A stretch of DNA of 42,721 nucleotides from a virus. Lineage: Duplodnaviria; Heunggongvirae; Uroviricota; Caudoviricetes. The stretch lies in the IMG/VR virus record IMGVR_UViG_2703718828_000007, one strand, 5' to 3'. Numbering within the stretch: the stretch's first letter is position 1; each line of letters begins with the position of its first letter. Shown in pieces: positions 1 to 42,721 of the stretch. Under the pieces are notes generated by a model. It searched no databases. It had not been told where the DNA came from and was given only the letters and a program-made list of their open reading frames with translations. Made by a program: the position numbers and the translations under genes.

Positions 1-1194
1 ATGATCACCGACACAAAGCTCAGGAAGGCGCTCGGCAAGAAAAGAGATGATATCGAGATTATTTCTGATTCGCACGGGCTCAACGCCAGAATCAGCCAGG
101 CCGGAAAAATATCATTTTTCTATCGGTATCGCTGGGCCGGTAAAGCGGTAAAACTCAATGTTGGTGATTATCCTGCAATGAGTATCACCCAGGCAAGAGA
201 GCGTCGCCAACAATTCAGAAACTGGTTAACTGAGGGACTGGATCCGCGAGAGCAGGTGAAGCTGGATAAGCAGACCCGACAGGAAGCGATGTCCGTTGCC
301 GAAGCGTTCAATTACTGGATTGAAAGGCACTGTATCGCTAACGGGCTAGTTAAAGTCGATTACTATCGCCAGGTGTTTGAGAAACATATCGCCGAACCGA
401 TGAAGAATGTCAAAGTCGATAACACAGCGAAAATGCACTGGATCAACGTCTTCGATTCTATAGAAAGCAGGGTGATGGCTCATTACATGCTTTCGCTGTG
501 CAAACGGGCGTTTAGGTTCTGCGTTAACAGAAGTGTGATCGCCTCAAACCCACTCGAGGGATTACTGCCATCTGATGTCGGGCAAAAGCCTAAAAAGAGA
601 ACTCGCAGGATGGACGATGACGATCTGCGCAAAATCTATCAGTGGTTGAAAAGCCATATGTCGATAGAGTCCGTTTTCCTGGTGAAATTTATTATGCTTA
701 CCGGATGCCGTACGGCTGAGATTCGACTTAGTGAGAGATCATGGTTTCGATTGGATGATAATGAGTGGGTCGTGCCTGCGGGCAGTTATAAAACTCGGGT
801 ACATATTAGAAGGGGACTCTCAGACGCCGCCGTTAACCTGGTCAGAAATCACCTCAAGAAAATAAACACCAATCACCTGGTGACTTCACAACGTAAAATT
901 GATGGCGGGATCAAAGATTCGCCCGTTCATTCACCTGTGGCATCCAATTACGCCCGTTCTATTTGGAATGGAACAGGTATGGCAGAGTGGTCGCTTCATG
1001 ATATGAGGCGGACGATAGCCACAAATCTCTCTGAGTTAGGTTGCCCGCCGCACGTAATTGAAAAGCTGCTCGGGCATCAGATGGTGGGGGTTATGGCGCA
1101 TTACAACCTTCATGACTATATCGATGATCAGAAACACTGGCTCCGCGTTTGGCAGAGCCATCTTGAAGAGATCATCGGAGAGCCCTTCAGTTAA
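1..1194 (+). CDS. int: Phage integrase, tyrosine recombinase family
   Basis: 397-aa ORF; C-terminal catalytic signature residues visible (HDMRRT, LLGH, AHY); sits at prophage edge next to excisionase-like gene. Confidence 0.85.
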
Positions 1195-1433
1195 TTTATC
1201 TTCTTTTTATCCTCCCACTCTTTGATTGACTCAGAGCGCCAGCGGTTAGGGTTGCCGGGCCAGTCAGGGGGTGGGAACGGGCATACGAAGCCCCGAGGCA
1301 TTGTGTCTGCACTTTGCCATGACCAAAGGGTTTTGCGTGAAATTTTGTAGCGACTGGTCAGGTCTGACGTTACCAAAATATCATCCATAGCTCTCTCCAG
1401 TTGCCCGTTCGGGCCATTCAAAATCTTTTTCAA
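1191..1433 (-). CDS. AlpA/excisionase-like small DNA-binding protein
   Basis: 80-aa ORF overlapping int stop by 4 nt; [13 protein letters not shown] segment resembles AlpA/Xis HTH; start codon may be internal. Confidence 0.5.
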
Positions 1434-1672
1434 CCAACCTGCCCGGGCAGGGAGCGGAGACGGCGCATGCCGGTCATCGCTGTGGCCACGTAGCTCGCCT
1501 TTCGGTTCACCACCTCCACCCAGACTTTCACGCCTTCAACCTTCACCGTATAAGTCTCTTTCATCTTGCTTCGCCCATAGTCGCCATATGTTTGCAAGTG
1601 AGCTGCCAGCGCGATGTCGCATGCTTGGCGAGCTAAAGGTGATTGCTTACTTCCTCGATTGATCAGTCGCAT
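1430..1672 (-). CDS. Hypothetical small protein (early-left operon)
   Basis: 80-aa ORF with strong AGGAG RBS 7 nt upstream; 4-nt overlap with downstream gene. Confidence 0.35.
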   Translation of the reverse strand: MRLINRGSKQSPLARQACDIALAAHLQTYGDYGRSKMKETYTVKVEGVKVWVEVVNRKASYVATAMTGMRRLRSLPGQVG

Positions 1673-1710
1673 ATAATCTCCTTGAGGGAGGGTTACCCCT
1701 CCCGGTCTCG

Positions 1711-2829
1711 TCAGGCCACGTATTCCGGTTTCATATCCGCCAGGGTGATGCTGAATTGATCGTGCAGTTCATCGCCTAAGTGACGCTTTGAAGATGCAAG
1801 CATGCGCTCGGCTTCAGCGAACCGTTCGGCTGCATGCGGCTCGTCGGGCTGGGGCAGGGATTTAATAGCCTCCTCAACCTTGTTGCGTGCATCCACTAGG
1901 TAATAACGCTTTACGGCTTTGTTTTTCAGCTCGGTGAATAGTGCGGATCCCAGCGTAGCTTTCGCCGTTTCAATGTCGGCACGCAGCGATTTGGCGCTAT
2001 CCACGTCCTGAGCAGATTCGATGCGTTCGCGGAAATCATCGGCAAGAGAGTCGACATTTACCGACGATTCCTGTGCGCTTTGCGTGGTTGTGACGGTGTC
2101 ACCTGAGATATCAGCCAGGCTAACGCGTTGCGGCGTTGGGTTGATCTCTTTTTCTGTGCGCTGTTCAATCTCATCAGGGGTGTACACACCAAGAACAACT
2201 GCAGGGCAATATAGGCGCGCCCAGTATTTGAGTGCCAGATAAGCGATCTGCTGTTTCGGGTTTGATACCCAAAGTGGAGAATTACGTGTGATTACGCTGG
2301 AGAGGAAAACAGGCTCTCCCCAGGTGATATCACTTTCACCGCGAATAACGGCACCTACCCGTACCGACAGTCCTTGTTCATCAGCACTTTCCCAACCGCG
2401 TACCATTTCTTTCTTGTCGTACGTCCCGCCACCTTTCGCAGGCTTTTTAACGGTTATCTCGCGGCTGCTGGCACATTTCGACCAGTCGCCCTCGTACTCA
2501 TAGTGAAAGCGGCCAACGATGGCGTTTGAGCTGGAGATCACCGCATTAACCAGTTGCGCTTCGTATCCCAGGACACCGTTAACCAGGTGCGTCTTTTGCG
2601 CCACGGCGTAAGGGTTCATACCCCACTGCATCGCCTGCATGATGATGGCCATGCAGTCTGCCGGATTGCCGCGGAGGTGCTCAGGCACCGTTACGGCTGC
2701 CTGTGCCATCAACCCGGCGACAGACTGAAGCTGGGTTAAAGCCTGCACGTTGAAAATGGCATTGCTGGCTGAGATCGTGTTTGGAGTCTGCTGTTCAGCG
2801 GTTACGATATTCGTGTTTTCCATCATCAT
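1711..2829 (-). CDS. Single-strand annealing protein, Red-beta/Bet family
   Basis: 372 aa; segments QWGMNPY and PLWVSNPKQQIAYLALKYWARLY resemble lambda Bet (recalled from memory); immediately downstream of exonuclease gene. Confidence 0.6.
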   Translation of the reverse strand: MMMENTNIVTAEQQTPNTISASNAIFNVQALTQLQSVAGLMAQAAVTVPEHLRGNPADCMAIIMQAMQWGMNPYAVAQKTHLVNGVLGYEAQLVNAVISSSNAIVGRFHYEYEGDWSKCASSREITVKKPAKGGGTYDKKEMVRGWESADEQGLSVRVGAVIRGESDITWGEPVFLSSVITRNSPLWVSNPKQQIAYLALKYWARLYCPAVVLGVYTPDEIEQRTEKEINPTPQRVSLADISGDTVTTTQSAQESSVNVDSLADDFRERIESAQDVDSAKSLRADIETAKATLGSALFTELKNKAVKRYYLVDARNKVEEAIKSLPQPDEPHAAERFAEAERMLASSKRHLGDELHDQFSITLADMKPEYVA

Positions 2830-2834
2830 TCCCC

Positions 2835-5800
2835 TTATGCCTGAGTACGCAGCGCTTCAAGGCGGCGCAGGTCGAAGTCGTTCAGTTCGTCGGTGTAGTC
2901 AGCAGTGATTGGCGCTGGCCATTCACCTGTGTCGAATCCGGTTGCGATATTGCGCATCGCTTTGCGGTACTCGAGCATACCCAGCTCCAGTAGTTCAGCG
3001 GATGCCTCGATGATGGCGATCCAGTGGTAGTTCTCGTCTTTGTTGACGAAAATCCAGAAGAACTGATCCAGCGCTGCGGTTTCGCAGTACATAGCCGCGC
3101 TCAGGTGATAATCACGTTCAATAATTTCCCGGTGTAGCCTGGCGCGCAGGCTTTCCTGCTTAACATTCCACATGCTGATGGTTTTCAGGTCTGCACCTAT
3201 ACGCACGCCATCCAGGTCGATCTCAAGGTCAGGGCGCACACGAACTTCCAAGCCCGTCTCCTCGTCAAAACCAAAGTAGCTCACCTCAACGGCTCGGCTA
3301 GGGTGGGTCAGCAGCATGCCGGCGGTCGGGTGTGCCAGAAGCGCTTTTTGAATATTCAGCGCGGTGCTCAGCTGCTGGCGGGTGACCAGCACTTTTCCTT
3401 CCGGGTTATCGCGCCAGGCATCCAGCAGTTCGTCGGCAAATACGGCATCTGGTTTGACTGCCTTTACGGCCTGGATCATGTCTGCTTTGGTACCGGACAC
3501 TTTCAGTGGTGCCGGTTTCTGTGCTTCCTGAGCCACAAGGTCAGGGTTGATGATTGCCAACTGCTCCAGCAGCGCGTCACGGCTGCCGCTGGTTTTAACC
3601 GGCGGCGGCAGGGTGGCGTTGTACTCTTTAATGCATGCCTTCATTGCCGTCGCCGTCTGCTTCTGGTCACCATCAATACGCTGGAAGTCAGCTGGCAGCG
3701 CCATATAGTTCTGTGCCGTTTCTTCCAGGTTAGCGCCAAGCGGAACCTGCGGCGGCAGGGTGGCGTTGTACTCTTCCAGTAACACCTTGATGTCGTCGGC
3801 AGACAGCAGCGCCGGCAGGCTGGCATTGTGCTCATCGATAAAGGCGCGCAGGGTCGCGGCCGTTGTGAATGCGCCTTCAGGGATCACCGGTTCAACGCTG
3901 AATTCTGCGTCCAGTAGTTCAGGCTGCAACGCCAGCGCATGCACCAAGTTGCCCATGTCCAGCACCGCTGAGCGCTCTTTGACGATGGTTTTCTCTACGT
4001 GGCGCGCATTGAAGTACATCAGCGAAACGCGCGCATCTTTCACCTGGGTTGAGCTGATGCCGTTGGCGGCGTGGTAAACCTCGTTTGGCAGCCCTTCATA
4101 GCGGCCTGGCTCGAAATAAGCGGGATAAACAACAGCTGGTTCGTCAGATTGCGCTTCTGGCTCGGTTTGTGCTGCAACTGGTTCGGTTTGGCTTACAGAA
4201 TCGCTATTTTTGGCGACAGAATCCGTATTCTGGTTTACATCGTCCTTCTGGCTGGTATCTGACTCTTCACCAGACTCCAGACTGCTTTCGCCTGGCTGTA
4301 CTTCATCACCAGCTTGTTTTTCATCACTGACAGTTTCTTGAACCTGCACATTGCTGGTGGTCTCCGTAGCCTTTTTCGTGCCATGAGTTGCTGAGTTCTG
4401 CAGCAAAGCCGTAACGTCGAATATTCCGTTGCCGACATTTTTAACCAGTTCTTGTTCGACTTTCTGCGGTTGTGCTGCCGCTTCCTCTGCGCGGCGGCGT
4501 GCTCCTTCTTCACGCACGCGTTGCAGGTTCTCTTCGTGAGTGCAGAAGGATTTGCGCGGAGACTCCTTACCTTCAGGTTGGGGAATTTCCTGTGCTGCGG
4601 GTTCAGCCTCATGCAACGGCAATAACTCGACCGCGGAATTGAACGCGGCTGTCATGGTCTGGTTAACAAATTCCAGGTGAGCGACAGGAGTTAAATGAAT
4701 ATTTTCCGGTGCGATACGTACCAGGTTAAAAATAGCCGTGCGGTTAACACCCAGAACGCCTGGCTGATTGCGCAGGATGTTGCTCCATGATTTCCATGGT
4801 TCTTCTTTTTTGGTCACGATTTCTTTAGCGCGACGAAGAATGCTGCCCGGGATCTCGAAGTGGTTGAAGTCCATAGGCAGAAGGGCACACGCAATCTCTA
4901 AATCGAGAGTGTCCAGTGTGTGGTGTGCGTCAGGTCCACGGTCAGTGACGTAACCGCCGTCGGCATTAGTGCCGGAATCAGTACGCTGCACACTACTGAT
5001 GCGATTACCGGCGGCCCATTCGCGAACGAGGATACCGCGGTCGATGTGATCTGTAGCGAACCACAATTTCAAAAACTGGATTAAGGTTGCGAGTTCAGGG
5101 ATTTTTCCATCGACAGGGAAGACTTTCTTAACGGCATTCACGACTTTATGAATATCGTGCTCAATGGCTTTTTTGAATGCTTCCACATTCTCAGCTGCCA
5201 GCAGCAGGTTCTGGACGTACGCGTCATCGGTGTCCATCTCAAGGCGGACAATCTCATTTTTCTGCCCTGCGTCGATGTGATAGAGATATTCACCATCACC
5301 GATGAACTGAGCCAGTACGCGCTGGCGGAATGGCAGGGTGGCAACAACGATCAGGTTCGGTTGCTGTGTCTGCTGGGATTGCTCTTCGGTATCGACTTCA
5401 CCATCAACGACGCCACCTTCTGCCCGGCCGTTCTCGTCGGTCTGGATACCGTCCTCAACAGTGAGATCTTGACCCGTTGTAACGTCAGCAGCGTTGCTGG
5501 TTTCAGTTTTGAGCAACTGCAACTTACCACTGCGCCAGTCTTCTACCAGTTGATTGCGGTCACCGGCATCGGTGTTCACCCAGTCAGACATGAATGCAGC
5601 GATCAATCTTGGTTCGTGCTCTTCGTCTGGTGTGAAAATGTCCTTAACCGCCCGAATCATTTTCCACTCAGCATTCAGGCTGAGTTTGGCGGTCGCGGGC
5701 ACATCGTTCCTTGCCACAAGCAGGCTATGGAGATATGTATTGCCTTCATCCAGTGACATTTCGCTGGCAGCCAACTGCTGCTCTTTAGTGACGTGGGTTT

Positions 5801-6224
5801 GGTATTTATCGTTCATCAGATGGACGGCAAAGCGGACCGCTGGAGTACGGTTTTCAACCGGGACAATTTCGGACGCAGTCGCATCTTCAACGATTACGGT
5901 CGGAGTAGGTGTGTAGGGGGCGTAAACGGAACCAGTAGACACACCAGCGGCTTTTGGCAGCCAGGTGCGCCCATCGTCCTGAAGCTCGTAGCGATCACAC
6001 CAGGTAAAATCAACTTCACCTTCTTTCGGCAGGCCGTCGACAACTGGGAAATCAGTGCGAATCGGTTTGGCGTAGTCCTTACCCCGACCTGTTTCGATAC
6101 CTGCATCTTCCAGCGCAACATCCAGCATCAGATTGGCGCGAGCCTCGGTTTTAGCAGTGAACCAGACCACTGCATCTTGCTTTCCGGATTTCTGAGTGGC
6201 TTTAACCACATTAAAGAATTCCAT
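2835..6224 (-). CDS. Large RecE-like exonuclease (exonuclease VIII family) with repeat-containing linker
   Basis: 1129-aa ORF, gene order exonuclease then annealing protein as in Rac recE-recT; C-terminal region has nuclease-like character; internal (E/N)(H/Y)NA(S/T)LP repeats. Confidence 0.55.
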   Translation of the reverse strand: MEFFNVVKATQKSGKQDAVVWFTAKTEARANLMLDVALEDAGIETGRGKDYAKPIRTDFPVVDGLPKEGEVDFTWCDRYELQDDGRTWLPKAAGVSTGSVYAPYTPTPTVIVEDATASEIVPVENRTPAVRFAVHLMNDKYQTHVTKEQQLAASEMSLDEGNTYLHSLLVARNDVPATAKLSLNAEWKMIRAVKDIFTPDEEHEPRLIAAFMSDWVNTDAGDRNQLVEDWRSGKLQLLKTETSNAADVTTGQDLTVEDGIQTDENGRAEGGVVDGEVDTEEQSQQTQQPNLIVVATLPFRQRVLAQFIGDGEYLYHIDAGQKNEIVRLEMDTDDAYVQNLLLAAENVEAFKKAIEHDIHKVVNAVKKVFPVDGKIPELATLIQFLKLWFATDHIDRGILVREWAAGNRISSVQRTDSGTNADGGYVTDRGPDAHHTLDTLDLEIACALLPMDFNHFEIPGSILRRAKEIVTKKEEPWKSWSNILRNQPGVLGVNRTAIFNLVRIAPENIHLTPVAHLEFVNQTMTAAFNSAVELLPLHEAEPAAQEIPQPEGKESPRKSFCTHEENLQRVREEGARRRAEEAAAQPQKVEQELVKNVGNGIFDVTALLQNSATHGTKKATETTSNVQVQETVSDEKQAGDEVQPGESSLESGEESDTSQKDDVNQNTDSVAKNSDSVSQTEPVAAQTEPEAQSDEPAVVYPAYFEPGRYEGLPNEVYHAANGISSTQVKDARVSLMYFNARHVEKTIVKERSAVLDMGNLVHALALQPELLDAEFSVEPVIPEGAFTTAATLRAFIDEHNASLPALLSADDIKVLLEEYNATLPPQVPLGANLEETAQNYMALPADFQRIDGDQKQTATAMKACIKEYNATLPPPVKTSGSRDALLEQLAIINPDLVAQEAQKPAPLKVSGTKADMIQAVKAVKPDAVFADELLDAWRDNPEGKVLVTRQQLSTALNIQKALLAHPTAGMLLTHPSRAVEVSYFGFDEETGLEVRVRPDLEIDLDGVRIGADLKTISMWNVKQESLRARLHREIIERDYHLSAAMYCETAALDQFFWIFVNKDENYHWIAIIEASAELLELGMLEYRKAMRNIATGFDTGEWPAPITADYTDELNDFDLRRLEALRTQA

Positions 6225-6363
6225 GTGAGATCCTCATTTTTGGGTGTTAGAATCCCCGGACCATTGATAGCGCCCATTGGGTTAACTTTGGTTTTAATGT
6301 TGTTTCCGGTGTAACTTTGGTCGGTACCACCGGACGTAGATCCCGCCTTGCGCGGGTTTTACG

Positions 6364-6525
6364 TTAGCCTTCGTGAGCCATCTGGTCGTGCGAAGCGCAA
6401 CGTTTGGAGCAATACTCTTTTTCTTTGCGCGCCAGCTGTGAGCCGTTGCGATAGAGAAGGGTGCTCTTGATTACTTCCTCCGTTTTAACCGGCTTGCCGC
6501 AATATCCGCATTTCTTGTCTAACAT
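6364..6525 (-). CDS. Small zinc-ribbon protein, YdaE-like (53 aa), not in ORF track
   Basis: Hand-translated MLDKKCGYCGKPVKTEEVIKSTLLYRNGSQLARKEKEYCSKRCASHDQMAHEG; CxxC...CxxxC; GGAGG RBS 6 nt upstream; Rac ydaE position. Confidence 0.45.
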   Translation of the reverse strand: MLDKKCGYCGKPVKTEEVIKSTLLYRNGSQLARKEKEYCSKRCASHDQMAHEG

Positions 6526-6536
6526 GACATCCTCCG

Positions 6537-6887
6537 CTAGTGGCTGAGTCCATGCCCCAGACCGTTCAGATAAACTTCAACCAGCAAATCCTTGGTGTAA
6601 GTCATTTCTACGCCGCGATGCAGATACAAACGTCCGCGAGCGTTAGCTGATGCCGTCCAGGTTGAGTCTTTGTGTTTGACGAGCATCCCCGGCTGAACTG
6701 CGCCGCGGTTTACTGTCTGTGTACCGTAGTGCTGATGAACCATGATGTTCTCCAGTTTTTCTGAGTGAACTTCGCTGGTGATGCCGCGGCGCTGATCTTC
6801 ACGGTTGAGCGTTTTAACTCTGCAATTCACCACCGCGAAGCTCACTCTGTGCTTTGCCCTTGTCGCCAGGCTGGCGGAACGTTTCAA
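6537..6887 (-). CDS. Hypothetical protein, first gene of leftward early operon (possibly Kil-like; true start may be internal)
   Basis: 116-aa ORF directly downstream of PL-like promoter. Confidence 0.35.
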   Translation of the reverse strand: MKRSASLATRAKHRVSFAVVNCRVKTLNREDQRRGITSEVHSEKLENIMVHQHYGTQTVNRGAVQPGMLVKHKDSTWTASANARGRLYLHRGVEMTYTKDLLVEVYLNGLGHGLSH

Positions 6888-6986
6888 ACCTACTGCGCGT
6901 TAATCTCACCACCTCATTCCGGTCTTCGTATGCCCCGGACAGCTTCTTCGTGGGCGTCCTGCTTTGGTGGTTGTGTTGATGGAGTA

Positions 6987-7015
6987 ATTAAACACAATGT
7001 TTATTTACGTGTCAA
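6987..7015 (-). promoter_or_regulatory. PL-like leftward early promoter with overlapping operator half-sites
   Basis: Minus strand reads TTGACA, 17-nt spacer, TTTAAT; near-copy of the PR element at 9047-9075; palindromic AACA..TGTT motifs overlap. Confidence 0.45.
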
Positions 7016-7127
7016 CATAATGAGTGTTTTTATATAAACAAAAAGTTTAGTTGGTTGCGCTCGTTGGCACGAGTAGTATGTTTTGTGGTCTATTTTGTGG
7101 TTATAAAAAAATCGATGAGGGTGAGTT

Positions 7128-7334
7128 ATGGATCGTGACGAACTGGAAGAAGACCGCGCAGCGTTTATTGCGGGGGAGATTGGTGGCGCAGTTGTCAGTC
7201 TGATAGCTAACGGGATTGTGATCAGCCGCGATGCGATTGTGGATAGTCTAGAGGCTAAGCGCAGGGTAGTGGGAAACGTCATTCACAAGTGGGTATTGCG
7301 GGATGCGGCTGCTATGGTGAGAAAAGGGCAATAA
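7128..7334 (+). CDS. Hypothetical small protein (68 aa)
   Basis: ORF with GAGGGTGAG RBS; convergent with the repressor operon; followed by hairpin. Confidence 0.4.
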   Translation: MDRDELEEDRAAFIAGEIGGAVVSLIANGIVISRDAIVDSLEAKRRVVGNVIHKWVLRDAAAMVRKGQ

Positions 7335-7336
7335 AA

Positions 7337-7358
7337 AACCCAGTTCGGTAACTGGGTT
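7337..7358. terminator. Bidirectional hairpin terminator between convergent genes
   Basis: Perfect 9-bp stem AACCCAGTT/AACTGGGTT with 4-nt loop, A-run upstream and T-rich tract downstream. Confidence 0.45.
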
Positions 7359-7364
7359 ATTGCT

Positions 7365-7823
7365 TTATTCAACAGATGATGGGGGGGTCGGTGCTTTCTT
7401 AAAGATCGACCACTGAGAAATGTAGGTCAGCAACCTTGAGCTTAACTCGAGTTCTTTTTGTAATATTTCGTCATAACGTTTTTTTGCTGCTTGCATGGTC
7501 GCATCACTAGCGTGATTGTCATCCATAATGATCTTTAGCCTTTTCTTTTCTCGGCTTGAGCATATTGTAAATAACAGACCTGTAAATGACATTCCACCAA
7601 AATCCTTTAACGTTTTGATTACAAAAAGAAGAATCAAAGACAGAAAAGGAACAGATCTGTAGGCCCAATCACGAAACTCACCGTCAGGAAAGAAGATAGG
7701 AATAGCATCTGTAGCATAACCACATATGAGGGAGACAATTAGAAAAGGTAGTCCATTTTTAGCTACATTTTTAACGTTATCGTTAGCCATGATTTTTTCC
7801 CGAGAACGATTTCGAGTCAACAT
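7365..7823 (-). CDS. Small membrane protein (152 aa), third gene of repressor-linked cassette; SieB-like role possible
   Basis: Hydrophobic segments LPFLIVSLICGYATDAIPIFF and VPFLSLILLFVIKTL; start may be the internal MANDN Met. Confidence 0.5.
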   Translation of the reverse strand: MLTRNRSREKIMANDNVKNVAKNGLPFLIVSLICGYATDAIPIFFPDGEFRDWAYRSVPFLSLILLFVIKTLKDFGGMSFTGLLFTICSSREKKRLKIIMDDNHASDATMQAAKKRYDEILQKELELSSRLLTYISQWSIFKKAPTPPSSVE

Positions 7824-8166
7824 GTAACTTTTGTGTTTTGACTACATAATACGCAAATCCAATCTTAACTAACCAATAAGCTACTGGTATGAGTGCTGCG
7901 TAAAGAGGGATATAGTACATAACCTTACCTCCTGTTAACCACACTATAACACCTAGCATCACTATTAGCGCGACAGAAAATGCTTTCAGCCCAACACAGC
8001 TATCAGGATGTGAAACACTGTTCCTTAGCAACAATATCCTGGATTCATCAAGTGTGTAAGGAATATCGCCAACATGATTTTCGATTTTTGGGAAGGTCTC
8101 AAATACTTCAACCCGATCAATCGAAATAATTGAGCTTGATTGATGATCTAAGCAAACTGCAGCCAC
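7783..8166 (-). CDS. Small membrane protein (127 aa), second gene of repressor-linked cassette
   Basis: Two predicted TM segments (AFSVALIVMLGVIVWL, IPLYAALIPVAYWLVKIGFAYYVV); 2-nt gap to upstream gene. Confidence 0.5.
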   Translation of the reverse strand: MAAVCLDHQSSSIISIDRVEVFETFPKIENHVGDIPYTLDESRILLLRNSVSHPDSCVGLKAFSVALIVMLGVIVWLTGGKVMYYIPLYAALIPVAYWLVKIGFAYYVVKTQKLHVDSKSFSGKNHG

Positions 8167-8168
8167 TG

Positions 8169-8504
8169 TTATCCCTCTCGAACCTTTAGTGATACTCGGT
8201 TAGCAGCAAATGTGGCAATGAAACCACATTCTACACATATAACAGGGAATGCCCATATACCTCGGCCAGCTGAATGAGGTAGAGGAAGGGTAATTATTGC
8301 AGGATAGTCTTGACTATCTTCTCGTGGAGGAACTCCCCAAAGCGTATGCTTACAAAGCGGACAGGCCATCTCGCCATGTTTTTCTTCGAGGCGTTGAAAA
8401 TAATCTCGAAATTCTTGTCTTGATATTGATAGCGTCAATGCTGTTGTATTGACACTTTCCTGACTTTTTTCTTCTTCAACCTGTTCGCCCATCTCAGCTC
8501 TCAA
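8169..8504 (-). CDS. Zinc-ribbon protein (111 aa), first gene downstream of repressor
   Basis: CPLC ... CVEC motif pair; co-oriented with repressor gene, 99-nt gap. Confidence 0.5.
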   Translation of the reverse strand: MRAEMGEQVEEEKSQESVNTTALTLSISRQEFRDYFQRLEEKHGEMACPLCKHTLWGVPPREDSQDYPAIITLPLPHSAGRGIWAFPVICVECGFIATFAANRVSLKVREG

Positions 8505-8603
8505 TATAATGATAATTAACTGGTAAGTGAATTTTGCATATCGTTAAGATGTATCCCATTGGTACAGAAACATCTGAGGGGTAAGTAGCTTTTAACTACC
8601 GTG

Positions 8604-8999
8604 CTACTCACCATCCCCCTTAATCCGCCGTCCCATGTACTTGGCGTACAGTTCATCGAGTTCTTTCAACCGTAGAGATACGATCCGCAACATGTTCTGT
8701 TGTTCTTCTTCGTTTGGGAGTTGATTATAGAGTTCCAACAGTCTCCGTTCGTCGTGTCTCAAACCGTCCTTAGCATCCACGTCCTGACCTAGAACCCACT
8801 CAAGACTTACGCCTAGCGCATCGGCAAGTTTTATTGCTGAGCTTTTTCCTATCGCTCCTCTGACAAACCAGTTGTTGACTGATTGTGCGCTCACACCACA
8901 GATTCTCGCTATATCCGCTTTGGATATGCGCTTCTTCTCGATGATTTCATTTAACCGCCGAACCTGCGGGTTATCTGTTTGGTGTGTGTTTTTTCTCAT
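8604..8999 (-). CDS. Prophage repressor, XRE-family HTH (cI/RacR-like)
   Basis: 131 aa; HTH segment ISKADIARICGVSAQSVNNW; divergent from Cro-like gene; start at transcription start of PRM-like promoter. Confidence 0.7.
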   Translation of the reverse strand: MRKNTHQTDNPQVRRLNEIIEKKRISKADIARICGVSAQSVNNWFVRGAIGKSSAIKLADALGVSLEWVLGQDVDAKDGLRHDERRLLELYNQLPNEEEQQNMLRIVSLRLKELDELYAKYMGRRIKGDGE

Positions 9000-9007
9000 A
9001 TATCAAG

Positions 9008-9035
9008 ATTCTAAACTAAAAGTTTATCGCCTCAA
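9008..9035 (-). promoter_or_regulatory. PRM-like repressor maintenance promoter
   Basis: Minus strand TTGAGG, 16-nt spacer, TAGAAT; predicted start coincides with repressor ATG (leaderless, as lambda PRM). Confidence 0.4.
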
Positions 9036-9046
9036 CATTCATAATG

Positions 9047-9075
9047 TTGACTTGAACATAAACATAATGTTTAAT
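9047..9075 (+). promoter_or_regulatory. PR-like rightward early promoter with overlapping operator palindromes
   Basis: TTGACT, 17-nt spacer, TTTAAT; inverted repeats TCAACATT-CAT-AATGTTGA (9032-9050) and AAACAT-A-ATGTTT (9060-9072) overlap -35 and -10. Confidence 0.45.
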
Positions 9076-9102
9076 TTGGTTCGTTATTACTTGGAGCCAA
9101 AT

Positions 9103-9336
9103 ATGAAAGCACTTGATAAAGCAATATGCATCGTAGGGGGTGCAACCCGTTTAGCAGAAAAGCTCAATGTATCCCCAATGACGGTCAGTCACTGGCGTCA
9201 CCGTGACAATGGATTCGTACCGGCTAACCGTGTCATTCCTATTTTCAATGCTACAGGTGTAACTCCACATGAGTTACGCCCTGATTTGTACCTCAACCCT
9301 ACGGATGGATTACCGGCTCAGGAAGCGAGGGCATAA
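9103..9336 (+). CDS. Cro/YdaS-like small HTH regulator
   Basis: 77 aa from internal Met of track ORF 8872-9336; GGAG RBS 6 nt upstream; HTH-like ATRLAEKLNVSPMTVSHW. Confidence 0.6.
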   Translation: MKALDKAICIVGGATRLAEKLNVSPMTVSHWRHRDNGFVPANRVIPIFNATGVTPHELRPDLYLNPTDGLPAQEARA

Positions 9337-9338
9337 CC

Positions 9339-9878
9339 ATGCAGTCACTATCACTTCATCAAAATAGCGGATATCAAACGGCTGCGATGATAAATCGCAA
9401 TCAACCTGTCTCGGTAGATAAACATGACCAGATCCGCGATGCCGTTCGTGCGTGGGCGGGTGTAGATGGTCAGGATGTCGTTTCTGCTCTGATCATCGAA
9501 GAGTACCAGGCTCAAGGGGGAGACGAGATCACTTTCCCTGATGACCTCAGCCGACAGCGTCAGAAGCTTTTCCGCTTTCTGGATAACCATTTCAACAGCG
9601 AACGGTACCGCGAAAACGTTCGCCAGCTGACTCCGGCAATCCTCGCTGTCCTGCCGATTGAATACCGCAATCGTCTGCTACCAGAAGACAACGTAATGGC
9701 TCGTCTGGCAAGGCTGGAGAAGGAAACCAGCGAAGCGAAGATTGCTGTCGCAATGGATGCGCCACGTCATCAGAAGCTGAAAGAGTTGAGCGAGGGGATC
9801 GTGGAGATGTATCGCGTTGACCCTGGGTTAACCGGTCCGTTGATGGAAATGGTGCAGATTATGCTGGGGGCTATATGA
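9339..9878 (+). CDS. YdaT-like protein (Rac-type early module)
   Basis: 179 aa; segments EEYQAQGGDE and TPAILAVLPIEYRNRLL resemble Rac YdaT as recalled; position after cro-like gene. Confidence 0.45.
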   Translation: MQSLSLHQNSGYQTAAMINRNQPVSVDKHDQIRDAVRAWAGVDGQDVVSALIIEEYQAQGGDEITFPDDLSRQRQKLFRFLDNHFNSERYRENVRQLTPAILAVLPIEYRNRLLPEDNVMARLARLEKETSEAKIAVAMDAPRHQKLKELSEGIVEMYRVDPGLTGPLMEMVQIMLGAI

Positions 9879-9929
9879 CCGGTTCAAAAATGGCGAAAGC
9901 CGCGGTGCTCGAACACCAACGGCTTTCAG

Positions 9930-10871
9930 GTGCAAAAACAGTGCGTAATTGCGGAGAACAGTATGTCAAACACCGCTGAAATAATCAATTTCCCAAATAA
10001 AACCGAACAACCGGGAGGTCGTATGGCCGACCTGTCGAACGGGTATACCAAGGTCGCTAACGAGATCCAACAGCTTAAGCCTCGCCTGAGACTGTCAGGC
10101 CGGGAATGGCAATGTTTTGAGGCGGTGATCTGGCTTACCTACGGCTGGAACAAGAAACAGGACCGCGTGACAAATACGGTTATTGCCGAGCTTACGGGCC
10201 TGAGCGATACGCATGTATCGGACGCGCTTAAGTCTCTCGCAGAACGCAAAATCATCTTTTCACAGAAGCAGGGCATGATGAAAATCGTCGGTGTAAACAC
10301 TGACCTTTCAGCATGGATTTTAGACAAACCGGAAACGGGAAGAAAATTCCCGAAAACGGGAAAATCCTTCCCGAAATCAGGAATAACCTTCCCGAAAACG
10401 GTAGACACCCAATACAAGAACAAGAACAGTATTAAAAGATCTTCGTCCGAGAATTCTGACGAATCCTCTGACGCACGTCTGAAGAAATTTTTATCAACTC
10501 ATCCTGAAGCTGCGGTCTACACACCATCCGGTGCGAAGTGGGGCTCTGCTGAAGACCTCGAGACAGCTAAGTGGATTTCCTCCAGGGTGAAGCTGATTAA
10601 CCCAACCTGCAAAGCCCCGGACATGACCTCCTGGTCTAACACTGTTCGCCTGATGCGCCAGATAGACAACCGGTCGCACCAGGACATCTGCGCGCTGTAT
10701 GACTGGGCTAGCAAACACCACTTCTGGCAGACCAACATCCTGAGTCCCGAAAGCCTGCGTAAGCAGTGGGACAAGCTGACAATGCAGCGTAACGCCGGAG
10801 GTGAGCAGCGCGCTGTCAAGCCAGATCTGGACTTCAACAACACTGACTGGGCCTATGGGGTGATCCGATGA
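9930..10871 (+). CDS. Replication initiator, lambda O-like, with internal origin iterons
   Basis: 313 aa; four 21-bp-periodic repeats in mid-gene encoding FPKTG/FPKSG/FPKT; 4-nt overlap with P-like gene. Confidence 0.6.
   Translation: MQKQCVIAENSMSNTAEIINFPNKTEQPGGRMADLSNGYTKVANEIQQLKPRLRLSGREWQCFEAVIWLTYGWNKKQDRVTNTVIAELTGLSDTHVSDALKSLAERKIIFSQKQGMMKIVGVNTDLSAWILDKPETGRKFPKTGKSFPKSGITFPKTVDTQYKNKNSIKRSSSENSDESSDARLKKFLSTHPEAAVYTPSGAKWGSAEDLETAKWISSRVKLINPTCKAPDMTSWSNTVRLMRQIDNRSHQDICALYDWASKHHFWQTNILSPESLRKQWDKLTMQRNAGGEQRAVKPDLDFNNTDWAYGVIR
10326..10409 (+). repeat. Iteron array (candidate replication origin) inside O-like gene
   Basis: Four direct repeats of TTCCCGAAAACGGGAA-like units starting at about 10326, 10347, 10368, 10389, followed by an AT-rich tract. 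Confidence 0.5.
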
Positions 10872-11557
10872 AATCTCTTGCAGAGCAGATGCGTAACCAC
10901 GACCGCGAGCAGATGAGCCGCATGGCCCATAACCTGCCAGAGCAGTACCAGGAGTGCGCGCCGGTCGAGCAGGTGGCGCAGGTATTCAACAAGCTGTTCA
11001 ACGAGCTGCGCGCCGCGTTCCCGGCCAGCATGGCGAACTTCCGCACCCAGGAAGACCTGAACGAATTCCGCCGTCAGTGGCTGCTGGCGTTTCAGGAGAA
11101 CGGGATCCACACCATGGCTCAGGTCGATGCCGGCATGCGCATTGCCCGCCGCCAGGAGCGCCCATTCCTGCCGTCGCCGGGCCAGTTCGTCGCCTGGTGC
11201 AAGCAGAGCGGCGGCGCGCTGGGCGTCAACGTTGACCAGGTGATCGCCGAATACTGGGACTGGCGTAACCGCTCGTTCGAATTCATCTCCAGCGAGCAAT
11301 TTCCATGGTCGCAGCCGGTCATGTACCACATTTGCGTAGAATTGCGCCACCGCAGCACCGAGCGCCAGTTAACGCATGGTGAACTGGCACGCGAGGCAGG
11401 CGATCTGCTGGACATGTGGGAAAGGCGCGTCACCGAGGGTAAGCCAGTGCCGCCGGTACGCCGGGCTATTGCCGCACCAGCTGCCGAGCAAGGGCCGACG
11501 CCGATCCAGCTGCTGCTGGCCAAGTACAACCGCAACAAGTCGAACGGGATGGTGTGA
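10868..11557 (+). CDS. Replication protein P-like (helicase loader)
   Basis: 229 aa, translationally coupled to O-like gene; assignment mainly by position and size. Confidence 0.5.
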   Translation: MKSLAEQMRNHDREQMSRMAHNLPEQYQECAPVEQVAQVFNKLFNELRAAFPASMANFRTQEDLNEFRRQWLLAFQENGIHTMAQVDAGMRIARRQERPFLPSPGQFVAWCKQSGGALGVNVDQVIAEYWDWRNRSFEFISSEQFPWSQPVMYHICVELRHRSTERQLTHGELAREAGDLLDMWERRVTEGKPVPPVRRAIAAPAAEQGPTPIQLLLAKYNRNKSNGMV

Positions 11558-11558
11558 C

Positions 11559-11799
11559 ATGAACATAACAATCCGTGAGCAGGTGCTGGCAGCCCTGCGC
11601 AACAACCCAGGGTTGAACAACGCCAAACTGGCAGGGCTTCCCGGAGTGGTACATCATCGATCAGGACTATCGGGGGCAGAAGTACGCGAAGGACAAGCAG
11701 GTTGCGCGTTGTGGCAACGCAGTTCCGCCGCCATTCGCCGAGGCACTGGTGAGGGCTAATTTACCGGAGCTTTGTCAGCAGAAAGAGATCGCAGCTTAA
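11559..11799 (+). pseudogene. Frameshifted C-terminal remnant of a C5-cytosine DNA methyltransferase
   Basis: Frame +1 reads WQGFPEWYIIDQDYRGQKYAKDKQVARCGNAVPPPFAEALVRANL (QGFP and GNAV motifs of motifs IX-X); ATG at 11559 is in another frame; no N-terminal catalytic domain present. Confidence 0.45.
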
Positions 11800-11898
11800 T
11801 GTCCGAGTTTCAGAACATGGTGTAACAAATCCTGCTACTTCAATGACGTAGATTCAAACCTGATATAATTAGGCTCTTCACAACACGAGGAGCCTAAA

Positions 11899-12135
11899 AT
11901 GCACCATTACATGATCCCTATCAACGGAACTGTTCACCTGATCAAGACTGACTCTCTAATCCCTGAAGGGACTGAGTATAGCTTTGAAGGAGAAAGTCTA
12001 ATCTGCGCTCATGCCACTTTTAAATCTGGGACGTATGGCTTCCTGATACCAAAGGGAAATCAGTTGAATAGAGAGCATGCGTTCTGGCATGTAAGTGGAA
12101 TTCACCCTAATCCCCTGGGAATGGATAAATCGTAA
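11899..12135 (+). CDS. Hypothetical small protein (78 aa), moron-like
   Basis: GAGGAG RBS, AT-rich upstream with TATAAT-like -10; flanked by duplicated methyltransferase 3' tails. Confidence 0.4.
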   Translation: MHHYMIPINGTVHLIKTDSLIPEGTEYSFEGESLICAHATFKSGTYGFLIPKGNQLNREHAFWHVSGIHPNPLGMDKS

Positions 12136-12404
12136 TCCATAATATGCATGCCATCGTCCTGAACATACGGTGGCATGCATCCGGCACTACAACAGAAACG
12201 TTAAAGTGCAAACAATACAATTCGAGCAATATTCAACCTGTCACAGATGGCGAATACCACCGCCATTTCGTGCATTCTGTGGTTTCTATTACCCATTGCG
12301 TTAATGCTGTCCAATCATCAGCTCGCTGAGGCGCTGGTTAGGGCTAACCTACAGGAGCTTTGTCAGCAGAAACAAATAGCGGCGTAATAAAACATCGCTA
12401 ATTC

Positions 12405-12432
12405 AACCCGCTACGGCGGGTTTTCTTTTTTT
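12405..12432 (+). terminator. Rho-independent terminator
   Basis: CCCGC-TACG-GCGGG hairpin followed by T-run. Confidence 0.5.
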
Positions 12433-12494
12433 ACTACTGACAGAAAATTAACAATTTGTGCTCTTAAAGCGTTGATCATTTCCGCGCATAGGTA

Positions 12495-12514
12495 TACTGT
12501 ATAAAAACACAGTA
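12495..12514 (+). promoter_or_regulatory. LexA box (SOS operator) upstream of dinI-like gene
   Basis: TACTGTATAAAAACACAGTA matches CTGT-N8-ACAG consensus perfectly. Confidence 0.65.
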
Positions 12515-12532
12515 AATGCAATGGGGGCCATT

Positions 12533-12766
12533 ATGAAAGTTGAATTAACCATTGATCGCATGAAAGAACTTCCTAAAGGCGCAGTACCAGCACTGGAGAA
12601 AGAACTGCTTAAGCGCCTGAATGATCACTATGACAATTGCAGGCTCACAATCCGCCGTGCCGGGGCCGATGGGTTAAGTGTTTTTGGTGGTGACAAGGAC
12701 GATAAAAAGAAAATTGAATCAATCCTCCAGGATACCTGGGAAAGCGCTGACGACTGGTTTTATTAG
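12533..12766 (+). CDS. dinI: DinI-family DNA-damage-inducible protein
   Basis: MKVELTIDRMKELPKGAVPALEKEL ... ILQDTWESADDWFY closely resembles DinI (from memory); GGGGG RBS; LexA box upstream. Confidence 0.75.
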   Translation: MKVELTIDRMKELPKGAVPALEKELLKRLNDHYDNCRLTIRRAGADGLSVFGGDKDDKKKIESILQDTWESADDWFY

Positions 12767-12883
12767 AATTGCGCTTAAGGCTGGCGCGCATTTTTCAGAA
12801 TACCGCAATTTGCGTAACCCTCTGATGCTGCTGCCGACAATCTTTAATCGCGTCTGTTAGTCGCTCGAAGGGAGAACATAAAT

Positions 12884-13132
12884 GTGAGTGATTCAGCTTT
12901 GCAAACGTCAGAAGACAACTGGTATGACATTGTAAGAAGGTCTGACGGCTGCGTGGTGTTTAGCTTTCCTTCATCGGGCAGGCATCTAATTTATCGCGTC
13001 AATGGCATGGTTTCTATGCGGCCTTTGCTGGATGATGAAGAGGTCTTTACTCCTAATGGTTTTATGCAGTTTATTAACCGTCTCGGCTACCGGGTAACCC
13101 AACCTTCTGATAATATGAAATCAACGGTCTGA
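12884..13132 (+). CDS. Hypothetical protein (82 aa)
   Basis: ORF with GGGAG RBS; GTG start per track. Confidence 0.35.
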   Translation: MSDSALQTSEDNWYDIVRRSDGCVVFSFPSSGRHLIYRVNGMVSMRPLLDDEEVFTPNGFMQFINRLGYRVTQPSDNMKSTV

Positions 13133-13166
13133 ACAACCGTAACCTACTGCGCCACGGAGAGAAACC

Positions 13167-13766
13167 ATGGCGCACGAACTACAACTCATCAAGCAGTCAT
13201 CAGGAATCCTGATCCCCGCGACGCCGGAGACCAGCGATATTCTGCAATCAAAAATCAAACTCGGCGCCGTGCTGGTAGCCGAATTTCGCCAGGTGAGGAA
13301 TCCCGCATTCCATCGCCGTTTTTTTGCGCTCCTGAATCTCGGGTTTGAATACTGGGAACCTACTGGAGGGGCGATATCCAGCAATGAGCGTAAGCTCGTA
13401 AATGGTTATGCTAAATTCCTCGCGGCATTTGGTGGAAACGAAGGCGCACTGCTGGATGCTGCCGAGCAATATCTGGACCGCATCGCCGATAAGCGCGCCG
13501 GTAGCATCAGCATCTGCAAATCCTATGATGCTTATCGCGCCTGGGTGATCGTCGAGTCTGGTCACTATGACGCTATTCAGCTTCCTGACGGAACACTTCG
13601 CAAACATCCCCGCAGTATTGCCTTCGCTAACATGGACGAAACCGAGTTCCAGCAGCTGTACAAAGCCGCGCTCGATGTTCTGTGGCGATGGATACTCTCC
13701 CGATCATTTCGCAGTTGTGAAGAGGCAGAAAACGCCGCCGCCCAGCTGATGAGCTTTGCGGGGTGA
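13167..13766 (+). CDS. Nin-region phage protein (DUF1367/YbcN-like, tentative)
   Basis: 199 aa; sits upstream of YbcO-like and RusA as in DLP12 nin region. Confidence 0.4.
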   Translation: MAHELQLIKQSSGILIPATPETSDILQSKIKLGAVLVAEFRQVRNPAFHRRFFALLNLGFEYWEPTGGAISSNERKLVNGYAKFLAAFGGNEGALLDAAEQYLDRIADKRAGSISICKSYDAYRAWVIVESGHYDAIQLPDGTLRKHPRSIAFANMDETEFQQLYKAALDVLWRWILSRSFRSCEEAENAAAQLMSFAG

Positions 13767-13972
13767 TGGCGATGAAATTTTCCTGGTTCCACCATCACGA
13801 ATGCACCACCGAACAGGCCGACGAGCTGGTGGAGAAATACCGGGCGCGCGGTGTAAAGACAGAGCGCAGCCTGAATCGCGACAACATCACCTGGACCGTC
13901 AGCGCGCAATTGCCGGAAGGCGACAACGCGCCTCGCCCGAGCCGGGTATGGCAAAGCAAGGCGTGGGGGTGA
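13766..13972 (+). CDS. Hypothetical small protein (68 aa) of nin region
   Basis: ATG overlaps upstream stop (TGATG); between YbcN-like and YbcO-like genes. Confidence 0.35.
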   Translation: MAMKFSWFHHHECTTEQADELVEKYRARGVKTERSLNRDNITWTVSAQLPEGDNAPRPSRVWQSKAWG

Positions 13973-13974
13973 GC

Positions 13975-14265
13975 ATGGCAAATTTACGCAAAGAGGCTCG
14001 TGGTCGTGATTGTCAGGTTCGAATTCCCGGCGTCTGCAACGGTAACCCGGAAACGTCTGTACTGGCGCACATTCGCCTGGCCGGGTTATGTGGCACCGGA
14101 ATCAAACCGCCTGATCTGATTGCCACCATTGCATGCTCTGCCTGTCACGACGAGATCGACCGCCGTACACATTTTGTCGATGCTGAGTATGCTAAAGAAT
14201 GCGCGCTGGAAGGTATGGCGAGAACGCAGGTTATCTGGCTGAAAGAGGGGGTAATCAAGGCGTGA
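13975..14265 (+). CDS. YbcO-like protein (DUF1364, putative nuclease)
   Basis: 96 aa from internal Met [14 protein letters not shown]..; Cys/His-rich; immediately upstream of rusA. Confidence 0.5.
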
Positions 14266-14624
14266 ATACTTACAACATCACATTGCCCTGGCCGCCGAGC
14301 AATAACAGCTACTACCGCCATAATCGCGGGCGCACGCACATCAGCGCAGAAGGGCAGGCATACCGCGATAACGTCGCCCGAATCATTAAAAACGCAATGC
14401 TGGATATCGGTCTGACTATGCCTGTGAAAATCCGCATTGAGTGCCACATGCCGGATCGCCGTCGCCGTGACCTGGATAATCTGCAAAAGGCCGCTTTTGA
14501 CGCACTCACCAAAGCAGGTTTCTGGCTGGACGATGCTCAGGTCGTTGATTATCGCGTTGTGAAGATGCCCGTTACCAAAGGTGGAAAGCTGGAACTGACA
14601 ATCACCGGGCTGGAGGCCGTATGA
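14262..14624 (+). CDS. rusA: Holliday junction resolvase RusA
   Basis: GTG start; 120 aa [50 protein letters not shown]... nearly identical to E. coli RusA as recalled. Confidence 0.85.
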
Positions 14625-14754
14625 CATTTGAATCCTGTTTTTCCGATCACCTCCGCGTTCGCTGGCAGCGGCTTCGCTTATACCACTTTCCCGGCTCTGT
14701 GCTAACGGACTACCGGATACTGAAAAATTACATCAAAACCATAGGCGGTGCTGT

Positions 14755-15444
14755 ATGAACACTCAATTCCTCGAATACGTGCGCCAGCAGCTGATGGTGG
14801 CTACCGCCGATTTAAGTGGTGCGACGAAAGGGCAGTTGATGGCGTGGCTTGAGAACGCGCAGTTTGATACGGGAACGTTTAAACGTAAGAAGCCTCGAAT
14901 ATTGGATGAAGTGACCGGGAAAATGATTACGCTTGATAACCCACCGATTCCCGGCAAACAGTCGCATACCAAGGGTTCGCATATTCCCTTGGTGCAACCG
15001 GTTGAGTATTCAACGGCATCGTGGCGCCGCGCACTGATGACGCTCGAAGAACACCAGAAGGCCTGGTTGCTATGGAACTATAGCGAGAATGTGAGTTGGG
15101 ATAATCAGGTGCTGATTACTCAGTGGGCGTGGTCGAAATTTTGCGAGCATCTGGCCGGGAGGAAGGTGGCGAAGAAGACCGTCGAACGGTTGCGACAGCT
15201 TATCTGGCTGGCGGCACAGGATGTGAAGGCTGAATTGGCTGGGCGTGATGTCTATCAATATGGTGATCTGGCTGCGCTGGTGGGAGTTAACAAAACAAAC
15301 TGGTCTCAAAATTACGTGGAACATTACAATGTAATTATCAGCCTGTATAAGGGACTCGACTCCAAGGCGCTACTTCATGTTTCGCGATCACGTTCACAAC
15401 AAAAGGCAGCAAACTATCAGCAAGGTATTGCAAAAATGAACTAA
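14755..15444 (+). CDS. Late-gene antiterminator, Q-like (tentative)
   Basis: 229 aa; last gene before PR'-like promoter, tR'-like terminator and lysis region. Confidence 0.45.
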   Translation: MNTQFLEYVRQQLMVATADLSGATKGQLMAWLENAQFDTGTFKRKKPRILDEVTGKMITLDNPPIPGKQSHTKGSHIPLVQPVEYSTASWRRALMTLEEHQKAWLLWNYSENVSWDNQVLITQWAWSKFCEHLAGRKVAKKTVERLRQLIWLAAQDVKAELAGRDVYQYGDLAALVGVNKTNWSQNYVEHYNVIISLYKGLDSKALLHVSRSRSQQKAANYQQGIAKMN

Positions 15445-15456
15445 TTAGCATATATT
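15428..15456 (+). promoter_or_regulatory. PR'-like late promoter
   Basis: TTGCAA, 17-nt spacer, TATATT overlapping the Q-like stop codon. Confidence 0.4.
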
Positions 15457-15490
15457 TCGTGTAAATTTGATATTGTGCCAACAGTATATA

Positions 15491-15516
15491 AACCCGCCAG
15501 TGAGCGGGTTTTTTAA
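15491..15516 (+). terminator. tR'-like rho-independent terminator
   Basis: ACCCGC-CAGTGA-GCGGGT hairpin followed by TTTTTT; about 35 nt after predicted late start site. Confidence 0.6.
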
Positions 15517-15866
15517 TTTTGCGGAATACTTTTTTAATCGCAGAAAAGCATGTCGTTTCGTTTTGATAGGAAAAAACGATGGATAGGCAACACAAGGCTC
15601 TAATGTGCGTAAGTTTGATGGATATGATAATTACGCACAGCTTATCAACAATATTTTGCTATTAGTTAAGTTGTGAATAACTTTTTTTGTTGATAACTCT
15701 TTTTTCTGTGGATAAGTCTGTAGGTTTATTAAATTCTTATGCACAAGTAGAACGCTGATGGTCCTGTACAATCCCGTAAAAGCTTCAATACTGATGACAG
15801 CAATATAAAAACCTATCCAGTGAAGCTATTGAAAACATACAGAATTTAGTTTTCTTCGGGAAAATT

Positions 15867-16622
15867 ATGTCAGGACAGCCTGAGTCAAAAGAACAAGAAC
15901 TGCTTGCAACAATCCTCGATTACTTCCAGAAGGGAGAAGTCCCGGATACAGACACTATTGCGGAAATTGAGCACGACATTGCTAAACTTCCAATAAGTGA
16001 GCGCGCACATGCGTATGCATGGCTTAATGGAACTCTCGGGCGTCACTCTGATGCAGTACGTTTATTCAAAGACGCGATGAGCTCTGGGAGTCCAACGATC
16101 GCACAAAACTACTTGGCGTATCTTTCTCGTTCGGCTCATAACTATGAGCATCGCGTTGAGTTGTTTAGAATAGTTGAGCTTTTCCCTTCACATGAACTGA
16201 GGCTTGTAGCAAGAAACGCTGCATTTTGTATCGGCAACGACAAGTTGGTTAAAAAGTTCTCCCTCAAAATGGCTGCTCTTTATGATGGCCAAGAGCGAGA
16301 GGATATAATCAATCAGGGAAATTATATGGCTGAACAGATTGTTGATTTCAAAAACGCTACCCGTCTTTCTTCTCGAGAACTAGAAGCCCTTTGCGATCAA
16401 GCTGAAGAGATTGCGAACAAGCGCGGTATTAACTGTTCAAGTGTTAGCTATTATCTTGGTGGAGATGATGACAATGCATTCATCGTTAGAGCCCAAACTG
16501 CTGATCCGCAGGTTTTAGCTGAAATGAACATGGAACTGTTGGTTTTGCTCTCAGATGATAGTTATCGGAACAGCCCTTTTACATCCTGGTTCCAAAGCGA
16601 TGAAAAAAGAGGGATTTACTGA
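15867..16622 (+). CDS. Hypothetical protein (251 aa), gene 1 of AT-rich two-gene cassette
   Basis: No recognisable motif; predicted helical; stop overlaps gene 2 start (TGATG). Confidence 0.6.
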   Translation: MSGQPESKEQELLATILDYFQKGEVPDTDTIAEIEHDIAKLPISERAHAYAWLNGTLGRHSDAVRLFKDAMSSGSPTIAQNYLAYLSRSAHNYEHRVELFRIVELFPSHELRLVARNAAFCIGNDKLVKKFSLKMAALYDGQEREDIINQGNYMAEQIVDFKNATRLSSRELEALCDQAEEIANKRGINCSSVSYYLGGDDDNAFIVRAQTADPQVLAEMNMELLVLLSDDSYRNSPFTSWFQSDEKRGIY

Positions 16623-17026
16623 TGAGCGTATCGGGGAAAGATTTTATTGTTTTTGCTGGTAAATGCATTTCTCACAACGATGAAATCGGTTACAGAAACG
16701 CCATTGGTCGAGCGTATTATGGAGTTTATCATGAAACGCTTGATAAGCTTGAGAAATGCCCAAACAAGTCGTCACACCAAGCTGTTCGCGACTATCTTAC
16801 AAATGATGCATGGTTAAAAGGAAATGAGCCGTTTGAAAAAATGAAACTCATTTCTATGGGAACAATGCTGAGACATTTGCATACCCGACGTAAATGGGCA
16901 GATTACGAGCTTGATAGAACTTTAAGTAAGGCTGATGCGGAAGCTATATTGATAATGGCTAACAAAGCTATTGACACCCTTCAGCAGATGTATGAGCAGG
17001 TTTATCCATCCGAACCTGCTGCTTGA
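16622..17026 (+). CDS. Hypothetical protein (134 aa), gene 2 of cassette; tentative HEPN-like R-x6-H spacing
   Basis: GRAYYGVYH segment; translationally coupled to gene 1; terminator follows. Confidence 0.6.
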   Translation: MSVSGKDFIVFAGKCISHNDEIGYRNAIGRAYYGVYHETLDKLEKCPNKSSHQAVRDYLTNDAWLKGNEPFEKMKLISMGTMLRHLHTRRKWADYELDRTLSKADAEAILIMANKAIDTLQQMYEQVYPSEPAA

Positions 17027-17043
17027 TTATCTATTCGAAATAA

Positions 17044-17067
17044 CCTCGCTTAAGCGGGGTTTTTTTA
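17044..17067 (+). terminator. Rho-independent terminator after two-gene cassette
   Basis: CCTCGC-TTAA-GCGGGG hairpin (one G-U pair) followed by TTTTTTT. Confidence 0.55.
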
Positions 17068-17235
17068 TGCCTTCGCACCTCCATTTCGGAGGTATTTTGC
17101 TGTGAAAATGGGCGGCTGGTGGATGTTGGAGCACCCACCAGCCATCAGCTCATGCTTTCAGGTCACAAGCTAACCAAGGCCCATTGCTTTAGCGCAAAAG
17201 CAAAGAGAGCCTATCAGAGTTACGCTTATTGATCT

Positions 17236-18288
17236 ATGAAAAATACTGTAAATATAAACAGTGTCGAGTTAGTCAACGCTGATAGCCTGCAATACATCGC
17301 CACTCTCCCTGATAACTCCATTGACCTGATAGTCACGGATCCGCCGTACTTCAAAGTGAAACCCAACGGCTGGGACAATCAGTGGAAAGGGGATGAGGAT
17401 TATCTTCGCTGGCTTGATATGTGCCTCGCACAATTCTGGCGAGTGCTTAAACCTGCTGGCAGTCTTTATCTTTTCTCCGGTCACCGCCTGGCGGCAGACA
17501 TTGAGATCATGATGCGTGAGCGGTTCAACGTCCTGAACCACATCATCTGGGCTAAACCGTCGGGCCGCTGGAATGGCTGTAATAAAGAGAGTCTGCGCTC
17601 TTACTTCCCTGCAACAGAGCGCATCCTCTTCGCTGAGCATTACCAGGGGCCGTATAAACCAAAGAGCGACGGTTACGCGGAGAAGGGAAGCGAGCTGAAG
17701 CAGCATGTAATGACTCCCCTAATTTCTTATTTCCGGGATGCACGTGAAGCGCTTGGCATAACCTCAAAACAAATAGCCGATGCGACTGGAAAGAAGAACA
17801 TGGTGTCTCACTGGTTCAGCGGTAGCCAGTGGCAATTACCGAATGAATTAGACTACCGGAATCTTCAGTCCCTTTTCACGCAGGTAGCCATCGAAAAGCA
17901 CCAGAACGGCGAACTGGCAACACCACACCACCAGCTGGTGGCTATGTGGCATTCGTTAAATCGCAAGTATTCAGAGCTGCTCGAAGAGTACAAATCGCTT
18001 CGGCGGCATTTCTCTGTTTCCGTATCCGTTCCTTATACCGACGTCTGGACACATAAACCCGTTCAGTTTTACCCAGGTAAACACCCATGCGAAAAACCCG
18101 CTGACATGTTGCGGCAGATCATCAACGCCAGCAGTAAGCCTGGTGATGTGGTGGCTGATTTCTTTATGGGGTCCGGTTCGACCGTGAAAATCGCGCTGGA
18201 ACTTGGCCGCCAGGCTATCGGCGTTGAACTCGAGGAGGACAGGTTTAGCCAGACGGTGGAGGAAATAAGGGCGTTAACAGGGGAATAA
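17236..18288 (+). CDS. DNA methyltransferase, beta-class amino-MTase (N6-adenine or N4-cytosine), orphan
   Basis: Motif IV DPPY near N-terminus (LIVTDPPYF) and motif I FFMGSGST near C-terminus; no restriction endonuclease partner recognised. Confidence 0.8.
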   Translation: MKNTVNINSVELVNADSLQYIATLPDNSIDLIVTDPPYFKVKPNGWDNQWKGDEDYLRWLDMCLAQFWRVLKPAGSLYLFSGHRLAADIEIMMRERFNVLNHIIWAKPSGRWNGCNKESLRSYFPATERILFAEHYQGPYKPKSDGYAEKGSELKQHVMTPLISYFRDAREALGITSKQIADATGKKNMVSHWFSGSQWQLPNELDYRNLQSLFTQVAIEKHQNGELATPHHQLVAMWHSLNRKYSELLEEYKSLRRHFSVSVSVPYTDVWTHKPVQFYPGKHPCEKPADMLRQIINASSKPGDVVADFFMGSGSTVKIALELGRQAIGVELEEDRFSQTVEEIRALTGE

Positions 18289-18294
18289 ACGTGA

Positions 18295-18317
18295 GGTCGC
18301 TCAAGCGGCCTTTTTTA
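18295..18317 (+). terminator. Rho-independent terminator after methyltransferase
   Basis: GGTCGC-TCAA-GCGGCC hairpin followed by TTTTTT. Confidence 0.5.
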
Positions 18318-18356
18318 TTACCTCAATAACACCCGCACACAGCGAGGTGAGAGACC

Positions 18357-18659
18357 ATGAAAATGAATGATTCAGGGAACATTTTCACGCAGTTCTTCGC
18401 GTGGGTAGCAGCTCTGGCGTCAGCCATTGGTTTTACCACTCAGGATATGGTGTTCATGTTCTTTGGCGCCGCTGGTCTGCTTATCTCGTTTGCCTCCTAT
18501 GTCAATGGTCGCGTGGATGCCCACCGCAGGCGTAGAGAGGACGAGAAGCGAACAAAAATGGTTAATGACTACCTGAAAGGCGTTGGTGATAAACCCCTTC
18601 ACGAACGTCCTGCGGCTGCAAGCGTGGTCGTTGAGGCATTACAAAAGGAAGGTGAGTGA
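18357..18659 (+). CDS. Holin (putative, two-TM type)
   Basis: 100 aa; two hydrophobic helices then charged C-terminus (RRRREDEKRTK); overlaps endolysin start. Confidence 0.55.
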   Translation: MKMNDSGNIFTQFFAWVAALASAIGFTTQDMVFMFFGAAGLLISFASYVNGRVDAHRRRREDEKRTKMVNDYLKGVGDKPLHERPAAASVVVEALQKEGE

Positions 18660-19192
18660 TGGGATCCAGAGCAAAATTAAGTGCTGCTGTTCTGGGGTTG
18701 GTACTTGCTGGTGCGCCAGCATCCGTCATTCTCGATCAGTTTCTGAATGAGAAAGAGGGAAACAGCCTTACAGCGTACAAAGATGGCAGCGGTATCTGGA
18801 CGATTTGCCGGGGAGCTACCACGGTTGACGGCAAGCCTGTTACCCCAGGTATGAGGCTATCGCCAGAGAAATGTAATCAGGTGAACGCCAGCGAGCTGAA
18901 CAAGGCGCTGGCTTGGGTCGACCGCAATATCCAGGTACCACTGACCGAACCGCAGAAAGCGGGGATTGCCTCATTCTGCCCGTACAACATTGGTCCTGGT
19001 AAATGCTTCCCTTCTACCTTTTATAAACGCATCAACGCCGGTGATCGTAAAGGGGCATGTGAAGCAATCCGCTGGTGGATCAAAGACGGTGGCCGCGATT
19101 GCCGACTAACCAAAGGCCAGAAGAATGGCTGCTATGGTCAGGTTGAGAGACGGGACCAGGAAAGCGCGCTGGCGTGTTGGGGGTTAGATTAG
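18656..19192 (+). CDS. SAR endolysin (phage lysozyme)
   Basis: N-terminal signal-anchor-release helix ([16 protein letters not shown]), E...D...T catalytic spacing, C-terminal similarity to phage 21-type lysozyme (from memory). Confidence 0.8.
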
Positions 19193-19653
19193 TGAGCCGA
19201 TTAACAGCAATTATCTGTGCTGTCGTTATATGCCTGATGGTTTCCATGGCTTGGGCTATTAACCACTACCGCGGCAACGCCATCACCTACAAAGACCAGC
19301 GCGATAAAGCCATTAAGAATCTTAACCAGGCGAACGCCACCATCAAAGACATGCAGATCCGCCAGCGTGATGCAGCGGTGCTGGATGCCAAATACACGAA
19401 GGACTTAGCTGATGCTAAAAAGCAGCTTGATGATTTGCAGCGTTGTGTTCGCACTGGCAAGTGTGGGCTGCACGTCAACGCCAGATGTCCCGCGAACGGA
19501 GCGACCAGCACCGGCGGCCTGGGCGATGTTACCGGCCCCCGACTTACTGACTCCGCTGAACGGGATTATTTCACCCTCAGAGAGCGAATCGTCACAGTGA
19601 CGAAACAGGTTGGATATTTGCAGGAATACATCAAAGAGCAGTGCTTAAATTGA
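19192..19653 (+). CDS. Rz-like i-spanin
   Basis: GTG start overlapping endolysin stop; 153 aa, strongly lambda-Rz-like ([48 protein letters not shown]). Confidence 0.8.
19412..19600 (+). CDS. Rz1-like o-spanin embedded in Rz in +1 frame
   Basis: 62 aa with lipobox ASVGC and proline-rich body; ends NGIISPSE as lambda Rz1. Confidence 0.75.
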
Positions 19654-19685
19654 TGTTAAATTAACCTTTTACATACGGAGGGGTT

Positions 19686-20090
19686 ATGCAAATAGATCAA
19701 GAATACCTTAAAGGTTTGCTCGAGGCTTTCGAGGCATCGGATTCACCTGATACCGATATTATTCGATTAAATGATTTAGGGTTCAATTGTGAAACTGACA
19801 CATTTGTGTTTCATATGCGTTTGCTTGAGGATAGAGGGCTGATTATCAGGAGTGATGGGGAGCCCGGCTTTGGTGCTATTCAGTCTTTAGACGGAATGAC
19901 TCACTGGGCTGTAATGCCCTTGCGATTGACCGCGATGGGGCATGACTTCTTGGATGCTCTCCGTAACAAAGAGGTTTGGGCAACATTAAAAACCGGATTC
20001 AAAGATGCCAGTATGGGCACGCTGATGACAGTTTCGAAGGAGCTGTTTAACCGAGCTCTTGCTAAGCAACTTGATAAAATGTTCGACTAA
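19686..20090 (+). CDS. Hypothetical protein (134 aa), moron-like
   Basis: AT-rich ORF after lysis cassette, own terminator downstream. Confidence 0.5.
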   Translation: MQIDQEYLKGLLEAFEASDSPDTDIIRLNDLGFNCETDTFVFHMRLLEDRGLIIRSDGEPGFGAIQSLDGMTHWAVMPLRLTAMGHDFLDALRNKEVWATLKTGFKDASMGTLMTVSKELFNRALAKQLDKMFD

Positions 20091-20111
20091 CCGCCTACGG
20101 GCGGTTTTTTA
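20090..20111 (+). terminator. Rho-independent terminator
   Basis: CCGCC-TACG-GGCGG hairpin followed by TTTTTT. Confidence 0.6.
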
Positions 20112-20166
20112 TTGTCAACTTTATGAGCAAACTGATCTTAATTACTGTAACTAGGAGGTCAATGAT

Positions 20167-20808
20167 ATGGCAACGCTTAAGGACCTTTCCAGTCAGTTAA
20201 GACAGCTGCAGAAGCAAATACCGTTTGCGACTGCCCAGGCTATGACTAAAGTGGTTCGCCAGATAGAAGCGGCCCAAAAAACAGCATTTGAGCGGAATCT
20301 GGATAATCCAACACCTTTTACAGTTAAATCGGTAGGGTCAGTTGGTGCCAGGAAAAACAGCCTTCGTGCGAAGGTGTTTGTTCGTGATACTGCTGCTGGC
20401 TACCTTGAACCCTTCGAGTTCGGCGGAGAGCACAAGCTTAATGGTAGTGCTTTGCTTAATCCGAAAGACATAAAGCTTAATAAATACGGCAACCTGCCGC
20501 GTAATAAGCTCTCTCAGCTCAAAGCAAAGCCAAACGTATTTATTGGTGACGTTGGTGGCGTGAATGCCGTGTGGCAGAGAAAAAAGCCGAAAATCAAAAA
20601 AGGGAAGAAACGGGCAAAACGTTCTCCGAACGGCACGCGCAGAGACAAGATTAAGCAACCTGCACCAAAATTGCTCATTCGGTTTGGAGACGCGCTTCCA
20701 GTCAAACCAACGCTCGGCTATATGGACAGGGCAAACACCATGGTCAACGCATTGTTACCCTCAGCGCTGCACCAGGCGATTGCTGAGGCGATCAGCTCGG
20801 CCAGATAG
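20167..20808 (+). CDS. Hypothetical basic protein (213 aa) upstream of cos region
   Basis: AGGAGG RBS 8 nt upstream; Lys/Arg-rich centre (KKPKIKKGKKRAKR). Confidence 0.5.
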   Translation: MATLKDLSSQLRQLQKQIPFATAQAMTKVVRQIEAAQKTAFERNLDNPTPFTVKSVGSVGARKNSLRAKVFVRDTAAGYLEPFEFGGEHKLNGSALLNPKDIKLNKYGNLPRNKLSQLKAKPNVFIGDVGGVNAVWQRKKPKIKKGKKRAKRSPNGTRRDKIKQPAPKLLIRFGDALPVKPTLGYMDRANTMVNALLPSALHQAIAEAISSAR

Positions 20809-20899
20809 CCCCCCAGGGGTTTTGGGTCCTTCCTGAGCCTTTTGTAAGGCACGGGCATTGCGCGCCGCGGTGTTTTCCTAGCTACAACTTTCAGATTTG

Positions 20900-21047
20900 T
20901 GTCCCATGTCCCACCTCTGGCGATCATTACGGACACCTCGCCAGCTCTGGCTATTCCAGTTTATTCCAGTGGGACATTCTGGTGGGACATGGCAAAAATG
21001 TCCCAGGCGAATGTCCCACCCCAGAAAATGTCCCAGGTGATGTCCCA
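20900..21047. repeat. Array of eight TGTCCCA heptamers (6 direct, 2 inverted); candidate cosB-like terminase-binding region
   Basis: Copies at about 20900, 20907, 20970(inv), 20983(inv), 20999, 21012, 21029, 21041; abuts small terminase start. Confidence 0.45.
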
Positions 21048-21616
21048 TGACCACGATGAACCAGAGTCAGTACGCACAACATTCAGGTGTGGATCGCAAA
21101 ACAATTGGCCGGTGGATTAAAGCCGGGCGCTTCATTGTGATGGACGGAGACCTGATTGACGTAGAGGCCAGCGATGCGGCATTGAAGAAAAACCGCGATG
21201 GCAAAGACCCGCGCGCCTCGAACGCGAAGAAAAAGAAAACTCCCGTCGTTAGCGATAACGATGATGACGGTGATGAAATCAATAAAACTGTCCGCCAGAT
21301 AATGCTCACTGAAGGGGCAGATCTTTCGAGAGAGGAAGCGGGACGTATCCGCGAGAATTACATGGCCCTGCAGGCAAAGCTGCAGTATGAAAAAGACAGC
21401 GGCCAGCTTATTGAGCTGACAGCAGCCGAGGAGGTTTTATTCAACGCCTTTCGCCAACAGCGTGATGCCTGGCTTAACTGGCCGTCCAGGGTGGCGCCGC
21501 TAATGGCTGCTGATCTGGATGTACCGGCGGACAGGATGACAGAGGTGCTGATTGAACATGTCCACAAACACATCTCAGTCCTCGGAGAGCCAGAGTTTAA
21601 CCCGGCAGAAGATTGA
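21047..21616 (+). CDS. Terminase small subunit (Nu1-like)
   Basis: N-terminal HTH similar to lambda Nu1 (from memory); start may be ATG at 21056; overlaps large subunit. Confidence 0.7.
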   Translation: MTTMNQSQYAQHSGVDRKTIGRWIKAGRFIVMDGDLIDVEASDAALKKNRDGKDPRASNAKKKKTPVVSDNDDDGDEINKTVRQIMLTEGADLSREEAGRIRENYMALQAKLQYEKDSGQLIELTAAEEVLFNAFRQQRDAWLNWPSRVAPLMAADLDVPADRMTEVLIEHVHKHISVLGEPEFNPAED

Positions 21617-23681
21617 GCGTCTTGAATTAAGCGTCCGCAAAGGCTGGACACCCCCGCCGCGTATCAGTGTGCCGCAGTGGGCAGATGACTATCGTAAGCT
21701 GGCAAAAGAGGCTGGGAGCACTTCGGGAAACTGGGAAACATCGACGGTAGAAATTGCCCGCGGACCGATGCTTGCCGCGACGGAGTCCGGGGTTCATATC
21801 ATCACTGTAATGTGCTGTACCCAGTTGATGAAGACAGCACTGCTGGAAAACCTTTTTGGCTATTTTGCCCACCTCGATCCTTGTCCGATACTGCTGCTGC
21901 AGCCGAAAGAAGAAGCCGCTGAACAGTTTTCGAAAGAGCGTATTAGCCCGCTGGTAAGGGTGACGCCGGTACTGCGTAAAATCATCGGTGATTCGAAACA
22001 GAAAAGCTCGAAAGAAACCATTCTTTACAAGGCATTCACTGGCGGATTTCTGGCGCTGGCGGGTGCTGGTAGCCCTGATAACCTTGCGCGTCGTCCGATT
22101 CGTGTCCTGCTGGCGGATGAAGTGGACAAGTACCCGATAACCCGCGAAGGCGATCCAATTGCGCTGGCCGAAGAGCGTACAGCGACATTTGGCCTGACCT
22201 GGCTGTCTGTACGCGCCTGTTCGCCGACGGTGGAGGATGAGAGCCGCATTGCTGACAGCTACGCCGACTCCGATCAGCGCCGGGCATCTGTGGTTTGCCC
22301 GCACTGTGGCCACCGCCAGTTCCCCGACTTTTTCAAACACGTTCAGTGGCCGAAAGAGGGAGATAAACACCTGACTAAATCGGCGATGCTCTATTGCGAA
22401 TGCTGTGGTAGTGGCTGGTCCGAAGGACAGCGCCTCAGAGCTCTGCACACTATTCGATGGCATCAGACGCGCCCATTTGAGTGCTGCGGGGAGCGGCACT
22501 CACCGCTGATGGATTATGACCTTGCCTGGCGGGCGGCAGACGAGGGCAGCGTTGAAAAGGTCTGGCAATGGTCAGAGTCGGAACGGCATGCGGTCTATCG
22601 CGCAATCTGCCCCTCCTGTGGAAAGGAGGCAGTCGATAACCACCACGCGGGGTACCAGGCATCCAAGCTTTTCAGCCCCTGGCAAAAAGATAAGCCGTCG
22701 GATATTGCGAAAAAATATATCGATGCGAAGGGCGATCCGGATAAGGAACAGGCGTGGTGGAATACCCAGATGGGGCTTCCGCACCGACCTAATCATGGGA
22801 AACAGCTCCCTGTTGATGTTCTGCTGGCGCGCCGGGAAATATTTCCGGCCGTCGTTCCGGACGGGGTGGCATTGTTAACAGCTGGAGTTGATACCCAGGA
22901 CGATCGCTTCGAAATTACGATCACCGGCTGGGGGAGAGATGAAGAATCGTGGTCGGTCGCGCATGACGTTATTTATGGTGACCTTGAGACGGAAGAACCC
23001 TGGAAGCGACTGGATGCATACCTGAAACAGATCTGGCGACGTGGTGACGGGCGCGGCCTGAATATCATGGCAACGTGCATGGACTCCGGCGGCCACCATA
23101 CGCAGAAGGTATACGAATTCGCCAAAGAGCGTCTTGGCCGTCGTGTCTGGGCAATTAAGGGGGAGTCTGCACAGGGAGGCAAACGCAATCCTGTCTGGCC
23201 GACCAAACGACCATCATCGAAAAGCAAAGCCAGTTTCCGCCCTGTCATTCTGGGGGTTAACTCAGCGAAAGACGTGATACGCGGTCGCCTGCATCTTGAG
23301 CCACCCAAACCTGGCGCCGCCGCTGCGGGTTATATGCATTTTCCTGACGATCGCGATCTCGGGTACTTCAATCAGCTGCTGGCGGAGCGACTGGTTTACA
23401 AAGTCATTTCCGGGCAGCGGTACAGTATCTGGGAAGCAATACCAGGACGAGCTAACGAAGCGCTTGACTGCCTCGTTTACAGCTATGCCGCGCTGTGCGG
23501 TCTCAAACATATGGGGTTAAAACTCAACGTCCGGGCCGCCAACCTCGAAGCCGATCCGGATAAGTTCCTGCCAGCGCCAGTTGGACAGGAAGAAAAAATC
23601 AATTACGAGCTGCCGGGTGCGGTTATTGAAGAACCAGCGCCGGTCAAACGTAAGCGAATATCGCAACTCCTGCCGAAATAA
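21552..23681 (+). CDS. Terminase large subunit (lambda gpA-like)
   Basis: 709 aa; C-terminal NEALDCLVYSYAAL motif as in lambda gpA; follows Nu1-like gene. Confidence 0.85.
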   Translation: MNMSTNTSQSSESQSLTRQKIERLELSVRKGWTPPPRISVPQWADDYRKLAKEAGSTSGNWETSTVEIARGPMLAATESGVHIITVMCCTQLMKTALLENLFGYFAHLDPCPILLLQPKEEAAEQFSKERISPLVRVTPVLRKIIGDSKQKSSKETILYKAFTGGFLALAGAGSPDNLARRPIRVLLADEVDKYPITREGDPIALAEERTATFGLTWLSVRACSPTVEDESRIADSYADSDQRRASVVCPHCGHRQFPDFFKHVQWPKEGDKHLTKSAMLYCECCGSGWSEGQRLRALHTIRWHQTRPFECCGERHSPLMDYDLAWRAADEGSVEKVWQWSESERHAVYRAICPSCGKEAVDNHHAGYQASKLFSPWQKDKPSDIAKKYIDAKGDPDKEQAWWNTQMGLPHRPNHGKQLPVDVLLARREIFPAVVPDGVALLTAGVDTQDDRFEITITGWGRDEESWSVAHDVIYGDLETEEPWKRLDAYLKQIWRRGDGRGLNIMATCMDSGGHHTQKVYEFAKERLGRRVWAIKGESAQGGKRNPVWPTKRPSSKSKASFRPVILGVNSAKDVIRGRLHLEPPKPGAAAAGYMHFPDDRDLGYFNQLLAERLVYKVISGQRYSIWEAIPGRANEALDCLVYSYAALCGLKHMGLKLNVRAANLEADPDKFLPAPVGQEEKINYELPGAVIEEPAPVKRKRISQLLPK

Positions 23682-23689
23682 GGAAAATC

Positions 23690-23953
23690 ATGTTCAACCG
23701 GAACACCAGCCTGCTTGCCGGCGCAATGACTGACGATCAGCTCAGGGATGCGCTTGCGAAAGCTCAGCAGGCGTACATTGATTTAGCAACCGGGAGCCAC
23801 GGTGTTTCGTTTTCCTATACGCAGGGAGACGGGACGCGATCAGTGTCCTATCAGCAAAGCACCCTGGCTGATCTGCTGGCCCTGATTCAACTTCTGCAGG
23901 CGCAACTGGGGATTATCTCTCGTCCCCGGAAACCAGCGAGGTTTAGATTCTGA
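23690..23953 (+). CDS. Head-tail joining protein, gpW-like
   Basis: 87 aa between terminase and portal, as lambda W. Confidence 0.55.
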   Translation: MFNRNTSLLAGAMTDDQLRDALAKAQQAYIDLATGSHGVSFSYTQGDGTRSVSYQQSTLADLLALIQLLQAQLGIISRPRKPARFRF

Positions 23954-25590
23954 TGAATAAAGTACAGATACTGGGCTCTGATGGGCAGCCGTTGCGACAG
24001 CAGCGTCCCTCTATGCTGGTGGGGGGTAGCCGCGTACCTTATGACGCAGCTGACTCTTTCAGCGATCAACTGGCGAACTGGCAACCCGCGCTGTGGTCCC
24101 CGGACAATGAAATTAACATTTACCGGGATCGCATCGTGTCCCGCGCACGCGATCTGGTCCGTAATGACGGCTGGGCAAACGGTGCGGTCACACGTCTGCT
24201 GGATAATGCGGTTGGTGCCAACTTCCGCCCCATCATGAAACCCGATTACCGTGTTCTCAGAATGATCACCGGAAACAAGGCGTTTGATGCGTCCTGGGCG
24301 GAAGAGTACGGAAAAGCACTGGACGGGCACTGGCGGACCTGGAGTAACGATCCTGGCCGGTATTGTGATGTTGAACGAAAACTCACCGTGTCGCAGATGT
24401 TGCGCCTGGGATTTCGTCACAAGCTTATTGACGGGGATGCTCTGGCCATTCTCCAGTACAGAACTGACAGGCTTGGTCCCGGAAGAGGGCGTTACGCCAC
24501 CACGGTACAGATTGTCGATCCTGACCGCCTCAGTAATCCTCAGCAGAATTTCGATATGCCAAATGTCCGTGGTGGCGTTGAAATTGATGCGGACGGTGCG
24601 CCGGTTGCTTACCACATCAGGGAGGCCCATATCGGTGACTGGTGGAGCGGGGCTAAAACCATGACGTGGCAGCGTATCCCGCGTGAAACTGACTGGGGCC
24701 GCCCGCATGTGGTTCACGATTTTGATCATGAGCGTGGCGCGCAGCACCGCGGTAACGGCATCCTGACTCCGGTTATTCAGCGTCTGAAAATGCTGGTGAA
24801 GTATGACCAGAGTGAGCTTGAGGCAGCAATTCTTAATGCCATATTCGCCGCTTACATTGAGTCACCCTATGACCCTGCGATGGTTCAGTCTGCCCTGGGC
24901 GAGACCTATGACGAGTCGGAGTTAGGCACTTATCAGGACGGGCGTGTTGAGTTCCATAACGATCGGCGTCTGACACTTCAGAATGGTGCCCGAATGCCCA
25001 TTCTTTATCCTGGTGAGAAAATCACGACGGTTAACGCGGCGCGGCCCTACAGCAATTTTGAAGTCTTCGAATCTGCTGTTCTCCGTAATTTTTCTTCAGG
25101 AACAGGGTTGTCCCCACAGCAGGTCACCCAGGACTGGTCTGACGTTAACTACAGTTCTGCACGCTCCTCGTTGCTGGAGGCATGGAAAACACTGACTCGC
25201 CGCCGGGACGATTTTTCTACCGGCTTCGCTCAGCCCATTCTCACCGCCTTTGTTGAAGAAGTTCACGACAATGAGGATTTACCCCTGCCCGCAGGCGCAC
25301 CTGATTTTGTTGACGCCAGAGCCGCGTATTCTCGCGCGCGCTGGATGGGGCCAGGGCGCGGCTGGGTGGATCCGGTTGCAGAGAAAAAAGGCGCCATTCT
25401 TGGTCTGGATGCCGGACTTTCCACCCTCGAGATTGAGGTGGGTGAAAACGTCGGTGAAGACTGGGAAGAAGTGCTTGATCAGCGCCAGAGAGAAATTGAG
25501 TCATGTCTTAAACGCGGATTACCGCTTCCGAGCTGGGCACAGGCTGACCAGTTTGCGAGCCAGACCATTACCGATCCGGAGGAAAAGTGA
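23953..25590 (+). CDS. Portal protein (lambda gpB-like)
   Basis: 545 aa; position and size; overlaps W-like stop. Confidence 0.75.
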   Translation: MNKVQILGSDGQPLRQQRPSMLVGGSRVPYDAADSFSDQLANWQPALWSPDNEINIYRDRIVSRARDLVRNDGWANGAVTRLLDNAVGANFRPIMKPDYRVLRMITGNKAFDASWAEEYGKALDGHWRTWSNDPGRYCDVERKLTVSQMLRLGFRHKLIDGDALAILQYRTDRLGPGRGRYATTVQIVDPDRLSNPQQNFDMPNVRGGVEIDADGAPVAYHIREAHIGDWWSGAKTMTWQRIPRETDWGRPHVVHDFDHERGAQHRGNGILTPVIQRLKMLVKYDQSELEAAILNAIFAAYIESPYDPAMVQSALGETYDESELGTYQDGRVEFHNDRRLTLQNGARMPILYPGEKITTVNAARPYSNFEVFESAVLRNFSSGTGLSPQQVTQDWSDVNYSSARSSLLEAWKTLTRRRDDFSTGFAQPILTAFVEEVHDNEDLPLPAGAPDFVDARAAYSRARWMGPGRGWVDPVAEKKGAILGLDAGLSTLEIEVGENVGEDWEEVLDQRQREIESCLKRGLPLPSWAQADQFASQTITDPEEK

Positions 25591-26453
25591 ATCTACCCCA
25601 TCTGGCCCAGCGATTATTTAACACCCCGCTGGCGCTGCACCCGAGTAAAGCCGAAGTCATCATGGCATCCGTAATGGACCGATTTGGTATCAGTAAAATC
25701 GAATCTTCTCTTGCCATGGAGGATGACTGGTACGGATATGACGATAACCGGGGACGTGAATCCCGTAGTGATCCGGGTTATGACAATGTGCTGGGTGTCG
25801 CCGTCATCCCGATATGCGGAACGCTGGTGCAAAAACTGGGCAGTCTGCGTCCGTACAGTGGAATGACAGGGTATGACGGCATTCGTCAGGCGTTTCTTAC
25901 TGCGATGGAAGATCCCGACATTTCGGGCATTTGCCTGGATATCGACTCACCCGGCGGCGAGGTCGCTGGATGCTTCGATCTGGTTGATGTCATTTACGGC
26001 TCCCGGGGGAAAAAGCCTATCCATGCCATTCTGACGGAAAGCGCTTATTCCGCTGCGTATGCCATTGCCAGTGCAGCGGACCGGATTTCTGTTCCGCGCA
26101 CCGGCGGAGTGGGTTCTGTGGGTGTGATCACCATGCACCTTGACTGGACGCAGCGGATTAAAGATGACGGTCTTAAAGTTACGATCATCACCTATGGATC
26201 CCGCAAGGCTGAAGGTTCGCCGCTGAGAGAGTTGTCAGATGAAGCGCTGGCCGCCATCCAGCAGGACATTAACACCATGGGCGAATTGTTTGTGAACACT
26301 GTTGCCAGAAACCGGGGGATTAGCGCAAAGGTTATAAAAAGTACCCAGGCCGCCTGTTTTATGGCTGCTGATGGCGTTGAAATTGGACTGGCTGATGAGG
26401 TGTGTCCTCCTGACGCTGCGTTCAAAAACTTACTTGAAAAAACAGGAGCCTGA
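25587..26453 (+). CDS. Head maturation protease (S49/ClpP-like)
   Basis: 288 aa after portal; peptidase-like core (GGEVAG, SAAYAIASAADRI). Confidence 0.7.
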   Translation: MNLPHLAQRLFNTPLALHPSKAEVIMASVMDRFGISKIESSLAMEDDWYGYDDNRGRESRSDPGYDNVLGVAVIPICGTLVQKLGSLRPYSGMTGYDGIRQAFLTAMEDPDISGICLDIDSPGGEVAGCFDLVDVIYGSRGKKPIHAILTESAYSAAYAIASAADRISVPRTGGVGSVGVITMHLDWTQRIKDDGLKVTIITYGSRKAEGSPLRELSDEALAAIQQDINTMGELFVNTVARNRGISAKVIKSTQAACFMAADGVEIGLADEVCPPDAAFKNLLEKTGA

Positions 26454-26454
26454 A

Positions 26455-27045
26455 ATGGCAAAGAAAAAGACGTTTAGTTTTGCTCACCTCATTGGTCTTG
26501 GCCCTTCCGCTTCTGAGGAAGAAGAGGATAAAAAAGCCAAAAAAGCGAAAGCCCGTCGCGCGGAAGAGGACGAGCGCGAAGATGATGCCGATGATGATGA
26601 GCGCGACGACGACGCGGAAGAAGACGAACGCGACGATGATGCTGAAGATGACGGCGATGATCCGGATGCGTCAGAAGATGATGATTCTGAAGACGACGGC
26701 GACGACGATCGCAAAGAGAGTAAGGCGGTAAAAAATGCACGCGCTGCTGAGCGTAAACGCTGCGCCCGTATTTTCGGCAGTAAGCATGCAGCTGCGAATC
26801 CTTCACTGGCCGCGTCACTGGCTTTCAATACCGGGATGAGTTCTGCGGCAGCAATTAATGTCCTAGCCTCTTCGGCTCCGGCCGCAGCCGCATCTCAGCC
26901 ATCCCGTAAACGCTCTCTCGATCAGCGTATGCAGGAAAGCCACCAGGTCCGGCTTAATCCGGATAGCGGACAGAAAGAGACCGGAAAGTCTGCGCTGGTA
27001 AGTAAAATGACCGGCCTCTACAACTCCACAAGAGGAGAGAAATAA
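26455..27045 (+). CDS. Acidic scaffold-like head protein with tandem repeats
   Basis: 196 aa from internal Met MAKKKTF; three tandem 27-bp repeats encoding EEDEREDDA/DDDERDDDA/EEDERDDDA. Confidence 0.45.
   Translation: MAKKKTFSFAHLIGLGPSASEEEEDKKAKKAKARRAEEDEREDDADDDERDDDAEEDERDDDAEDDGDDPDASEDDDSEDDGDDDRKESKAVKNARAAERKRCARIFGSKHAAANPSLAASLAFNTGMSSAAAINVLASSAPAAAASQPSRKRSLDQRMQESHQVRLNPDSGQKETGKSALVSKMTGLYNSTRGEK
26563..26643 (+). repeat. Three tandem 27-bp coding repeats
   Basis: Acidic nonapeptide repeats within scaffold-like gene. Confidence 0.6.
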
Positions 27046-27449
27046 TGGATCAGTTTGGTCAGAATGCGTTTGCGCCTGGCATGAAGAGCGCGCTGTTTGT
27101 TCCGGATCAGCTTGTCGCTGGCACGCTCCAGCTGGTGACTGACACCGGGATCATTACGGGCGGTGCCTTTAAGCGTGGTACTGTCCTGGGCCTGGTGGCT
27201 GCCAGCGGGAAATACACGCAATGTGTGAAAACGGCTGAAGATGGCAGTCAGTTACCCGTTGCTATTCTGGTTGATGATGTTGATGCATCGTCTTCCGATC
27301 AGAACGGCGGCCTGTATCTGATGGGGGAATTCAACCAGCACCGAATTATTTTTGATAACTCCTGGACGACCGCTGACCTGAAAAAAGCGCTCCGACCGCT
27401 GGCTATCTTCCTGAAAGACAGTGGCCAGGCACCTGTAACCACCTCCTGA
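27045..27449 (+). CDS. Head decoration protein (gpD-like)
   Basis: 134 aa directly upstream of major capsid gene. Confidence 0.5.
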   Translation: MDQFGQNAFAPGMKSALFVPDQLVAGTLQLVTDTGIITGGAFKRGTVLGLVAASGKYTQCVKTAEDGSQLPVAILVDDVDASSSDQNGGLYLMGEFNQHRIIFDNSWTTADLKKALRPLAIFLKDSGQAPVTTS

Positions 27450-27546
27450 TTTCCCCCACGGCTCTCCTGACGAATGCTTTAACCGGCAGGGGCTGGCTCG
27501 TTTAAATTTTTTGCCAGCTGCGGCTGGCACTATCAAGAGACTGAAT

Positions 27547-28596
27547 ATGGAAAATATTTTTGATACCAGCGTGCTGGTGCAGGTTGTTCCTAACCTGAAA
27601 ACCAGTCAGAACTGGCTGCTCGATCGCTTCTTCCCGAATGTCGTGACTTACGAGACTGAAGAAGTGGCGATTGATGTTGATGTCGGCCTGCGTCGTATGG
27701 CGCCGTTCGTCTCCCCGCTGGTGGAAGGTAAGCTGGTCGAATCCCGTAAATACCAGACCAATACCTTCAAACCGGCATACATCAAAGATAAGCGCGCGCC
27801 GGACCTGCGCAAACCTATCCGCCGCCAGATTGGTGAGCGTATTGGCGGGGAATATACCGCTGCCGAGCGCGAAATGCTGAACCTTCAGTTTGAAATGACT
27901 GACCAGATTGACATGATCAACCGTCGTCTGGAATGGATGGCGGCGAGTGCGCTGGTGTCTGGGACCGTAACCGTCGCCGGGGAGGGCTATGAAACTCAGG
28001 TGGTGGATTTCGGGCGTGCTTCGGATCTGACCATCACTCTTAGCGGCTCGGATAAATGGCCACTGACCGTTGCAGCTGGCGCTACCAATACCCAGCCATC
28101 AGATGACATTGAAATCTGGCAGACTACTTTCCTGAAAGAGTCCGGCTCTGTCGCCACGGATCTGGTCTTTACGAATAAGTCATGGCGTGCATTCCGACTG
28201 GATACCACCATCAAGGATAACGCCATTACATTCCCGGCGCTGAGCCCGTTTGGTAACCAGATTAACGCCGGCCCACAGGTAATGAAGGGCGCAATTTATA
28301 AAGGGCGCTGGGGTAACTTTGACCTCTGGTTATATAACGACTGGTTTATTGACCCGCTGGATAACGTCGAGAAGCCTATGATCCCCGATGGCGCTGTCAT
28401 TATGAGTGGTGCCGATCTGATGGGTACCCGCGCCTTTGGCGTTATCCTGGACCCGGCTTTCAACTACGGTCCGCTGGCTTATGCGCCAAAATCCTGGGTG
28501 AAAGAAGATCCAGCCCAGCGTCTTATCCTGATGCAATCCTCCCCGCTGGTTATTCCGAGCCGGGTAAATGCATCCCTCTGCGCAACGGTGGTCTGA
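27547..28596 (+). CDS. Major capsid protein (lambda gpE-like)
   Basis: Start at internal Met MENIFDTSV; C-terminal SWVKEDPAQRLILMQSSPLVIP resembles lambda E (from memory). Confidence 0.75.
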   Translation: MENIFDTSVLVQVVPNLKTSQNWLLDRFFPNVVTYETEEVAIDVDVGLRRMAPFVSPLVEGKLVESRKYQTNTFKPAYIKDKRAPDLRKPIRRQIGERIGGEYTAAEREMLNLQFEMTDQIDMINRRLEWMAASALVSGTVTVAGEGYETQVVDFGRASDLTITLSGSDKWPLTVAAGATNTQPSDDIEIWQTTFLKESGSVATDLVFTNKSWRAFRLDTTIKDNAITFPALSPFGNQINAGPQVMKGAIYKGRWGNFDLWLYNDWFIDPLDNVEKPMIPDGAVIMSGADLMGTRAFGVILDPAFNYGPLAYAPKSWVKEDPAQRLILMQSSPLVIPSRVNASLCATVV

Positions 28597-28597
28597 T

Positions 28598-28978
28598 ATG
28601 GCAAAACAACCTAATACCGGGCTGGCTGATGATCTGAATGCAGAAGGATCTGCCAAAGACGGCCTGAGCGTTGACGACCTGAATGCTGGCGATAACACCC
28701 AGGAAAAACAGCCTTTGAGCAAAACAGATGATGCCGAATTGTCTGTTGATGACGATGGTGGTGACGAAAAATCCGGAGACACTGAATCGCAGGAGTATGT
28801 GGTGTTGAAAGGGAATTGCATTCGTCATGACGGGGAGATGTACCGCGAAAATATGCGCATCCCTGTAACCGGCAAAGATGCTGAGCGTCTTCTGCAGTCC
28901 GGCGTTATTGCTGATGTTGATGTGCTTCGTAAGCGAGTTCTTGCTTCTCAGCCATCAGTTTCAGTTACGACAGGGTAA
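28598..28978 (+). CDS. Hypothetical acidic head-associated protein
   Basis: Start at internal Met MAKQPNTG 2 nt after capsid stop. Confidence 0.4.
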   Translation: MAKQPNTGLADDLNAEGSAKDGLSVDDLNAGDNTQEKQPLSKTDDAELSVDDDGGDEKSGDTESQEYVVLKGNCIRHDGEMYRENMRIPVTGKDAERLLQSGVIADVDVLRKRVLASQPSVSVTTG

Positions 28979-28982
28979 TGAC

Positions 28983-29342
28983 ATGGGCGTGGACTGGGAT
29001 TCTCATCTTCTGAGTCCGCTGCATGATGTCTTTGGCGATGAGCACGAGTACCGTCCACGTAACGGTACTCCTTTTACAATTAACGGGATTTTTGACCGTG
29101 GTTATGCGCAGGTTGCTGAAAACCTTGATGGCGATTCAGAAATTAACACCTCCAGCCCGATGTTGGGTGTGCGCGATGCTGAATTTCGCAAGCTGGGTAA
29201 ATCGCAACCTGCTGTATCTGACCGGGTATTTATAAAGACGGTCGGTGGTCACATCATCAATCAGTTATTTGTTGTGTCAAACGTCGAACCCGACAGTCAT
29301 GGCGGATCTCGTCTTGTCCTCAATGTGGTAAAACCGCGATGA
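28983..29342 (+). CDS. Head completion/head-tail connector protein (FII-like, tentative)
   Basis: 119 aa from internal Met MGVDWDS; position between head and tail genes. Confidence 0.4.
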   Translation: MGVDWDSHLLSPLHDVFGDEHEYRPRNGTPFTINGIFDRGYAQVAENLDGDSEINTSSPMLGVRDAEFRKLGKSQPAVSDRVFIKTVGGHIINQLFVVSNVEPDSHGGSRLVLNVVKPR

Positions 29343-29884
29343 ATTCAGCAGCGATTCGGCAAATGGTTGTCACTGCACTAACCGGGACAACCAGCGCGGG
29401 CGACCGCGTATTCTCTCCACGCGACTGGTCAACTTCACCAGATATGTATCCTGTGTTGTTGGTTCAGACGCCTTTTGAACAGAAAAAATCACAGGGGCGT
29501 AATACCCCTGCTTTTACCACCCTCACCACTGTCAGGATCACTGGGCGCGTTCAGGAGTATGACGGCGATACAGTGGATGATGGAGCCATGCGGGCAGAGC
29601 TGGCGCTTGAAAGCCTTCGCGAGCAGGTGGAGCGCGCGGTGATCAACAGCTACGAACTGACGCGGAATATTCAGAAATACGCGGAAGTTCGTTCAACCAT
29701 CAATGTTGATTCAGAAGGAGAGGCCCATATGGGGCAGCTTCTTTTCGAGATCGACATAGAGCATTACCAGGGGCCGGAAGATTTTTATCCTGTCCAGTCG
29801 GTTCCCCTTGAGGGCATGGATATTGCGGTCGACATGCCAGACGGCACAGTTAAACCGGGTATCAGCCTCAATCTTCAGGAGTAA
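29339..29884 (+). CDS. Hypothetical structural (neck/tail completion) protein
   Basis: 181 aa, 4-nt overlap with upstream gene. Confidence 0.4.
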   Translation: MNSAAIRQMVVTALTGTTSAGDRVFSPRDWSTSPDMYPVLLVQTPFEQKKSQGRNTPAFTTLTTVRITGRVQEYDGDTVDDGAMRAELALESLREQVERAVINSYELTRNIQKYAEVRSTINVDSEGEAHMGQLLFEIDIEHYQGPEDFYPVQSVPLEGMDIAVDMPDGTVKPGISLNLQE

Positions 29885-29887
29885 TCC

Positions 29888-30085
29888 ATGTTTGTTAAGC
29901 CGAACAACGGGCTCAGCGTTCGCTGCCCCGTCAAGGGCATCCCATTGCCTAAAGAGGGTGCTGAAGTACCTGACAATATTTTCTGGCGTCGCCGTCTGAG
30001 CGATGGGGACGTGATCCTCTCTAAAAAGGATGAGGGCGCGCCAGAGAAACAATCATTACCTAAAAAAGCGGGAGAAAATGAATGA
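29888..30085 (+). CDS. Small hypothetical protein upstream of sheath
   Basis: 65 aa, overlaps sheath start. Confidence 0.4.
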   Translation: MFVKPNNGLSVRCPVKGIPLPKEGAEVPDNIFWRRRLSDGDVILSKKDEGAPEKQSLPKKAGENE

Positions 30086-31584
30086 CCGTACCTTTCGCTC
30101 GTGTTCCCGATAACCTGCGGGTAGGGCTTTTCTTCGTTGAGTTTGATAACTCAATGGCGAATAACGCCACTGCCACGCAGCGCACCCTGCTTATCGGTGG
30201 GATGCTCAGTACCGGCTCAACCCTCCCTGGTATTCCGCAGCGAGTTTCCTCTTCGGATACCGTCGGTGAGCTGACAGGAAAAGGGGGAATTCTGCAGGCC
30301 ATGATGGCGGCGTATCAGAAAAATGATACCGCAGCCGAAGTCTGGATCCTGCCGCTGGAGGAAGACTCCGATTCCATGGTGGCTGCAACCGGCACCATTA
30401 AAGTGAGCAGCGCACCGACGGCAACCGGAGTGATCTCCCTTTATATTGCTGGTGAGCGCATTCAGTTGACCGTTGTAGCAACAGATACGGTGGCAGCGAT
30501 CGCCACCTCTCTGGCCGCGGCGATTAACGCAAAAACCACGCTACCTGTAACCGCCAGTGCGACTACGGATACCGTAACCCTGACCGCGAAGAATCTTGGT
30601 GCTACGGGTAATGGGATCGACATTCGCCTGAACTTCCTCGGCTTACCTGGAGGCGAGTCCACACCTGCAGGCCTGGAACTGACGATTACTGCTATGTCTA
30701 ACGGAGTCGGGGCTCCGGATATTACCGGCGCGCTGGCAAACCTGCAGGATCGGACATTCGATTTCATCATCAACCCTTACGACGATACAACCTCGTTGAA
30801 TGTGATGAAGGAGTTCCTGTCAGACACTGGCGGTCGCTGGGCATGGGACAAGCAGCTTTATGGCCATTCCTTTGGTACCACCACCGGGACTTACGCCCAG
30901 CTCGGTACCAAAGGTGAGCTGCGCAATAACCAGCATGAGACCCTGCTGGGCGTAAATAAATCGCCGTCCCCTTCCTGGGCATGGTCTGCAGCTTACACCG
31001 GCGCAGCTGCGGTGAGTCTGCGTAATGACCCCGGCCGCCCGCTACAGTCGCTCGCTGTTCAGGGGGTGCTTGCGCCAGAACTGCAGGATCGCTTTGAGCT
31101 GACCGAGCGTAACAATCTGCTGTACAGCGGCATTTCGACATTTACGGTCGATGACGATGGCACGGTGCGCATTGAAAACCTGATCACCACCTACCAGAAA
31201 AACAGCTATGGCGATGCAGATGACAGTTATCTGGAAGTGGAGACGCTGTTCAGCCTGATGTTTGTGACCCGCTACCTGCGCACAGCGGTGACCAGCAAGT
31301 TTGGCCGTATGAAGCTTGCTGCGGATGGAACCCGATTTGCACCTGGAGCGGCGATCGTCACGCCAAACATTATCAAGGCCGATCAGATTGCCGAGTACCA
31401 GACTCTGGTATGGAACGGTTATGCGCAGGATGCGGAGGCATTCGCAAAAAATATCATCGTCGAGCAGAACGCCAAAAATCCGAACCGCGTCGATGTGCTG
31501 TGGCCGGGAACCCTCATGAACCAGTTGCGCATTTTCGCGCTGCTCAATCAGTTCCGCACTCGGGCTGAATCAACAGGAGCTTAA
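30082..31584 (+). CDS. Tail sheath protein (contractile tail, Mu-like)
   Basis: 500 aa followed by tube, chaperone and tape-measure genes. Confidence 0.7.
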   Translation: MTVPFARVPDNLRVGLFFVEFDNSMANNATATQRTLLIGGMLSTGSTLPGIPQRVSSSDTVGELTGKGGILQAMMAAYQKNDTAAEVWILPLEEDSDSMVAATGTIKVSSAPTATGVISLYIAGERIQLTVVATDTVAAIATSLAAAINAKTTLPVTASATTDTVTLTAKNLGATGNGIDIRLNFLGLPGGESTPAGLELTITAMSNGVGAPDITGALANLQDRTFDFIINPYDDTTSLNVMKEFLSDTGGRWAWDKQLYGHSFGTTTGTYAQLGTKGELRNNQHETLLGVNKSPSPSWAWSAAYTGAAAVSLRNDPGRPLQSLAVQGVLAPELQDRFELTERNNLLYSGISTFTVDDDGTVRIENLITTYQKNSYGDADDSYLEVETLFSLMFVTRYLRTAVTSKFGRMKLAADGTRFAPGAAIVTPNIIKADQIAEYQTLVWNGYAQDAEAFAKNIIVEQNAKNPNRVDVLWPGTLMNQLRIFALLNQFRTRAESTGA

Positions 31585-31587
31585 ACG

Positions 31588-31959
31588 ATGGCAGGTGATA
31601 CTACTAACCGCCTGGCGGGAACCGCCTATGTCACTGTTAACGGTGTGACGGTAATGGTGGAGGGCTCGTTTAAATACCAGGCTGCCACCGTAAACCGTAC
31701 CACCCTGACAGGGATGGATGGTGTGCACGGATATAAGGAAAAACCTGTGGCGCCATACATTTCTGCCCGACTGCGTGACAGTGGCGGAACGAATGTGCAG
31801 GGCTTTAACCAGCAGACGAACGTCAACGTGATCGCCGAGCTGGCTAACGGGAAAACTATCATTGGCCGTTCACTCTGGACGGTCAACGTCCAGGAAGTGG
31901 AAAGCGAAGATGCAGTATTTGATGTTCGCTGGGAAGGCCGCGACGTAACGGAGAACTAA
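31588..31959 (+). CDS. Tail tube protein
   Basis: 123 aa immediately after sheath. Confidence 0.65.
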   Translation: MAGDTTNRLAGTAYVTVNGVTVMVEGSFKYQAATVNRTTLTGMDGVHGYKEKPVAPYISARLRDSGGTNVQGFNQQTNVNVIAELANGKTIIGRSLWTVNVQEVESEDAVFDVRWEGRDVTEN

Positions 31960-31960
31960 G

Positions 31961-32239
31961 ATGGCTGAGATTGAACGCGTTAAAACCATTCCATTAACCG
32001 TAGCGCTGGATGATGCTGCGGAGAAGACCACTTATACGCAGCTGGAGCTGAAAGCACCCACGCTAAGCCAGGCTGAGCAGTTTTACGAGAAACAGGCTGC
32101 GTCAACGTCGCTCGCGGCGATGCGCCTGCTTATTGCGCTGGTTTCCGGTACGCGTGAAAGCGTACTGCAGCCGATGGATTTTCTCGACTTCCGTAAGTGT
32201 GAGGAGTATCTGCTCAGTTTTTTGACCTGGAAGCCCTGA
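31961..32239 (+). CDS. Tail assembly chaperone (short form)
   Basis: 92 aa between tube and tape measure; slippery site near 3' end. Confidence 0.6.
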   Translation: MAEIERVKTIPLTVALDDAAEKTTYTQLELKAPTLSQAEQFYEKQAASTSLAAMRLLIALVSGTRESVLQPMDFLDFRKCEEYLLSFLTWKP

Positions 32240-32388
32240 CAACCTGGCAGGAAATGGCCGCTGACGTCACCTTCTATTTCCGCTGGTCTGAGGACAGGGC
32301 GTGGGGAATGACCCGCGCCCGGCTGAAATGGTGGGTGGCGCAGGCATCCCGGATAAACAAGCTTAGGAAACCTGAAGACGATGAGTAA
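32218..32388 (+). other. Programmed -1 frameshift extension of tail chaperone
   Basis: Slippery heptamer T_TTT_TTG at 32218-32224; -1 frame stays open through FFDLEALTTWQEMAADVTFYFRW...PEDDE to stop at 32386-32388, overlapping tape-measure start. Confidence 0.5.
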
Positions 32389-34309
32389 TTCTTTTGATTT
32401 TGAGCTGGTGGCCAGCGACCAGGTTAGCGAGGCTATAGACCGCATTAATGAGGCTGTCCGTGACCTGGAGCCGAAGCTAGATAAAACTAAAGAAGGGCTC
32501 AAGTTAGGCGGTCAGGAAACAGCCGACGGACTGAGCGGTTTTATTTCTCGCCTCGAGAATATGTCGAAGAGCGCGCGGGATAACGTGCAGTTTATTGGCG
32601 ACATGGTTCCCCCACTGAAAATGGTGGGGGAGCTCACGGGGAAGATGGGGGCGCTGGGGTTAGCCGGTGCTGCCGGCTACGGACTGAAACAGGTCGCTTA
32701 TGGATTTCGGGAGGCATCCCGTCAGGCCTATAATCTTGATGTCTCGGCAAAAAATGCGGGAATGCGCGTTGACGATTTTACCCGACTTTCCGGGGCAATG
32801 CGTATTCTTGGGGCAGACAGCGAGAGCGCTAATGCATCAATAGAAGGTATTTTCAAAGCATTCAATGAGGCTGCCAGTGGTAAAAACGAGGGGGTTATGG
32901 CAGCGATGGCGCAAATTGGTGCTCAAATCCAAAAAAACAGCGATGGTTCAGTAAATACCCTTAAAACACTGGAGTCTATCGCAAAAATTTTTCCAACCTT
33001 GCGACCTGAACAGCAGAAGTCCGCCGCTGATGCACTTGGGCTGACGCCCGAATTGCTGGCGCTAATGCGTGACGGTGAGCGCATGAAAAAGCTGCTGGCG
33101 AAATCGGATGAATTTGGTCTGACTGTGGATCCGGCACTAAATCAGCAATTGAGTGAAGTGAACGGCACTATGAATGAGCTCAGCGCATCCTGGGATGGTC
33201 TGTGGCAACGTTCAAAAAACAAGGCACTTAAGACCATTCTTTCGGATGGTTCAGTCAAAGACGGCCTTGAAGGTGTTACCGATCTGTTCACTAATGGTGA
33301 TTTTACTGGGCTGTCTCATGCTCTCGGTTTTATCAACAGCAATGATGCTGAGAAACTACGGCGCATTCAGAACGATAAGGAACTTTATAACAGCTTACCC
33401 CGCAGTGAACGTGGGCAGGTTGACGCGGGTTTCATGACTGATGCTGTAAGAAAGCGGTACGATGCGAATTACCGCGCGACCGATTCTGCGATTCAATTGC
33501 AGAATGACTTATCCGCTATCAGCCAGCCACAATCCAACGTTGCACGCGGCAATGTTCCTTACGGGGAAACAAGGAATAACGCAATTGGCTTCAGAAATAA
33601 TAATCCCGGTAATTTGAGGGCTGCAGCAAACGCAACGGGTAAAAATGGCGGATTTTCTACCTTTGCGAATGATGCCGACGGAAGAGCTGCAATGGCGAGA
33701 CAGCTGATGTTGTATGGTGACAGGGGGAATAATACTCTGGATGGGATTATTCATACCTATGCTCCGCAATCAGAGAATAATACTCGTGCATATATTGATT
33801 CCGTATCAAAAAGTACTGGGTTTGGAGCGCAGCAGCGTATTAATCTCCACGATCCTGATGTGTTAAAAACACTGATGGCAGCAATGATTAAACATGAAAG
33901 CGGAGCACAGCCGTATACCGAAAATGAACTGAGCGATTCTGTCCGGACGGCCATCATTGACGATCGGTGGAAGGGTTTACGTAGCCCGGAAGTTCTGGCT
34001 CAACAGCGATATGATATTATCTCAGGTTCGCAAACTGGAAATCGTGACTCCAGCACTCTTAGTAACCCGAGTGATGAAACTGATATTCTCTCAGGCTCGC
34101 AGAACAGAAATCGGGAATCCATCATTCTGAGTGATACGGGTAAGAAAAGTGATGAAAGTGTACTCGGCGACAATCTGGCTAAGTCTCTTAAAGAGGCAAT
34201 GTCAGAACAACCACTTAAGCTCGAAATCACAATGGTTAATGATAAGGGTGAGCGAAAAACCTATAATGCGGAAAATAATGGCAGAATAACAACGGCCATG
34301 AATTACTGA
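32381..34309 (+). CDS. Tail tape measure protein
   Basis: 642 aa, follows chaperone/frameshift. Confidence 0.75.
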   Translation: MSNSFDFELVASDQVSEAIDRINEAVRDLEPKLDKTKEGLKLGGQETADGLSGFISRLENMSKSARDNVQFIGDMVPPLKMVGELTGKMGALGLAGAAGYGLKQVAYGFREASRQAYNLDVSAKNAGMRVDDFTRLSGAMRILGADSESANASIEGIFKAFNEAASGKNEGVMAAMAQIGAQIQKNSDGSVNTLKTLESIAKIFPTLRPEQQKSAADALGLTPELLALMRDGERMKKLLAKSDEFGLTVDPALNQQLSEVNGTMNELSASWDGLWQRSKNKALKTILSDGSVKDGLEGVTDLFTNGDFTGLSHALGFINSNDAEKLRRIQNDKELYNSLPRSERGQVDAGFMTDAVRKRYDANYRATDSAIQLQNDLSAISQPQSNVARGNVPYGETRNNAIGFRNNNPGNLRAAANATGKNGGFSTFANDADGRAAMARQLMLYGDRGNNTLDGIIHTYAPQSENNTRAYIDSVSKSTGFGAQQRINLHDPDVLKTLMAAMIKHESGAQPYTENELSDSVRTAIIDDRWKGLRSPEVLAQQRYDIISGSQTGNRDSSTLSNPSDETDILSGSQNRNRESIILSDTGKKSDESVLGDNLAKSLKEAMSEQPLKLEITMVNDKGERKTYNAENNGRITTAMNY

Positions 34310-34340
34310 TCACTGTCGTCATTTCGTTAAGGAAGAAGTT

Positions 34341-34589
34341 ATGAATGAAAAAGTTTTTGGAGCAAAAGCCATTTAGACTCCAAAGGTTTTTGCGCTTGTT
34401 TACCTGGTAATTGGCATTTTCCTCGTTTTTTCTGTTGTCTCAATGAATTTCACGGCGATTACGATATCGGTGGTAAGTGCATTGCTTTTACGTGTGCTTT
34501 ATGAGTTCCTAATGAACTCATTCAAGGCGACTGAGCATCTTTACAGGATCGCCGAATCTCTTGACCGTAATGGATCCAGCGATAAATAG
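34341..34589 (+). pseudogene. Small hydrophobic ORF with in-frame TAG (moron-like insert between tail genes)
   Basis: AAGGAAG RBS then ATG at 34341, in-frame TAG at 34374-34376, then hydrophobic TPKVFALVYLVIGIFLVFSVVS...; intact 48-aa version possible from ATG 34443. Confidence 0.3.
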
Positions 34590-34614
34590 ATAAGTCATTT
34601 CAGTGCATATGTAA

Positions 34615-34637
34615 ACCGCCGACATGGCGGTTTTTTT
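34615..34637 (+). terminator. Rho-independent terminator after small hydrophobic ORF
   Basis: ACCGCC-GACAT-GGCGGT hairpin followed by TTTTTTT. Confidence 0.5.
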
Positions 34638-34649
34638 ATTTCCGGAGGC

Positions 34650-36056
34650 GTGATGCCGTCAATTATCCAGGACGCAATAACTTCTCTTTTGGGGGGAGAT
34701 ACCAGCGATGACTGGCAGGGGCAGTTACGGCCCAGCTCATTCAGAGGTGTGCCATTTGCAATTGTTGCTGAGGAAGGGAGCCACGGCCGACGCCAGGCGG
34801 TACATGAATATCCCTACCGTGATACAGCCTGGATAGAGGATATCGGGCGGGCAACACGGCGATTTGTTATTCGCGGTTTCTTGATCCAGAACAGCCAGGT
34901 TTACGGCGGCGGCGATGCTATCACGCAGCGCCAGTCACTGATTGAAGCCTGTGAACAAAAAGGTAGCGGTACGCTTGTCCATCCGACACTGGGCGAATTA
35001 ACGGTTTCCATCCCTGAGAATGGTTTGCGTATTTCCGGTTCGATGGAGAACGGGCGAGTATTTGAATTTACCCTGATGGCAATTGAATCAGGGCTTAAAG
35101 TGTTTGCTGTCACGGGCAGTACCGTTGCAGGCGCCACGGTGAAAACCAACTATCTGAAACTGGTCAGCACTGCTGTGCTGAGCACGATTGCCAGAGTTAA
35201 GAGTGAAATCCGCGGTGTCACACAGGCTATAAACACCATCAGAGGCACGGTCACGTTCTGGACTAACATGGTTGACAGCACCATCAGTCAGGTCACGAAT
35301 CTCAGCAATGTCCTGAACTCCACGTTCGGGAATACCCGGTACGGACGTTACAGTAAAGGCTCTGTGGGCGGTAGTTCCTCTGCTGTTGCTGGCAAATCGT
35401 CAGTTGCTGATGTGGATGATGAGAGAGCACTGGCTGACAAGGTAACAGCCCAGTCGGTAATGGACCGGAAAAATGTTACCGACAGGTCGAGCCAGCTTAG
35501 CAGCTCCAACACACCTGATGAGTTTGTCCAGGGCGTCGCCGACGTGGTAAACGCAATTCTTAACAGCGCCGGCAGCGTTAATGACCGAATCACAGCGCTG
35601 GAAAAACTGGCTAATTCAATCAGCACGGAGTACCAGCAGTCCGACAGCAGCAAAGCGATTTCGGCGACCATGAACACGCTGATTGTTGTGCTATGTACTG
35701 GTGCCATGACCAGTGCCGCTGCGGACTCCAGACCAGCCAGTACAGACGAGGCAGAAGAGTTAACTCAACGAGTTTCTGTGCAACTTGATACGGCGCTGGT
35801 TCTGGCTGGAGACCGCGCGGACGATGATATGTATAACGCGCTTCTCGCCGTCAGATCGGCATTCCTTTCTACGATGAGTGAGCGTGCTTCTGGTCTGAGC
35901 GAGCTTCTGCAGGTTACTACCGCTCAGCCGCTTCCGGCGCTGACGCTGGCAAACCGATTATACCAGGATGCCACCCGTGCAGATGAACTGGTACAGGAAG
36001 CGCGCGTACCGCATCCGGCGTTTATGCCGACAACCATGAAGGTACTGAGGCAATGA
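34650..36056 (+). CDS. DNA circularization protein (Mu gpN-like)
   Basis: 468 aa; position after tape measure in Mu-like tail order; probable start ATG 34653 after GGAGG. Confidence 0.5.
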   Translation: MMPSIIQDAITSLLGGDTSDDWQGQLRPSSFRGVPFAIVAEEGSHGRRQAVHEYPYRDTAWIEDIGRATRRFVIRGFLIQNSQVYGGGDAITQRQSLIEACEQKGSGTLVHPTLGELTVSIPENGLRISGSMENGRVFEFTLMAIESGLKVFAVTGSTVAGATVKTNYLKLVSTAVLSTIARVKSEIRGVTQAINTIRGTVTFWTNMVDSTISQVTNLSNVLNSTFGNTRYGRYSKGSVGGSSSAVAGKSSVADVDDERALADKVTAQSVMDRKNVTDRSSQLSSSNTPDEFVQGVADVVNAILNSAGSVNDRITALEKLANSISTEYQQSDSSKAISATMNTLIVVLCTGAMTSAAADSRPASTDEAEELTQRVSVQLDTALVLAGDRADDDMYNALLAVRSAFLSTMSERASGLSELLQVTTAQPLPALTLANRLYQDATRADELVQEARVPHPAFMPTTMKVLRQ

Positions 36057-37138
36057 ATGCAGACAGCGATCTGGATGTTGTTTCTTTGACGGTCGACGGC
36101 AAAATCATCGAGGGGTGGGATTCTGTCCGGGTAACGCGGGGTATTGAGCGTTTTCCCTCTGATTTCGATCTTGGGCTAATGGATTACTTCCCTGGCAACG
36201 AAGATCGTCAACTCGTTGAAGAGGGAATGTCTTGTGAAGTTCGTATCGGAGATGATCTGACACTGACGGGATATGTTGATGACTGGGAACCCGCACTATC
36301 GCGCTCCCGCCATGAGGTCCGCGCCACGGGCAGGAGCAAATGTCAGGACCTGGTGGATTGCTCAGCCGAGTGGCCTAACAACGTCATCAATGCCAGTAAT
36401 GCGCTTGAAATTGCTTCTCGCCTGGCATCCTACTACGGCATCACCGTAACCACGGATGTTGATGAACTTGTGAAGGTACCCCAGTTCACTCTGAACTGGG
36501 GTGAGTCTCCGCAAGAAGTCATCGATCGGGTGGCCAGATGGTCTGCTCTGCTTTACTACGATCAGCCCGATGGAAACCTGTTACTGACCCGGGTGGGAAC
36601 ACGTCGTGCGGCAAGTGGGATAGCCGAAGGGGTAAATGTCGAGCAGGCATACTACCGCAAATCGATGGCTGACAGGTTTTCAGATTATGTCGGTGTATCA
36701 ATGAGCGTTTCTCCAATTGCAGGGTATTCGCCTGATACGGCCTATGACGCTGTGACTCTGGCAACGGCGAGAGATCCGGAGGCCGCCCGCATGCGGTACC
36801 GAAAACATATATCGATTGTGGAAAGTACCCTGATGGCTACTCAACAGGCACAAAGTGCGATCGACTGGGAAATGAACCGGCGGTACGGACGTTCAAAACA
36901 GCTCTCGGTAACCATCGATTCCTGGCGGGATAAAGACGGGAAACTGTGGGAACCAAACACATTGATCCCCGTTGATCTTCCCACCTTACGGTTGCCGAAG
37001 ACTGAATTGCTACTGGCAGAAGTCACCTATATGCGCGATGACTACGGCACCCATGCACGCATGACGCTGATGCCGCCTGAAGCATTCTCCGTTCAGCCAT
37101 ATGCCTTCTACCAGAACCTGGCGGGATTCAATACATGA
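36053..37138 (+). CDS. Baseplate hub / tail protein (Mu gpP-like)
   Basis: 361 aa, overlapping gene chain. Confidence 0.5.
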   Translation: MNADSDLDVVSLTVDGKIIEGWDSVRVTRGIERFPSDFDLGLMDYFPGNEDRQLVEEGMSCEVRIGDDLTLTGYVDDWEPALSRSRHEVRATGRSKCQDLVDCSAEWPNNVINASNALEIASRLASYYGITVTTDVDELVKVPQFTLNWGESPQEVIDRVARWSALLYYDQPDGNLLLTRVGTRRAASGIAEGVNVEQAYYRKSMADRFSDYVGVSMSVSPIAGYSPDTAYDAVTLATARDPEAARMRYRKHISIVESTLMATQQAQSAIDWEMNRRYGRSKQLSVTIDSWRDKDGKLWEPNTLIPVDLPTLRLPKTELLLAEVTYMRDDYGTHARMTLMPPEAFSVQPYAFYQNLAGFNT

Positions 37139-37719
37139 AGCAACTATTTAAACATGCAGCGACCAGGATCGCCGGCATGCTGGGGATTGGCCGGATCACG
37201 GCTATGAAAGATGGTGGGGTGGTGCAGTCTATCCAGTACCAGACTCCGCTGGAGGTGGCCAGCGCTCCGCGGATGGCAGAATTTGGCTTTTCATCCGGCC
37301 TGCCGTCAGGGACTGACGTGGTTCTGGCTTTTATTGGCGGTGATCGTTCCAGCGCGGTGGTAATTGCGTCCAACCATCAGGGGTTCCGTCATACAGGCCT
37401 GAAAGCGGGCGAAACGGTCATGTATAACCAGTGGGGCCTTAATATTCTCCTGACGGAGAAGGGGATCTTCCTGGATGCAAAGGGCCAGAATGTTGAGGTC
37501 AATAACGCCACTAACGTGACCATCAATGCCAGCCAGGGGATCCTTGCAAATACCCCGATCCTGAGGTGCACGGGTGACATTGTTGATAACTGTGAAACCA
37601 ATACCCGAACACTGAAAGAGCTGCGGGATGCACATAATGACCATGATCATGTGGTTAAAAATGCCCAGAGTGGCAATGACAATATCCGCAGCCAAAAAAC
37701 AGAGGATCAGGTGACATGA
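37135..37719 (+). CDS. Baseplate assembly protein V / spike (Mu gp45-like)
   Basis: 194 aa; position in Mu-like baseplate block. Confidence 0.55.
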   Translation: MKQLFKHAATRIAGMLGIGRITAMKDGGVVQSIQYQTPLEVASAPRMAEFGFSSGLPSGTDVVLAFIGGDRSSAVVIASNHQGFRHTGLKAGETVMYNQWGLNILLTEKGIFLDAKGQNVEVNNATNVTINASQGILANTPILRCTGDIVDNCETNTRTLKELRDAHNDHDHVVKNAQSGNDNIRSQKTEDQVT

Positions 37720-38153
37720 GTGACATCGCTTCATTCTGGAATGTGGATGAGATGTTTGCTGACTGGCAGAAAGGGCTGGGTGAACTCACCACGGGGAACG
37801 ATTTACAGACTGCAATACTGGACAGCCTGTTTACCGACAGGCTGGCGCGCGCTGACGATGATTATGAGGATAGCGATCGCCGCGGCTGGTGGGGGGATTC
37901 CGGGGAGGAATCCCAACTGGGATCCCGGCTGTGGCTGCTACGGCGGAAAAAACTGACCCCGGATGTAGCAAAAAAAGCGGAGGAATACTCGAGTGAAGCG
38001 CTCAACTGGTTAAAGGTTGATGGCGTTGTCAGCGAGGTTATTCCTGTTGCAAGGATCGTCCTGCCTGACCGGCTCAATCTCATTATCCGCTATCAGGCAC
38101 CGGGGAAGGACTGGCAGGAATTCAGGTTTTACTGGATATGGGAGCAACGTTAA
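37716..38153 (+). CDS. Baseplate protein (Mu gp46 / GPW-gp25-like)
   Basis: 145 aa; position and size. Confidence 0.5.
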   Translation: MSDIASFWNVDEMFADWQKGLGELTTGNDLQTAILDSLFTDRLARADDDYEDSDRRGWWGDSGEESQLGSRLWLLRRKKLTPDVAKKAEEYSSEALNWLKVDGVVSEVIPVARIVLPDRLNLIIRYQAPGKDWQEFRFYWIWEQR

Positions 38154-38154
38154 T

Positions 38155-39297
38155 ATGCCGTTTAAACGACCGACGCTGAGCGAACTCCGCGACGGAAACC
38201 GGAAATTTATGCAGGCGGAGCTTGAGGATGTTGGTGCGCTCCTGCGCTTCGCGAACCTGAAGGTACTGGCTGACATGGATGCGGGGATGGGGCATCTGCA
38301 TTACGCCTACCTTGACTATATTGCCCTGCAGACAAACCCGTTTACCTCTACCGATGAGTATCTCGCCGGGTGGATGGCCCTTAAGCAGGTATTCAGAAAA
38401 CCAGCTGCAGCGGCGAAGTCGCCTGCGGTACAGGCTAGTGGCAGTGTTGACTGTATTATCCCTGTTGGCTCGATCATTAACCGCGGGGACGGATACCAGT
38501 ACCGGACGGATGCAGATCTTAAAATTCAGGCAGATGGATTTGGTATCGTCGCGGTGACGGCCATACTGCCGGATATTACCAGTGATGTAACGGGTGGAGG
38601 CGCGCGCGGTAACGCTGATGCCGGGACCATAATGACCCTGGACGCGAATATTGCTGGCGTGGATCCACAGGTAACGTTACTGTCCGCTGCGACCGGCGGA
38701 GCCGATATTGAAACGGAAGAGGATTTTCGCAGTCGTGGCTTGCTGGCATGGCAGAATCCGCCTCAGGGTGGAAGCGACGCCGATTATAAAAAATGGGCGC
38801 TTGAGGTTTCGGGCGTCACCCGCGCGTGGGTAAAGCGGCGTCTGAACGGGGCCGGGACCGTTGGCGTGTATATCATGTGTGATCGGAATGACAATGGTGG
38901 GTTTCCGGTCGGTACCGACGGAATATCCCAACTTGAGGACTGGGGGGCTGTTAAAGCCACCGGAGACCAGCTCGCTGTCGCCGACCACATCTATCCGCAG
39001 CAGACAGACACTGCCATTGTTTTCGTATGTTCCCCGATCAAGAAAGTCATCAATATTGAAATCTCTGGGATCAAAAATGCCGACAGCACCACAGTTCAGG
39101 GGATAAAAGACGCGCTGACGGCGCTGTTTTTTGATGAAGCTAACCCTGATGGTTCTGGGAAAGTTTACCTCTCTGATATTAACGGGAGTATCGGCGGTGT
39201 TAGCGGCACGACGGGCTATATTCTTAACTCTCCGACGGCCAATATCACCTTTGCTGTTGGCGAAATTCCGGTGCTTGGCGGGGTGAATTTTGTATGA
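38155..39297 (+). CDS. Baseplate J-like protein (Mu gp47-like)
   Basis: 380 aa from internal Met MPFKRPTL 2 nt after upstream stop. Confidence 0.55.
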   Translation: MPFKRPTLSELRDGNRKFMQAELEDVGALLRFANLKVLADMDAGMGHLHYAYLDYIALQTNPFTSTDEYLAGWMALKQVFRKPAAAAKSPAVQASGSVDCIIPVGSIINRGDGYQYRTDADLKIQADGFGIVAVTAILPDITSDVTGGGARGNADAGTIMTLDANIAGVDPQVTLLSAATGGADIETEEDFRSRGLLAWQNPPQGGSDADYKKWALEVSGVTRAWVKRRLNGAGTVGVYIMCDRNDNGGFPVGTDGISQLEDWGAVKATGDQLAVADHIYPQQTDTAIVFVCSPIKKVINIEISGIKNADSTTVQGIKDALTALFFDEANPDGSGKVYLSDINGSIGGVSGTTGYILNSPTANITFAVGEIPVLGGVNFV

Positions 39298-39887
39298 GCC
39301 TCTTTTCAAAAAATGATTATGCCGGTGCGCTTGGTGCGCTGCTACCGACGGGCAGGGCGTGGCCCCGGTCGCAAAGAACGGTACAGGCTGCGGTATTACG
39401 GGCACTGGGCAGCGCGTTTCAGCGTTCTGACAACGATGCGCAAAGCCTGATTACTGGTGCTTTTCCCCCTACAGCGACGGTAATGTTGTCAGAATGGGAA
39501 AGCTCTCTGGGGTTACCAGATGATTGTGCGATTGGTGAATCCGGTGGCGTCAGCGATCGCCAGCGCGCCGTGGTGGCAAAGTTAATCAGCACCGGCGGCC
39601 TGAACCGCGATTATTACATCCGGGTGGCTGCAGCTCTTGGTTATACCATCACTATCACACAGTTCCGGCCCGCTATGAGTGGCATGTCAGTATGCGGTGA
39701 TGCGCTTAACGGTGACGAGTGGCCATTTACCTGGCGGATAAATGCGCCACAAACAACGATCAAGTATTCGCTTGCTGGCGCGTCCTACTGCGGAGATCCG
39801 CTCGCATCGTGGGGCAATAAACAACTGGAGTGTTCAATCAACAAAATTGCCCCATCCCATCTGAACATCATTTTCAATTATTCATAA
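39294..39887 (+). CDS. Tail protein (Mu gp48-like)
   Basis: 197 aa; last baseplate gene before tail fibre. Confidence 0.5.
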   Translation: MSLFSKNDYAGALGALLPTGRAWPRSQRTVQAAVLRALGSAFQRSDNDAQSLITGAFPPTATVMLSEWESSLGLPDDCAIGESGGVSDRQRAVVAKLISTGGLNRDYYIRVAAALGYTITITQFRPAMSGMSVCGDALNGDEWPFTWRINAPQTTIKYSLAGASYCGDPLASWGNKQLECSINKIAPSHLNIIFNYS

Positions 39888-39938
39888 CTGATATTTCCCC
39901 CTCTGATTTTATCGCTTAACACTAAGTGAGGATTAACT

Positions 39939-40613
39939 ATGCTCCGAATCGGGCAAGTCGAAGCCACTGCAACGCAGGATGGCAAATATACTGATGGAAG
40001 TGTTGCTGGTGGTATTGCCGCAACGAGGCTGCGGGCAGCAGCGTTTAATGCCATGCAGGAAGAGTTAGCGCATATCGTAGAGTCAGCAGGATTGGCGCTC
40101 GACATTAACGATATGACTCAGGTTTTAAAAGCCATTCAAAAACTCACACTGAGCCGTGCAAACCCATTTGCCGATATCAAATCAGATGGTGCAGCGGCGA
40201 TTTCTACGGCTCTCACAAACCTTGGTTTGGGAGAAGCGGCAACGAGGAACGTCGGAACGGATACCGGGCAAGTACCAGATATGAGTAGTTTTACAACGGG
40301 GCACTCTGGAGCAGCAGACTGGCCGATTCCTAAATCTGGATGGAGTAAGGGGCCGGAAGGGGTAATTACACAATGGGGTATTTTCGGTTTCCCCGTTGGA
40401 CAGACAGGGACGAATGTTGTTTTCCCGCTACCTTTCCCCGCGCGGGTCGAATCAATTACACTGACAATGGCAGATATCCAGGAGTCTCTGCTTTCTCCAA
40501 CAACCATGCCTGCTTATGGAGTTAACTCAACTGGTACTTCAAGAACGGGTTTTACAGCCCGTATGTCAGGCGTCGGTGGGTTTAATCTTTGCTATATAGC
40601 GAAAGGGAGATAA
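39939..40613 (+). CDS. Tail fibre protein (constant N-terminus plus current variable C-terminus)
   Basis: 224 aa; contains hix/gix-like crossover site at codons 91-99; followed by tail fibre assembly gene. Confidence 0.65.
   Translation: MLRIGQVEATATQDGKYTDGSVAGGIAATRLRAAAFNAMQEELAHIVESAGLALDINDMTQVLKAIQKLTLSRANPFADIKSDGAAAISTALTNLGLGEAATRNVGTDTGQVPDMSSFTTGHSGAADWPIPKSGWSKGPEGVITQWGIFGFPVGQTGTNVVFPLPFPARVESITLTMADIQESLLSPTTMPAYGVNSTGTSRTGFTARMSGVGGFNLCYIAKGR
40210..40235. other. Left inversion crossover site (hix/gix-like)
   Basis: CTCTCACAAACC-TT-GGTTTGGGAGAA; reverse complement shares TTCTCCCAAACCAA with site at 42088-42113. Confidence 0.6.
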
Positions 40614-40617
40614 CAGA

Positions 40618-41061
40618 ATGAATAAAGTTAAAAGTGTTTACAGCCCGTCCGAAAATGCAATCTACAACGCAGCGCTATATGAAAGTTATATCAAGGAGGG
40701 GACATGGCCGCAGGATGGTATTGAAATCAGCGATGAGGATGCTGTCAGATTTAATGGGGGAAATAAGCCAACAGGAAAAATGCTGGGAATGGTTTCAGGG
40801 ACCCTTGCATGGGTTGATGAGCCGCCGCTTTCACCAGAACAGAAAATATCAGATGCAGAAAACATGAAAGCCACATTTCGTGCAAAAGCTGACAGCGAAA
40901 TATCCTGGCGTCAGGATGCTGTTGATGCTGGTATCGCAACTGATGAAGAAACTTCAACTCTCACCCAATGGAAGAAATACCGTGTGCTGCTGATGCGTGT
41001 TGATACGTCAACAGCACCCGATATTGAATGGCCTACGCCTCCGGCAGCTCAGGCCAGATGA
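40618..41061 (+). CDS. Tail fibre assembly protein (orientation A)
   Basis: 147 aa; C-terminal TAPDIEWPTPP motif typical of Tfa. Confidence 0.7.
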   Translation: MNKVKSVYSPSENAIYNAALYESYIKEGTWPQDGIEISDEDAVRFNGGNKPTGKMLGMVSGTLAWVDEPPLSPEQKISDAENMKATFRAKADSEISWRQDAVDAGIATDEETSTLTQWKKYRVLLMRVDTSTAPDIEWPTPPAAQAR

Positions 41062-41635
41062 CATCAGGCGCGGTGCTGGTATCTGTTGCCGTCACCGCGT
41101 CAATGTAATCCAGCACGGCGTTAAGTCGGGTTGTTTCTGCCGGCGTCAACTTCCGTCCGGCCTGTAATTTCAACTGAATCAGACTAATGGAAGCCATTGC
41201 AGTATCCATCAGCGACTGGCGCTGTGCTTCTGCTGCATCTACTGCGGCGCTATGCTGTGCCTCGGTATCCGTCACCCATTTCTCACCATCCCATTTATCG
41301 TATGGCGTTAACGGGGCTATAGTGGTTGTATTTTCGGGGTAATCACCCGGAGCTGTGATTTCTTTTGATTCTCCTGTTTTGGTGCTATAGACCGTTTCAC
41401 CGCGATGGTCTGGCACATATTCCCATGAGTTAAAATCTGCAGAACGGCAGATTGCATAACCAGCCTTATGTGTGCCAGGGGCATCTAAACAGGAACATGC
41501 CGGAATGCCGACACCAACGGCAAGATATTCATTTGAAGTGGAAATATATTCCCGAGTTTCACCATCATAGCTATAGACGGTAATATTCCCCGCCTTCGTG
41601 GCAATAAGCTCGCTATTTAATACAGCGTTATCCAT
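41033..41635 (-). CDS. Tail fibre assembly protein (orientation B)
   Basis: 200 aa; C-terminal TAPDVIWPELP; convergent with the other tfa. Confidence 0.7.
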   Translation of the reverse strand: MDNAVLNSELIATKAGNITVYSYDGETREYISTSNEYLAVGVGIPACSCLDAPGTHKAGYAICRSADFNSWEYVPDHRGETVYSTKTGESKEITAPGDYPENTTTIAPLTPYDKWDGEKWVTDTEAQHSAAVDAAEAQRQSLMDTAMASISLIQLKLQAGRKLTPAETTRLNAVLDYIDAVTATDTSTAPDVIWPELPEA

Positions 41636-42120
41636 TATGCAGCCCTCACGATAAAGTTAAATGCAATATTTCGCGCACGTGTTTCCGTTGATGTTCTGGC
41701 AACAAGTGATGCATCAAAATAATAATTCGCCTGTTTATATGTACCACCTATCGCAATTGATGCGAGATTTGGTGTCACTATTGAAGAGGTAAATGCGCCG
41801 ACAGTATTATTATTTGGCCCCGTGGTCATATCCCAAAAGCTACCTGTAATATTTTGCAGCGTATCGCTCTGAGCACTCAATAACGCTCGCCCACTGTCCA
41901 CTCCACGCCCATCATCCCAGCCACGAATAAACTCACCACGTAAATCAGGCAATTTATTTGTCGGGTAAGCCTTTGCCAGCTCCGGGTATTCTTCAGCAGA
42001 AAAAGCTGCACCATTGCATTTCAACCAGCCTGTCGGTGGTGTAGCTGAAGGCCACGGAACAGGCACACCAACCGGTAATGCAGAGCCTTCTCCCAAACCA
42101 ACCTTTTTTATAACCATCAA
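41635..42120 (-). CDS. Alternative tail fibre variable C-terminal segment (expressed after inversion)
   Basis: Minus ORF beginning inside right crossover site; encodes GLGE junction shared with the plus-strand fibre gene. Confidence 0.55.
   Translation of the reverse strand: MMVIKKVGLGEGSALPVGVPVPWPSATPPTGWLKCNGAAFSAEEYPELAKAYPTNKLPDLRGEFIRGWDDGRGVDSGRALLSAQSDTLQNITGSFWDMTTGPNNNTVGAFTSSIVTPNLASIAIGGTYKQANYYFDASLVARTSTETRARNIAFNFIVRAA
42088..42113. other. Right inversion crossover site (hix/gix-like, imperfect)
   Basis: TTCTCCCAAACC-AA-CCTTTTTTATAA. Confidence 0.55.
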
Positions 42121-42172
42121 AAATCTGGTGATGCTTCGCCGTTTCTCCTGTTTTCATAACAGGAGAAATCCC

Positions 42173-42721
42173 ATGATTTACGGTTATGCCCGAGTATCAA
42201 CAAACCACCAGGATACTGAATTGCAACTAACGGCGCTCAAGTCAGCGGGTTGTGAGAAAATTTTTGAAGAGCATGCCAGCGGGAGGAAATCGAATCGGCC
42301 GGTTCTAAAACGGCTGATCGCCACTATGCAGCCGGGGGATGAACTGGTGGTCTGGAAGCTGGACAGGATAGGCCGCAACGTTCTGCATGCGCTGTTGATG
42401 TTCCAGCAGTTACAGGAAAAGGGTATCAACTTCCGCAGTATTACCGATGGCGTGGATCTCAAAACAGCCAGCGGCCGCTATAACTTTCGTAACATCCTTT
42501 CCGCAGCACAATATGAATCTGATCTTAATAGCGAACGTACCTTAGCAGGGCTGGCCGTAGCCAGGGCAAAAGGGCGAGTTGGTGGTCGCAGGCCTAAGTT
42601 CACGGATGAGCAATGGCGGGAAATGGGGGAGCGGATGGCAACCGGTGAATCACGACAAAGCGTATCAAAAACGTATGGAGTAGGGCTCTCAACTCTGTAT
42701 AAAAAGTTTCCAGCTAGCTGA
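42173..42721 (+). CDS. DNA invertase, serine recombinase (Hin/Gin/Pin family)
   Basis: 182 aa from internal Met MIYGYARVST (catalytic Ser), C-terminal HTH; adjacent to invertible segment. Confidence 0.85.
   Translation: MIYGYARVSTNHQDTELQLTALKSAGCEKIFEEHASGRKSNRPVLKRLIATMQPGDELVVWKLDRIGRNVLHALLMFQQLQEKGINFRSITDGVDLKTASGRYNFRNILSAAQYESDLNSERTLAGLAVARAKGRVGGRRPKFTDEQWREMGERMATGESRQSVSKTYGVGLSTLYKKFPAS

What the first reader, a model, noticed from the sequence alone, without database searches (positions are those of the whole stretch)
34320..34640. AT-rich insert between tape measure and circularization genes with an interrupted small membrane ORF
Seen: about 340 bp of AT-rich DNA carrying a strong RBS, an ATG, an in-frame TAG at codon 12, then a continuous hydrophobic reading frame, followed by its own terminator. 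KVFGA before the stop is echoed by KVFAL after it. Inference: a moron encoding a small membrane protein that is now a nonsense pseudogene, or one translated from a downstream start.
Basis: partly seen in the sequence, partly recalled or inferred. Interest (0 to 1): 0.45.

Follow-up and report, generated by a model that had tools for sequence, protein, structure and literature searches.

The report
Amber-inactivated small membrane-protein moron after tape measure
The AT-rich stretch between the tape-measure and baseplate-hub genes of this E. coli prophage carries a real, conserved accessory gene for an 82-residue two-helix membrane protein, knocked out here by a single TGG-to-TAG change; this is an ordinary nonsense pseudogene of an uncharacterised phage "moron".

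Summary
RBS AAGGAAG (34329-34335) precedes ATG 34341. An in-frame TAG sits at 34374-34376 (codon 12), and the frame then stays open and hydrophobic to TAG 34587-34589. GC is 39-40% against 51% for the window. Intact 79-83-aa homologues exist, and the exact W12 counterpart occurs in Enterobacter. They have Trp (TGG) at codon 12, a conserved N-terminus upstream of the stop, and dN/dS of about 0.1-0.2. The window therefore carries a one-step nonsense allele. It is the commonest allele sampled: 21 of the 22 complete E. coli genomes that carry the gene. Two derived alleles restore an ORF: TAG to TAT (Tyr), and a T insertion that fuses a second ATG into the frame. The gene is accessory. It is absent from the cultured relatives phiNP and BZS1, and lies on the opposite strand in one relative. 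More distant DUF4282-like relatives again sit directly after tape-measure genes in other tail types. The terminator is not the gene's own, because relatives lacking the gene keep it. A functional product from the downstream ATG (M35) is unlikely. The function is inferred only: an inner-membrane superinfection-exclusion protein, analogous but not homologous to HK97 gp15.

The parts
34341..34589 (+). Disrupted 82-codon gene for a two-TM, DUF4282-like small membrane protein (stop codon included)
   Evidence: Read-through translation is MNEKVFGAKAI*TPKVF...SSDK. It is identical, apart from codon 12, to the intact proteins P0040 (W12) and P0038 (Y12). Family alignment; dN/dS; AF2 helical hairpin.
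34374..34376 (+). Amber codon (TAG) at codon 12, replacing the ancestral TGG (Trp)
   Evidence: Nearly all homologues have W12, encoded TGG in L012 and L033. TAG is present in 21 of 22 complete E. coli genomes that carry the gene and in most IMG/VR loci.
34329..34335 (+). Shine-Dalgarno-like AAGGAAG, 5 nt upstream of the ATG
   Evidence: Read directly from the sequence. Identical in L012 and L033.
34239..34267 (+). Candidate sigma-70 promoter (ATGATA-17-TATAAT) inside the AT-rich 3' end of the tape-measure gene; unproven
   Evidence: The background rate of such hits on the + strand is 0.04 per 200 nt. The motif is absent from the GC-richer equivalent region of the insert-less relative AW1.7 and is not detected in several distant relatives.
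34345..34410 (+). Overlapping +1-frame 21-codon ORF starting at a second ATG; this start is used in the 'rescued' allele P0006/L034
   Evidence: P0006 = MKKFLEQKPFRLQRF + FALVYLV.... L034 carries TAG plus one extra T.
34387..34391 (+). T5 run; one extra T here in L034/P0006 joins the +1-frame start to the TM-encoding frame
34443..34589 (+). Residual 48-codon ORF from M35 (TM2 plus the conserved C-terminal helix); no SD; probably not a functional product
   Evidence: Gene callers sometimes call it (P0011, 16 contigs). M35 is not conserved.
34613..34640 (+). Intrinsic terminator (stem-loop 34613-34633 plus T-run); a backbone element shared with relatives that lack the gene
   Evidence: Identical in AW1.7 and ECCWS199. 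Analogous hairpins with different stem sequences occur in L035, L037, L039, L040, phiNP, BZS1 and GF-2.
34030..34309 (+). AT-rich, mosaic 3' part of the tape-measure gene that travels with the small gene
   Evidence: Nucleotide homology to AW1.7 stops at 34029 and resumes at 34614. GC is 0.42. The C-terminal protein motif is still conserved.
32381..34309 (+). Tape measure protein gene (context); homologues carry an SLT lytic-transglycosylase domain
   Evidence: Pfam PF01464 on homologous TMPs.
34653..36056 (+). gpN-like 'DNA circularization'/tail hub gene (context)
   Evidence: PF07157 in homologues.

Best explanation
The region holds an accessory gene (a moron in the loose sense). It sits between the stop codon of the SLT-domain tape-measure gene and the conserved TMP-gpN terminator of a lambdoid prophage with a Mu-type contractile tail.

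**The intact gene.** It encodes an 82-residue inner-membrane helical hairpin:
- a short basic N-terminus with a conserved KVFGxKxIWTPK motif;
- two TM helices;
- a conserved helical C-terminal tail, LRVLYEFLMSSFKATEHLYRIAE.

The likely topology is N-in/C-in. It is a distant DUF4282-like protein.

**The window allele.** A single G-to-A transition turned the conserved Trp-12 codon TGG into TAG. Translation from the strong RBS therefore ends after 11 residues and no functional protein is expected. The allele is tolerated because the gene is dispensable for virion production. It has spread with a successful phage lineage. In some descendants the frame was reopened, either by TAG to TAT (Tyr) or by a T insertion that uses a second ATG.

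**Shown:** coding status, ancestral state, nonsense allele, accessory status, and recurrent adjacency to tape-measure genes.

**Inferred (about 0.3):** the intact protein acts from the prophage as a superinfection-exclusion factor. It would sit in the inner membrane and interfere with tape-measure-mediated channel formation and DNA entry by incoming related phages. This mechanism is analogous to HK97 gp15.
For: **Nonsense allele of a real gene.**
- Homologues of 79-83 aa have W at position 12 and 28 invariant columns, including F6, G7 and K9 upstream of the stop.
- P0040 equals the window protein with W12.
- L012 and L033 have TGG.
- Synonymous sites are saturated against dN of about 0.35, giving omega of about 0.1-0.2. 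L040 versus L042 shows 6 synonymous and 0 nonsynonymous changes.

**Frequency and derived alleles.**
- 21 TAG to 1 TAT among the 22 of 5426 complete E. coli genomes that carry the gene.
- TAG also occurs in Citrobacter youngae (L008) and in most IMG/VR loci.
- TAT loci nest within TAG clades.
- Only W or Y is seen at position 12 among the close alleles listed.
- The Y12 protein is recorded on 134 contigs.
- P0006/L034 is TAG plus an extra T, using the second ATG.

**Relaxed constraint in the TAG/TAT clade.** There are 4 variable sites, all non-synonymous or affecting a stop. gpN in the same loci has 7 nonsynonymous and 17 synonymous changes.

**Accessory status.**
- Absent from AW1.7-type E. 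coli prophages.
- Absent from the cultured phages phiNP and BZS1, which have the same tail module.
- GC is 39-40% against 51-54%.
- The homologue in L045 occupies the same TMP/gpN slot on the opposite strand.
- L039 has an extra gene in the slot.

**Link to the tape measure.**
- All close homologues sit directly after the SLT-type TMP.
- GF-2 ORF-19 abuts its TMP stop codon.
- P0020 directly follows a TMP_3-type TMP in a siphovirus-like module.
- P0021 lies in a baseplate module.

**Analogy.** HK97 gp15 is a small inner-membrane moron product next to the TMP gene. It blocks genome entry in a tail-dependent way and has non-phage chromosomal homologues, YebO (PMC3594210). Here too, distant relatives occur in non-phage contexts.
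Against: - No expression or phenotype data exist, so the exclusion function is pure analogy.
- There is no sequence homology to HK97 gp15 (hhalign probability 0.9%).
- There is no hit in PADLOC defence models.
- The fold search returned nothing with E <= 0.001.
- An independent promoter is not established. The window has one 10/12 match, but strict scans find none in L033, L035, L037, L039 or L040.
- In GF-2 the gene abuts the TMP stop, which suggests late, co-operonic expression rather than prophage expression.
- The amber allele being the commonest sampled argues that the intact protein gives little benefit in E. coli. Alternatively, residual expression may be enough.
- The evidence for relaxed constraint rests on only 4 events.
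Confidence: 0.85

Rival explanations
1. The TAG allele is leaky rather than dead. Low-level UAG read-through would insert Gln, Tyr or Trp. Alternatively, initiation at the second ATG (34345) followed by a -1 slip on the GGTTTTTG run would enter the TM frame. Either route could yield small but sufficient amounts of the membrane protein, so the amber codon would act as an expression-lowering variant.
For: - The amber allele persists and predominates across hosts and recombinant backbones.
- The stop is followed by A, a comparatively weak termination context in E. coli (established knowledge, not tested here).
- The second ATG shares the same SD, and a T5 run lies exactly where one extra T restores the frame in P0006.
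Against: - No suppressor tRNA is present in the window.
- There is no canonical X XXY YYZ slippery heptamer and no known read-through context.
- The second ATG is not conserved in relatives (L035 has ATGAACGAA).
- Changes within the TAG clade are all non-synonymous.
- Genetic reopening of the frame (TAT, T insertion) would be less expected if read-through already sufficed.
Confidence: 0.08
2. The functional product in this window is the 48-residue protein made from the downstream ATG at 34443 (M35). It would be a single-TM protein carrying the conserved C-terminal helix.
For: - An ATG is in frame and the most conserved motif, LRVLYEFLM..FKATEHLYRIAE, is retained.
- Some gene callers predict it (P0011).
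Against: - No SD lies upstream (ttgtctcaATG).
- The ATG is 66 nt from the amber stop, too far for efficient re-initiation (established knowledge).
- M35 is not conserved in the family.
- TM1 and the invariant N-terminal residues F6, G7, K9, T13, P14, K15 and F17 would be lost.
- The position-27 changes and the stop-loss in the clade suggest drift.
Confidence: 0.05
3. The intact gene is not a prophage-expressed defence moron. Instead it is a late-expressed helper of the phage's own cycle, made together with the tape-measure protein. It might handle the TMP's hydrophobic or SLT segments at the membrane, or modulate lysis or membrane integrity. It would be helpful but non-essential.
For: - It has the same strand and tight linkage to the TMP 3' end in most lineages.
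- In GF-2 the start abuts the TMP stop with no room for a promoter.
- It lies upstream of the operon-internal terminator, so it would be co-transcribed with the TMP.
- A promoter is not consistently detectable.
Against: - In L045 the gene is on the opposite strand, which requires its own transcription.
- It is absent from the functional phages phiNP and BZS1.
- An amber allele is carried by most sampled prophages.
- Its composition is atypical.
- Relatives occur in non-phage chromosomal contexts.
- A lysis cassette already exists elsewhere, at 18357-19653.
Confidence: 0.2
4. The stop codon is a sequencing or assembly artefact, or the region is non-coding (for example a regulatory RNA) and the ORF is a chance product of T-rich sequence.
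For: - 8.8% of shuffles of the 303-bp region give an open run of at least 70 codons.
- RefSeq annotates nothing here in 21 genomes.
Against: - The TAG is identical in 21 independent complete genomes and more than 20 IMG/VR contigs.
- Homologues at 52-60% identity in the same slot show purifying selection.
- No Rfam family reaches threshold.
Confidence: 0.01

Closest known systems
HK97 gp15 moron (superinfection exclusion; YebO-related), Cumby et al. 2012 as summarised in PMC3594210
   Same: - A small inner-membrane protein gene inserted in the tail operon next to the tape-measure gene.
- AT-rich and followed by a terminator.
- Dispensable for the phage.
- Homologues also occur outside prophages.
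   Different: - No sequence relationship (hhalign probability 0.9%).
- gp15 is 62 aa with one TM and lies upstream of the TMP gene. Here the protein is 82 aa with two TMs and lies downstream.
- The terminator here belongs to the backbone.
- Exclusion activity is untested, and the window copy is an amber pseudogene.
Pfam DUF4282 (PF14110), uncharacterised small integral membrane proteins
   Same: - All 10 family members tested hit this model, with a best E-value of 6.6e-6.
- Relatives P0012, P0021, P0025 and P0033 carry precomputed PF14110 hits.
- UniRef labels the Y12 allele 'DUF4282 domain-containing protein'.
   Different: - The window protein scores 22.4 bits, below the 27-bit gathering cut-off.
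- The family has no known function.
- No paper in the searchable library mentions it.
PHROG phrog_12129 (unknown function)
   Same: Best phage-family match: E 6.2e-11 covering residues 6-77 of 82.
   Different: It is unannotated, so it adds no functional information.
Superinfection-exclusion and defence proteins that target the tape-measure protein: TP-J34 Ltp (Bebeacua et al. 2013, cited in PMC3952083) and JBD26 Tab (PMC10884400)
   Same: - Small prophage-encoded proteins whose specificity maps to the incoming phage's TMP.
- Tab is an 83-residue moron in a late operon.
   Different: - Ltp is a surface lipoprotein of Gram-positive hosts.
- Tab blocks tail assembly rather than DNA entry, and the Tab paper's text contains no mention of 'transmembrane'.
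- No homology to either was tested or is claimed.
- They are analogies for mechanism only.
Edwardsiella phage GF-2 ORF-19 (YP_009126622.1)
   Same: The only homologue in a cultured, deposited phage. It is 80 aa, 33% identical, lies directly after the SLT-type 'lytic tail protein'/TMP, and is followed by a terminator.
   Different: - A different baseplate module.
- The gene abuts the TMP stop.
- It is intact.
- Its function is likewise unknown.

Membership tests
Nonsense pseudogene of a conserved protein-coding gene | In-frame stop at a codon that is a conserved sense codon in orthologues | tested here: met
   TAG at codon 12 against TGG/W in L012, L033, P0001-P0005, P0008, P0009, P0013, P0014 and P0040.
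Nonsense pseudogene of a conserved protein-coding gene | Orthologues evolve under purifying selection, so the gene is real | tested here: met
   dN is about 0.35 with saturated dS. L040 versus L042 shows 6 synonymous and 0 nonsynonymous changes.
Nonsense pseudogene of a conserved protein-coding gene | No conserved alternative start or recoding signal that would bypass the stop | tested here: met
   M35 and the second ATG are not conserved, M35 has no SD, and the window has no tRNA. Read-through itself was not measured.
Nonsense pseudogene of a conserved protein-coding gene | Relaxed constraint after the stop arose | tested here: inconclusive
   The ORF has 4 non-synonymous or stop changes and 0 synonymous, against 7 nonsynonymous and 17 synonymous in gpN in the same loci. 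There are too few events, and recombination is evident.
Moron (Juhala et al. 2000 definition as given in PMC3594210) | Present between two genes that are adjacent in related phages | tested here: met
   AW1.7, ECCWS199, phiNP and BZS1 have 29-36 nt plus the terminator between TMP and gpN.
Moron (Juhala et al. 2000 definition as given in PMC3594210) | Base composition different from neighbouring genes | tested here: met
   GC is 0.39-0.40 against 0.51-0.54. The AT-rich tract also covers the last ~280 nt of the TMP gene.
Moron (Juhala et al. 2000 definition as given in PMC3594210) | Own promoter | tested here: inconclusive
   There is one 10/12 sigma-70 match at 34239-34267. None is detected in several relatives. 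The opposite-strand copy in L045 must have its own promoter.
Moron (Juhala et al. 2000 definition as given in PMC3594210) | Own terminator | tested here: not met
   A terminator follows the gene, but the same element is present in relatives without the gene. The gene borrows a backbone terminator.
Moron (Juhala et al. 2000 definition as given in PMC3594210) | Expressed from the repressed prophage | not testable with these tools
   Needs RNA-seq or 5'-RACE on lysogens.
Pfam DUF4282 (PF14110) | Score at or above the Pfam gathering threshold (27 bits) | tested here: inconclusive
   The window protein scores 22.4 bits (E 1.9e-4). All 10 members hit, with a best E of 6.6e-6. Several relatives have recorded PF14110 hits.
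HK97 gp15 / YebO family | Sequence homology to gp15 | tested here: not met
   hhalign probability is 0.9%, with 8 aligned columns.
Superinfection-exclusion proteins acting at DNA entry | Blocks genome entry of superinfecting phage without blocking adsorption | not testable with these tools
   Only circumstantial evidence: inner-membrane hairpin, TMP adjacency in three tail types, and accessory status.
Class II holin | Two TM helices and a location in the lysis cassette next to the endolysin | tested here: not met
   Two TMs are present, but the gene is in the tail module. The lysis genes (lysozyme, lysis protein) lie at 18357-19653.

The most novel reading that the evidence does not exclude
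The DUF4282-like two-TM proteins found directly after tape-measure genes may form a new, uncharacterised family of inner-membrane superinfection-exclusion proteins. They occur in at least three unrelated tail types: Mu-type myovirus, GF-2-type myovirus, and a TMP_3 siphovirus-like module. They would block tape-measure-mediated genome injection. On this reading, the amber allele and its restorations (TAG to TAT, always to an aromatic residue, and the T-insertion/second-ATG rescue) record repeated switching off and on of this function under alternating selection.
Probability: 0.22. Interest if true: 0.55.

Novelty: new member of a known kind. Interest (0 to 1): 0.3.

Why it matters
In itself this is a routine nonsense pseudogene of a phage accessory gene. 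It has two modest points of value.

1. **Annotation.** RefSeq leaves this locus empty in 21 of the 22 complete E. coli genomes that carry the gene. The locus should be annotated as a pseudogene of a DUF4282-like small membrane protein.
2. **A testable lead.** An uncharacterised small membrane-protein family recurs next to tape-measure genes in different tail architectures. It also shows natural off alleles and restored alleles. This makes it a cheap, well-defined candidate for a new superinfection-exclusion factor, because the W12, Y12, amber and rescue alleles form a ready-made allelic series.

Tried and rejected
- **DNA search of cultured phages** with the region found nothing. A tblastn search found only Edwardsiella phage GF-2.
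- **Rfam** at a permissive E-value gave only a sub-threshold hit on the terminator. The regulatory-RNA reading was rejected.
- **ARAGORN** found no tRNA in the window. A phage-borne amber suppressor was rejected.
- **PADLOC and NCBIfam** gave no meaningful hits.
- **Foldseek against BFVD** found nothing with E <= 0.001. A helical hairpin is too generic a fold.
- **Literature search** for DUF4282 returned zero papers.
- **HK97 gp15 homology** was rejected.
- **Tandem Repeats Finder** did not call the imperfect duplication in the TMP 3' end.
It was redone with P0001 as the first row.
- **ECONIH4 as the source of the window** was rejected. I assumed identity at first, but only 15428-40236 is collinear, at 99.76%. 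The annotation is therefore used for the late region only.
- **Two independent TAG-to-TAT reversions** are suggested by the flank tree. I do not claim this, because the ORF sequences point to recombination instead.

Full report
**1. What is in the sequence**

The window's late region (15428-40236) is 99.76% identical to a prophage of E. coli ECONIH4. RefSeq annotation of that prophage shows a lambda-like head module followed by a Mu-type contractile tail. The tail genes run sheath, tube, assembly chaperone, a 642-aa tape-measure protein (TMP, 32381-34309), 'DNA circularization protein' gpN (34653-36056), then baseplate genes. Nothing is annotated between TMP and gpN.

Reading the sequence gives the following features:
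- AAGGAAG at 34329-34335;
- ATG at 34341;
- TAG at 34374-34376, which is codon 12;
- an open frame from there to TAG 34587-34589;
- a 9-bp GC-rich hairpin at 34613-34633 followed by a T-run, then the gpN RBS.

The read-through translation is MNEKVFGAKAI*TPKVFALVYLVIGIFLVFSVVSMNFTAITISVVSALLLRVLYEFLMNSFKATEHLYRIAESLDRNGSSDK.

GC is 0.39-0.40 here, against 0.51 for the window and 0.54 for gpN. The AT-rich tract already begins in the last ~280 nt of the TMP gene.

**2. It is a real gene, and TAG replaces a conserved Trp codon**

A search of 5.8 billion proteins returned 79-83-aa homologues from Escherichia, Enterobacter and Citrobacter, plus metagenomes.
- In the alignment, 28 columns are invariant. 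These include residues upstream of the stop (F6, G7, K9), T13-P14-K15, F17, and the C-terminal block L48...E72. Position 12 is W in all but one sequence.
- P0040, from Enterobacter roggenkampii and seen on 31 contigs, is identical to the window's conceptual protein except for W12.
- At the DNA level L012 and L033 have TGG, so the window differs by one G-to-A transition.
- Among intact members, synonymous sites are saturated while dN is about 0.35. The close pair L040/L042 shows 6 synonymous and 0 non-synonymous differences.

ORF length alone would not have been convincing, because 8.8% of shuffles give a comparable open run. The comparative evidence is what establishes coding.

AlphaFold2 with the family alignment gives a confident helical hairpin, H3-34 and H37-76, with mean pLDDT 81. 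This agrees with the two hydrophobic segments.

**3. Allele distribution**

- Of 5426 complete E. coli genomes, 22 carry the gene. Twenty-one are 100% identical over the 85-86 nt around codon 12, meaning TAG, and have no annotation there. NCTC9040 has TAT (Tyr) and an annotated 82-aa CDS.
- In IMG/VR and GTDB loci, most copies carry TAG, including Citrobacter youngae L008. Three carry TAT, two carry TGG, and one distant copy has CTA.
- The TAG allele sits on different backbones. The window and ECONIH4 have unrelated early regions. L002-type prophages have a shorter TMP.
- TAT loci nest within TAG clades in a flank tree, but ORF haplotypes indicate recombination. I do not claim more than one reversion.
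- The Y12 protein is recorded on 134 contigs.
- Among the close alleles listed, only W or Y occurs at position 12.
- A second restoration is P0006/L034, found in the Enterobacter cloacae complex on 8 contigs. It has TAG plus one extra T in the T5 run at 34387-34391. The overlapping ATG at 34345 then reads into the TM frame and gives an 81-aa protein with a new N-terminus.
- Within the TAG/TAT clade the ORF shows four variable sites: codon 12, F27Y, F27C and stop83Q. None is synonymous. gpN in the same loci has 7 non-synonymous and 17 synonymous changes. This is suggestive of relaxed constraint, but the numbers are small.

**4. The gene is accessory and tied to the tape-measure gene**

- E. coli prophages of the AW1.7 type share the flanks at 89-92% identity. 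They lose nucleotide homology between 34029 and 34614, and have only 29 nt between the TMP stop and the same terminator.
- The closest cultured phages with this tail module are Citrobacter phage phiNP (gpN 68% identical) and Serratia phage BZS1 (50%). They have 33-36 nt between TMP and gpN and no small gene. The gene is therefore dispensable for virions.
- Diverged homologues at 52-60% protein identity occupy the same slot in modules whose flanks are 70-79% identical at the nucleotide level. These are L035, L036-38, L039 and L040-42. The gene is thus an old resident of this tail module rather than a recent arrival.
- In L045 the homologue (profile E 1.6e-12) lies in the same TMP/gpN slot on the opposite strand, which requires independent transcription.
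- L039 has an additional 188-aa gene in the slot.
- More distant DUF4282-like relatives again lie directly after a TMP. Examples are Edwardsiella phage GF-2 and a siphovirus-like module with a TMP_3-type TMP. One lies within an E217/Pam3-like baseplate cluster. Others are in ordinary chromosomal contexts.
- The whole family is small, with 24 clusters at 50% identity among 1.84 billion representatives.

**5. The terminator and promoter**

The hairpin plus T-run after the gene is a backbone feature, not the gene's own.
- It is identical in the insert-less E. coli relatives.
- Hairpins with different stem sequences occupy the same position in every relative examined, including phiNP, BZS1 and GF-2.

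The gene therefore sits between the TMP stop and a pre-existing operon-internal terminator.

The evidence for a promoter is mixed.
- A sigma-70-like site (ATGATA-17-TATAAT, 10 of 12) lies at 34239-34267 in the AT-rich TMP 3' end.
- Such matches occur at only 0.04 per 200 nt on this strand.
- The GC-richer AW1.7 equivalent lacks it.
- Strict scans find no equivalent in several relatives.

An independent promoter is plausible but unproven.

**6. Can the stop be bypassed?**

- The window has no tRNA gene and no Rfam element.
- The only canonical in-frame start after the stop is M35 (34443). It lacks an SD, lies 66 nt downstream, and is not conserved. It would give a 48-aa protein without TM1 or the conserved N-terminus.
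- Low-level UAG read-through, or slippage from the second ATG, cannot be excluded computationally. No recoding signal is evident.

**7. Mechanism**

Shown: this is an amber-inactivated copy of a conserved, dispensable gene for a two-TM membrane protein that recurs beside tape-measure genes.

Inferred, at about 0.3: the intact protein is an inner-membrane superinfection-exclusion factor directed at TMP-mediated genome entry. The reasoning is by analogy with HK97 gp15. That protein is a small inner-membrane moron product next to the TMP gene. Its exclusion depends on the incoming tail, and it has chromosomal YebO homologues (PMC3594210). A further general precedent is that exclusion or defence proteins can target TMPs: Ltp (Bebeacua 2013, cited in PMC3952083) and Tab (PMC10884400).

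It is not a member of the gp15 family. Pfam places it at the edge of DUF4282, at 22.4 bits against a 27-bit cut-off, with all ten members hitting. PHROGs places it in phrog_12129, whose function is unknown.

The main functional rival is a late-expressed, non-essential helper made together with the TMP. The GF-2 arrangement and the lack of consistent promoters favour that rival. The opposite-strand copy, the presence/absence pattern and the successful amber allele disfavour it.

**8. Verdict**

The pseudogene and moron reading is supported. The 'downstream start' and 'own terminator' readings are not supported. Novelty is low: this is a new, inactivated member of a known kind of element. There is a modestly interesting lead in the recurrent pairing of TMP genes with DUF4282-like membrane proteins, together with its natural allelic series.

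Noticed in passing
window 34613-34640; also L004 about 2501-2530, L046 2968-2990, L047 2968-2990, L035/L037/L039/L040 downstream of the small gene: A rho-independent terminator sits inside the late tail operon between the tape-measure gene and gpN in every relative examined, with or without the small gene. Stem sequences differ between lineages but the hairpin is kept. It may set the expression ratio of the sheath/tube/TMP genes to the baseplate genes, or stop non-antiterminated transcription.
   Followed up: partly
window about 34011-34150 (within the TMP gene): There is an imperfect ~69-nt (23-codon) duplication in the TMP C-terminal region (SGSQTGNRDSS... / SGSQNRNRES...). L002/L003-type prophages have one copy (TMP 1860 nt against 1929 nt). 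Off-register blastn hits at 78% identity support it, but TRF did not call it. It could alter tail length or the TMP C-terminal function.
   Followed up: partly
window 40911-42101 against L007 40222-41406: The tail-fibre and fibre-assembly segment aligns to the ECONIH4 prophage in inverted orientation, at 88.6% and 93.7% identity. It lies next to a 'recombinase family protein' gene in ECONIH4. This is consistent with a Mu G-segment-like invertible host-range switch captured in opposite orientations.
   Followed up: no
window 1-15427: The early and regulatory left part of the window has no megablast match to the ECONIH4 prophage, while the late region 15428-40236 is 99.76% identical. This is a clear mosaic junction near the Q/late-operon boundary.
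   Followed up: no
L039 3375-3941: One relative carries an extra 188-aa ORF with no Pfam hit between the TMP and the small membrane-protein gene. The TMP/gpN slot therefore seems to be a hot spot for cargo.
   Followed up: no
L043 5417-7325 (Edwardsiella phage GF-2): In GF-2 an Arc-like repressor/Ant (immI-like) module is inserted right after the small membrane-protein gene, between the TMP and baseplate genes.
   Followed up: no
NZ_LR134247.1 (NCTC9040), second place; protein P0007: NCTC9040 has two matches to the region. The protein collection also holds a Y12 variant with an internal frameshifted stretch from a contig of the same length (P0007). The TMP there is split into two CDS. These may be a second prophage copy or assembly indels.
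   Followed up: no
L007 10982-12918 (ECONIH4; not collinear with the window): RefSeq marks a frameshifted DNA cytosine methyltransferase pseudogene and a truncated gp53-like tail-fibre fragment in the ECONIH4 prophage. Their state in the window itself was not checked.
   Followed up: no

Follow-up and report, generated by a model that had tools for sequence, protein, structure and literature searches.

The stretch of DNA analysed here (42,721 nucleotides at its full length, hereafter the window) is a complete-looking prophage whose head, tail and lysis-region genes form a full set. Its right end, immediately downstream of a contractile tail with a Mu-like baseplate, holds the following features:

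39939–40613, + strand: tail-fibre gene S as it stands in this orientation (224 aa; Pfam PF21882 Gp53-like_C, E=5e-10)
40210–40235: left crossover site, pix-like, + strand reading CTCTCACAAACCTTGGTTTGGGAGAA; a near-perfect palindrome with its core at 40222–40223
40222–42101: invertible segment, 1880 bp from core to core, with two fibre tips, each with its own assembly chaperone
40618–41061, + strand: assembly chaperone for tip A, the next gene after that tip (147 aa; Pfam Caudo_TAP, E=1e-32)
41033–41635, − strand: assembly chaperone for tip B, TfaE-like (200 aa; Pfam Caudo_TAP, E=1e-32)
41635–42099, − strand: tip B (Sv'), the alternative and at present silent fibre end, with a tail-collar domain (Pfam Collar PF07484, E=7e-16)
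42088–42113: right crossover site, reading TTCTCCCAAACCAACCTTTTTTATAA
42127–42169, + strand: two adjacent hairpins in the invertase leader, from RNA folding
42173–42721, + strand: small serine DNA invertase (182 aa; Pfam Resolvase, E=4e-39, and HTH_7)
42194–42208, + strand: GTATCAACAAACCAC, first Fis-site position, a candidate by alignment and the only canonical Fis-enhancer element kept

Gene S consists of a constant N-terminal part, Sc, of about 95 aa up to the crossover at 40222/3, and a variable tip A formed by the gp53-like C-terminal domain. The 224-aa fibre is 33% identical to StfP of e14, with the NPF.DIKSDG...NLGLGE junction conserved. The presence of two convergent tail fibre assembly genes between the sites, proposed earlier from the DNA letters, is borne out by the Caudo_TAP domains of both 40618–41061 (+) and 41033–41635 (−); the 3' ends of these two genes share 29 bp. 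The chaperone gene for tip B has about 93% nucleotide identity to e14 tfaE, and the first 66 aa of tip B itself are identical to e14 StfE. Tip B has no start codon of its own and after inversion is the C-terminus of a 249-aa fibre. Of the minus-strand alternative fibre C-terminus previously proposed here, the Collar tip overlapping the right site stands, but its reading frame is unlikely truly to begin at the apparent start codon (TTG 42120 or ATG 42117) just outside the right site. When the segment was inverted in silico at the core, the in-frame 249-aa alternative fibre resulted; the crossover lies inside the fibre gene, both the 224-aa and the 249-aa products are open to the stop, and a Caudo_TAP gene lies downstream of each tip.

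Inverted 26-bp sites with a common sequence had been placed at 40210–40235 and 42088–42113, and these coordinates are right, the inner 14 bases (TTCTCCCAAACCAA) being identical in both. Each site comprises two 12-bp, imperfectly symmetric half-sites round the same 2-bp core, as in the Gin, Cin and Pin systems; the central dinucleotide reads TT at 40222–3 and AA at 42100–1. Read from within the segment, the left site is TTCTCCCAAACC AA GGTTTGTGAGAG and the right site TTCTCCCAAACC AA CCTTTTTTATAA. The right site combines a perfect inner half with a degenerate outer one, which matches the symmetric sequence at 6/12, while the left site is symmetric at 10/12; between the right site and the reverse complement of the left, 20 of the 26 positions match. 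In a repeat search, no inverted repeat of the region was longer than this site pair (I1: 36 nt, 75%). With up to two mismatches allowed, the 14-mer occurs in the whole 42.7-kb window exactly twice, once per strand, the expectation being 0.37 copies, and two or more copies arose in 4 of 100 shuffles. A multi-site shufflon of the Min or R64 type was ruled out, there being just two sites in the window at this tolerance. The left site encodes ...TNLGLGE inside ORF 39939–40613 and the right site GLGEG at the 5' end of the minus-strand frame 41635–42099, in agreement with the sequence-only reading, which had assigned them respectively to the GLGE junction of the tail fibre gene and to the start of an alternative fibre C-terminus. 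Homology with relatives carrying a flipped or different cassette stops at 40236, and with flipped relatives it starts again at 42087. Dozens of related prophages have a site identical to the right site, placed 85 bp before the ATG of the invertase gene.

The serine invertase gene expected beside the segment is indeed found at 42173–42721. Its length of 182 aa, its Resolvase and HTH_7 domains and its catalytic residues are those of a small serine DNA invertase, and R7, S9, R42, D64, R65 and R68, as well as E121 and R122, are invariant in its clade, for which 55 distinct members were compared. Hin of Salmonella, the reference for Fis- and enhancer-activated inversion, is likewise a small serine recombinase with a C-terminal HTH and catalytic Ser, Arg and Asp. 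The window invertase is 55% identical to PinE, 52% to Gin and Cin and 37% to PinQ, and its lineage is separate from that of PinE, Gin and Cin. The invertase annotated as WP_000639140.1 at loci L002–L005 is 100% identical to it. NCBIfam has no model specific to the invertase or to any of the fibre parts; all that appeared there were sub-threshold hits to the XisF, Mpi and Ccr recombinases.

The first hairpin of the invertase leader is a terminator-like match, with a small GC stem (42127–42140) followed by T-rich sequence; the second has a 12-bp stem (42141–42152 / 42158–42169) that buries the Shine-Dalgarno sequence AGGAG (42161–42165). The fold has an energy of −28.8 kcal/mol (z = −5.65), matched in stability by none of 200 shuffles, and the stem hardly varies across the clade, where a single T-A to C-G double change occurs. 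These hairpins may well have a regulatory role. A promoter scan gave five matches where 4.5 are expected by chance, and no promoter is assigned to either the invertase or the minus-strand ORF.

Among the closest known counterparts is the P-segment and PinE of e14 in E. coli K-12, which has the same gene order and strands (ymfQ-stfP-tfaP-tfaE-stfE-pinE), an identical inner half-site and core (TTCTCCCAAACC AA), and a similarly short fibre whose constant part of about 95 aa ends in NLGLGE. The e14 P segment inverts experimentally at TTGGTTTGGGAGAAGG / CCTTCTCCCAAACCAA, and both of its orientations have been documented (PMC12529663, PMC4272514); the window sites match these repeats at 16/16 positions on the right and 15/16 on the left. 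The two elements differ in the length of the segment (1797 bp in e14, 1880 bp in the window), in the outer half of the right site (CGTTTATGAAAA in e14, CCTTTTTTATAA in the window) and in tip A, which is only distantly related to the tip of StfP. They differ also in setting: e14 is a 15-kb defective remnant inserted in icd, whereas the window is a 42.7-kb complete-looking prophage beside yciI/tonB and has a phi80/mEp237-type integrase and early region. The G segment of Mu with Gin and the C segment of P1 with Cin follow the same logic, with a constant N-terminus, two convergent C-termini with their own chaperones, and an invertase just outside the segment, and their sites are likewise of 26 bp with a 2-bp core; but those segments are of 3–4.2 kb, the fibres are much longer than in the window, and the gix half-site is different (TTATCCAAAACC TC). 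The same 1.88-kb segment, at 98% identity and with the same inner half-sites, is also found in the P2-like E. coli prophages L106 and L107. There the backbone differs: the fibre is P2 J-I-H with about 350 constant aa, and the invertase gene is placed between the fibre and sheath genes. That invertase, 54% identical to the window invertase, is a classical Pin-type enzyme.

Both orientations of the element were found in public sequences, the evidence being drawn from E. coli genomes, IMG/VR and a protein collection. The 249-aa fusion protein was found at 100% identity over its full length in an E. coli assembly (P0001), and it was only by a search with this predicted protein that the flipped twin was recovered. 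Over 6783/6783 bases, the E. coli locus L109 is identical to the window in its unflipped state, and L112 (E. coli assembly GCA_020693885.4) is identical to the window flipped in silico, again over 6783/6783 bases. Across 8.7 kb the sole difference between L109 and L112 is an exact inversion of the 1880-bp segment. Their contigs are of 170,365 and 170,366 bp and the locus lies at the same coordinates in both, which points to near-clonal isolates. An assembly artefact as the source of the flipped copy was ruled out: the 15-bp shared inverted identity is shorter than assembler k-mers, and therefore the orientation in each assembly is read-supported. The sequence-only reading had named the observation of one orientation alone as the outcome that would speak against a switch, and L109 and L112 between them show both. 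That the segment flips in this particular host is suggested by these two separate assemblies.

In a further twin pair, L002/L038, which has the window-type invertase and constant region, the flanks are 100% identical and the segment is inverted and 97.4% identical; the P2-like pair L106/L107 likewise presents both orientations of the segment. Four other loci (L004, L032, L033 and L037) are flipped relative to the window, with breakpoints at the sites. None of 80 IMG/VR loci showed the flipped state carrying both window cassettes, which were found together only in L036, in the same orientation. Exact S' was present on only two contigs, against 12 public contigs for the exact 224-aa S protein. 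No record in the phage collection spans the whole module, the best being Citrobacter phage Omnitron, which covers 40999–42616 only.

With Mu, P1 and e14, tail-fibre inversion became textbook knowledge. The favoured reading of the locus, to which we assign a probability of roughly 0.9, is that a working host-range switch of the Pin type lies at the right end of what looks like a complete prophage of a temperate E. coli myovirus. The invertase would bind the two inverted 26-bp sites, cut both at the central AA/TT dinucleotide and rotate the DNA halves, and religation would leave the 1880-bp segment flipped. The fibre promoter, the start codon and the first ~95 codons (Sc) lie outside the segment and would not be changed by the flip. 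In the present state Sc is fused to the gp53-like tip, with chaperone A next; in the flipped state it would be joined in frame to the tail-collar tip, followed by the TfaE-like chaperone B. Since Sc would stay fixed while the tip changes with orientation, the virions released by a lysogen population would each carry one or other of the two receptor-binding tips. Direct observations cover the anatomy, the in-frame fusion and both states of the exact DNA; that the flipping is done by the resident invertase, rather than by one acting in trans, and that the two tips recognise different receptors both appear likely. The analogy with Mu Gin, P1 Cin and e14 Pin drawn at the outset therefore holds, in that all the structural elements are present, the predicted product exists in nature and the sites are as in the inverting e14 P segment. 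The switch is an ordinary member of this kind and conceptually adds nothing to it. Its value lies rather in presenting the e14 P-segment, mostly studied in a dead remnant, in a complete-looking prophage as well, where host range would be measurable in both states, and in presenting a single 1.9-kb tip cassette traded among three phage backbones unrelated to one another, the module being bounded by the crossover sites.

Points that speak against this account are the poor outer half of the right site (6/12) and the identity of the active recombinase. It has been reported that PinQ, PinR and PinE all invert the e14 segment, PinQ being dominant, and that in K-12 inversion is mainly by invertases encoded elsewhere, namely PinQ/PinR (PMC12529663), so that activity need not lie with the resident gene. 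The switch in the window might accordingly be real and yet be flipped in trans by other Pin-family invertases (PinE, PinQ/PinR or the P2 type), with the resident gene weak, silent or otherwise tuned. The 1.88-kb segment and its inner half-sites do occur beside three invertases, namely the window type, pinE (L105) and the P2-like type (L106); the window invertase is an orphan in siphovirus mEp237, which has a single site; and the conserved hairpin hides the ribosome-binding site of the resident gene. Against this, the resident ORF is intact, none of its catalytic residues varies among the 55 distinct clade members, the right site is held at a constant 85 bp from the invertase ATG in dozens of prophages, and flipped twins occur among the loci with a window-type invertase. 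Flipping chiefly in trans is judged unlikely, though it is rated the highest of the alternatives considered here.

It could also be argued that the two orientations arose through rare homologous recombination or cassette replacement rather than programmed inversion, the element here being effectively locked. Cassette exchange clearly does occur at the sites, where homology between unrelated phage backbones starts and ends (L003, L006, L105, L106), and the excess of S over S' (12 contigs to two) is in keeping with a locked state. However, the 15-bp shared inverted identity is far below what efficient RecA-dependent inversion needs; L109 and L112 differ over 8.7 kb by inversion alone, unlike the result of replacement by a diverged cassette; and in e14 cultures inversion at identical sites occurs at rates that can be measured (PMC4272514, PMC12529663). 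Such an origin is therefore very improbable. A different kind of proposal concerns function: the main role in the lysogen might be host defence, the flip placing the gp53-like tip behind the minus-strand start beside the invertase (MMVIKKVGLGE...) so that free tip blocks the receptors of other phages. The e14 chimera StfE2, which has a gp53-like domain, is reported to block adsorption of T2 (PMC12529663) and offers an analogy; moreover, the minus-strand ORF runs 4–7 nt past the right site (ATG 42117, TTG 42120), and a weak promoter-like match points leftwards from 42200–42173. Yet no Shine-Dalgarno sequence precedes that start, promoter matches are at chance number (5 vs 4.5), and virion host range is the simpler role, since this prophage, unlike e14, has the full head, tail and lysis-region genes. 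Defence as the main role is rated a little below flipping in trans, and it is compatible with a host-range switch rather than exclusive of it.

Within the account of a host-range switch, it is the invertase, in residues and sequence elements linked to control by Fis, that departs from the textbook. In Hin, residues Q151, R154 and L155 contact Fis, and this patch is described as uniquely conserved in invertases together with the basic helix-B residues 47, 48 and 51 (PMC3798978). The window invertase has E150, E153 and R154 at the patch, positions that are variable among the 55 clade members, whereas Gin and Cin keep the Fis-contact residues; in helix-B, K46 and R47 (equivalent to Hin Lys47 and Arg48) are kept, and residue 50 (equivalent to Hin K51) is Ala and variable. 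Hin F105, M109 and L112 keep the dimer inactive until activation by Fis (PMC4513852), and Hin F105N is reported to be faster than wild type and Fis-independent. The corresponding helix-E residues in the window are N104, I108 and A111, and Hin H107 is replaced by Arg. The clade motif YNFRNI..A..Y, in place of the FFFHVM..L..M of Pin, Gin and Cin, is invariant apart from one Lys at position 104.

A Fis-dependent enhancer had also been anticipated in the 5' region of the invertase gene, and of its two expected Fis-site positions only the first is recognisable in the sequence. The 15-mer GTATCAACAAACCAC aligns with GTATCAACAAATGAC of pinE and gin, within the enhancer annotated at nt 19–90 of P1 cin. 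Fis binding is degenerate, and the G-N13-C rule used for its sites is unspecific. By this rule, 15-mers at nt 22–36 and 71–85 are common to pinE, gin and the P2-like gene, and the window keeps the first only, its nt 71–85 reading CAGCGGGTTGTGAGA; by the same simple rule Gin keeps both positions and Cin one. A shifted candidate at nt 60–74 was rejected, the stretch not being conserved in the clade. Synonymous sites were also examined for the mark of an enhancer within the invertase gene, and no clear signal emerged: diversity was 0.40 in codons 7–30 and 0.44 elsewhere in the gene, and it dipped at codons 8–13 only. Because the Fis-contact residues are lost, Asn stands at the Phe105 position and only one of the two Fis-site positions is kept, dependence of this invertase on Fis and an enhancer is, on sequence grounds, doubtful; with these hallmarks missing, its activity and control are not transferable from Hin or Gin.

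On the same grounds, namely Asn at the Hin Phe105 position and loss of the Fis-contact patch and of the second Fis-site position, it is tempting to suggest, though quite tentatively, a natural Pin-type invertase lineage that acts on the pix sites of PinE without the Fis/enhancer step and is perhaps throttled by the hairpin burying its ribosome-binding site. An uncharacterised invertase lineage that shares these sites and lacks the sequence hallmarks of Fis control is a natural test case for enhancer-free control of the direction and frequency of strand exchange. The lineage extends to at least 55 distinct sequences in Escherichia, Citrobacter, Kluyvera, Trabulsiella, Shimwellia, Morganella and Erwinia.

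The switch region holds two alternative fibre tips, each with its own chaperone, in an 1880-bp segment (40222-42101, core to core) bracketed by crossover sites, with an invertase gene alongside.

Features of the switch region (protein domains from Pfam)
39939-40613: fibre reading frame, gp53-like C-terminal domain (tip A, the present state)
40618-41061: plus strand, tail-fibre assembly protein
41033-41635: minus strand, tail-fibre assembly protein
41635-42099: minus strand, tail-collar domain frame (tip B)
42173-42721: invertase, 182 amino acids, Resolvase and HTH_7 domains
40210-40235: left crossover site, plus-strand sequence CTCTCACAAACCTTGGTTTGGGAGAA
42088-42113: right crossover site, TTCTCCCAAACCAACCTTTTTTATAA

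Both crossover sequences were found at the positions that the sequence-only reading had assigned to them. Read outward from the segment interior, each site opens with TTCTCCCAAACC AA; the inner half-site and 2-bp core are identical between the two, which agree overall at 20/26 positions and form the longest inverted repeat of the region in a repeat search. The shared 14-mer occurs twice in the 42.7-kb window, once on each strand, against 0.37 expected, and a search of the whole window allowing up to two mismatches gave no third copy.

Inversion of 40222-42101 in silico fuses the first ~95 fibre codons (the constant part, which lies outside the segment) in frame to the collar segment. The predicted 249-aa protein proved to be 100% identical over its full length to an E. 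coli protein, P0001, in a search of 5.8 billion proteins. Three sequences were compared: the contig encoding P0001 (L112, GCA_020693885.4), the window and a second E. coli contig (L109, GCA_022504325.1). L109 matches the window at 6783/6783 bases. L112 has 100% identical flanks around an exact inversion of the 1880-bp segment, free of mismatches, and the window flipped in silico matches it at 6783/6783 bases. The two contigs, of 170,365 and 170,366 bp with the same locus coordinates, very probably represent near-clonal isolates, or even one isolate. Confusion by the assembler is an unlikely source of the flipped copy, because the shared inverted identity extends over only 15 bp. Other public loci behave likewise. 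L002 and L038 share the same constant region, the same invertase and 100% identical 300-bp flanks, with the segment inverted at 97.4% identity; L004, L032, L033 and L037 change the strand on which they match the window at 40236 and again at 42087-42101; and the P2-like prophages L106 and L107 carry a segment 98% identical to that of the window in opposite orientations between identical flanks. Both orientations thus exist in nature, and the tail-fibre switch of Gin/Cin/Pin type that had been proposed from the sites and genes is real and was correctly interpreted. The switch is already present in public E. coli genomes, under generic annotation only.

The closest described counterpart is e14 of E. 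coli K-12, where the order and strands of the genes ymfQ, stfP, tfaP, tfaE, stfE and pinE are those of the window, and whose sites have the same inner half-site and core as those of the window. The e14 P segment inverts at TTGGTTTGGGAGAAGG and CCTTCTCCCAAACCAA, as established by sequencing and PCR (PMC12529663; also PMC4272514), and these repeats match those of the window at 15/16 and 16/16 positions. Over its first 66 residues the window's collar tip is identical to StfE. The constant part is homologous to the N-terminus of StfP, from which it has diverged, and shares its NLGLGE junction. The annotated segments of Mu and P1 work in the same manner. Promoter, start codon and constant part would remain fixed through inversion, which would choose the tip and chaperone placed downstream. 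Mu-type baseplate genes (gp44, 45, 46, 47/J and 48/YmfQ), a tail sheath gene and lambda-type terminase, portal and capsid genes lie upstream of the switch, and an integrase and a RecE-like exonuclease at the far left; because these are present, the window is judged a complete-looking temperate myovirus prophage. The switch is an e14-type P segment within an apparently intact phage. The early region is 97-98% identical to mEp237, HK225 and phi80, and yciI/tonB adjoin the element in E. coli genomes, yciI lying ~120 bp downstream of the invertase in E. coli relatives. The window starts exactly at the integrase ATG (integrase 1-1194) and stops exactly at the invertase stop codon (42719-42721); the attachment sites must therefore lie outside it.

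Homology between unrelated phage backbones begins and ends at the crossover sites, which therefore double as module boundaries in horizontal cassette exchange. L003 and L006 match the segment from 40214 on but not the constant part. The whole segment is present in L105, which has true pinE, and in P2-like L106; the 1.88-kb two-tip cassette (window 40211-42106) recurs at 92-98% identity in three unrelated backbones with three different invertases (L105, L106, L107). The same invertase as in the window is found beside attP in two siphoviruses, mEp237 (NC_019704.1, at 6656-7204), with a lone right-hand site, TTCTCCCAAACCAACCTTTCAAATAT, ~85 bp upstream of it, and HK225, with a solitary right-hand site, CCCTCCCAAACCAACCTTTTTTATAA. 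mEp237 lacks an invertible fibre segment and has an HK97-type fibre. These invertases look like orphans left by module exchange.

The invertase itself is identical to WP_000639140.1 (annotated at L002-L005). Its identity is only 52-55% to PinE, Gin, Cin and a P2-type invertase and 37% to PinQ; in the alignment the first four differ at far fewer positions among themselves than from it. Prophages of Citrobacter, Kluyvera, Trabulsiella, Shimwellia, Morganella and Erwinia carry relatives with as little as 62% identity. An alignment of 55 distinct sequences of this clade from L001-L103 shows no change at the catalytic residues. In Hin, Gln151, Arg154 and Leu155, termed uniquely conserved among invertases, touch Fis (PMC3798978); they are Glu, Glu and Arg in the window invertase and variable within the clade, and Ala stands in for the basic residue of Hin position 51. 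Helix-E residues Phe105, Met109 and Leu112 keep Hin inactive until Fis acts, and Hin F105N reportedly inverts faster than wild type with no requirement for Fis (PMC4513852). The window invertase has Asn, Ile and Ala here: its lineage has YNFRNI..A..Y, invariant in the 55 sequences bar one Lys at position 104, in place of the FFFHVM..L..M of Hin, Gin, Cin and Pin. On the DNA side, the P1 enhancer is annotated at cin nt 19-90, and G-N13-C 15-mers at nt 22-36 and 71-85 are common to pinE, gin and the P2-type gene. The window gene retains the first (GTATCAACAAACCAC, 42194-42208) and lacks the second. Taken as a whole, the enhancer region shows no reduction in synonymous-site diversity (0.40 vs 0.44), a dip being confined to codons 8-13. 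Since the hallmarks of Fis and enhancer control are not kept in the protein and only in part in the DNA, dependence on Fis and the enhancer is unproven and, judged by sequence, doubtful. This weakens the assignment to the Fis-dependent subclass, not the claim of Pin-like switching; the lineage might work without Fis.

Between the right site and the invertase ATG lie a small GC hairpin (42127-42140) and a 12-bp hairpin (42141-42169), the latter predicted to bury the Shine-Dalgarno sequence (leader fold energy z = -5.65 vs shuffles). Across the clade this stem hardly changes, even in sequences whose neighbouring spacer has diverged: a single T-A to C-G double change, a single wobble change and a single break are seen. 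At most a weak counterpart is present in e14 pinE and Mu gin. The pattern is consistent with throttled translation of the invertase, and would look the same for a palindromic protein-binding site.

The convergent chaperone genes overlap at their 3' ends by 29 bp (41033-41061), the same stretch encoding on opposite strands an APD(I/V).WP..P-like ending common to both proteins; the same overlap is also annotated in relatives, for example at 4272-4300 in L002. Just outside the right site lies a minus-strand start, TTG 42120 or ATG 42117 (MMVIKKVGLGE; 42100-42120), with neither a ribosome-binding site nor a promoter that convinces. After inversion it would lead a free gp53-like tip devoid of the constant part, comparable to StfE2, an e14 chimera reported to block adsorption of phage T2 (PMC12529663). 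In L001 (E. coli Z22-7, 3240-4313) the annotation marks the fibre gene as truncated directly after the left site, which is itself altered from C to T at one position (TTCTCTCAAACC), and unrelated sequence replaces the cassette of tip A and chaperone A; the copy may be decaying or locked. At L029, L035, L047, L055, L063, L066 and others (~4916), the right-site outer half CCTTTTTTATAA is kept and the inner half differs (TTCTTCCAAATG or TTCTCCCAATTG, for example), pointing to alternative variants of the half-site or to recombination products involving other sites.
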